Origin: Bugula neritina
Taxonomy: Eukaryota; Animalia; Bryozoa
Assembly: GCA_964035545.1 (NCBI GenBank)
Contig: OZ037772.1
Span: 10,786,818-10,850,817 of the forward strand
Reading direction: 5' to 3'
Length of the DNA: 64,000 nt
Shown here one piece after another: positions 1 to 64,000 of the stretch. Position 1 is the stretch's first letter. Each line of letters opens with the position of its first letter. The translations under genes and the position numbers were made by a program. The notes under the pieces were generated by a model that was not told the origin of the DNA, did not search any database, and was given only the letters and a program-made list of their open reading frames with translations.

Positions 1-346
1 CTTTAGATTTATACAACCCTCTCACCTAAATCACAAATTACCCCCCCCCCCCCCGTGTATTAGGTTCAGATCAGTATCGCAGCAAATAAACATAATAGTT
101 TTATTTTATTCATGGTCTAAGCTTTTTGACAAGTTTCAAGAGTTTCCAAATTCTATTGCAGCTTAGCTAATACTTTTGCATTCATATTATATTATAAACA
201 TTAAATGAAAACTTGTTTATCTTTCTCTTGAAGTTATACTCTCTCCATTTCAATTCATTTTCATGAAGTAAAATAGTAATAAAACAATCAATGCTCATAT
301 ATTACAGTAAAATGCATTCAATGTTATTTGCTTTTCCGTTTTTCAG

Positions 347-444
347 TTGATGGGCAAGTTATTTCTGAGAATATGACTGCAGGTGAGTGTGGCTTGAAAC
401 CTATAATAAAAAAATACACGCGCACACACGTACGCACAGCACAG

Positions 445-476
<32 letters not shown>

Positions 477-3400
477 AACATATATATATAAACATATATA
501 TAAACATATATATAAACACACACACACACACATATAAAAACATATATAAACACATATAAACACACATAACCACGTATACACACGTATACACACGTATACA
601 CACATATACACACATATACACACATATACACACATATACACACATATATATACACACATATATATACACACATATATATACACACATATATATACACACA
701 TATGAGTCAGTTTACTTCATTTAGTACACACCAGCAACTTAAGACCTAACATTAAAGTTTGCTCAAAATCAATTGAAATTTATTTTACATGATATTTTTA
801 TGTGCTGGTTTTAACTACGCATAACAGAAAAGGCTGGGAGGGGATTCCCCAACATTAAAGCACAGGTCATTGTCATATGCACTTAACATTCTATATGTGC
901 GGACCGTTACGAAAAAACCGTAACGGCCCGTAACCAAAACGAGCTGAATAATTAGGGAAAACATTGGAAATGAAGCAAAATTAAAAAGAACGTTGATTGT
1001 TTAGGTGTATTTATTGGTGTTTTACTAGTTTTGGCCAAAAAACCATGTTCATTACCAGCTAAATTGTGAAAAATAGCCAAAAACTGAAGATATCCAGTGT
1101 GTACTAAATTAAGTAAAATGAGACATATATAATATATTATTTTTTTATTTATTTATTCATTTATTTTATATAGCTAATTTACCCAGAGACCAACTTATAG
1201 GACAAGGGGGCTTTGCAAAAGTCTACTGGATGAGGAATAGCGAAGGAGAAAAAATAGCAGTGAAAAAGATTGATATTGAAACTGTTAAAGATCCCAGTGA
1301 TTCTCAAGAACTGGATATGGTAAAATTTTCAATTTGAAATACTTACATTTTTTACGATATAATAAAATGTAATAGATATATAACAAAATATATACCATAT
1401 TATATAATATATGCTGTATATTATATAGATTATAGTACATAGATTATATTAAAATTAATATAATCTATGTATTGAAATGAACTTTTTTAGATATGTTTTA
1501 AAAAATACTCAGAAGGAGTACCAAACTGTATTGTTTCTATTTATATATGAGCATTTGAGCAATTTGTGAAAATCAATTTATTAGCTTCAACAATTATTTA
1601 AAATTTAAAGTTATAAATGCATTTCGCTAACAGGAAATGAAAAACATTCACAGAGAAGTGCAAGTGATGAGTCAGTTGAATCACAAGAGGATAGTAAAGT
1701 ACTTTGGGTCAGAGGTCATTGACTGTGAACTTTTCATCTACATGGAATATCTCCCTAGAGGTTCCATTAAGGATGAGCTTCGGAGGAGACAAGCCCAGTT
1801 TTGTGAGTTGGAGGCAAAGAACTACATGCGGCATCTTCTAGAAGGTTTGACCTACCTTCATGAGAAGAAGATTATACATCGAGATATCAAAGGTACGGCT
1901 TCGTTAATGAGTCACTTCTCATTAATTCAAGCTATGATCAACTTACTCATATTGAGTGTTTATGAATAAATTGTGCCTTTAATATGTCATAAAAGTTGTT
2001 GGCTTACAAATACAACTTCAATCATATTTTGTGTTACTTTGATTTGCAACTTTAGGCTGCAACTATTTCAGCGAGAATTATAGTCCAAGAATTGTTGGAA
2101 AGATTTAGTGGTTAGAGCACTGACCTTGTAATTAAATACAAGGTCGGTGGTTTGATCCTCAGTCAAACTTATTGGTGATATTAAGAAGAGCATTCAGTCA
2201 TAATCTATATTAAATTTAAAAAACCTATTGCTATCAGGGATTCTCACAAGGGTGGTGACTAAATAAACTCATGCGTGTTTTTTTTTTATTGAAAAGTTTA
2301 TTCACTCGTCTAAATATTATTTAGGTATAATCTCTTTCAAAATGCAGGTTCCAACATTTTACTTGATGAGGACGGAAATGCAAAGTTGGCAGATTTTGGC
2401 CTTTCAAAGCGAATACAAACTGTGAAAACTAAAAGCACGGGAAACACAACTTTTACTGGAACAGCTCATTGGATGGCTCCGGAGGTCATTGTGGGGAATA
2501 CCTACAGTTTCAGAGCTGACATCTGGTGAGCTTTTGTCTAGAAACAAATTATTAAATTCAAAATATAATATTGCTTTGAAAAATTGTAGAAGTTGTAAAA
2601 ACAATATAAAAAATAATTTACAACTAATTTATTTTATCTAAAAAGTACGTTCTACATTTAAAAAATGACTCAAAGGGAAAATGAGTGAAAATAAAGCGTT
2701 TTAAGTAAAATGTGTCACACGATGTGATTCAGAAAAAAGGTTATTGCAAATAAGCTTTTGTCATCAGTTGACAGTTATTAAATAAGAAAGAAATGGCACT
2801 CAGATTGGGTTGTAGATAAGCAAATTATTAAATTGAACTTTTGTTAAATTTTCTTAAAATTTATAGTTTTCTTTACAGTTGGTTTATTAAAATGAATTGT
2901 AAAAATTAGAAATAAGAATAATTATTCTTATTATTTTTGAAATAAAATATATTTGTGAACTGTGGTACAGTTCTCATGTAATTATTTACAGCATATATAT
3001 TAGTATATTATAGTGTAAAAAGTTCAAAATGTGTGATTTATAGACCCTTGTGAGAAATTCTTTTGCTGGAATTGAGTTCATTTCATTGCATGGCCAACTA
3101 AAAACTACTTAATTCTAGTTTTAGCTTTATTGAAGATTAACTAGCTCTATACAAATCAATTGCAGCACATAGAAAAGGAATTTATTGCAATATTTACAAT
3201 ATTTCGCTATAATACTAAACAAATAAATCTTTAATGTGACATGTATAAGTTCCGTAATAATCAAAGAAAAAGTGATGTGTTGTTTTAGGAGTGCTGGTGC
3301 GACAGCAGTAGAAATGCTGACCGGAAACCCACCATATGGCATGAGCTGGAGGTCTACCAAGCAATATTTAAAATAGGAACCACCAGGACTGCTAAATACC

Positions 3401-3519
3401 TGCTGCATCCAAATCCCAGCAGCCAACTTCTTGATTTCCTGGAGAAAACCTTTAAGCCAATGGAAGAAGATCGTCCAACAGCAGTTGAGCTTACTGCTCA
3501 CCCTTGGCTAAGTGGTTAA
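347..3519 (+). CDS. STE11/MEKK2-3-like MAP kinase kinase kinase, 3' part (5' end outside window); last exon carries a 2-nt frameshift
   Basis: GT-AG exons 347-382, 1174-1319, 1634-1892, 2348-2525, 3289-3519 join in phase. They give GQGGFAKVY, IAVKKI, HRDIKGSNILLD, DFGLSKRIQT, GTAHWMAPEVI and DIWSAGAT. The MEKK-type tail WHELEVYQAIFKIG...DRPTAVELTAHPWLSG* is in a different frame from 3337; as assembled the reading stops at TAG 3374-3376. Confidence 0.85.
415..702. repeat. Compound (CA)n/(TA)n microsatellite in kinase intron
   Basis: Runs of cacaca, tatata and cacatataca; this explains the CVY-type ORFs at 324-701. Confidence 0.95.
700..1129. mobile_element. Non-autonomous MITE-like element, ~430 bp, with ~32-bp terminal inverted repeats in a TA context
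   Basis: Left end atatgagtcagtttacttcatttagtacacac (700-731) matches the reverse complement of the right end gtgtgtactaaattaagtaaaatgagacatat (~1098-1129) with 4 mismatches. No ORF inside; internal hairpin ccgttacg-aaaaaac-cgtaacgg at ~904-926. Confidence 0.6.
2103..2290 (+). mobile_element. tRNA-derived SINE, diverged copy
   Basis: A-box-like tagtggttagagc, B-box-like ggtttgatcct, core attggtgatattaagaagagcattcagtcataat, tail ttctcacaagggtggtgacta...tttt; homologous to the copy at 6632-6842. Confidence 0.7.
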
Positions 3520-4397
3520 CATTTTAGACTTGTACTATGTATTTTATTATTTATTACTTTCATATGGTATAGATATCTATTCATTTAAAGTAAAATGTTG
3601 TTGAGGTTGCATATATTTTATGATTACAATGTCTTACCGTGAAGTAATTTTAGTTTATATCTAATATATGTAGGCTATTTTATTTTTCAACGTGTTTTTA
3701 TATGTTTCCTCATTTCTGTAAGCAAAATTTTATGATTGTTTATTTTACTAAAATATATGATTACCTTTACTTCAAACTTTTTACTTCCTTTATCAAATTT
3801 AACAAAATTTTTATGCTAATAAAAAGAAACAAATTGATTTTTGAACATTGTTATTTATTGGCATTCTCACATATATTATATAACACAATATAAAGAATAT
3901 ATAATATATATAGCTGAAACACACATATAATATAGATCATAATATGTATTTAACACAGATTTTCTATTACATCATTTACGTACAGAAACCAAACTGTTCA
4001 TTTTACTTTTAATTCAACTAACAGATAACAAACAAACTGGTAAATTAAGGATGAACAAATATCTAGCAACAAACAAAAATGCCATATTGTATTTTCAATG
4101 TAGAAGAGCAGAGTTGTCTGCACTACAATCACTGTACTAGGGTCATGTTTCAACAGTTCTTCAACTCAATAACTTTAGTCTACAAGAAAACAATATTCAA
4201 TGTTATTCAATACAAAATATAATACTTTGTATCTGCATATAAATTATTAATACATGGCAGCTGGTATTCGAAAACAGCAAATGCTGATTCTATATTTTAA
4301 AACACCTGAACTATGCAATACCTGTCGAAATAAACAGCTTAAAGAATACAGTTTAAAATCATAATACTACTCCATGTTTAAGGCATCTGCAACTTCA

Positions 4398-4510
4398 GTT
4401 TTTTTTAAGTGGGCTAAAGACTTGTGTCTAAATGGCACAGACCCTATTATGACTGAATTCCCTTCCTCAAATCACATAAGTCTGGCCGAGATTTGAACCC
4501 ATGACCTCGT
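4398..4510 (-). mobile_element. tRNA-derived SINE fragment
   Basis: On minus: gaggtcatgggttcaaatc (B box), ggaagggaattcagtcataat (core) and ttagcccactt, as in the 6632 copy. Confidence 0.6.
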
Positions 4511-4514
4511 ACGC

Positions 4515-4530
4515 ACACTAGGTGGCGCTG
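4515..4530 (+). promoter_or_regulatory. Candidate CTCF-binding motif
   Basis: ACACTAGGTGGCGCTG is one mismatch from the CTCF core consensus CCAC[CT]AG[AG][GT]GGC[AG]C; it lies in AT-rich DNA between two convergent genes. Confidence 0.4.
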
Positions 4531-4594
4531 TATCCACTAATACTTTTAGATGGTAACTATACGTGCAGGAAACAGAGTGTTGGCCCAATACAAG

Positions 4595-4712
4595 CAAGGT
4601 CATGTAGGGTTTGAACTTTGACAAAGCCATTGGTGATATGAGGAAAGGCATTTAATTACTTCTGTGCCTTAAGACTATGTCACCATCGTTATGACTAGCA
4701 AAGTCTTTAGCC
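4595..4712 (+). mobile_element. tRNA-derived SINE fragment, inverted relative to 4398-4510
   Basis: aggtcatgtagggtttgaac...caaagccattggtgatatgaggaaaggcat...ttctgtgcct matches the 6632 copy. Confidence 0.6.
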
Positions 4713-4715
4713 TAA

Positions 4716-7700
4716 TTAAATTAAACTTTTAAAATGTGAATTCGTTAGTGGTACAGTTACCAAACCCACCCATCCTCCACTTGACTGAATCCAGGCATGG
4801 AAATGCTGATTCACAAACTCGGTTGCTATCTGGACAATGTCATAGAGTCTGCGGAGCTGGCAGTCTACTATTGGTTCTTTCAACTTACTCACTGCATGCG
4901 CAATGTCTGCAGTGAACACCAGTAGCTACAAGTACATCAACAGCTACAGGTACATAAACAACTACAAGTACAACAGCATTTACAGACACAACAGTATCTA
5001 CAGGTACACAAACAACTACGCGTATAGAAACAATTAGAGGTATATAAACAACTACAGGTAATTTACAGTATCTACAGGTACATCAATAACTACAAGTAGA
5101 AGTGTATAGTTATTTATTATATAATTATTATTATTAGCAATTATTGCAACAATCATTATTATAGCTAATTGTCATGTTATATAATATTTATTTCATCTGT
5201 ATAAATATTATATAACTTACAGATTTATTTATAATTAGCTAAATATTATATTGCATAACAACAAACACGACTTTTTCTTATATCAGAATGATATAATTAT
5301 ATTGTAGAGTAATTATTTTTATATTATTTAATGTTAATTTGCTGTTGAAGGTATTATTTATAATTTTGCTAATAGATATATTAGCCTATATATGGTATTT
5401 ACTTTCGCTAACTGTTATATTATATAACACCAAACAAAGATTTTTATTACATCACATAATATTATTATTATAGCTAGTTATTATATTGTTATTATATATT
5501 TATTTTTATAGTATTTGTAATATTTCAAATTACATGATAATTATTATAGTTTATTTTTTATCAAATTATAATATAATGAATGTACTATAGTTTATTATTG
5601 TAATATCATATTATATTATAATGTATTATAGCTTAATATTGTAATAATTATTATGTTGTACTATATAATGTATTATAGTTTAATATTTTAATATATTATG
5701 TAATATATTATAGCTTAATATTGTAATATCATATTATATTATATATTATAGTTTAACATTGTAATATCATATTAAAGATCGTGATAATATAATATCATGT
5801 ATTATGTTTACCATGATGATACGCTGCCAGGAGATGCCCTGCTGACCCCCAATCAGCCAGGAGTACATTACTTTATTGAACTTCATGCCTACGTGCTCTT
5901 TCGACTCCTCCACGTTCTTCATGCTGCACAACTCCATGTGGAATCTATCACAGAGCATTTGGTATTGGTCCTTTAATAAGTTCTTCAGTTCTTTACCTGA
6001 CAGTAAATATTAATACAGTTATACAGGGGTTAAAAACAGTAATATCGTAATTATACAGTAATGTCGTAATTTACACTAATTATACAGTAATACAGTTATA
6101 CAGTGTTACAGCGTTACAGTAATACAGTGATAGAGTAATAAGTGATATAACAGTAATATATATGCCTACATGCAACACTACACAACAATATATTGTTATA
6201 TTGAAGATGTAAATATTACTATTACTGTAATGTTATATTATTATACCTGGTCATTAGTGACTTGATATGCAATTATGTACTATAGTCACAGTTAGCAGTT
6301 GTAGTAATTAATATAGTCACAGTTATAACTATAACAGTTAGAATAACTAGACTGCAAATATAGTTATTATGGGCTTTGTAATTTTATCATGATAGCGGTA
6401 CAGCTAGCGTGAATAAATTATATTTGAAGAAAAATAAAATGTTGCAATACATTAACAGAACTTGAATACTTGCCAAGTTCGAGCATCACTTTGACTAGTT
6501 CTGTTTGACTGTAGTCACTCTCTACACCTTTTAGCATCTGCATGATTTTAGGCAGAGTAAAGCTCAAGGAACCTTCAGTACACACTTTATCTTTCAGACT
6601 GAAAAAATATCATTATAGCTTCAATATTCGTAGGGAGTAGCCGTGGTCTAGGGGTTGAAGCGTTTGCTTTGTGAACATGAAGTCATGGGTTCGAACCCAA
6701 CAAAGGCCATTGGTGATGTTAGGAAGAGCATCCAGTCATAATTGCTCCTGTGCCTCATTTAAATAAGCTCTTAGCCCACTTTAACAAAAACCCTCACAAT
6801 TTCTCACAGGGATGGTGACTATAAACTTGCGTGAGCTTTTTAGCTTTAAAATTCATCAATTGATATTTTTGCGTATTGTTTTTTAAATAAAGGTGCTCAA
6901 AATGAAATATGAATAAATTTATTTTAGTTACTGACCTTTCTCTCACGTAGGCAGAAATTACATCAAAGTTGACATGATTGAAACATCCTGGTTTTTCTTT
7001 TTGTTCAGGACTTTTGGTTTTTTTCTCCGGGGATTTATAGTCTGGAAAACGAACCAGCTTTACAATTCGTCTTGCCGCATTCGGGATATCAAACTCACAT
7101 TGCTTTACCAAATTTTTGCAGTTTGGTTTTAGGCCATTCTAAAACAAGTTTGATAAAAAAATATTATGTTAATGTTATTATTAGTCAATTACAATAAAAA
7201 ATATGAATCTTTTCACGTAAATTCTTGCATAACCTATCGATCACTATTGATCATAAGCATGTTATACTGAAATATAATGTGCCAGATAAAGCAATTAAAT
7301 TTTGTTTTAAATTTATTATTTTGAAGTTGTAATAAAATAAAGTTTTATAATATATAGAGCTATTTGCATTTGTTAAAATTTAGGTTCCATAGCATATTAC
7401 AATAGAAACAGGTTCTTTTTAGTATATAAAGCTATTTACATATAACACATCATTAGGCTTGGTCAATCAAAGTTAATTGTACATTATATTAAGTGAAATA
7501 ATTAACACTATAAATACCAATTACTAGAAAATAAATTGCAGAATAAAAGGCGTCTAAAAATCAACGTCTTTTGCTCTTTATAATTAAACTGACTTAATTT
7601 CAATAAAATGCGGCAATTAAACTTAAGTTGATTTGTCAAAGCTTCACTATAGTGATTATTGACAGAACAAGGTAAAAGCGCAAGCACATAGTAGTTGTCT

Positions 7701-9887
7701 TCTCTCAACAGTTGTCTAATGACTTACCCAGCCTCCTTGCTGTAGTAGAAAGTCACTTGCGTATTTATCAATGAAGTTGACACCTAGACTGACTAACTGC
7801 TGAATCTTATTCCCCACGTCACAGGGATCTCTTCTAATACTCTGTGTGACCATGGACAGCGTAAACGCCCACACCTACAGCAAACAGTTCAGCATATTGC
7901 ATTATATTACAGGATATTGCAGTATTTTGCTGTATATTACAGTTGACTACAGTAGTATATTACAGTAGTATATTACAGTTATTGATAACTTAAACAGTTT
8001 ATAAGGCTGTTGATTGAAAATTTTACCAGTTGTGATTAAAAGATATTACATTAAAAATAAAATCACAATAGAAATTATCTTATTCTTTATTGTTTTAATT
8101 TCTCAAAACTTTATAATGCATAACTTGATTTTGAGCACAATTATCAAATATATTTAATTTATGCAGTAATATTATATTGTTTAATATAGTTGAAGAGCGT
8201 GGATAGTTATGCATTATACTATTATTTCAAAGTATTCTCCCATTTGAAACACTTAATAATATTCACATCACATATCTTCTTTTATGTCAACTTATGAACA
8301 TATAAAGTACAAAACATATTATACAAAGTAGTACATATAGAACATTCTATTTGTTGGCAGTTCCACATAAACAGGAAATGACATACCACCAGCAATCTCT
8401 CCCATGTCATTGGATGGTCATCATCAATAAGCCACGCCCTTAGTATCTCGTTGAATACACTCGACACTACTGGTGGGTTAGAGTACTTGTCCGTAATGTA
8501 CTTGATTTGCTCTTTTAGTTCTGTTGTCACCTTTTCAACTGTTTTGGAGCATTTCTGCACAACGAAATTTACTGAAATAAACAGAAAAGTATTGTTAGTG
8601 TGTCATAATGCTTTAACTTTGGCTTAAAAGGACAACTTTCAACACTTAATGTAGACTGTGTTATGCTATTTCCCAAATTTCTAAAACAAGTCTATATCAA
8701 TATAGATGACCTACCAGTTTAATCTAATTTAATAGAGATTAATTATATGATACAAATGATTAATTATATGCATGACAGAATAGATGCAGCTTACAAAAGA
8801 ATTGAAGTTATTTTCAATAATTAGCAATATGTTTGTATAAAATGACGTAGGTATCAAACCACAATGCAATAATCATGCATAACCAATATTTATGAACTTC
8901 CAATTATAAATATAATCAAATTAGCATAATATAAATTGTCACTGAATAGTGGAAACAGTTTGAAGTATTAAACTACGTATAACTGCCATTCTAAATTATA
9001 ATCGGTTGAACAATTTTAAGCTCTCACCCACTTGTCCAATAGCCATCTGACCCGCATCCTGCTCTAAATCCTCCTTGTGCACTGGTAGTAGCTGGTCTAC
9101 CACTTTATCAGCTAGGGACTGAGTGCACTTCAAACTGCAAGTTAAGTGAAACTGATACGTGAACCAATAAAGCATGTTAAATGTATTTGAATGAACTGTA
9201 TATATGTAAAGTTGAAATAGAAATAGCTATATATAGAATGCTGGCTTATAAGTTATAGACGCTAGCTCATAGTATAAGTATTATAATAAGCTAAACAGAT
9301 ATTAAACCTTGCATAATATCTTACATCATTATAATTATGTAGTTTGACAGATCGAATATGCAATTTAAAATTAGCTAGTATAAAATGCTCAACTCATTGC
9401 TTTCAAACTTTGTCCATATAAATTAAATATTTTACATAATGCATTAATTTAGATTAAGCTAAATTTCTCATCACTAAAATAAGTAATAATTTTAATATTG
9501 GTCATTACTATTATTTCAAAAACAAGAGTTTTTTTTTTTCAAATATAAGCTCAGTTTTAGAAGCTGCACAATATATTATGTTTATATAATATATTATATG
9601 AATATAATATGATATTACTATAATTGTTCAGATATTATATTATATAGGTGAGATTATATATGTTCTAATATATATTATAATATATTATATATAGTATAAT
9701 TGTTTATCATATATATTTATGCATTATGTATGGCAATCTTCAGCTGAACAGTTGAACCGCATGTCAAACAAACAGGATATTAAGTTATAAAAGAAAGAAA
9801 TAAAACCCACTGTGTTCTAACGTATGCAGAGATTAGGTCATATGTACTCGGCTCCGAGGAGCAAGTAGGACTTTCCCGTCTTGGCAT
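4716..9887 (-). CDS. Tandem double Bcl-2-domain protein (>=395 aa; 412 aa if exon 8 reads through to the stop at 4716)
   Basis: Minus exons 9811-9887 (ATG), 9028-9134, 8387-8571, 7728-7874, 6936-7138, 6474-6598, 5812-5996 and 4770-4925 join in one open frame. Unit 1: BH4-like YDLISAYVRTHL, BH1-like MTWERLLVVWAF, BH2 DFLLQQGGWNGL. Unit 2: FDVISAYVRESL, BH3-like VMLELGKEL, GISWQRIIMLLVF, AWIQSSGGW. The 3' end after the second GGW is unresolved (read-through or a further exon). Confidence 0.85.
6632..6842 (+). mobile_element. tRNA-derived SINE, best-preserved copy (intron 5 of the Bcl-2-like gene)
   Basis: Pol III A box TGGTCTAGGGG (6644-6654), B box GGTTCGAACCC (6688-6698), core GGAAGAGCATCCAGTCATAATTG (6722-6744), tail ttctcacagggatggtgactataaacttgcgtgagc-tttt; six further homologous copies in this window. 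Confidence 0.8.
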
Positions 9888-10729
9888 TTTTATGTTTTAC
9901 CCGAAGTTATTTTTTATACATATTTTAGAAAAACCAAACTACATTACATTTACTACAGAAAAAGAATGTATGAAACCACTCTACTTAGTTGCTACCAAAA
10001 GTGATGATGTAATCTATAGCGTAGAACCATAACTTAATTTTAAATAAGAAAAGCAATTAATAAAATATAGTCAAATATAAAATAGTATGCAATAATCAAA
10101 AATAGTAATAAAATAACAGGGGTTTTCTCAGGGGATGGAGGCTTTAAAAACAAACAGGAGTTTTATTAAATCTTGCTTTGCTATTAGGCTTTAAATAATT
10201 CTGCTTCTATGTGACACATTTATTAGATTATCTCACACTTTCATATATTCCTGTGTTTGTATAGTATTCTACAATTAGAGAAAATAATTTTGTGCTTTTA
10301 CTTTGACAATTACCACATTATATTTTATAAAATTAGCTAAACAAATTTGCTTTCTATATATGTCTATGATAGAGAAAAAAGTTACTGATTTACATGATAC
10401 TGTGTAATCAAAATTCAGTTCATTATTTGCGCATGGCTTCGATCACTACATAAAGTACATACCACTGCAATGTTAATGTACATTTAATGTATGCATGTTA
10501 TATGTAGATTGAGGTGTATTCACTTTATAATATTATAGTAGTATATATTATAATCAACATTTTGTAATAGGCTTCATAATAAATTGGGAATTCAATTATG
10601 TACTACAATCAAGAAACTTGTTAATATTAATTATTTAGATTTTAGAATTCTTTGTAATACGCAGAAACTATGGACAAACATTATTTCATTTGGAATTGCT
10701 GTGAATTAATTTTCAAGAGTTGTCTTCAC

Positions 10730-10885
10730 AATTTGAAATGTAGGCGGCTCTGGAAATTTTATCCAACCAATAAAACAGCCTAACGACGCAATTCATCCAA
10801 TCAGAGGTTTGGTAAATAATATCCAATGATCTCTCTAAATCATGTATGGGTTTGTTAATTAGAATATTGCTGCGTTTCGCGTGAT
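10730..10885. promoter_or_regulatory. Pin1-proximal, possibly bidirectional promoter: three CCAAT boxes plus CHR-like and E2F-like sites
   Basis: CCAAT at 10767, 10797 and 10823; TTTGAA at 10732-10737; TTTCGCG at 10875-10881; lies between the divergent ATGs at 9887 (-) and 11042 (+). Confidence 0.5.
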
Positions 10886-11041
10886 AAATATAAGTATGGT
10901 ATCAATTTGAGAGAAAAAAATGATTAAAATTTAAATTATTTCATAAATTATTTCAATTTACACGTCACCAATTGTTTTACACGAGTGGCTGCAACTTCTT
11001 ATTTATCTTTGAAAAAAAGCCGACTAAAACTTACTCTCATC

Positions 11042-14000
11042 ATGAGTGGGACAAACGTTGAGGCAGCAAAAAAGGAGAGTGCATCCTCACTCAAGAAGGC
11101 CAGTAACTCATCCGTCAATAAAAAAGAAAGCCAGGAGAAAGATCAAACTGATGCTGAAGCAAAGCCAGGATCTTCTAGTAATGTAGCACCTGGTACTCAA
11201 GGCGAAGCAGCAGCACCTGCAGCTGCTGAACCTGATACTAGTGGCCCACCGCCACTGCCAGAAGGATGGGAAGAAAAAACTAGTAGATCGACTGGTAAGT
11301 CTTAACTTTAATTGCTAGCAACAATGAAAAATAATTAGATACTAGATACAGTACTAGATATTCATAATCCTAAATCATAATGATAATAAATTTGAAGCGA
11401 TAATAAAAAAGTTTTTGTTTACTTATATTTTTGATTATGTTACGGTTATTATTGTTAAGTGGGTATTATTATTATATTTATAATTTAGTGTATTTTATTA
11501 CTGACTATATTGAGTGATTGTGTGTACATTAATGATAATTACAGTGGTCATCATATATTTGTAAATAATAACTGTAATTATAATCATAATGATGATCATA
11601 ATGATTATATTTATGGTGTTATACTTATAGTTATAATATAAAATAGCTGTTAAATTATAGAATCATTTATTGCTAAGGGGTTTCTGGTTAAATAGATGAG
11701 AATAAAATAAAATTTATATCTTGTAGTCATGTGATTGCATATAAGGGCTGACCAACCCTGGCAGTTTTAATAATTGAAGTCAAAGCAATCAAATACTTGA
11801 ATTGATTCAAGTGAATTTTACATGATTTGCAAATTTTTATTTGGCCAATATTTACAAATTTCCAGATAATTTTATATTTGTCTAAAATCTAAACCTATAA
11901 AATTTATTCAGTAGTTACATGCAAATCAAAGTTCAAATGAAACCAAAAAATTGCATGCATTTTGATTTATATTTATTTTTATATTTATATTAATCTAATG
12001 GACATTAATGAATAACAAAATTAATATCCATGACAAAAACAAAGCTTTCAAATAGCTAAATTACTATACAACCATTGAAATGAAAATTGATTTTTTTTCT
12101 AACAAAAAGTAAAGCTAACCTATAATGTCATTCATAATTAACTTGCTTTTGACTCAAAAATTAGTTGATATTTTAATCAAAAATGAAAATCATCAATTTT
12201 AATTTGTTGAAGTTTTAAAGAATTTTTAGCAAGCTAAATTTGGTCAATTAATTGAGCACATCACATCAATAATTACCAGTTATTCATGTCAATTTGACTG
12301 TAACTCAGGGAAGGCCTACTCAATGACATTCTAACTCTGTTATTTCCCGCCGATCGTTGATAGATTAAATTCACGTCTGCTACTGCTGCCACCAAATTGG
12401 CTCCTGTGATTTGCTCATACATATTTCATGCCTTGTGACTAAGCATCTCTGGCCCTCTATTATTACTTATTTATGCCCCTGGAGTATTCTAGAATGTTCT
12501 ATTTGGATACTGCACAAGTAAATTTAGGCAGCGAGTTTTCAACAAATTAATCAAATCTTTGAATGATGAAACTATGAAAGCGAAGTTAACCAACTTGATA
12601 GAAACTAACCCCTTCCCCCACCCAGTCACACAGTAATTTAACAATCCACCACTTGACTGCTGTAAGAAAAGTCTGACTATTGCTTGTATTGTGGTGCAAA
12701 TTCAACTCTTATTAAGATATTAGACAAAGCTTCTGTCATTGCAGAGTGCGTCACCAATTATTTTGGTCCATGCTGTAAAGTTAGTTTATTCTGGTTGTTA
12801 ACGATACACAGCCCCACAAGGAAGAACTCGCGTCTCGCGGCCTGCTAGGAGCTGCAGTTTTTTTAATATTAAAATCTTATCACCACATTTTGACATGACT
12901 GAAAATCCGCTATGCCGCTCTACTTGCTATTATTGCATTATTACCTCAGAAATTACCTGATTGTTACTATTTATCAATCAATACTCTACACCACACCATG
13001 TATTGTGTCGTAAATGGGAATTGTTTGCCCCAGTAACCATTATAATGGTCAATATTGATTGCAAACAAATCATCTATTCACTTGTAGTAACTGTAAATAC
13101 TAGCAGTATCTGTTGGGACTTCTTTCACATGAGCTAAGCTGATGTCTTTAACAACTGTATAAAATTGAGATATGGAGTTGTTCCCACGTTGAAATTCCGT
13201 AGGCTAGTATTTGCTGGTTTTTAGAAATCTTCCATGATGCTGTCATTACAGTAATAAGTGACCTTGACCTAGCTCAGTGTCTGTGAGTGATGATTCACTA
13301 GAGTCTGTCTGCACACACCTCAAATCTTCAATGTATTCATAGACTATTAGCATAAAGTAACTTTAATATTGTTTAAAATGAACCTCAAGTAATGCTGAAT
13401 AAAATGAATATCTAATTAAGAAATTAATATTTTTGTGACTGGCCACTGTATTTAATTATTCACAAAGCATAGGCTGTGGATTAAATGCTCTGATACAATT
13501 TACAGGGTGGTGTGTTGAGTACCCCCACCCTAAGCATTGTTTATAGTAGGTTCAGGCTGATACTGTCTCTCTTTCTGTTGTAGGTAAGCAGTACTATGTC
13601 AACACCTATACCAAGGAGAGCATGTGGGAGAGACCCACTGAGCCGGCTCAGCCGAGTTCTGAACAGGTACCCAGTTGTTGACCTATTTCTAGCTAGCATA
13701 CAAAGGGTGGAAGTTTGTTAGTTGATTTAACCTCACTGTAGCATCATTATGATATTTTCGGATCTTTCGAAGGAAAACATCATTTGCAACCTTCTATCGA
13801 GTCTAAATTTCTCTGTAGTCGTGCTTATTTCTAGTAAGAGTTGCATTCTCTTTGATTAGTTCCCATTTCACTAAGTAGGAGTGCATATAAAGACATTCAT
13901 ATAATAAGTATATGATTCAGTAGTTGAAGTTGTTTCCTCTTTTCTCCAGTTTTATCGTGTCTGATATTGGTAGGCATATTTTGATTACATGACACTATTT

Positions 14001-17000
14001 TCAGCTAAATCTACTATTAGTTCAATCTAAATGTGCAATCAGCCTTGTTAGTAGAATAACTAAGGTGTGAACAGTTTATGCTGAGCTGTTTAATCTCCCA
14101 GCATGCTTACCATGAGCTCAACTTGTCTGATTCTTGGTTGACATTGAGTTCTCGGGTAGCTGAATTTGATCTCATGTAACTTATGGATGTGTACTTCATG
14201 TTTTTCATTAAACTAAGCGCACATGCTTTAGATAGAATGGACCTCCCTAAGTTAATTTGTAGGCTTCTTGCTAAAAGTGTGACTTTTTTAAAAAAATAGT
14301 TGTGTTAAAATAGCGGCACTGCCCCAGGCGTTTTGTACATCAGTATGACAACTCTTGAAATATATAGGAAAACTAGTAAGGTCTTGATGGCAGCGCAACG
14401 TCAAATAATTACATCTTTCACCAGTAACAGGTAGGTAGGTTGCATTAGTTAGGGTTTCAGAAAGTTTGTGTTAGTTGAGGTTGGTCTGTTATTGCCACAA
14501 ACTAGAGTTTGTAAAAGAACTTAGAGCTTAAGCTTTATTCTCGTAAAGGTAAAGTCAATTGCATATCTGCTCCATTATTCACTGTTTAGCCTGTGGGGAG
14601 AATAAAAAAGGTAGACCCGCTGTATGGGCATGGCAATTTGTTGCGAGAGCCATCATAATGTTATAAGTTGGCTTTTGCTTAGCTGAGTGGTAGTTTTAGA
14701 TGGGTGGCTCGCTAGTTTGCTAGTAGTAAGTAGAACGGCACGTGAGTCTTTATGCGGTTTCGTTCAGCCAATGATATTAGAGCACTTGCACGTTTTGCGC
14801 TACATTTAATTGCTAACTATTATCATTCAATTTAGACAAAGCTAGTACAGTGACTGTGTCTAGTAATAGTAGTAGTAGTAAGCTTTGTTTAAACTGTAAG
14901 TTTAAAGACGATCTATTCAGTATGGCTCAGGTAAGTCTTATGGCTTAATGAAAATATAGGCTGCTTAAGATGTCTTGCTTTGAAATTGATAATTACTTGG
15001 TCTTGTGGTAGGTATAGCTTGTGCCACTGCTAGTCCTAGTGCTGCCTGCTAGTATCAAAATGAAAATTGATAATAAAATTATTTATTGTAAGTGTTACTG
15101 TTAGTGTAGGACTCGTACTCATAGTCATACTGATTTGACTGAATCAATCGAGCTCTGTCTTCAGTCATACTCATAGTATTTCATTATAACTATAAATATA
15201 AACTTGTATAACTACAAGTGATTGTTAGCATCGTTATCATTGTCATTGTGATTTTCAGCATCATTGATCATTGTGATTAATTACAATTAGTTATACTATT
15301 GGGTAGATTTGCAATTTTATCAGCAAGATGGATGTCAAACTGCACTAGTTTTAAGTTGACAATTATCTTCTCAGTACAAAGTGATCATAACAAGATATCT
15401 CTAAGTTTGAAATTGGTCTCCGCTAAATTAATTGCTCAACGTTCCTAGAGAACATTGCATCAGGAATCTACTTTTATTTAATCATAATTCGGATATAGTC
15501 TGTGTTAGCATTTATCTTGTACAAAGCTGTTCCCTTTGCGATTGCTTAGGTTTCTTAGATTAGCTCCAATCTTTTAGCTCTTCTACTACAATGTTTGTTA
15601 AAAATGGTTGGAACCAACCAAGTTTGGTTTGTTTCCTGTGTGATGGATTGTAAAAAGCCAATATTTAATTATAGGTGAACTTTTAAGCCTGTATGATAAC
15701 TCTATTACTATTAGTAGACATTTTCAGTCGTTATCCATTTCAATTTTGCTTCCTTAAATTATGAGAATTATGAATTTGATTAGACTCAATGCCCATAACT
15801 AAAGTCTAACTATTTCCTACTTGTACAGGTGCAATGTTCACATCTGCTAGTTAAGCATGCTGGTAGCAGAAGACCATCCAGTTGGAGGGAGGAGAAGATT
15901 ACTAGAACTAAGGAAGAGGCCATAGAACTGCTGCAATGTACGTCTGCTATACTTACATAACCTATTGTAGTATATGCTCACTTACTCTCTAGTTAAAATG
16001 TCTGTAGAACACAAAGCTATAGGATAAATTTAAAAAATTCTCACTTTGAAAACAGCAATTTAATAACGCCTTTACTTTCTTGAGAGTTTATTTCATGTCA
16101 AGACTGAAAAAATGAGTGTTTTTTTAACCTGGGGCTTTATTTCCATAAAACATGATGTATGCTTTTGTACTATGCTTATCATTTGAGTTTTGGCTATATT
16201 TATTATCTGGTTATGCTGGGTTTTCTCAACTCTAAAGATGGAAGAGGGAGGGTGGCCTGTTAGACACCCTTTAAGCTCTCTGTGGTGTTTCTGGTTTGTC
16301 AACCTCTAGCTGAGTACTATACTTGTATAACTTGTATACTCTGTACTTATATACTTATATACTCTGTGCTTGTATACTCTGTACTGTATACTCGATGCTT
16401 GTATACTTTATACTCTATACTTATAGCATATAGAAAACAAATACAAGAAGGAACCGAGACATTTGAAGCTCTGGCCTCCAAGTTCAGTGACTGCTCCTCA
16501 GCCAAGAGAGGTGGTGACCTTGGCCCATTTGGTAAAGGTCAAATGCAGCGCGCCTTTGAGACTGCTGCCTTTGCCCTGGAGGTTAGTTGAGCAGCTGCTA
16601 TTTTTAGTCAGTAGCAGTTCTCTTGTTTTTTGTAGGCACTTGACTTGAGTCAGAGTTTTGGTTCAGTGTCAAGGTGAAACTCTCGATAGCAATTTCAATT
16701 TGCCAATTTACTAGGATTTCATTGCCGAAAAAAACAAATTTTCAGTGCTTCATGCAAATTACTAAGAAATTTTGCTTTTGAGATTGTCAACTTGCCTGTA
16801 ACTCGCTATGGGGCTAGGTTTAAATATTTGTAATGTAGCATGTGTCCTATATTCTTTTTTATTATTTATATGCCCACAATTTTAGTAAAATAACATGTAA
16901 AAAAACTTTGGGTTTATGAAGGTTTTAAATTTCAGCTTTTGATGTAGTGTTTTCATAAATCAGTTCAATGCAATGGATATTTTTTGCCAATGCAGCAGTT

Positions 17001-17225
17001 GGTTACTAGTTGCTGTTTATATTTGCCATTTGTTGTTTATATTTGCCATTTGCTACTTATATTCGCCATTTGCTACTTATGTTTGCTGGTTGCTACTTAT
17101 ATTTGCTAGTTGCTACTTATGTTTGCTAGTTGCTCACATATTGCCTGTTCATAATGTAGGTTGGACAACTGAGCGACGTTGTGGAAACTGACTCAGGTGT
17201 TCACATTATCAAGAGAACAGCATAA
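11042..17225 (+). CDS. PIN1: Peptidyl-prolyl cis-trans isomerase NIMA-interacting 1 (WW + parvulin), 221 aa
   Basis: Exons 11042-11294, 13584-13666, 15829-15937, 16427-16581, 17160-17225, all GT-AG and in phase. WW domain [31 protein letters not shown]; PPIase [53 protein letters not shown]. Confidence 0.97.
11540..13450 (-). mobile_element. Probable highly degenerate Tc1/mariner-type DNA transposon in Pin1 intron 1
   Basis: Ends tacagtggtca (11540) and tggccactgta (13450) form an imperfect TA-CAGTGG inverted repeat. Minus-strand remnants appear in the expected order: IFSHVKMW (~12880-12905, cf. IFSDE), WGCVS (~12803-12817, cf. VWGC) and [10 protein letters not shown] (~12670-12700, cf. FQQD..H). 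No intact ORF. Confidence 0.35.
17005..17135. repeat. ~20-bp minisatellite in Pin1 intron 4
   Basis: About six copies of gctacttatatttgccattt-like units. Confidence 0.8.
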
Positions 17226-17906
17226 TATCCATGTACCTTCTACTCTACAAACATTACCAATACTATAATAGCTCTAATGCAACCAACCACACCTCTATTT
17301 GCTCTTTATTCCTCATGTGCATCTTCATTATTTTGTCTTTCTGTTATGGTTGATCACAAATACATACTATATTAAAATATTTTCAAACTTTGTGTTGATT
17401 TGAATAAACCGACTTGTTAATTAGGATAGAGTTTTGTATTTTGATAATTTTAAACTCGTTTGTTATATAAGCAACGTCAGTTACACGCAACGGGAATGTC
17501 AGCTCAATACAAACATGGCCGACTGAGCATTGACAAAAAATCATGTAAAAATATAATTTGAAAATATATGGCAAGATCTGGTTAGTAGATTAGTAATACT
17601 AAATGTGGTGAAGTATAAAAATATATTAAAACAAACTGCAAATCCACAAACTAGCATCCCAGTGCAATGCTTAGCAGGTGCTCAAAAGGGATTTACAAAT
17701 TGGAGAGATAATTTTAGGGGCTATAATCTACCCTCAGTGATAAATATATCTAGGCTACCATGTACATAATGAAACTGGAAGAATGACAAAGGGTACACAG
17801 GCTACAAAAATATCTGCCTTAGACTAAACTCAATCTACTATGTACACAAATAAACAGGGAGCAACTGCTGTACATGAATTGTAAAAAGTCATTACAAGAA
17901 TAGTCA

Positions 17907-20900
17907 TTAAAATGTGACGGCCAAGTCAAGATCTTCCAGGAGGTGGGGGTTGTTTCCCCATGTTACATCCGGGTCACTGTAGGGCATTATACAACACATG
18001 AACCTCTTCTGTGTGTGTAGATTGAACGCAAAGAGGGAGACTGGCGCAAAGGCTTTTCCCGACGTAACGTATTGACATAGTGCATTGTATACATCAGGAT
18101 ACTAAAATGATACAAATATTAACTTAACTATGCTTTACTATTACATATTCTACTATAAATTTATATATAATGAGTTATGATAACATTGACAAACTAAAAA
18201 GCAATTATTTCCTATATTGTATAACTCAGCACATAAAACACACACATGCGCACATAAAATATACATCATATCATGCTTTTCTATTATATTCAAAACTAAT
18301 ATATTATGTTATAATAATAGAAATGTGTAAACACATTAGAGCAATCAGCACAATAATGTTGAGTTTTAAATAAAAACCATAAACCATATTAAATTGTGTT
18401 ATTATAAAATATATTAAGAAACAATACGTTTTACTATTATATATCATACTATAAATTTGTATACTGAGTTATAATACATTAAAACCCAAACAAATATAAT
18501 ATTAATTAGTATGTAGAATATTGGCGTTATACCTAATTCAGTACTTAAACACATCAGAAAAAAACACAAAAGCTTTTTAAGTGAGAACAATCAGTGAAAT
18601 TGAATTGTGTTGTTATAAAAGATAGTAAGAAGCAATAGTCATACCTGATGCCGAAGAGAGATGCCTCTCTTACGTAACTTGGTCAACACCGTCGCAAAGA
18701 ACACTTCCCGGGACTTGGAGTCGGACATCTCCGGAGTACTCTGGTCGGGGTTACTGGATATGGCCGTCAGAATTAGTGTATCCTCCTCGTGGTATCTCTC
18801 ACCCTGGGAAAGTTCAGCTCATGTGTTATGCAACGTGTGACATGATGTCCTAGTTGGTCACATAAACGGCTATAGGTCACATGACCAGAGCACTAGATTA
18901 CTTTATTGCAGTGTGTAACAATAAGAGAGATTTTCGTATAAAATTTTGAGTTTTTCTAAAAATTATCATGCGAATTTAAAAGAAACCTCAAAAGTTTATA
19001 TAAAGTTTTTACAAACTGTTTTAAATTAAATATTCTTTGCCTACGAATACAAAATTATGTTTAAATTTCGGCCAATCAAATAACAAGCACCTCGTTACTT
19101 CATATTAAATATGTCGTCCAAAATCTGACCTTGGGCAAGTTGTGACGGTCACTGAGGCGGATCCGGGCCCACTTGTGGAACTCCCTCCCCCTTATCCGCG
19201 GCTCAACCGTCTGGGGAGAGATTCCTCGACTCATCTTTATAGCAAGGTGAAGGACAAACTTCTCATCCGGGTTATAGTGTTTACAATTCGCCAGAAGTTG
19301 ATCCTAAATACAAAATCAATAAATTAATATCATCAATAACATGAAATAAAGTAGCATACAACCTATATTAATAGTTATAGTTGGTCAGCTTTATCCAATA
19401 CTAGTTTTGATTGGCCAGATATATCTAATACCAGCTCTGATTGGTCAGACGCATCTGATAATAACTCTGATTGGTCACCTTATCTCTTTTATCATCAAAA
19501 GTAAACTTCTGCAGATCTTTGACACAGAGATATAGAGCTGACTCTTTGGCTTGCTTTGCATTGCTGAGGAAAAGTTGTGCCTTACGGGGTGACGCAAAGG
19601 AGAGCACCACCGCACCTCTACCTACAAAACAGCCAATCATTATTACATCTCTACCTATAAAAGAACCAATCATTACACCTCTACCTTCAGAAATCTTTCA
19701 CAATAGTTCTTGAGAAATTAGCCTTATTTAATATGAAAACTAGCACAGGAAAGTTGCGTCCTGATTCACTACAACTGTAATTTTTTCACGATTTCACTCT
19801 GCTTTCACTAATTTGCTCAGCCTTTAATTTAACAATTTGAAAGTCAAAATAATGCTGTACCAGTGCAGCCCTAACAACTAATTTCTTGTATCTGATACCT
19901 TCACAGAGGTATCCGGTTCTGGCGAATCTGGAGCAGTGGTGAAGCAACTCCTCGTCTGTCATGACACACTTAAATATCTTCTTAGCCAGAGAACTCAGTC
20001 TACTGACTATACACAGTGGCTTGTGTGCCGCCCAGTCTTGACGTCTGCACTGAGAGCTAAAAACAAGGAAGATAAATCCTCAAACAATTACGTTAATTGC
20101 TTTCTTTTACAAGAATAGAAAATGTGTACAATTAGTTATATGAAAAAAAAGAGAAAATATAATAAATAAAACGAACAAATTTATTCGACAGAGAAGAGAA
20201 GAGTTACGAGGATTGAGGCAGCCATATTGATACATTGAACCAAAATGGCTGCCATGGCATAACATCTTTGTACACTTATACTATGAAAAAAACTGATAGA
20301 TGCTAGATATGATTGCACTATTTCCCTTACTAGTTGTATAAAATCATGACTAATACTGATTGTACTATCTACTATTTACTAGTTGCATAATATCATGATT
20401 AGTACTCAATAGGGTTTCACTAAAAATAATCATTGTCTAATAACCTGCAGTAGTATGTGTAGCAGCCATGACACATTTTATAGACAAGTCGAGCCTTAAA
20501 TAGAGGCTGTTTGGAGAGGCAATTTTTACAGACTACTGGCATTGCGTCATCATCACTCTCAGAGTCTGTAGACTCAGGCTCGCTAGCAGCGCCCTCCGAC
20601 CTTGCCTACAGATACAATTATAGAACTCAGGCATCCACATATAACTTCTTGTTGGAAAGAACTATTTGAAAAGGAAATTGTGAACTGACCTTGCGGTTGA
20701 CCTTGAACAGATTGCTCATGTCGCTTGTATCAGAATCATTGAACGTAATCTTAAAGTCCCTTTTAGACCCATCAGACATGGTCAAGAGTGGAAAACTCCC
20801 AGCTCGGGATATTCCACTTTGTCCACTTTCTAGGCTGATGTGTGACCCAAACTCAGAGCATGTCCCTGCAGGAGAAGAAAAGGTGTTCTGGTTAGCAATG

Positions 20901-23900
20901 GACAGAAACTGTACAAAAACCAACCTGTTGAATTTAACTTGTTAACTAATTTTGCTAACTAAGACTCATCTGTAGACAGGTTTACTAACTATGAACTGTT
21001 AAACTGCTGAGTTATTCTATTAGCTATAATCAATTATAAGTCATAGTAGATAGCCCAATTGAATGAGACTACCACAGTGCTAACTACTTGCTTATTTACT
21101 ATAAGTCGGTTAAATTACTGAGTCCAACTATTGACTAATTAATACTGAGTTAGTCTACTAACTATGACTAGGTTAACCCACTACTATGACTGAGTCAACC
21201 TACTACTAAAACTGAAATAAATACTAACTATTGCTGAGTAAAACTACCAGCTATAACTGAATTATACTGCTAATTAGGACTGAGTTAAACTATTAACTAT
21301 AAATGAGTTAAACTACTAACAGTAACTACAAATGAGTTGTACTACTAAGTGTACTAACTATGACTGAGTTAACTAACCAAGACTAAGTTGACTGCCACTC
21401 CCACCCTCTGATCTCTTAAGGATCCCCTGCCTTGGTTTGTCCCTCCCCTCCTCTACGCCAGACTCTGTGTTCTTATCTTCTGACACCATAAAGGGATTCA
21501 CGGAGAGTAGGTGAGAAGATGGCGACTTTTGGAGAGGAAGCGAAGATGACGTCATGAACGGGTTGACAGACAACAGAGCCTCTGATTGGCTAGAGGAAAT
21601 GAGGTCACCTGACTTGGACTTAGTTGCATCATTTGAGAAAGATATCTTCTTCACTGTTTTAGTTTTACTTCTATGGTAATCTAAACAACAAGTATTAGAT
21701 GTCAATGAAAGCAGAATTGCAAAGTTTGTGTGTCTATAGAAGGTGATTCAAATCATGTTACAGACTGGCATTGGCTAGTAGTTTATGTTATCAACTTACC
21801 AGAGAGATATTTTACTCCACTGGAGGTTGGCAGGTCATCTTCTGAGTCATCACTTTCCTCTGTAAACAAAAACAAATTAATTTATCCATCATGTGTTTCA
21901 TGATATTTTGCAAATTAGTGGAATTATCTTCACACATGGGGTTGATGAGAATAATCGCTATAATTTAAATACAAGTTGTTTTCTACTGCCTATTCTAGCT
22001 AGAAAGATGACAATTACTGCTATTGTTGGCAAAAGTTCAAGAATTTAGGCTAGCAGTGAATAAGACCAATACATTAGCAAAACTTTTAACAAACAATCCT
22101 TAGGCTACAAATTATTTATACACTTCTCTGGTAATAGCCAAGGAAAAATACAACTTAAGGTTAGAAATGGTGACAAACTGCAATTACGGATATACAGATT
22201 TCAGTAAAATATTGCAATTCTTCTAAATTCAAATGCAAGGCTGCATGCAGTACATATGACAGTTATGCAATACCCGGTTTAAGGGTGGATGACGTGTCAA
22301 ACACATTGATGTCTTCGTCTTCATCTCCTAAACTTTCTTCACTGTCACTGAGCTCTTGAGTAGAGGTCTCTGGCCCTTTTGTTGGCTCATTGGGTGTCTG
22401 TAGGTATAATTATAAAATCTATGTCCTCTTTCAGCACTCGTTTAGCAAAGTTGATCAGAGTACAAAGTTACGTCATTACTACAGATTGTTCTCCGTAAGA
22501 CTATGAGACAGCTTTGTTTGAGTTTATTTCCAATAATAAATAATTTTGAATATTAGAAGCATCATAAGCATTTTCGCATGATTCCAATCATGTGTAATGA
22601 ATTTACTTGAGTTGTAAGAGAAGACAACTACTTTATTATAAACAAAAAAGTATTAAGATTGAAAAGTTTGGTTGTAGATGAAATCCAACTTAACACTCTC
22701 ATATTGAGCAGCGTAAATTACTTATAGTAATACATATTAGCATGCATATATTACTACATAGCACTATATCTATTATAATACAACATAATATTATAATGTA
22801 TATTTGAGTATATATTAAATATATTGCTAAATATTATACATATTACGATATCCTAAACTCACAGAATTAGACGCTTTCTCTCCTGTAAAACCCTGACTGT
22901 AGCGAGAGTCCATAAGAGTTACATGTTTAGCTTGAACTGTTCCAGTGAACTGGGAGTTATGTTCCCGCTGATTATACAAGTCTGGTTTAGAGGAGCTAGC
23001 TGATTGGCTTACGGTACCAGTTGTCACATTTGATTGGTCAGAAGGACTAGCATTGTTATAAGTCGTTTGCTGTCTGTATAAGTTATTACTGGTCGGGACA
23101 GAATGTAGTTTTTGATTGACTGCCTGAGAAGGAATATGCTGCCGCTGTCGCTTGAACTTGAGGTCAATGCTATCATCAAGGTCATCCGATGACCCTTCGC
23201 CGGGTTCTCTAGTCACAAGACCAACATCAGGAGGAGATTTTGGGGAAGAGTGGCTGTACATTACATCTAGAGAAAAGAATAAAACCAACTTAAAATGTTT
23301 TATTCTATGCACTTCAATCTTAGCTAAAAACTCACGCAAGTTTATAGTCACTATCCCTGCTAGAAAACCCCTAATGGAAAAAGTTCGTATGTTAAAGTAG
23401 GCTAAGGACTTATTCAGATGTGACACAGGAGCAATTATGACTGGATGCTCTTCCTAACATCACCAATGGCCTTTGTCGGGTTTCAAACCCATGACTTGTA
23501 CACACTACTTTAAGCTTAGCTAAACTCAGGCTGATTTCCTATGTATTTGACAGAAGGCATATAAACATGAATATTTTTATGTGTTAATTTCAGAGTGGAG
23601 TTGAGCTGAGCTAATATTTTTGAGGCAGCACACCACGTCTAGAAAACTGTGTTTTGCCATCATATACTATCGGAATCTCTTTCCCACAAAATACAAACAT
23701 GTAAACTTTCCCACAAAAATATGTATATAAAATAAAAACAATTTTATACTATAATTAAAATATATAACATGTGATACACACCGAATTCATGAACGGAATA
23801 TGGTTCATTTCTTATCGAAAGAGTTTTAGGATGTTCTGTCTGTTTGTCCTCGCCGCCAGATGAATGGAGGATGGCTTCCATTTTCTCAGATATTGAATTC

Positions 23901-26900
23901 ATAATCGGGTCATTTAGCAGTGCCTGACGCTTATCTGTAATGTTGTTGGTAAAGAGTTATCCCAGTAGTATAGAAAATGCAAGGGGGGAGGGGGTTTAAG
24001 AAAGTTGTAAAAAAGATGTTTTTATGTGTTTATAAGTTATTATGTAACAACACCAAAGGTGCTTTCAAGTTGCCATAAATTCAGAATTGTACAGAATATG
24101 TCCAAGCAGTAATATAGTACGGTTATTATGCTAATGCCTTTTATTGGAATATTTTTCGGCCAGCTCTAAGTTTTTTTTATATCTTAAGAAGTAATTTCCC
24201 TTGTAAGAAGTGTGGTATATCAGCGAGGAAATAATAAGAGGCGGGTTTAAAGGCTACAGACTCCGCCTACTCACTGTCCCAGGAGTCTTTGGTCGGCAGA
24301 TTCTTCCACATCTTCGTGATGGACAGAATATCCTCTCCCAGTCCCCTGTTGGTCCCAACAAGGCTTTTCTCAGACTCTATGAAGTATAGAACAATCCGGA
24401 ATATCAGAAAACTTTTCCATGCAAATCTAGGGCATTGACCACAATAGCTAAGAATGATACATTTCTATCACTTCTACAGGAGATACAGTAAAGTTTGTCT
24501 GACTTACCCAACTTCCTTACCTAACAGACTCACTTATCTATCTGACTCAGCTAGCTATTTGACTCACCTAACTGACTCACCTAATTAACTGACCTACCTC
24601 CCTAACACACCCAGCTACCTGACTCACCCAGTTAGCACACTCATCTATCTATTTACCTCACTTTCTTAACTGTCTCACCTATCTATCTGACTCACCAACT
24701 TAACTGACTCACCCAGTTGTCGGACGAGTTTGCTAATCTCATGCTCAGCCGAGCTTTCTGTCTCCCCAGTCAAAGAGTCAGTTTTATCGTTCTGTGTGCT
24801 CGAGGAATGCGCCTCTGGAATGTGCAGGAATTCAGAGCTTTGGTAGAAGTCATCAACTGGGGGACTCTCAGCAAGCTACAAGATTTAGAAATTCAACCTC
24901 GTGGTTACCAAACTTGGGAGAAAGCTCAAAATAAAAGTGATTACTCACTATGCTAGAAACGCAAATAAATTATGGTCTTCAAAAACTAATTTTCACCTGC
25001 AGGTATAAATGTCTTTTACTTTCAAAACAATAAGCAAAAATGTTATAATGCATTACAGTTTCATTTTCGGATTGGTTGACTCTCAAGTAAGAGTCAGATC
25101 AAGAATTTCCTTTGAATTCTGGGATTTTTAAATCATAAATAAAATAGCAATATAACTATGATTACCAAATCTTTATTTTGAATTCAAAACAATTTCCTCT
25201 AAGAATTTTGTTAAATTAAATTAAATTAAAATTAATTGAAATAAAATTAAATTAAAATAAACTAAATTGTAAATAAAATCATGTGCATTTACTAAAGCAT
25301 GACTATGATTTCAGTGAAATTGTCTTTTAAAAAGCTTCTCACCTTCTCAGTTGACTGAATCCACTTGGCCACCGGCTCAACAAAGTTCACTGCTTTCCGG
25401 AATCTGAACGTCTGCTCTTCTGTACAGAAGTTCTCAGATGCGGGCTGAGAAGAAGAGCTGTGCCTCTCTCTTTCCGAGTTCGTCTCTAAAGTCGTCCGTT
25501 CATGACTTTTTCTATGGAACCGTTCGTGGAACTCTGACTTGTCAAGAGAAGATCTGGTGGGGTATTTGGTTAGAGAAGTCCTCACAGGTATAATGTGATC
25601 GGGAGACCCTCGAAGGTCTGATGTCTGAGCAAGTCTACGATAGGCGCTGGAAGAAGCGTTAGAATAACTCGTATTTACTTCCTGTTGCACTTCCGGCGGA
25701 TAGATATAGTCCGGGTTAGAAAAAGAATTGAAACCGACAGAAGTCTTTGAAGAATTAGGAAGATTTCGGTTGACAGTGTCTATATTTTCGTAGAAATGTT
25801 GCTGTTTCTGTAGGTTAGAATCTGGTACAGATGAACCATTAGATACAGAGTCGTTTTGAGCCTTGATGCGCTCTAATAATCTATCTTCATTTTGAGTATT
25901 GCTTTGTAAGTTGACAAAATTTCCAGATGACTGTGGCCCATGTGACTCAGAGAGCACCTGATGACTCGGTGTCACATGTGATTGAAATGGCACCTGATGA
26001 GTTGGTGTCACATGTGACTCAGAGAGCACCTGATGACTCGGTGTCACATGTGATTGAAAGGGCACTTGATGAGTTGGTGTCACATGTGACTCAGAGAGCA
26101 CCTGTTGACTCGATGTCAGATGTGATTGAAAGGGCATCTGATGAGTCGGTGTCACATGTGCGTGAGAGGGCACCTGATGACTCGATGTCACATGTGACTG
26201 AAAGGGCACCTGATGAGTGTGTCGTGGAAGACTAGGATTTGAAGACGATGCAGATTCACTAAAATGTGAATCTGCAGAAATGTTGGCTGTTCTTTCATGG
26301 TGAACTAGAAAAATAAGAAAAAGCGTAAGTTGCAATAAACATATTATTTACAATTAACTACAACTATATATTTCAAAACATAACAATTTTCTGCCATACA
26401 TCCAACTAGATGATGGAAAAGAAATGAAAATGCCCTGCCCAACAGAGATGGGAGATAAAATTCTCAGAATAGTGTGCGTGACTATCTTCAAACAACTTGA
26501 CTTGTAAGCATGAATCCATACATATTCATGTTAGTAACAGATGCTGAACACATTCCAACACTCTTTAGAGTCAAAAGTGTTGTGAGCCAGGCAGTTAATA
26601 ATGCGATTATTTATTTAGGCTGGTAGTTAAACCAGAGAATACTGACGGAAATTACAGCTTAATCTCTGTCTCAAGTTTCCACCAAGTTAATTTCACTGGC
26701 ACTACAAGCACTCCAGCTGTACTGTCAAATGGTGACATACTTTTGTTTTGGTGTTGAGCTCCAGCAGGTTTCAGCTGGTACTCCCACGGATGGGTGGGGC
26801 TGGCATCGGACATAACCTGAGAGGTATTGTATATGTGCACCTTTGAGTAAGGGGAGCCTTCTTCACTGTCCTACAAAAGTAGTTATTCTAATGCTAATTC

Positions 26901-29900
26901 TTAGCCCAACATGCACAAATTATTTTCATACCAGGTAGTATTTCTGGTAAATATCTGGCACCAGTTTCATTGTGTCATATACTGTTTTACAATAACCTAC
27001 ATACCTCTAGACGAAAGACAACTCTAAATCAATTTGAGCAGCACACAAAGGGGAAGATAATTCAAAATGGTGCTAAAATATAGCATTCCAGAGCTTAAAC
27101 AGGCTATCAAATACACGGTATGTATAACAACTTAACTTTAGGGAAGCATGCTTCGGTGTTTACTAAAAAAAAAATCACCATTTCAAGCTAAAGTTACAGG
27201 CTATCAGGTGACACACAAAAAGTAAAATGCTCATTGTTATTGATAATCAAGGAAATGCTGCACAACGACATACCACTGGCTCGATGTGCGCGAGAACTGT
27301 TGCCGTTTTTCCTCTCTGGCCAGACACACCTGTCTGTTGATACGCCACGCGGCTCTCCTCTAAACCCGATACAGCCTGTAAGGTTTTAAGGCTATCCTGT
27401 TTGTCCTGCACTGTAGCCTGTGCTCTGTCTGGCTGATCCTGGCTAGCCTCAGGACTAGTTGGAGACTGCTGAGGGTGCCTTGACTCGCGTACCACATCTG
27501 ACTGCTTTGATCTTTGATGGTGAAGTAACTTCTGCGGAGAAGTGTGAGTTTGTCTGAGACGCTGCTTGTCCCCTGCTGCCGCTGGTATTCTGTGTGGCAG
27601 CATTTCGTAGTTAGACTCCAACTCGGCTGAAACTGTGATAATGAAACAAATTTTGACTAAAAGGTTAGCTGTTTTATCTGCTTTCACAACATAGATGAAA
27701 TATTTGGCTCAAGTCTTAATAATAAAATGGATTCTTACAAAATAATTACTGACAGATTCATATCTGAAACTTTCTATTAATAGAATATTCCAGAATTCTA
27801 GGAAAGAAGTTTTCTGACGAAAAATTTCTCCATTGAGCTTTTCAACAGCTTTAAATTAGTCAACTAAAGTATGAAAATGAAATAAGTAATGAAATTTATA
27901 TCATATTTAATGAGGAAGATATCCACTGGCTGTTACAGTCACTGGTCAAGAGGTTTTGTATAAACCAAACATAATTAAATTTTACTTGAAAGTTCAAAAG
28001 GTATTTAAATTATCTATTCATGCAAATAATTCACCTCTAAGCCTTCATATGGTGTTGCCTAGATGAAACTCAAAATTAGCCTTTTAAAGATGAGCTTAGT
28101 TTGTCAACAACTATAGAATAATATTGGGAGGATTTAGTACAGGTAGGCCACTAAGCAGGTAAGAATAGGGTGAACCCACAGTATATAAAGTATTTACTTA
28201 AAGGGTTTCATAAACACACTTGTTATTCATTGTGTTTCTGTTGCTTCACATTATGCAGAGTGAATGCTGTAGAATGAATTTGTGGTTGTAGTTTACATGA
28301 ACTTATGATTGTGGTTTCATTCGAAGCAACTGTTTCCAAACATGGAATGAAAAGTCCATTCGAATAATTCGAAGCTTGGAAATGTAGGATCGCAGCAAAT
28401 CCTTCATATTCTATTAAATTACAGAAGTTAATTTGAAAGTTATATAATCAAATAAAATACAAAACTTACCAGAATAATCTGATGTACTATTAGCACCACG
28501 TGCAGACGTACGATATTCATCACGTGCAGACGTACTATATTCACCACGTGCAGACGTACTATATTCATAACGTGCAGACGACAATCTCTGGGGAGCATTC
28601 TGGACCACATCTACCGAGAATAATGAACCTCCTTCTCTAGCTCGCTCAGGATTCCTAGAATATGTTGTGAACATTCCTTCTTCCACTGAGGGGTTTCCTG
28701 CTGCCACACGGTTGGCAGCGGCAGCAGGGGAGACTTCTATGCACTGATTGGTTGAGTCACTGAGCTGATAGTGCGGGTTTGAATCAGGTGTCTGTCTAAA
28801 GTTAGTTGAGGGTGTATTCTGCCTGGTTGTTGGTTTAGTTGAAGGATACAGCAGCTGTTCCTGTGGGTTTTCCACGAATGAGTCATCAAAGTGTACGACG
28901 GGAGGAGCTGCCTTCAGATTGTACGATCTTCTGCTGTAGAAACCCTCGCCAAAATCTGCCGCATTTTCTTTAACCGAGTTAATAGGCGATTCTGCCTCGA
29001 CAAAGTTATCAACTCTGGACTTCCTTTTCGACACGCCGTGTAGCTTAGTAACCGGAAAGAAATCGGGACACACAAGCATTTTGTACTTGTTACTAGCTGA
29101 CTTTGCATGCTGACTCCCAGATAGCGACCGGATAGATGAGTCATGTTTATTTTTAGATTTAGAAAGAGGCTGGTTGAGTGTCTGAGAATGGTTTGCAGTC
29201 CTGGCTGGTCCTCTATCCGTCTGGTAATCCGGATATGTGGGCGGAGTCGTTTGTGCCTTGTATTTCTGTGGACTCAAAGTTCTGGAGCTGAAAGGGACGG
29301 TTCCAGCAGCGTGCTGAGGGTAAGATCTGTGCTGCTGTTGTGGGTGGGAATACTGGTGGGAATCATTATACGTTACAGAAGCTGGGGACAACTCCTGACT
29401 AGGGGAGTCCGAATAATGAACCTCCGGACTTGTAAAGTGGCTAGAAGTAATTCCCCTTGCAGGTGGACTCACTGGTGAGATGGTGCTGCTAGGAATATTA
29501 TGACTATAGTTTTTATGAGGAGGTCTCTGCTGCTCTTTCTCTTGCTGTCGTCTTACTCTATCACGAAGATGGTCGATAGGTTTATGATTGGACTCGGAGT
29601 TGTGCGACTCTTTACTGGAATAAGCTCTGGATGTGGCCATGTTTTCAGCCAAAGATCTGTCTAAAGATACCCCTCTTCTAGGCGAGGATTTGTCTACATA
29701 CTTAGGATAGTTTCTATCTGGAGATCTAAACTGATGACGATCAGAGCTTGAGTTCCTAGCCGGTAACCTAGGAGGGAGGTCATGAGACGTCCCGTTATAA
29801 GGCACTTCTACTGAAGAAACGTCCTTGACCCTGTGCTGATCATCTCTAGACCTTCGCCTACCCTCGTGAACTCTCTTACCAGAACTAGTGAACACTCCTC

Positions 29901-32900
29901 TACCAGGTCGCCTGGAGTCGCCGTCTGTTTCGTTCCGAAGGAGGACCCTTGATGATTGCGTGTGAGGAGGATATTTGTCCTGCGAGCGTCGGACACTGCC
30001 CTGGTGTCCTTGAGGATAATGAGGGCCCTTAGCTGGGTGCATGCTGGCTGGCATACTAGCAGTACGTTTCACAGGGTGTCGTGGAGCTACTGCAGAAGAT
30101 GTGGTGTTATGAGTCACGCCTGCTCTCAATCTGCCCTCCACGTCACCTGCAACCAAACTCATGTGAATATATGAACTTCAGAAAAATTTTCACAGGTTTA
30201 GCTTAAGCCTGCCCCAAATTTTACTAATAAAGGCATAAACATAAAATTTTCGAAAATATTAACGTATGACTTCCCAAAATATTAACATATAATTTCCTAC
30301 TACTTGAACAGAACAAAGCGGGATGGGTGAGAAATAATATATAATTTGCTAGAATGTGTTCCTATAAAATTACCATTATAATGATAGGGTTGGTAACTGG
30401 GCTCCCTGTATGAAGATATTCTAGTTTGTTGGTCTGCAAATACTGGATCTGCTTTGAAATTATCTCCCTTGTGAGTTAGATTTCCTGAGCGTACATTGTT
30501 ATTGTCGTCAGGGCAGTGGTCATGACTGTACGCTATAGGCTGCTCGTTTTTCCAAATGTTTCCTGAGAAAAGACAAGCAATTCAGTTGAAAAGAAAGTAT
30601 TTATTACAAAATAACGAAACATGTGGAAATATAGGTGAGGTGGTAGCTATAATTTGTATGAAGAAGTTGTTACGTCAAATTCATTTCGATTAATCTATGT
30701 ATATACTTCAATCACAACAAGAAGAAAAATCTATTGATTGGAGGAGAAATCTTGGGAAAAAACTTATGTAAGGCTGAAGGTTAACACAGCTAGATGTTAA
30801 ATAAACAGACAAACCAAACCATGATTTTCAACAAACACTTGCTGGTAAATCTTTTGAAAATGCAGCAAAAATATTCCTTGTAATGCTATATTCAAAGGAA
30901 AACTAGTATAGAGGCATGACTTTACTAAGGAAGTATGGCTGGCCTACGAGTAGTAACCCAGTCTATTGACCATCTGTTGACAAGCCGATTACTAGGAAGG
31001 AAACAGATAATAACAGAGCAGACATTATTGGATTTTTAATCAGTGTTTTGTTACATACAATCAAATATACCTGTACAAAGCATGGATGTTGACGCTTACT
31101 GAATTAAGCTGCAGTAATTTCATCTCATGCACAGTAATAAAACAACACGGTGAAGTAGCTCCATAGAGATACATGTCCAGCGGTGGCTAGACTAAATGAA
31201 TATTATTCGTCTTAATTTATAGGTTATGTTTTAAAATTGATTGTACTATACAATAGGCTATGCTTTAAATTAGGTCATGTCCAAAATTGTGTTTTACTAT
31301 AAATATATTTATTGTCGAAGACTGAAAGAAAGTAGCAATGTGAAAAGGTTATATCATATGCTATAAGTTGCAAGTTACAAGTGTTAAGCAAGTGTGCGTC
31401 AAGATAAGTCAAAATACCGGGTTTTTATACCAGTCAAAAAGGTTAGTTATTGTGTAGTAGCCATAATGAGTGTGGAAAAAGCATAATATAGCTGGCATAG
31501 CTGTGATGATACATGAAAAGCTATCATGTATTAGGAAAAAGCTTTCTCAGCTTATGTAAAGTCCCAACTAAAATGTTTTAAAATTCATCAAGAAAACTTT
31601 TCTTATAGATAACCAGAAAGAATATTGTAGTGTTTTCATAATAGCATGAGTTCCAAGTAAAACCAGCTCTACTTGAAACAAATAGACAAGCTAACAGTAC
31701 AAACCCAGTCTATTGCACTGTCTACCATAATGTGAAAGTATAGTGTCACTAAAAATTTATTCAAAAAACTGTAGAATGAAATAAGTTGTTCCATACTCCA
31801 ACACAATTTCATTCCAATAAACTCAAAGTTCTGAGTGTGAAACAAAATGATAAAAACTTGAGGGGAATATAACATCCAACGTTCATTTGTGGGCTTCAGA
31901 ATTGATATAATATAAAACTAACATTCAAAATCAGGAGACATAAATCCAAAAAAGTTAAGACAGCACCATAATTGGACAAAATAGAAAGAATACAAATAGC
32001 TAAAGCATGTCAGTGTAAAATACTAACTAGACGTCATGTACTTACTTCTAACACAAGTCCCTTGAGTCACTACAAACTACTACATACTAACTACACGTTG
32101 CCAGTCAATAGATGGACACTTTCTCACACAGTAAGATGAATGGACTGCAGGTTCACTGGGTACACTTACTCCTTCCCCACACAACTAGCTATTGTCTCTG
32201 AACAAACATCAACCTGGTTATTCTAATAATATTTAAAGCTATGCATAAGTTGCCTATTACCTCTATCTAGAGGGTAAGTCTAGTCTGAGAGTTTGTGTTT
32301 AGAGCTATTGGCTTGTTTTAGGACTATTACTAACAGACGTACTATTTATAGCACTGCTTATCTTTTTATATTTCAAAATAGTACAATGTTACCCGTAAAA
32401 TAATTGCCCCGTTGGGATTCAAACTTCAGACTTTTAACTAGCAAGCCAGCATGCTAACCAGTATACTAAAGAGGCTAGGGGCCAAGACAAAACCTCAACC
32501 ATTTGTTATAGCAGTCTGGAAAATTTAGCAACCAGAGTATAGAGTTGAAATTAGCTAGGAATAGGACAGAGGGGGATAACTCTATAGAAAATATATGCTA
32601 AAGTTAACGTGTGTCAAAATAGTTGCGCTTAGTCTATGAAAGCAGGTTGTAGCAGTGCAGAATGATTTACCTACTCATTGTTAAATTACAACAATATAGT
32701 CTGAGAAAAGGCACCGACATTACATTCCCTTTGCTATAGACAGACGAATGAACAGATTAAAGTAGCTAAATAGAATATTGAACTGTGAAACGATGAATAT
32801 TAATACTTCAATGACTCCTCCATCACCCATCAACAGTGCAAGTTAACTGAAAAATGGTGGCATTGGCTATAGGAAGTTGACTGTGCCATGCATTCAGCAA

Positions 32901-35900
32901 GTTACATAATTGAAGCAAGATCATAATAGTATAATCATATTTTATATTATCTGATACTAAATATAACTTATGTAATACTATACTGGATAGACTACAATAT
33001 AATCATTATAATTTTACAGTATGTTTGTGGACTCTAAGGCTGGAAAAACAACTGAACATTCCTTAGAGACTAAACATTACAACTTAAAGTCAGCACAAAT
33101 AATCAAACCAGTCTGTTTCATAATGAACCAAATATAACAGAATAAAAAATATCACCAACCAATAATATCCAAATTTAATACAATTCAGAAGTTGTAATTG
33201 TGTTTCATGGTTAGAAGCTTTTTCATGAAGATAAATAATTAGATTGAGTTCTTAAAAAAGATAATATTTAGTTAGTCTGGCAGAATGCCCCCTTCTCAGT
33301 TGAAAGCTATGTTTTTCAACCAATGGGCTTATTTAATAACTGCTCCGTAATTTACCTCAGGTGATGGTATAAAATCTTCCCAGCTACAACTTACCAACAA
33401 TATGACCCAGTGCTGCACGCTGCTACGCTGCCAATGAAATAGCCAACTAGTAATCAATGCAGAGGGCATAGAGGAGGGTATGGAATTAAATAGTGAGACT
33501 GAATCAATCTGAAAGTTAATTGAAAGGATTGTTGAAAGGAGAGAGACAATACAAGTTTGTATGTTTAGTGAATACTGTAAATATAACATCGAGTGCAATG
33601 CCTCCGTACTGCTTATATTCCCAGTGATTGTTGGCTATGTGTAAGGGAGGGGCATATAGACAGCCTCACCACAAAGGACAAACTGTAGATACTGAAGCTA
33701 AGCTCTTTGTGAATGGTGATTAAATGAAACAGAGAGAATTAAATTAAAACTGACCGTTTAGAATTAATATAATGTTGAGGGTTTGAAAGCTAGCAGAGGG
33801 GTATTTGAACCTGTTACAGCTTTCATCTATTCAACTATGAAATATTCTCAGAAGATTTGTTAAAATTATGACATTCACTAAAATAGCACCATTTTAGCAA
33901 TTTGGCTGTTAGTTGAATATTAAACCTATTCAGCAGAATAAAGCTTAAAATCACAAAAGTGCATTTTCTTGGTCTCTTTAATTATACCAATTTTAGGATA
34001 AATGATAAAATGTATTTACATGATGCCAGTTTGACACCTGATAAAGTTATATCATAGTGATAGTGCTCTCTATTATGACACGTTTAAAGATTGTAACCAA
34101 GTTAGGAGCGCAATTCATGAAACGGAATACTTTCAGCTTCAACTGGGAACACAACTCTTGATATAAACTGATTTCATAATAAAACAAGACTGTAAGCCGA
34201 AGAACTCGATACAAACAGAGAGAGTACAGGTTTATCTAAGAAATGCACACCAGTTGAGTTACTAAATAGTCCCAGTAGACACTCAGTACGAACTTATACT
34301 CAGTAAAATTCTGCTCCACATCCATGCCTATGGATACAGGTATATAGCATTTATTCAGCAATGTTAGTGCACTTCACTGTTGAAATGCACACAGTAATTA
34401 AGAAATTAAAAATTTAACACTTAACAAAAAAGCTATTTCCAGCCCTCCCCACCACACCAAAATTTATAAGTAAAAATTAAAAATACTTAAGCTTTTGAAG
34501 CCTGTCTGTTACTGCATGCACCTAAATATTATGATAACAGTTCAAGCAACATTCTCAAAGAGTAACCAACACTTACTTTATATTAAAAGGCAGAATATTT
34601 GTCTACATTTACATACCATCTTCATCATTCCACGCCGAGAGAAATGCTAATGACATCTTGAAATACGCTGATTTCTAAGACTGCAATGATGTCTATTTCA
34701 CACACTGGAAACAATATGCAAAGTTCTTGCTGTAAATTCCAACTAGACTGCTGGTAAATGCTGCCTATGTGCAGTACAAGGCAGCTCTACCTAACCATAA
34801 CGTAATACAAGCTATACCAGGTCTAAAATACTAGAACAATGTGCCAGGGTTCCTCCTAACACATTTCTTACTACAAGACTACAAATCCTTCAAATATTTT
34901 AAAATAACTTGATATGACATTAATGGTTTTATGGAAGTCTTCAATATTATTGGTAGTTGAACCAAACAATGTACATAGATACACCCACTATGAAATTAAA
35001 TGTGCTCTACATAATGTAATGTAATCTACAATTTCATATAAACCATCATCAAGTAGTACACCAATACTTATGACTATAATATTATAAAGCTCTAGCGTAT
35101 ACACCAAAACAAATATTATATGGAAATTAAATTTACTTATAGATATATTGGCTTAATGTGTCATGCCGAACAAATGACAGCTAACATGTTACATAATACA
35201 GCTCCACCCTAGGGCTTTATGCAGCCTAAAGTACAATATGCTGCCTAAACAATGAAACTAGCTGAGATTTTTGCTTGCTTTTCAAGTAATACAAAAGTAG
35301 TATTTTTAGATAAAAGAGAAATTAAATGACTACGTCACAATACTAGAACATGACCTTCACCTTTGTGGCAAGATGCCATCTTTATGTCTTCAGTTTCGAT
35401 GAAATTGCTTAACTTTTTAGGATTCAAATAGAGAAAAATATCAGGTTATTTATAAAACATGAAGTTTGGCTCAACTGCTGTGCTTACAGCCTATGCTTAC
35501 AGCCTATGCTTACAGGTGATTGCAAACATTGCTAAAGCATAAACCTCAAATAAATTTCCAAAGATTAATTTGAGCTTTTTTGCATTTGGAGATTTGAATT
35601 CAATGCTAATTCAAAGCGGTAAAATATACTAGAATATCCCACTATAACAGTCAGAAAAGAACTATAACATTTATGAAATAAACTACATTACAATACAGAC
35701 ACCAATCCTCTGCCTGGGGGGATCCCTACAGAATAGTCACGTGTCATTGTGCCAAGCCTTCATTTAATCAAACATTAAAGAAACTGTACAAGTATTTCCA
35801 CTTCATTAAGTAAGAAACAGCAACACACTGTATTACATACAAACTAAATACAACTTAAAAAGATATTTTAATGAGATATGTTTGAAATATCAAATATCTA

Positions 35901-38900
35901 TTGACATTGTTTAGGGCCTGGATTGTGAGTATAACAATAGTGTTACAGTAAAACAAATACAGCGCTATCAACATGGTGGGCTCTAACAAACACGCATGTA
36001 TAAATAAGTTTACAATAAGTGTAGCGTAGCTGCATTTACACCAGTGTAATGTGCATATTTTCCAGTACAGTGTAGTATACATAGTAATGCAGTATTGAGT
36101 ATACATGATAACACAGTATAGTATACATATAGCAATGCAGTATATAATACTAAATAATATATAATACATAATAAATTCTTAATTAATTTTAGCATTTGCA
36201 TTCTCAAATTCTTTTCTAGAACTAATGCTATACAAAATACAAAGGCAGGTGAAGAATGGCAAACAGCAAACCAAAATTAAAACTGTGAGTTACACAACAA
36301 AGATAACTACCAAATGGCAACTTCAGAAATACTAATATTTTCATAATTTATGGAATAATGTCTAGCAACTAACACTGCTACCTTTATTATAGGAAGACAG
36401 ATCTTGTATAACCACTCATCAAATTGAGGTAGTCTAAATTAGTATAAATTCGAATATATAAGAGTTTTCTTTTATTATATGTTCAATGTTAGATTTTAAA
36501 ACTTAGCTCACAACTGGCAACTAGCAACTGGTAACTTGACTAACAACTGACAACTTAACTAGCAACTGGTAACTTGACTAGCAACTTGGCTAGCAACTGG
36601 CAACTTAACAAGCAATTTGACTAGCTACTAGCAAATGGAAATTGAAAAGCATGCAACTCCTAAACAGCTCTGCCAACTAAATCTGTGATGTTAAAACTTT
36701 AAAATGGTTTCCATGAATATTTATCAACTTATCGTGAACTATTGGTTATTGAACTATTACCAATATATTATGTAGATGCACTCAGTAACGCTTTTACTTG
36801 AATGCTAAGGCAGTACCATATTTATCATTTCTATTGAGTATTTATTTTGTCTAATGTAGTGAAACAGAATATTAAAGTAGCCTATCAAACACACACCTTG
36901 TACATGAGCTACTAAAAGGGACCTTCCCATAATTTCTATTTAATCAATAATTTATAACTGATAGAAGACTTGAAGGATGTGTTACATAAGCGGGTCAACA
37001 AAGACATTCTATTGGGTGAAATATTTTACTGAGTAACAGAGTGCAGTACATTCAGAATTGAACCTGTTACCCCCTACAGATCTGTAAACAAATATAATCA
37101 ATATAGATTTCCAGTGACCTTTACTTTTCAATAGTATAAGATAGGCGGGTTACCTACTCAAAGGTGTTGCTTGTATATGGAATGTGTGAGGAAGTGGTAC
37201 CTCAGTCTATTGTGAGGGTGAGTTTAGGGCGGCCACAGCCCTACCACGTTAACAACTTTATTAACAACAGGTTCTGAAGCTAACTTTGATCACCAAGTTA
37301 ACAAAAGTATTCCACGCCAAACATAAAACCGACTTGCAATATTTAAAAAATCTCTAAGATATGGGCAAGTTTTCTGGTACATACGCCAAAGTAACAGATT
37401 TGTAACTAATTTGTGTAGAAAATACATTTTCAAAATTAATCAACCGCTCAAAACTTTAATTTACCAAAATTTATAAAATTAGCTCCACCAGCTATGTCAA
37501 CGTACGAAAAATCAATTTAGAGGCAGACAGAAGAATAAATACCTAGACATTTTGAACTCTGTGTAAATGAAGAGTGCATAATTATTTCAAGTTTGAGCGG
37601 CTAATATAAGATTTTGATGAAGACATAAAACAGCAGACTGAGCAAAAAGGAAGACAAGCCCTATTTTAAAAACCTTTGCTGAAGAATGAAAGCTCACTAG
37701 ACATCACTGTGCATGACTTATAAAAATTAGCAGCACATGCTTGTGAGCGGGTAACTCCTGAGAAAACAAATATACTACAGGAAAGAGAGAAATCTTGATT
37801 TGTGAAGAGGAAATCTCAATAACAGCCTGCCAAACCAACATGCATGACCAGACACAACAAAGCAGTTGCAATATCTCAACATAATGACAACAGTATAAGT
37901 TATAATAGTAGCGAAAATTATACCAAAGCTCCCTCCCCCCAACAAGTGAAACCAAATGCTACCCTACAAACCCTCCCCTGTCACTCACCTTACATTTGAC
38001 ACTGCAGACTTATTTAAATAAGTAACTTCGACACCTACAAGCAGGTGCTTCTATACTGGCATCTTCAAGAGAGAATGGTTTTGACAACATAGAGCATGTG
38101 CTTGCTCAGCTACCAGCCTGCATGCGACATGTGCTCGCAAGTTGCTGTAGTAGAACAGTGTGTGGTCTGTGATATATAGGCACATGTTTACTTAGAGACA
38201 AAACACTCAATTGTTAGGCTAATGTCTCCAAGTAAAAAGTCCATCAATATTGACTCAGCACTTAAACTAATCTTAGCCTTACAACTTTAAACATATTTTT
38301 GCAGCTCCTTTACAACACTTCAAGTGTTACTACATCAGAATATAATATATTAGGTGTTATTTTTTGCAAGAAGAACCTAATATATTATATTCAAATGTAT
38401 ACGAGTCTGAGATATATCAGGAACACCTAAAGATAAATTCTTCTTGTTGAACTAACTTTATTAGAAAATAATAGATTGTATTTTTTACCAAACTAACAAT
38501 ACCCAGCAATTGGGTTAAGCTACTTATACTTTGTTACAGCTGCTACATTATATAGATTTTGCATTCAAATAACTTTTAATAATAATTAAAAATCATTTAC
38601 TGAGTTGCCCTCCCCCCATTAAATTATATCTGCAAATAATTTTAGCTCATCTGTGACCCCCCATCTTTTACTAAAAAGACTCACCAAATTTAAGTCTGCA
38701 AGAATCTCAAATGAAGTAACAACATAAAAATAGCAGTTAATTAAAATTAACTGAGAATTCAAAAAAGAATTAGCTGGTTTCACCAAAAAAGTTTCCCAAA
38801 CAACTAATTTTGATATTGGAAAGCATAGACTGGGAACCCTAAGTCAATAAACTTGCTATGTGCTGAAGTCAATAGACTAATCTTGAGATATTATTTATTC

Positions 38901-41900
38901 AATAGTTATAGAACACAAACAAACCAAGCTCTTATGAAATATTAAAGAAACTATGAAAAAGAACTCTTTGTTGACAAGAAATGCCGACAAAAGACGCAGT
39001 AGACGGCAGCAAGGTCAACTTGGTGTCAGGGAGGCGGATTAACCTTCATGAAAGTAAGTAAATAAGTAGAGGAGATACTACAGTAGGTGTATTACAGTAG
39101 GTGTATTATAGTAGGTGTATTATAGTAGGTGTATTATAGTAGGTGTATTATAGTAGGTGTATTATAGTAGGTGTATTACAGTAGGTGTATTACAGTAGGT
39201 GTATTACAGTAGGTGTATTATAGTAGGTGTATTATAGTAGGTGTATTATAGTAGGTGTATTACAGTAGGTGTATTATAGTAGGTGTATTATAGTAGATGT
39301 ATTACAGTAGGTGTATTATAGTAGGTGTATTACAGTAGGTGTATTATAGTAGGTGTATTATAGTAGGTGTATTATACAGGTAAAGTCCCGCCACCCACGC
39401 AGGATCACGGTGGTGAAAGGTGACCATTACACAGGTAAAGTATGCCATATTTAATTTGTTATATCAGTACTGAACAAACTTATAATATCTAGCAGCTATG
39501 TTCTTTCAGAAAATCTACAATGTCTCACAATTTTCTGTTAAATTTTCCCCAGACCAAACAAGCTCCTGCTGTAAGTCTGTATACATATATAGAGGAGAGA
39601 CAACTCTACAAGAAAATTATGCGACTACATTTGATTATTCTTTAGGAGTTTAGGTGTTCATTGTAACTCTTACCTGCGCTGATGATCCCATTTGACTGCA
39701 TTGGGAGTCGTTTCTCTTGCCCTGACTGCACGTCTACAGGTTGAATCTCATCAATGGTGGCGTATATGACATCATCAATTCTGTCGTAGAGCGGCGCGTA
39801 CACCGCAGCGTAGATGGGTGACCGTGTGGAACCATAGCCTGAGGCCGATACAGTTATATAGCCCGGTTTATACACCGAGTCGGAAGATGGAAAATATACC
39901 GGAGCAAATACAGGAAGTCTCTTAGAGATATGATAGTGATTTTGTGACGCGGAGTGCCACGACTGAGATCTAGCGTGTGACGTCTGCAGATAGTGATAGG
40001 GATCATGCATCTGATTTAGAGACTTGGTTCTCTGGTGGTAACGCTCCGTCGGTACAACAGCTTGTACAGCGGAACTGTCTATATTGATTGAAGGCTCTTT
40101 ATCTCTTCGTCTCTCAAAAGGTTTTCCCAAACTTGGATTTGTCTTCCCATAAGAATATTCAGAATAACGATTAACGTGAGGTGAGTTTGAGTTGACCAAT
40201 CGTGAGTGAGAAGTACTGCGTAAAGTCCTGTAGTGTTTTACTCTCTCCTCCTTCCTTTCAGGGTACAGATCCGGTAACATGACTGAACTGTCCAATACAA
40301 CGTTAGTTTCTAGAACATTCCGAGCTTTCCCTTGTAGCCCAACTTTATCAAAGAGCGAGTTATGATTCGTCAATATTTCAATCTTACGAGTCAGCTGATT
40401 GGCTGAGTATATCTTGCCGTTCTCCACGGCCTGGTAGTACTCACTGTGGTGAGAATATACAGTTTCCCGATTGGCAGCGATGTCAGCCTCTGTTTGAGTA
40501 CTGACGTGTTGCTGACTTATCATGCTGTCGGAGTGAGACCGACTGTGACTAACAGACAGACACACCCCTCCCTTCCTCTCGCCTATTCCTAGCACGCTCC
40601 TCCTTCGACTAGCCAGTCTGCGTTGTCTCACGCCTAGTACAGGCTGGTGCTGGTAATACCGCTTTAGCCGCGCTTGCAGTTCATCTACTGGAGGGGGCGT
40701 TACGCTACCGTCCCGTGATGAGAGACGGCTATGAGTTGTGGTCATCAGTCTATACGAGTCGCTCATAGCCTTAGCTGTATAATCGGTGATGGCGGGCTGG
40801 CTAGCTGACCTCCGTAATGGTCGTATAGCCTCAGGTACTTGACTGTCATGGAGAGAGGGGCGTGGTCTTTGTGGAGTGTTTAAAGACTGAGATCTTTTAA
40901 TAGGACTTGAGAAGGTACGGTCACGTCTGGACGGTCTCATTGTTCCGTTAGCACCATTCTGAAAAGTCATGCAAAGAGTACAAATATGCAAAAATAGTTG
41001 CCTTCAATAAAATCTAATAAATAATAGCGAAGATTTACATTGGCTTCGGTTAATTGATACATGAAAGAACATGCAGTGTAGAGTTTTCAGAATTATCTAC
41101 CCACAAACCAGAATTGTTTGAAAAATGGATTTCAGAAAAATGAATACTAGTTTTCAGTAAATATTACTTTAAATTATTACAAATAGGATGCTATAAACCC
41201 AAGTAACTTTCTGTATTTGTATTCAACATGGTGACAACTTCTGTGTGCACAATGTAGTGAATAATGTAGTGCACAATGTAGTGCACAATGTGAATAATGT
41301 AGTGCATAATGTAGTGCATAATGTAGTGCATAATGTATTGCATAATGTATTGCATAATGTAATGCATAATGCAATTACTCTATTAGTGCAGGATATTCAA
41401 ATTTACCTGCAGTTCTTTAGAGTGAAAACTTACCTGAGTTATTTTATTTGTGATATTCATGACTTCGCTGTCTCGACTATCCACATCTTCGCTGGAGTTA
41501 CTCGAGGGAGTTGTTTTCTTATTTGAATCTACAAAAGTTCAATTTTTATTAAATATATTTCAGTCAATAGAAAAACCAGGTTTTTTAAAGGTGCAGAGTA
41601 GAGTAAAACAATTGCCTGGTATGACACTCGTTGTAAATAAAATTATTTTCATAATATTAATTTAAGATGATTCCGGAAGTTTAATGTCTAATAAAAATTG
41701 TAACTCAAACAGATGATTTTAGACAGCTACGTGTTGCTGCTTTAACATTGCAATACTTCAACATTAGGGGAGGTATTTCACAGCCGAGGATGTGTTCTCT
41801 TGTAAAAGATTTAAATCCCACTCTAGCAACAGTCAGACATAAAACTGACATAAAATTACCAACAAAACTTATTCACAGTTCCTTCATAAACAACAGACAC

Positions 41901-43070
41901 TGGGAATAACAAGACATAGTGGGAGTTATCTCCTTTATATTAGACTGGGCTAATAACCTTTATACTGGATATACTGATTGATGCACAGTACTTTTAACTC
42001 AGCCATTCAGTTTGGACATCCTAGTACAGCTCTCTCACACTTACAGACAAAAACTCACAGGCTATAGGAAATCTTGGCCTAATAAATAAAAAAGTCATTT
42101 CCTAGTTGCTAAAAGCCATCATCTAAAAAGAGTACCTGTACGCATTCTGTTAGAAACCACCGCAAACGACTTTGAAATGGTGGCTAGTTTACTAGTCTCT
42201 CTATACTCCTTCAAACCACATAGGACTAGACGGTCTGCATCACTATCATTTGGAAGGCTGCAAGGTTTCTTCCGCCTTTTATCTGAAACCAAACAACATA
42301 AACACATGTGAGGCATTTCCACATGGCTGTACCATACAGCAATATTATCATATGATAGCTTGCAAAACTTTGTACTACTACTAAAAAAAGGTTTAATATT
42401 TGTCTATGTGGTTTAGGCTTGCTTTCCATTATAGAATTGTAATAATGAGACTAACCTGTTTTATAGCCTACGGCTCTACTGTTCAGTTGGGTAGGCTGGT
42501 GAGTGAGACTGTGCCGTAGTTTTGTAGCATATGCTAGTAGGACACTCAGGTTAATCCATGTGGGCTTAATATGTACATTATGTAGGTCAGCGTAACAGGA
42601 AGTGATGTCATTAACTAGTTGGATGATGTCATCGTCTGCAGTTACACAGAAATTTATTGTTTGCTGATAAATCAAGCATCGTACAACAAAACTTGAACTT
42701 TAGAAAAGAATTGATTTTCTCCAATAGAACTAAATAACGATTTAGATTTTAGACAAAAAAACTATGAACCACAAAACAAATATACTTTTTTTAATAAATT
42801 AAATTTTCAAAATAATATGTGAGTCATCATTATTTCCAGAACGGAACCTATTTAATATAGAATATCCGATAACTCCTTTTTTAAGTATCAACAACAATAG
42901 CCATAGAGCATTTATGTTTTTTCAATCACATTACTTGGAAACCAACACAAATTTTAGGATTTTGGTGCATGAACTAAACTAAATTGACACATCTAGTATT
43001 ACTAGTATTACTCATAGCAAGCACATGTCACTCACTTACCTTCTACTGTCGCAGTGGTGACAGCAGCCAT
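17907..43070 (-). CDS. AJM1: Apical junction component 1 homologue (AJM1/C9orf172; C. elegans ajm-1 family), ~2,507 aa, 24 coding exons
   Basis: Phase-consistent minus exons: 43040-43070, 42456-42635, 42136-42282, 41434-41528, 39674-40958, 30374-30562, 28470-30146, 27274-27626, 26741-26870, 25343-26304, 24713-24875, 24275-24376, 23782-23934, 22863-23266, 22274-22397, 21800-21859, 21378-21680, 20690-20865, 20445-20605, 19899-20056, 19479-19621, 19130-19303, 18645-18803, 17907-18101. The C-terminus has a MYND-like finger CKNC...[25 protein letters not shown], then ARTGYLCEGRGAVVLSFASP, TLILT, LRHQYPDVYNALCQYV and RFMCCIM, which I recognise as AJM1. N-terminal joins rest on phase only. Confidence 0.85.
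23322..23500 (-). mobile_element. tRNA-derived SINE, 5'-truncated
   Basis: + strand reads ggagcaattatgactggatgctcttcctaacatcaccaatggcctttg, the exact reverse complement of the 6632-copy core; tail ctcacgcaagtttatagtcac also matches. Confidence 0.85.
25936..26220 (-). repeat. Coding 36-bp minisatellite (12-aa HQVPFQSHVTP[ST]/HQVLSESHVTPT repeat, ~8 units) in AJM1
   Basis: Repeats visible in ORF 25292-26335; most DNA units contain the palindrome tcacatgtga. Confidence 0.9.
28486..28582 (-). repeat. Coding 24-bp repeat (8-aa SAR-x-EY-x-T, ~4 units) in AJM1
   Basis: acgtgcagacgtac units; peptide SSARYEYSTSARGEYSTSARDEYRTSARG. Confidence 0.85.
32404..32476 (-). mobile_element. Degenerate tRNA-like SINE head or tRNA relic
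   Basis: Minus strand gcctctttagtatactggttagcatgctggcttgctagttaaaagtctgaagtttgaatcccaacggggca has A- and B-box-like motifs but no convincing cloverleaf. Confidence 0.4.
39077..39378. repeat. 14-bp minisatellite ([c/t]agtaggtgtatta), ~21 copies
   Basis: Near-perfect tandem array in an AJM1 intron. Confidence 0.95.
41245..41372. repeat. 12-bp minisatellite (tgcataatgtag)
   Basis: About ten tandem units; this explains the HNVV/HYAL ORFs. Confidence 0.9.
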
Positions 43071-44574
43071 TAACTACCTTTAGAGCATCTGCAACATACT
43101 GACACTTTTACCTCTGAGATGTCAACGTGAGAAATATTAAATAGTGAGACTAAAATAGTGTAACAGATGACAGATAATGTGTGATATAGTCTCTCACTCA
43201 GAATTCTAACCAACATTTCTATTTATTATAACTTACAAGCAAATTTCAACCAAAACAAATGGAAATGACTGAAAATTTAGCATATGTTCAATATTTATAC
43301 AATAGTTAGCCAATTAACAAAGCACTTTTAACCAAAAAGCAATATTTGCAGAATTTCCCTAATGAGTGTTACTTACCAATTAGTTCCATGTTCATTGCAT
43401 AACATGAACTTGACGCAACTATAAAATGCATTAACTTGAATTATATATTACACAATCCAGCCTAGTAATCAAAGAGAGTGTATTTTCTAAGGATATGAGA
43501 GCAGCAATGAATAGAATAAAAACTCTAAACAACCTTCATTTAAGTTAATTGATCTGTAATCAATACTTTACTTTAGAACTTAAAGTTATATCAGAAAAGT
43601 AAATAAACTTTTTTCTAGTAATAAAACAATACTAAGAATAGTAGCAGCGGTTTATCCGAGACAATTATATGAGCATAAGGAGGGAGCCATTAGTGCAGGC
43701 TATGAGGCAGCATCGCTGACTTAGATTATTGATTTTTACACAAATTTTTTGTCTCAAAACTAATCCCAAGATGTGGCTAAAAATTTAAAGTTTGAATACT
43801 ATAATTAGCATAGTACAGGTTTTGACCAAAATTATCATTATATTTACCTTTCGATGCATGTGTAGAAACTGCTTTTGACAGGTGGAATCAAATAGTGAAA
43901 TCCATTTGAATAGCAACAAGTGATCACAGGTTCTTATACAAGTGACAGTAGTGACAGGTACTTGCAGACGATCAAGCGAATGACAGTAGTGACAGGTATT
44001 CCCAGGATCTGACACTAGTGACAGTGACAACAGGTACTTGCAGGCTCTGAGGCAAATGCCAGTAGTGACAGGTATCCACAGGTTCTCCAAGTACTAGGTT
44101 GCAAAGCACTGCTGTAATTATATTCTACAAACACTAGCCATGCATAAACTGCATCATTATTATAGGTTTTGTCTTAATAGGTTTCAATATGACTTTAAAA
44201 CAATTAGTTTAAGGTTACATGACCAATGAAAAGCTAAACAATGAAGTGTGAAAACAGCTATTCAGTACACTTCAAGCAATATTAATTCGTGTATGCAATT
44301 AAAAATTCTTTACTTTTACAATAGCAAGGACATTGGATTGGCTTAATTCTACTCCATAGACTTTCTTTATTGTGTTTGTTAATTACCGCTGAAAGATTTA
44401 GTTTAAATATTGAAGTATTAAACTTTACTAAATACAAGTATAATTATTATAATGTGCCTACTCACCAGATATTTTAATAGCTCCAGACAAAACTGCATAC
44501 TTCACTAGGAAACAGAACAAACTGTAGTAGACACACAGCTATACCTTTTAGGTTAAGAAACTTAAGGAACTCAC

Positions 44575-44765
44575 TAAGATTATAGTCGATATCCCCGTGA
44601 GAACCCCGATAGAAAAGTTATTTTCAAAGCAGCCTAAATATTTATTCATGTGAGGCAAAGAAGCAAACGTGACTGGATGCTCTTCCTAACATCAGACCTG
44701 GTGCTCGAACTCGAACCACTGACCTCATGCTTACTAGGTCAGCCGGCTATAACCCCCACACCACT
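44575..44765 (-). mobile_element. tRNA-derived SINE copy just upstream of the putative AJM1 5'UTR exon
   Basis: gactggatgctcttcctaacatca core, tcgaacc (B box on minus) and tail ttatagtc...ccccgtgagaa. Confidence 0.75.
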
Positions 44766-45424
44766 GCAATATTTTATAGGTAGACGGTACTATAATGTTA
44801 AAATATTCACCATAATCTCTGTAACTAGTAAAGTGAAATGTTAAATGCAAGAATGGGCACATCGGTATAGATTCCATGCCAAGTACATGCAGCCATCTTA
44901 AAAATCCCTGATGACTCATACCTCATACCACAATTACCACCAAAATACTCCTAAAAATTTGAAATCTCACAGCTTCAGACATACAAATAAAGAAAACCTT
45001 CAACGTGTAGTAATGGTAAAGTTTGGTTTTAATTTTAAAAAGTTCAAGAATTTCAAAAATGTAAAAAAGTTCAATACTCCTAGATTTCATTTTCAACACT
45101 GACTAATTACCACAATGACTATCACAAGATAAACTTGTACACATAGCAATGGTTCCACGTCCACACATTGCCATCTCACTGCGGGTGTCAAATAAAGCCT
45201 CCAAACTTGCGTGTTACACACGCGCTTAGAACTAGTAGGTAAAATAACTACATAATTTGCTTTTCAAATTGAATCTATATCCAATATCAACTATGATATA
45301 GACACATCCACACTGTGTAATGTTCATCGTGTAGGCCATCATTACCAATATGTTAAACAGGTAACACTTCTACACAATAACTGAGTAATTTGACCTAGTA
45401 AACCCAATAGTAGTGGTTCCTGTG

Positions 45425-47474
45425 CTAGAATATCGAGAGCTTCTTACGACCCTCCCTCTGTCCCTTGTGTCTATGCAGTTCTCGGTATGATTTAGTCAGA
45501 GTTTCTAAATATTTCTCAGCCTTAGTCAACTTTTCAGTGAGATGTTTGACGCCCCCCGCATCACGTCTGCTCACATTGATCTCTAGACGCTGTTTTATAG
45601 ATATGATTTCCTTCTCTACACGGGACAACTCCTCTTCGGTTTTCATAACCTGTGAGACAATCGCATTACATAATAATATATATAAATAGTATAATATGTA
45701 CATAGTATAATATATACACACAGTACAATATAGTACAATAAATAATATAAATAATAAATATTATCAATTTTACAAACAACCACTTTATATTGAATGTTGA
45801 ACGAGTTACAAATAAAAATATTACATTAAAAATGCCCCAACCAGTTTTAAATACCTTATAAAAGCATTACCGTTGAAATAAATTATTCTAAGGAATATTT
45901 TCATTACAATAATATGTAAATGATTTTTTTCTAGGGCTAAACTTGGATGAGTGAGAGAGGTCATGACCTGTCCCAATAAATACTAGTTGCTTGGGCAGAA
46001 CTCTGGTATCAGATTCTTTTGAGTTAGTCAAGGGAAAGCGACTGATAAATTTCATACAGGTTAGTAATATGATGTCATACCTGTATATTAATACTCTTAT
46101 CTGACTTCTTAGACAGCTGGTGTTTAGATATAACGGAGGGAGCTGATTTACCCGGCGTAGTCTGCTTGCGGTATGATGTCATATCCACTATAATAGAGGC
46201 CAAACACGGGAGATTAAAACCAAAATGAGATCCACAAAACCAAATACCACTTGAGCTTTTAAATACTACATACAAAGTTAAGTAATAGATAATATTTAAG
46301 TTAAAGCAACTCCTTATGTAAAAAACCAAATGCTACTCAACTGAATTAGCCAGATATAAACTTGCTTTGTTTAAAGATAAGTTGTATTAACGTATTTAAG
46401 CTTTCAAATACTGACCTAGCTTTTGCTTTCAACCACTCTGATAAAACTAGTAGTGATATAACTAGTGATTGGCATTGCGATAGCACTAGCTATTATCATT
46501 GTGATTCATTAGTGATTGTCATTTACTGTACAGATGCAAGCCAAACAGATTGCTAACATAAAGCTGTTTCTGTACCTTTTCTGCCGTGACCTAGCGATTT
46601 GTTGAGATACGTGAACAAATCCGCTGACTTGGCACGACTCCCAGATGCTGCCTTTAGTTTATGTTTCTCTTTCTTCTTCAGCACGTCAAACATGTCTTTG
46701 TTTCCAGTCCTTCTCTTCAACTCCATTATCCTGTCGAGTGACTTCCCTGGAATAATGGCGGAGAAAGATATCACATGATCTCACCCGTAAAAGGATGTGA
46801 GAGATGTTAAGATGTCATTTCCTGGTAATGAAGTATAGATTCGATAAAAAAGTACTACTTTATGTAAATAAAAACTTGGGTTGGTTTATAGTCTCTATCC
46901 TTGTGAGAACTCCTGGTAGGAAGGATTTTTTGAGCTAAAGACAGTTTTATAGTGGCACGGTAACAATTATGACTGGATGCTCTTCCTAACATCACCAATG
47001 ACCTTTACTGGGGTTCAAACCCATGACTTTGTGTTTACTAAGCCAGTGCTGCAACTCCTAAACCACAGCTGTTTACTAATGCTGTTTTATGTTAATAGGG
47101 AATAGATTTATTTAAAAGTATAACTAAAAATATTTTTAAAAGATTGATGACATTTGGGAGAAAATAGACTGAGAGTCTATACCTGGAGGTAGCTTCAAGA
47201 TTGGCACAGGCTCAACACGCCCCTGAGAATCTTTGCCTAAACCTTCACCAGGTTTATATCCCATTAGAGCCATCAGTTTTGAACCAACACCCTGCAAATA
47301 CAGAACGAAATTAGGTCAAAGTTTAGATTAAATAACAACAAGAGAAGACAATTCAGAAATTATATGCATATAAATAAAGTGCATAACAGGAAACAGGTCT
47401 GTAGTTAAGTTTTAATGTGACAATTTCCAATAATAGAACAATTTATTTTTTATATATATATATACATATATATA

Positions 47475-47506
<32 letters not shown>

Positions 47507-47535
47507 GTATATATATATATTATATATATATACAT

Positions 47536-47628
<93 letters not shown>

Positions 47629-47656
47629 TATAATATATATATATATACATATATAT

Positions 47657-47746
<90 letters not shown>

Positions 47747-50700
47747 ATATAATATATATATATTTATTTATTTATATATATATATTTCGAGTATAAACTA
47801 ACTCTAGTGTGAGATTCCCAATCAGCAAGTTTCTCAGAATCTGAAGGCTTCCACAAGTAGTTGGGTAATTCATCTACATTCTCTGTAGTTGTCCCATCCT
47901 TACCGGGAATACTTTCCTCATCACTGCTTGAGGAATCTAATAATATCAAAGAATTTGTCATCAATGTATGTAAAGATTAGGCAAGCATATACATGTGACC
48001 TAAAGTCAAGTACGTGAAGTGACACTTTTAGACCGAAATAAATTCACCATAACCAAACATATATTTGGCAATTTCTTTCTTTGTACCTAACAGTACATGC
48101 GTTCCAGCTATTGATTGTAATTAGTATTACTTCTTAACCCAATACAAATGATTGGGTTAAGAGATTTGGATTTCCTAAATGATGACTCACAGCTTCTTTT
48201 GTAGATGTCAGTGTGACTCATACTCAATGAAGGCAGCCAATCATGCGTTAGCTTTCATCATAAAGATGCTTTGATTGGCTATGAGCGATTTCAATGCATG
48301 GGAAGATAGTTATTCAGAGTAAGGTACGATCATTCTAATAGTTTGCATCACAAATTCCATTGTTCAAGTTGAATGATTTTGTAATCCTTAAGTTATGGAA
48401 TCGAATGTCAAGACATGACTAAACAAACTAAAAACTCATAGATGCAGCATAATCATAGTGACAATGCATTATGTTACAGTGCATCTTGAACAGAACAGTC
48501 ACAACTGCTTGTAACATGATTTTTGATTAAATTTAATAGGAAAGATTTGAAAGTCACAATTCAAATTCCTTTAGCTGTTTAAGCTCAGATGATTTAATCA
48601 ATCTAGCATGACCTAGGCAACTGGTTACTAGACAAATCAGATTTATATCTGGATGAACTTTTAAACAACCATTAATTATTATTAAATTCATATATGAGTA
48701 AAGTTTAATTGAGTTGATCAGATTGAAAACAGGTTCTGGTAACTTAATTGTGTCAGAAGCTACCTGATTGGCTGTTTATGGGAATGACATCACATTTCTC
48801 AACAGCGTGTGTTGCTTCCCCATAGTCATTAAACATAACTTCTAGAAATTCTTCACCATGGGTGTCCACCACGGTGGCTCGATACCAGAGTTGATCCTCT
48901 GAGAACTTAGCTAGACAGGTGTCTCCAACACTCAGCCCACTACAGTACAGAGTAAACACTCAGCTAACTACAGTACAGAGTAAACACTCAGCTCACTACA
49001 GTACAGAGTAAACACTCAGCTAACTACAGTACAGAGTAAACACTCAGCTCACTACAGTACAGAGTAAACACTTAGCTAACTACAGGACAGAGTAAACACT
49101 CAACTAACTACAGTACAGAGTAAACACTCAGCTAACTACAGTACAGAGTAAACATTCAGCTAACTACAGTACAGAGTAAACACCCAGCTAACTACAGTAC
49201 AGAGTAAACACTCAGCTGACTACAGTACAGAGTAAACACTGAGCTCACTACAGTACAGAGCAAACACTCAGCTAACTACAGTACAGAGTAAACACTCAGC
49301 TAACTACAGTACACAATAAACACCCAGCTAACTACAGTACAGAGTAAACACGCAGCCCACTACAGTACACATCAAATAGCGCAGATGGCGAGCAATGATC
49401 TCCACAAGACTTACCTACAGTCTGCTTCTATAAACTCCTGCAGATCATCGATGTCTACAAGATGCCCGTGAGACAACTTGCACTCCTCGTCACCAAACCT
49501 ACATTGACCTCTCATATAATGTGGGCAAATCTTCATAGAGATATGTGTTGGTTGACAAAACATCACTCGAACCTGAAGAACATAAATAACATTACGAAAT
49601 GCTAAATCTCCAACGAAAGGAGAATATTAGAGACTTCACAGGCAAGTAGAATGCATACAGTTTTCTGCAGGACTTAGTCTTTGCATGTAAAATTGCGACA
49701 TATCAACTGAGTTCCCTATCTCACCGAAATACTGAAAGTGAAAGTGAATCCTTCATTTTTATTAAATTTCAGAATAATGCACTCGTCTATAAAATGCAGA
49801 AAATCTCACTGCCAACCCTGAATCTACGACAAAACATAATGTATAGGTTTAAATTCCCTTCGACAATAAAACATTCTTGATTTGAAATCCTTAATAAATA
49901 TCCTACACACTAACCTGTTCAGCGTCAGCGTTGAAACCAATAATGGCAGCATTGCAGTATTGGTATTCTCCCCAGCTTTGAGAGTGGGGGGCTCGAACGC
50001 ACGTCCCTAGAAAGAGACAAATCTGCATAATCTCCAAGTATAAGTTTTCCAGCAGAAGAGCGCCAATAAATTTCATGTATGATAAATGACGTGGGTGTGA
50101 AGTTGAGTAGGAAATGATTCAGGAAGTCAATAAATAATTACCAATGAGGTCATCAAGATTTGAAGAAAGGACTGTTTCAGCTTCCTCATTATCGGCAGCA
50201 GTAGCGGCAGCAGGGTCAGATGAATGAGTCACATCATCAGCGAGTGCTGCCTGTAAACAAACAAATAATGACTAGTGGTTTATAAATTAATATAACTCAC
50301 TATATGAAAACATGGCCATTGCACTTCATCATATTCAGAAACGAGTAAAGTTTTAAATAGTATACTTTGCACATTTCTAAATGCCTGAGTATATAAACTT
50401 AAATCAAACTGATAAACTTTACCTGAGCAGTTTAGAAATTAAAAGCAAACAGATTTCTTTTCAAGACTTGCTGTAACCTAATTTACGCATGCAACACAAA
50501 AGGTTTTCTATTTTTATTGCACAAGCAAAAATCTTTTGGCACCAAGAAAATGTTTGTGTTTTAAACAATCTGTTTAAAGCATGATTAAATATTTGCCACA
50601 ACCAAAAGTTGTGTTTATTATAAAAAACTTCTCTAAGCGAACACACATTCAAAAAAATCTGGAATTCCGTACTAGAAACTTTTCTGCAGTAAATAAATTT

Positions 50701-53163
50701 TCTGAGTTGCTATTTGAGCAGGTCATGTGAAACACTTAACGGCGCCTGTCAAATATTTGTTGATAAAGATGTCAGGAGGTTATCAGCCAACATTTTCAGC
50801 AAAAAACATCATAACTTAAATAAAAAAGACTAGCTATCAGCATATAACTAAATAGGTCAGTATATATTATATAGGTCAACTTAATAAATAAACACGGACT
50901 AGTGAGTGCATAATATCTTATTAGGTCTTCTGCACATCATTAAAAAGATTGAGATTTGCAGCTAACTTTAAACAAATATAATAAACAATTTAATGATATA
51001 AACTGACAGAGAAGGCATCTTGAAGCACGTATAATGCATTTCTAGCAGAGGTGTAACTTTTTGTATTTACAAAAATCTAATGCAAGGAAACTCTTGAGTT
51101 TCGGATGATCAAAAAAGCTGCAGAAGACCTTTCAACGTACCCACAGTGGGCAAAGTTAGGGGGTACCTTGACCCCCCCTACCGGAAGTCATGTTTACCTG
51201 AAACGCAGCATACTCAGCATCTTCACCACCATCCTTGCTTCTGATTGGCTGATTCTGAGTCTCAGTCTCACTCAGTGATTTCAGACTGTCTAATAAAAAA
51301 ATTGAAATCGCCAAATTACAGCAAACAGGTTACAAAAATAGTTATTACTGTCAGCTCTTTGGTCAGATAGTCAACATGTGTAGAGAATATTGATATCAAA
51401 ATGCAGTTCTGTTGACAAACATAAAATCAGTCAATATCATGAGTTCAAAGCATAAAAGTTACATATACTGTATTGGACAAATATAAGATAGTCATATTAG
51501 CTACAAGAATGCATTATGACCAGAAACAGTTGTGTTGTATAAGCTGGTTGATAATATTGTTTCATATAAAATGTTCTAATATAAAATTATAATAACAAAC
51601 TAACTAAATTTGTAGTTGAGTAACAGCAAAATGATTTCATTACACAAGTTACTAATGCTTTATATTATACAAGATTAAAATAAAATAATAAATTACCATT
51701 AGTAAGTGCAATGACCTCTACCAGATTATCTCTCAGCTCTAGTAATTCCTCAGAATTATTCCCACCAGCTTCCAACGCCTGATTTACTTGTCTCAACTAC
51801 AGCAGAATTACAATGAAGGAACTCATAACTATTTTAAAAAGCAAACATGTGTGTTACTATTTTTTTACAAACATTAAATAACTCATTAGGACTTCCAACC
51901 TGAATTTCTAACAATATTATTCCCCCATTTTTAGGAGCGGTCTTACCCATTAAGGTTCAGCTCCGATAACTTAAACAGCTACCCAAGCATGACTTAGGCA
52001 GCTAGAGTAGAGTGTTTGGATATACAATAATATGCTTTCACAGTGTATTAGTTGTGTGGAAAATTATTATTGAAAATATTTAACAGTAGAAAATAAAGCT
52101 GGAATAAACTCACAACATTGCTAACTTTATTCTAGAGATCTGAAACTCACTTTCAGACTGCTAGATTAATGAGCAGTAGTGACTAAATATCCATCACAAA
52201 ATCTTATATAAAACTGAACTGAAATAACTAAGTAAACAGTTATACATACTAATAATAATTAGTAGTAGCAGTTAAAAGAAAACTTGTAATAAAACCTCTG
52301 CATAGCAGTAACATCCATATTTTAAAGCAAATCTTAAACTCACACTAACACTGCGAAAGAAATGTGTAAGAGTAGTACATTAATAGTATGAATATCAGTA
52401 TGATTTGAATTAGAATAGAAATAATGATACTATCTATTATCATATTATTTAAATTTGCCATTAACATGTATAGCTAATAAACACCAATAAGACAATGATG
52501 ATGTCTGGTCTACCATTTATTTAATCAATATCAGTATTTTTATATTACATTATTGTACTTATAGTCTAAAACAGTCATTAATAACTTATAATTATATTTA
52601 ATACTGAATGTAGTCTTCATCGCCAGCAATTACTGTCAAAAATATTATTAACAGTCAACTGAAAATGTTAAAACGTAAAACTAACAATAAAAGTAAATCA
52701 GAATGAGAATGTAATACATAATTTGTGTGAACAGTCTAACTCTATTATTGGAACTAACAGTAACATAACTCTAAGACTAAGACTAAGAGTTAGAGTAACA
52801 CTAACTATAAGTCCAATACATGTTGTAACAACAAGAGTATCAGTAACACCAGCTGTAAGAATCAGAATAAGAATGACTATCACTATGAAAATGACTATTA
52901 GTATCAGTATCACTATCACCATCAGACTCAGTATGAGTACTGGTCCGAGTATGAGTGATAAGATAAAGATTGGGTGCAAATGAAACTGGAGGTAAGGTGT
53001 AACTTGCGAACTCTGAGTGTAAAATTTTCAATCAGTTAGAGGCCTTAAAGTTAAACCAGCGGTTATTGCACACTGAAACACAAAATGAAAATGATAAGTT
53101 GAAAAACCTACTTACTTGATCTTTGTAGGTTTTTAAGGTATCCTTCAAAGTATTTGCATCCAT
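45425..53163 (-). CDS. ZGPAT: Zinc finger CCCH-type with G-patch domain protein, 506 aa
   Basis: Minus exons 53116-53163, 51697-51796, 51198-51289, 50142-50250, 49915-50006, 49415-49572, 48764-48939, 47803-47936, 47183-47291, 46576-46746, 46081-46187, 45425-45649 in phase. CCCH finger [20 protein letters not shown], Tudor-like [15 protein letters not shown]-patch [35 protein letters not shown]-terminal coiled coil ending KKLSIF*. Confidence 0.95.
46870..47070 (-). mobile_element. tRNA-derived SINE, near full-length copy in ZGPAT intron
   Basis: caattatgactggatgctcttcctaacatcaccaatg core, ttcaaacccatgact (B box), ctaaaccacagct (A box on minus), tail gtttatagtc...ccttgtgagaa. Confidence 0.8.
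47450..47785. repeat. (TA)n microsatellite
   Basis: ~330 bp of near-pure TA in a ZGPAT intron. Confidence 0.98.
48929..49368. repeat. 28-bp minisatellite (cagctaactacagtacagagtaaacact), ~15-16 copies, spanning a ZGPAT splice acceptor
   Basis: The array fills most of intron 48940-49414; its terminal unit is the functional acceptor plus the first ~11 nt of exon 7. Confidence 0.95.
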
Positions 53164-54008
53164 ATAATCAGAAACAAGCGCACTACATTTGCAAACAAGA
53201 GCTATTTAACCTAAATTAAAAAATTGAAAGAAATAAATAGTTTAATATTTCAATAAAATAACTTTAGTATTGTTTACTTTTTATAGATTTTCGGCTATTC
53301 GTCCATTTAGGATTTTCCATTAGCTTTGTCTGCAATAAACGTCTGAGCGCGACTCGCTAGCAATAGATCAACTTGGACAGTGCTGCGATGAACCATGAAT
53401 ATAATATTATTAGGACAGACATTTAAATTTAATAAAAGAATTAACATTTTTTTACATTTTCAAAGCAGTTTTCAAAATATTTTTTCTAAGGCAGTATAGA
53501 ATAATATTGTCTTCGCTACCATGACAATTTTGATTGACCAATTATATCGCTGATTTAAAACACCAAAACATCATACACGTGCGTTTTTCACGGAACAAGC
53601 TTGTCACCGTATCATTCCATTACAAATGCCAGGTCTGGTACTACTGCAATTTGACGTCGTAGTGAATGAAGTGGAACTGATTTGGACAGCCTTAATTAGT
53701 TACCATTCTAATAGTAATAATCATCACAATAACGTTCCTTGATCATTCTTTAGCAGTTTATCATTTGCTGGTGATTCGGTAAGTACTAAATAGCTTTTAT
53801 TTACTACGTGGTGTCATGGCGATCGGACGCTAAATTTTTATGATTTGAGTTCTTTACCAAATTGGGTTCAAAATTATACATAATTAGGGATAGCCTCTAG
53901 TTTAAAAATATTTTTCAAGCATTTATAGGTACCAGGGTATTTACGAAATTATTTAAATAATTCAATTAGTTTATACAATTTATTTTACACTGCCACCACC
54001 GTACCAAG

Positions 54009-55019
54009 ATGACCAAAAGTAAAAAAATAGAATCTCAGCCAGTGAACTCTGAATCAAAACGACTTGAAGATGGGCAGGCGGATAATAGGGGTAGCAACAT
54101 CGATATCAGTAGTAACCATGAGGAAAGATGTGCCACATGCAATGAGACAGATTGCACTCTCCAAGGGAGGAACAACAGGCAAATCAAGGTTCTCACTAAG
54201 TGGATTACCTGTGATCTCTGCAACCAATGGTACCATGGAATATGCCAGGACCTGCAGCCAGCTGATGTATCGTGCATAACTAAGTTGGCAGAGAAAGGCG
54301 TGAGCTGGAAGTGCAGTGACTGCAGAGATAAAACAGAAAACAGCCTACATGTAGAGAGTCTAACACAGCCCATGACTCAAAAAACAACACAGCAGATTGA
54401 CAACATAGAGAGGATAGTGAAGGTAATTGCTGAACAAAGCCATAAATTGAGTGAGATGGAACAGAAGTGGTCCGATGTCGTCAAGCAAAATCTTGAGAAC
54501 ATTGACAAGAATAAACAGATTGCGGCGGATGCAAAAACATTGATAGAAAAGAGTCACCAACTGAGGGAAGAAGAAAGTAGGAAGAGCAACGCTATCGTTA
54601 CCGGGGTCACTGAGAAAGATGGTAAAACAGCAATGGAGCAGGTACAAGAACTAATGAGAATGGAATGTTTTACCAAAACCAACTCACCAACTCAGGCTTT
54701 TAGGCTAGGAAAAAAAACAGAAAATGATGTACAAAAACGTCCAATCAAGGTGAGATTTGAGGATGAGCAATCAAAATGGGAGTTCGTTAAAAGGTTCAAC
54801 AATCAAATACTGAGAGAACAAGGTATTTACTGCAGACTTGATGAAAGCAAAGAAATCCGAAATCAACAATTCCAGCTGAGAAAGGAAGTTAACAGGCTTA
54901 GAGAGGAAAATACATCTATAGCATATCGAGTGAGAGACATGCATATACAAGAAAAGCAAGCCTCGGGGGAATGGAAAATAATGAAACAAGTCCAGCAAAA
55001 GAGAGTGACGGAATGCTGA
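54009..55019 (+). CDS. LINE ORF1 protein (PHD finger, coiled coil, RRM-like/L1-type C-terminal region), 336 aa
   Basis: CATC...WITCDLCNQWYHGIC...WKCSDC is a C4HC3 PHD finger; RKSNAIVTGV...FRLGK...RPIKVRF is typical of CR1/L2 ORF1. Confidence 0.92.
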   Translation: MTKSKKIESQPVNSESKRLEDGQADNRGSNIDISSNHEERCATCNETDCTLQGRNNRQIKVLTKWITCDLCNQWYHGICQDLQPADVSCITKLAEKGVSWKCSDCRDKTENSLHVESLTQPMTQKTTQQIDNIERIVKVIAEQSHKLSEMEQKWSDVVKQNLENIDKNKQIAADAKTLIEKSHQLREEESRKSNAIVTGVTEKDGKTAMEQVQELMRMECFTKTNSPTQAFRLGKKTENDVQKRPIKVRFEDEQSKWEFVKRFNNQILREQGIYCRLDESKEIRNQQFQLRKEVNRLREENTSIAYRVRDMHIQEKQASGEWKIMKQVQQKRVTEC

Positions 55020-57742
55020 AAGTATTCCTCGCCAACACTAGATCTGTTAAAGGTAAAACCACTGAACTGCAATTTCTCACCACAGATTCTGACATAATTT
55101 GTCTCACTGAAACACACCTAGATGACACAATACCTAATAGCAATATTCTACCAATCAAGAACAAAACAGTATTTCGTCGTGATCGCAACATTTGTGGGGG
55201 AGGAGTTATGGTGGCTGTATGCGACCGTTTAAATCCCAAACTAGTAGATCTTAGTGAGTATAGGGAAGAGGTGGTAGCAGTGAAAATTCAACCACGAATG
55301 GTCATCTGCTGTTACTACAGACCTTATGTACATCTCTCCAACACAGATGTTATAAATGATATTTTGGATTACCTACAAAGAGAGTATCAAAGGCACACTA
55401 TTTTGTTTGTTGGAGATATGAACTTTCCAGGGATTGACTGGAATACAAAAGCAGTAAAGCCCTTGACCCCATACAAAAAGATTCATCAGAATTTTCTTAA
55501 TGTACTAAATAGCCATAAAATGACTCAAGTGGTAAAAGGATCAACACACCTTCTTGGTAACACGCTGGACTTAATATGCACCAACCAGCCTAACGTTATA
55601 TGTGACACTGAGATCATAAGCCCAGGTCTTAGTGATCATTCATTGATCATTACTCATGTCCAAAGTGCAACCACCGCTACCATGAGAAAACCACAAACTT
55701 TCCGGCTGTACAAGAAAGCCAATCAAGAAGCATTTCAGGAAGATATGCAAAAAACATCAGAGGCATTAGCAGTTTTGGAGGACCCAGAGGAAATGTGGAA
55801 TCTCTTCGCGGAAAACTTACAAAGAAGTATTGGTCAGCACGTCCCAATCAAGCAGCTGAAATCACCCCACCCCTCTGTCCCAGAGTGGTTCAATAAAAAA
55901 GCTATGAAAATCAAAGAGAGAGTAAGGAAGGCACATAGGCGATCCAAAGTCAACTCAAATAGCTTTGATCGTGAACAGTACAAAAAACTGAGAAGAGACG
56001 GGAAGAAAGAGCTGGAAGTAATACGAAAAACCTTTTACACAAACAGAATATATCGTCCACTAAAAAGAGGGAACTCAAAGCCTTTCTTCAAACTGCTTAA
56101 AGCAGACAAAAACAAAAGACAAGAGCTATTGGTACTGAAGGACGATCAAAATATAGTGACGGAAGATCCTGTCCAATGCGCTGAGTTGTTGAACACTTTT
56201 TTCCAGAGTCAGTTCCAGCTGGGCTTTATGGCAGAAGACTTCTCAAGGATCGAAACCGATGCCCAAGATTCTATTGATGTTACACCAGAAGGGGTTGCCA
56301 AACTTATCCAAAATTTGCCAAATGGAAAATCGCCAGGACCTGATGGAATTCGAAAGCCTGACATGCTCATAGACTTGGAGGGTACTGCTAGATGTCTTGC
56401 TCTGATCTACAAAAGTTCCTTAGACACAGGTAAACTGCCAAAACAGTGGAAACTTGCAAATGTCACACCAATACATAAAGGCGGGGGCAGTGAATCTCCA
56501 AACAACTTTAGGCCCGTATCCCTGACAAGTATTCCCTGTAAAATGATGGAGCACATCGTGCTTCATCACCTCAATGAAAAGCTTGACAGTGTGCTTCACC
56601 ATCGACAGCATGGTTTTAGGAAAGGACTGTCCTGCCAAACTCAACTGTGTGTTACCTACCATGACCTAGTAAAAGCAGCCGATGAAGGACATACTACCCA
56701 TGCAGTAGTTATGGATTTCAAAAAGGCTTTTGACAAGGTACCTCACCTTATGTTGCTCCAAAAATTACAAGAGATACCGGGTATAAATGGATACCTCCTT
56801 AACTGGATACTCGATTTTCTTTCCGACCGACAGCAGTCTGTTGTACTTAGAGGGGCAAGCTCTCAAAAGTGCCGAGTAACCTCAGGAGTGCCGCAGGGAT
56901 CTGTGCTAGGCCCAATCCTGTTTTTGTGCTATATAAATGATCTTCCGGATTTGTTGTCATGTAAAGTCAGCCTCTATGCTGATGACACTCTACTTTACCA
57001 AACTGTGAACACCACTAAGGATGCAGAACTATTCCAAACTAATATTAACGCTGTATATGAGTGGTCTCTAAAATGGAAAATGCCCTTCAATGAACAGAAA
57101 TGCCAAGCAATTAATTTTGGTAAGGTAACCCCTATATCACACTACAAACTCGGTATCACATGCCTTGCGTGGGTACAAAGCACTAAATACCTTGGGGTAA
57201 CCATCCAGTCAAACCTAAAGTTTGATCAACACATAAATAACAAGTGTACCAAGTCCCGGAAAATTCTTGGCGGCATCAAGCATTTGATGTATGATGCCCC
57301 AAAAGATGCTAAGCTATTGGCTTATACAAGTCTATGTAGGCCTATACTCGATTATGCGGATGTGGTTTGGGATCCTGCGGCTAGGGGTAAAGTGCATGAT
57401 ATAGAGCTGGTCCAGAACAGTGCCATACGATTTATAAGCGATATGAAGGGACGTGCTGACAGTGTTTCTGAGGCGAGGGATGAGTTAGGACTCCGGTCGC
57501 TGGAAGACAGACGAAAAAATCATCGACTGTGTTTGCTGACCCGAATTCTTCAAAATGAGGATCAACACCAGTCTCTATCCAGAGCCTATGACGAAATAAT
57601 TGAAGGCAGGGAACTTGCAACTGTAACCACTCGAGCGGCTGCCAGAGGAGAGCTTATCTCTATATCATCTAGGAAAAACTTATTCCACACTAGTTTTCTA
57701 CCACGAACAATTCGTGAAATGCGCGGAGAATATAATAACTAA
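55013..57742 (+). CDS. LINE ORF2 protein: APE endonuclease + reverse transcriptase, ~909 aa
   Basis: APE motifs ANTRS, CLTETHL, GDMNFP, LDLI, SDH; RT motifs KSPGPDGI, NFRPVSLTS, QHGFR, DFKKAFDKV, GVPQGSVLGP, YADD, KYLGV; C-terminal SFLPRTIRE. ATG 55013 overlaps the ORF1 stop (ATGCTGA); an in-frame ATG also exists at 54971. Confidence 0.95.
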   Translation: MLKVFLANTRSVKGKTTELQFLTTDSDIICLTETHLDDTIPNSNILPIKNKTVFRRDRNICGGGVMVAVCDRLNPKLVDLSEYREEVVAVKIQPRMVICCYYRPYVHLSNTDVINDILDYLQREYQRHTILFVGDMNFPGIDWNTKAVKPLTPYKKIHQNFLNVLNSHKMTQVVKGSTHLLGNTLDLICTNQPNVICDTEIISPGLSDHSLIITHVQSATTATMRKPQTFRLYKKANQEAFQEDMQKTSEALAVLEDPEEMWNLFAENLQRSIGQHVPIKQLKSPHPSVPEWFNKKAMKIKERVRKAHRRSKVNSNSFDREQYKKLRRDGKKELEVIRKTFYTNRIYRPLKRGNSKPFFKLLKADKNKRQELLVLKDDQNIVTEDPVQCAELLNTFFQSQFQLGFMAEDFSRIETDAQDSIDVTPEGVAKLIQNLPNGKSPGPDGIRKPDMLIDLEGTARCLALIYKSSLDTGKLPKQWKLANVTPIHKGGGSESPNNFRPVSLTSIPCKMMEHIVLHHLNEKLDSVLHHRQHGFRKGLSCQTQLCVTYHDLVKAADEGHTTHAVVMDFKKAFDKVPHLMLLQKLQEIPGINGYLLNWILDFLSDRQQSVVLRGASSQKCRVTSGVPQGSVLGPILFLCYINDLPDLLSCKVSLYADDTLLYQTVNTTKDAELFQTNINAVYEWSLKWKMPFNEQKCQAINFGKVTPISHYKLGITCLAWVQSTKYLGVTIQSNLKFDQHINNKCTKSRKILGGIKHLMYDAPKDAKLLAYTSLCRPILDYADVVWDPAARGKVHDIELVQNSAIRFISDMKGRADSVSEARDELGLRSLEDRRKNHRLCLLTRILQNEDQHQSLSRAYDEIIEGRELATVTTRAAARGELISISSRKNLFHTSFLPRTIREMRGEYNN

Positions 57743-58501
57743 TTACAAAACAGCAAATGCTGTAACTAGTGCTAACCCTGGTCCAATGTAAGTTTTCACT
57801 AGAGGCTTCCCTATAGACTTTCCAGTTGCTGCGGAAGTCCTACCTCAACTGAGGTAATAAACTGAGGTAATATTCAACTTTTTCAAGTCGAGGCAGTAGA
57901 ATTATTCATTAATTACTGAATTAGGCATTCAGTTTCACATTCAATGCTTATACTTATAGTTTCATTATTTTTTTTAAAATTCATTCAATTTCAAATTGAT
58001 ATCGAAATTGAATTTGATAATTACTCCAAATTCTTATTCAATTTCACAACTATAATAACAAATTATAGTATTCAACTTCATACTGATATTGATATTAACT
58101 TTAATAGTAATAGTAATACTATTAGTATTAATATTAGTATTATTATTTATTTCTATCGCAGTATTAATCTTGCATTCGTTTTGAGGATTAAAGATAATAT
58201 TTATGTTACTATTAGTATTACTATTAAACTCAGTATTACTAATACTAATAGTAATACTATTAGTATTATTAATTGGTATAACTAGTCTATAAGTATAGGT
58301 ACTATAATTATTACTCTTAGTATTAGTATTACTAAGAGTATAATTACTAAATTACTAATAGTATTAGTTATAGTAAATAAAATACTAATTTTAGAGTTTA
58401 AGACTGTTCGTTTTAAATTTAATGGTATTAGGTTTCTGTTGGACATACTAGTTTTGTCTTTGATGTATCAAATATGTATGTCTATTAGTGCAAGCTCAAG
58501 A

Positions 58502-62030
<3,529 letters not shown>

Positions 62031-62399
62031 GTATGTCTTAAAGTAGTGAGTAGTACTAGTGTAGTTAGTATAGTGAGTAGTACTAATTGTAGTTAGTATA
62101 GTACTAGTTGTAGTTAGTGTAGTGAGTTGTAGTCAGTATAGTGAGTAGTACTAGTTATTGGTTTAAATTATGTCAGTTATGTTGAAAAAATCAGTGAAAA
62201 AGTATCTGATTGGGGTTGCGATTCCTTTATTGATGGTAAAACATAATTATGTGAAGTCAGTAGTTACTACAGAGTATACAGTCACACTACAGAATTATAC
62301 AGTAACTACTACAGAGTATACAGTTACTACTACAGAGTATACAGTAGCTACTACAGAATATATACAGTAACTACTACAGAGTAGAGACGACATAATATT

Positions 62400-62857
62400 A
62401 TAGACTATAGAGTATAGACTACAGAGTATAGGCTATAGAGTATAGACTATAGAGTATAGACTATAGAGTATAGACTACAGAGTATAGACTATAGAGTATA
62501 GACTACGGAGTATAGACTACAGAGTATAGACTAAAGAGTATAGACTATAGAGTATAGACTACAGAGTATAGACTATAGAGTATAGACTACACAGTATAGA
62601 CTACAGAGTATAGACTATAGAGTATAGGCTAAAGAGTATAGACTACAGAGTATAGACTACACAGTATAGACTATAGAGTATAGACTACAGAGTATAGACT
62701 ACAGAGTATAGACTACAGAGTATAGACTACAGAGTATAGGCTACAGAGTATAGACTACACAGTATAGACTATAGAGTATAGACTACAGAGTATAGACTAC
62801 AGAGTATAGACTATAGAGTATAGACTATAGAGTATAGGCTATAGAGTATAGGCTAAA
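62400..62857. repeat. 14-bp minisatellite (tagacta[c/t]agagta), ~32 copies
   Basis: Tandem array preceded by related 21-bp actactacagagtatacagta units at 62260-62385. Confidence 0.95.
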
Positions 62858-64000
62858 GTGCTGTAAAGTTCTTATCAATGCTTGCTGTATCTGAGCTAAC
62901 CCAGTTAATTATATTGTACCATTGATACTGTGCATACTGTGTATAGTAATACACTTCCTTGTTGACTTAATTTAATGCTCAAGAGTTTCACTCCATCATG
63001 CAATGTTAGTTTTTGACTTTCTTATCTCACTGTGATTGTTATTGTTTGCTAGCCACTTGAAGCAGGGTGTGTTTAGCTACTTAGTTCCCTATTCCCTCTT
63101 TCTGTGTTTAATTTGTTAAACTACATTCTTGGTGTTTAATGTCACCATAGAAACTGAAATTTGAAACCAATTTAGAAAGGACATTATTGGAATCACTAAA
63201 TTTTAGTTTTGACATCAACCAGGAAAAGCTGAGGGGTTGGGGAATTAGAGACTCCAGGAAGTTATGTAATGGTAGCATTAGTTAACAGAAAACCAATGCA
63301 ATTGGTTATGTTTGATTGATTAATTGGTTTAATAAATATTACAGACATGCAAGCTCGTTGCAAAATTGTTGAGTCTGGTTTATAATAGAATATATTTAGA
63401 GGTATGTTAGTTATATGGTGTAATGTATATGGTTTAAGGGGGATAAAGGGATTATTTAAATTCCAAACCCAATATTTGACCCCTGGGTGACTAATATCAC
63501 TCCCATCCACTTCCTTTAGTGTCTTTACAGTCTCCAATTGAGTTGATGAATTGGAACTGTGGCATGACTCGTAACTTCCTGTTCATAAAGTCTTCTAGAA
63601 AACTTAACATAGTTGGGATAAGTAGCTGTATCTATATTTAGACTAGGAAATATAGACTTCTCCAGAATGTGGTATATTCCCTGTAAAAGTTGTTTTTTAC
63701 AGTTTCATAATAAAGTATGTGATGAATAGGTGGCCACTTGCCAGCTTGGGAATATTGGAGTTGCATCCCCAAAAGGCTCTTTCAACTCCCACCAAGTTAC
63801 TAAAAAATCGATATGTTTTGTGTGGTTCAACTTAATTATTTTTCATTCAGTAACAGTAGCAGTTGAAATTAGTGTCTCTGGATTAGGAGGTATAATTGCA
63901 ATTCTTCCTTATAGCCCGTAATGGCCGATTTTCCCATTTTCTTTAGGGAAAGATAACCCCGATATTGCATCATTATTTGCTACAAAAGATTCGAGTTTTT

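What the first reader, a model, noticed from the sequence alone, without database searches (positions are those of the whole stretch)
4716..9887. One protein containing two complete Bcl-2 folds in tandem
Seen: eight exons splice into one frame, and exons 1-4 and 5-8 are paralogous. The BH4-like motifs (DLISAYVRTH|LK and DVISAYVRES|LK) are each split by a phase-2 intron. The following introns repeat as phase 1 then 0 in both halves, the two BH3-to-BH1 exons are both exactly 185 nt, and both units end in GGW followed by GT. Exon 5 runs from GGW|NGL through a linker into the second BH4 with no stop. Known: canonical Bcl-2 proteins have a single such fold and act by dimerising between molecules. 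Inference: an old internal duplication made a covalently linked pseudo-heterodimer that could be self-inhibited, released by cleavage or phosphorylation, or act as a scaffold. I do not know of a characterised example but cannot search to confirm novelty.
Basis: partly seen in the sequence, partly recalled or inferred. Interest (0 to 1): 0.9.

Follow-up and report, generated by a model that had tools for sequence, protein, structure and literature searches.

The report
Bryozoan protein with two Bcl-2 domains
A conserved gene of the moss animal Bugula appears to encode one protein with two divergent copies of the Bcl-2 cell-death domain and no evident membrane anchor; I found no description of this arrangement, but RNA proof of the joining splice and a structure are still missing.

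Summary
Eight minus-strand exons (9887-4716, one GC-AG intron) splice into a 412-aa frame with two paralogous halves (22% identical, E 3e-13; same 2-1-0 intron phases). A Bcl-2 profile gives two non-overlapping hits, weak for unit 1. Orthologous contigs from Bugula neritina metagenomes cover exons 2-8: all 13 covered splice sites are kept, and there are 48 synonymous versus 7 amino-acid changes (dN/dS 0.03). The 57-aa Met-free linker is under selection only in the fused frame (8:2, P 9e-5), and no conserved restart or termination signal lies between the halves. One gene is therefore very likely (about 88%), but no RNA run was found and the whole protein could not be folded. Best reading: an anchor-less, groove-degenerate, Bok/Bax-type-derived single-chain dimer acting as a regulator or adaptor. 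No description was found in the papers searched. Earlier unchecked notes report many divergent Bcl-2-fold genes in this genome, one cluster also tandem-duplicated.

The parts
9811..9887 (-). Exon 1: start codon and BH4/alpha1 of unit 1, split by a phase-2 intron
   Evidence: not covered by orthologue contigs
9028..9134 (-). Exon 2: end of alpha1, loop and start of alpha2 of unit 1; phase-1 intron follows
   Evidence: orthologue has 3 nucleotide differences, no amino-acid change, both splice sites kept
8387..8571 (-). Exon 3 (185 nt): alpha2-alpha4 and BH1 (TWER) of unit 1
   Evidence: 4 heterozygous SNPs, all synonymous
7728..7874 (-). Exon 4: alpha5, alpha6 and BH2 ending GGW of unit 1
   Evidence: Pfam Bcl-2 57-100, E 1.8e-4; orthologue 10 synonymous, 0 amino-acid changes
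7139..7727 (-). Intron 4 (589 nt), the junction between the two units
   Evidence: donor and acceptor conserved; read-through, poly(A) hexamer and ATG mini-exons not conserved
6936..7138 (-). Exon 5: post-GGW helix, basic amphipathic helix (aa 190-203), Lys-rich spacer with two Ser-Pro motifs, then BH4 of unit 2; no Met
   Evidence: linker 8 synonymous and 2 amino-acid changes, only in the fused frame
6474..6598 (-). Exon 6: loop and first half of unit-2 BH3; GC donor inside the BH3 Gly codon
   Evidence: GC donor conserved in the orthologue
5812..5996 (-). Exon 7 (185 nt): rest of BH3, alpha3, alpha4 and BH1 (SWQR) of unit 2
   Evidence: orthologue has 1 amino-acid change
4716..4925 (-). Exon 8: alpha5, alpha6, BH2 (GGW at 4770) of unit 2 and a 17-aa non-transmembrane read-through tail; the GT after GGW may instead be a donor to an unfound exon 9
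   Evidence: Pfam Bcl-2 E 2.6e-4; TIGR00865 E 8.7e-6; Bcl-2 chains in PDB E 3e-4; tail hydropathy 0.76 versus 1.96 for the Bcl-2 anchor

Best explanation
One expressed gene of a Bugula bryozoan encodes a 412-aa protein of two divergent Bcl-2-fold units. It most likely arose when two tandem copies of a multi-exon Bok/Bax-type gene fused: exon 5 joins what looks like the old last exon of copy A (after GGW) to the old first exon of copy B, whose start codon is gone. Shown: frame, splice sites, paralogy, strong purifying selection on both units and on the linker. Inferred: both units fold as Bcl-2 bundles and pack as a built-in dimer; the protein is cytosolic or bound to membranes only through the basic amphipathic linker helix; since both BH3-binding grooves are degenerate, it acts through surfaces outside the groove, as a regulator, decoy or adaptor for the animal's other divergent Bcl-2-fold proteins or for signalling partners, as dimeric poxvirus Bcl-2-fold proteins do. 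The linker Ser-Pro sites may tune it. Probability of one gene about 0.88; of this mechanism about 0.4.
For: Frame and phases. Two Bcl-2 profile hits. Orthologue: 13 of 13 covered splice sites kept, dN/dS 0.032 overall, 0.013 unit 1, 0.037 unit 2, 0.054 linker. 7 of 7 listed heterozygous exonic SNPs synonymous, no exonic indel listed. BH1 Gly lost in both units; the same loss in Trichoplax Bcl-2L4 is considered to make a functional groove unlikely (PMC8998228). GGW exon boundary, many exons and a split BH3 match the Bok/Bax/Bak gene type (PMC8998228). Groove-independent and dimeric Bcl-2-fold modulators are known (N1, A52, B14, GIV66; PMC7022251).
Against: No RNA read or transcript shows the exon 4-5 splice. 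No model of either whole unit; the exon-8 fragment model is low-confidence (pLDDT 56) with no significant fold match. Unit 1 is only a weak profile hit. No partner is identified. The C-terminus is unresolved, so an anchor exon is possible. No tree against Bok/Bax/Bak could be built.
Confidence: 0.4

Rival explanations
1. Same fused gene, but the product is a Bok/Bax-like effector with its first dimer pre-assembled. It opens on membranes through alpha5/alpha6 and is targeted by the basic linker helix or by an unfound tail exon.
For: Bok/Bax-type exon layout with a split BH3; both alpha5 helices keep hydrophobicity similar to Bcl-2 (0.98 and 1.44 versus 1.13); amphipathic linker helix; GT after the second GGW.
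Against: BH3-in-groove dimer determinants are lost in both units; no transmembrane tail in the read-through ending; no convincing exon 9 downstream.
Confidence: 0.25
2. One reading: one unit restrains the other inside the chain and is released by linker cleavage or phosphorylation.
For: Asymmetric units (unit 2 more canonical, unit 1 more derived); two conserved Ser-Pro motifs in a Lys-rich linker; a hydrophobic-x-x-hydrophobic-x-Asp motif is shared by both units one helix later and both keep the BH1 Arg, so a shifted-register salt bridge is conceivable.
Against: No NWGR Gly, no BH3 Asp in the preferred register, no DxxD site in the linker.
Confidence: 0.2
3. Two separate neighbouring genes or transcripts (exons 1-4 and a second unit with its own start); the fusion is only apparent or a minor product.
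For: No RNA evidence; this genome is reported to hold tandem arrays of single-domain Bcl-2-fold genes (unchecked notes); an AATAAA lies in intron 4 of the window.
Against: The linker has no Met and is under selection only in the fused frame; no conserved ATG mini-exon in intron 4; the AATAAA is absent from the orthologue; read-through after the first GGW is 3 aa in the window and 45 aa in the orthologue; exon-4 donor and exon-5 acceptor are conserved.
Confidence: 0.1
4. A pseudogene, an assembly artefact or a chance splice model.
For: No annotated full-length protein was found.
Against: An independent DNA run covers the whole region; orthologous contigs show the same exon order; dN/dS 0.03, P 5e-26; exon GC 38-50% versus intron GC 19-36%.
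Confidence: 0.02

Closest known systems
Multi-motif Bcl-2 family, Bok/Bax/Bak gene type (Pfam PF00452)
   Same: BH4-BH3-BH1-BH2 order in each unit; intron after BH2 GGW; many coding exons; BH3 split by an intron as in mammalian Bok (PMC8998228).
   Different: Two units in one chain; BH1 Gly and BH3 Asp lost; no tail anchor found; far below the Pfam gathering score exon by exon.
Trichoplax Bcl-2L4 (non-canonical Bcl-2 with BH1 SWRR)
   Same: BH1 lacks the NWGR Gly; the groove is thought non-functional (PMC8998228).
   Different: Single domain; keeps a BH3 motif.
Dimeric viral Bcl-2-fold proteins (vaccinia N1, A52, B14; grouper iridovirus GIV66)
   Same: Functional analogy: a pair of Bcl-2 folds, and action outside the canonical groove or with an occluded groove (PMC7022251).
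   Different: Non-covalent homodimers of viral origin; no sequence relationship shown here.
Database models with a repeated Bcl-2 stretch (camel KAB1256356.1)
   Same: Two PF00452 stretches in one predicted protein.
   Different: The repeat is identical and partial, probably an assembly or annotation artefact; here the units are 22% identical, full-length and each under selection.

Membership tests
Multi-motif Bcl-2 family | Sequence similarity to the Bcl-2 domain in each unit | tested here: met
   Pfam hits on exons 4 and 8; profile hits aa 99-176 (weak) and 333-401; TIGR00865 and PDB hits for unit 2
Multi-motif Bcl-2 family | BH motifs in the order BH4, BH3, BH1, BH2 | tested here: met
   BH4 at aa 16/230, BH1 at 116/336, BH2 GGW at 170-172/393-395; BH3 clear only in unit 2
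Multi-motif Bcl-2 family | Helical bundle around a hydrophobic alpha5 | tested here: inconclusive
   Amphipathic helix patterns fit; only a 69-aa fragment could be folded, pLDDT 56, Bcl-2 hit at E 8.4
Multi-motif Bcl-2 family | Exon boundary at BH2 GGW | tested here: met
   Unit 1 GGW|GT conserved in the orthologue; unit 2 has GT after GGW, use unknown
Multi-motif Bcl-2 family | One Bcl-2 domain per chain | tested here: not met
   Two non-overlapping units in one frame
Multi-motif Bcl-2 family | C-terminal transmembrane anchor | tested here: inconclusive
   None in the read-through tail or linker; an exon 9 is not excluded
Pro-survival Bcl-2/Bcl-xL/Mcl-1 | Intact BH1 NWGR groove motif | tested here: not met
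   TWER and SWQR
Pro-survival Bcl-2/Bcl-xL/Mcl-1 | Two coding exons, BH3-BH1-BH2 on one exon | tested here: not met
   Four exons per unit (PMC8998228)
Bok/Bax/Bak effectors | 4-6 exons; BH3 split by an intron (Bok) | tested here: met
   Phase-1 intron in the Gly codon of unit-2 BH3
Bok/Bax/Bak effectors | BH3 with conserved Leu and Asp | tested here: not met
   MLELGKEL in unit 2; IGQVVNFV or CSKTVEKV in unit 1; register inferred from a weak ungapped score
Bok/Bax/Bak effectors | Phylogenetic grouping with Bok, Bax or Bak | not tested
   Only vertebrate Bcl-2 sequences were obtained
Bok/Bax/Bak effectors | Membrane permeabilisation | not testable with these tools
   Needs an assay

The most novel reading that the evidence does not exclude
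Bugula has evolved a class of natural single-chain Bcl-2 dimers whose two degenerate units form a regulated functional pair. They control or execute cell death without BH3-in-groove binding or a tail anchor, inside a greatly expanded bryozoan Bcl-2-fold family.
Probability: 0.3. Interest if true: 0.8.

Novelty: new variant of a known kind. Interest (0 to 1): 0.6.

Why it matters
Bcl-2 proteins are described as single-domain proteins that act by pairing between molecules. A natural, strongly conserved two-domain chain would fix one pairing geometry in a single soluble protein, which could be solved and tested for groove-independent interfaces. It also points to an unstudied, divergent Bcl-2-fold repertoire in bryozoans. 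The importance is limited until the splice, the fold and an activity are shown.

Tried and rejected
The spliced 412-aa protein has no reference, so I did not send it to any search or folding tool; it was analysed only in local scripts, and exons were searched apart. The one RNA-run search used the 5.9-kb genomic stretch and found only a DNA run. That query was about 79% non-exonic and the orthologue is 93-97% identical in exons, so a miss is expected and says nothing about expression; an exon-only query would have been better. An exact exon 4-5 junction pattern found nothing in JGI contigs. Exon 8 found no further loci in metagenome or prokaryotic genome contigs, and the exon 4/8 alignment none in viral contigs. 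The 1.84-billion-protein search with a 53-position profile returned only a Bugula exon fragment, a camel Bcl-2 model and two repeat artefacts; it was too weak to find distant relatives, so the range of the family is unknown. Exon 5 found no homologue of 63-200 aa. The Atlas was busy four times and uninformative once. The fragment fold was not usable. No third Bcl-2 unit or second gene lies in the window. Exon-9 candidates (acceptors at 4179 and 4117, the latter giving a hydrophobic 39-aa frame) have no support. No human contig was fetched; a published human Bcl-2 construct protein (P0007) served only as an alignment reference.

Full report
Observation. Splicing eight minus-strand exons (9887-9811, 9134-9028, 8571-8387, 7874-7728, 7138-6936, 6598-6474, 5996-5812, 4925-4716) gives an uninterrupted 412-aa frame with intron phases 2,1,0,0,2,1,0. 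All acceptors are AG; intron 6 has a GC donor. Exons are 38-50% GC and introns 19-36%. Residues 1-172 and 173-412 align at 22% identity (E 3e-13; z 21 against 2000 shuffles). One detail is weaker than it looks: the two 185-nt exons align best with two offsetting 11-residue gaps.

Bcl-2 identity. Exons 4 and 8 each match the last 45 positions of Pfam Bcl-2 at E about 2e-4, below the curated cut-off. Exon 8 also matches TIGR00865 and solved Bcl-2 chains. On the spliced protein, run locally, a vertebrate Bcl-2 profile gives two non-overlapping hits, aa 99-176 (6.9 bits) and aa 333-401 (26.9 bits). Unit 2 is the more canonical. Predicted helices are amphipathic and both alpha5 segments are hydrophobic. 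The fold itself is not shown: only a 69-aa fragment could be modelled, at low confidence.

Organism and orthologue. Protein searches with exon alignments found read-through gene calls on short contigs. Their records are named after AY690838, an accession cited in the Bugula neritina mitochondrial genome paper (that it is that genome's accession is my recollection). The window is therefore most likely from a Bugula, about 85-90% identical in introns to those contigs. Contigs L006, L008 and L009 cover exons 2-4, L001-L005 exons 4-5, and L007 exons 6 to mid-8. No single contig spans exon 5 to exon 6; L001 and L007 abut in intron 5. All 13 covered splice sites are kept, including the GC donor. Over 344 codons there are 48 synonymous and 7 amino-acid differences (dN/dS 0.032, P 5e-26); unit 1 gives 0.013 and unit 2 gives 0.037. 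In the one public run that holds the stretch, a DNA run, all 7 listed exonic variants are synonymous and no listed indel is exonic (31 variants were not shown).

One gene or two. The deciding region is exon 5. Its first 57 codons precede the second BH4, contain no Met, and show 8 synonymous against 2 amino-acid changes (dN/dS 0.054, P 9e-5); the other two frames have stops and a 1:9 ratio. Both halves of the linker show the signal. The exon-4 donor and exon-5 acceptor are conserved. What a two-gene model needs is not conserved: read-through after the first GGW is 3 aa here and 45 aa in the orthologue, the single AATAAA in intron 4 is absent there, and no ATG mini-exon is shared. I put one gene at about 88%. 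Direct RNA evidence is lacking, for reasons of search sensitivity as much as biology.

Origin (inference). In Bcl-2-family genes the exon after GGW carries the last helix and the tail (PMC8998228). Exon 5 starts like such an exon and ends with a segment that aligns to the N-terminus of unit 1. This fits fusion of the last exon of one tandem copy to the first exon of the next. Four exons per unit and an intron inside BH3 resemble the Bok/Bax/Bak gene type, not the two-exon pro-survival type. No tree was possible.

Mechanism. The canonical interaction uses the BH3 Asp and the BH1 Arg in a groove that needs the NWGR Gly (PMC7022251; PMC8998228). Here BH1 is TWER and SWQR. In the register that best fits Bcl-2, unit-2 BH3 is MLELGKEL and unit-1 BH3 has neither Gly nor Asp; that register rests on a weak score, and both units share an Asp one helix later. 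The read-through tail is not a membrane anchor (0.76 versus 1.96), and no convincing ninth exon was found, though the GT after GGW is the same hexamer as the exon-1 donor. The linker has a basic amphipathic helix (aa 190-203), two Ser-Pro motifs unchanged in the orthologue, and no DxxD. I therefore favour an anchor-less, groove-independent, built-in dimer acting as regulator or adaptor (0.4), ahead of a pre-assembled Bok-like effector (0.25) and an auto-inhibited switch (0.2). The very low dN/dS argues for a stable role, not an arms race. All functional steps are inferred.

Context. The gene lies head-to-head with a Pin1-type rotamase gene (start codons about 1.15 kb apart) and tail-to-tail with a protein kinase gene. 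No other Bcl-2-like gene is in the window. Unchecked notes from this scan list many divergent, anchor-less Bcl-2-fold genes elsewhere in the genome, one cluster also tandem-duplicated. I could not test these.

Novelty. Three phrase searches for tandem or double Bcl-2 domains found no relevant paper, nor did term look-ups in five reviews or surveys of the family, nor searches on bryozoan Bcl-2. The library lacks most subscription papers, and I could not query domain-architecture databases, where uncharacterised or mis-annotated two-domain models may exist. Verdict: a real, conserved gene; a new architectural variant of the Bcl-2 family; interest 0.6.

Noticed in passing
window 11042-16590 (+): Pin1-type gene (WW-like start, Rotamase PF00639 hit) head-to-head with the tandem Bcl-2 gene, start codons about 1.15 kb apart; a shared promoter is possible. 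The Bcl-2 linker has two Ser-Pro motifs, the kind Pin1 binds, but nothing links them beyond position.
   Followed up: partly
window about 1200-3515 (+): Last exons of a protein kinase gene (PF00069), tail-to-tail with the Bcl-2 gene.
   Followed up: partly
window 6630-6840, also 23326-23497, 46884-47070, 44576-44694, 4399-4475, 4621-4669: Very high-copy short interspersed repeat (summed contig depth above 700,000 in run X1; six copies or pieces in the window); no Rfam match.
   Followed up: partly
window 54009-57742 (+): Apparently intact LINE-type retrotransposon: a 336-aa ORF1 with a Cys/His-rich stretch overlapping a 923-aa endonuclease plus reverse transcriptase ORF.
   Followed up: partly
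L007 about 814 and 1058: In the orthologue, the exon-7 acceptor and first bases of exon 7 are duplicated and degenerate inside the repeats of intron 6.
   Followed up: no
L002 versus L008 (sample 3300003318): Two versions of the locus in one sample, 96.7% identical, with 8 differences in exon 4 and the same exon-4 protein: divergent alleles, mixed colonies or a recent duplicate.
   Followed up: partly
L001, exon 5: A 6-nt in-frame duplication not present in L002-L004; probably an assembly artefact.
   Followed up: partly
window introns 3, 6 and 7, just upstream of the acceptors at 7874, 5996 and 4925: Short ACTGT-like tandem repeats that vary in length between the window and the orthologue and run close to weak, purine-rich acceptors.
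   Followed up: no
window about 20600-45700 (-): Several long low-complexity ORFs (347, 582, 449 aa) with no Pfam match, probably large exons of one or more big genes; one has a repeated His/Gln/Pro-rich unit.
   Followed up: no
P0004 (camel KAB1256356.1): Annotated Bcl-2 model with an identical internal repeat of BH1-BH2; probably an artefact, and a caution when counting two-domain Bcl-2 entries in databases.
   Followed up: partly
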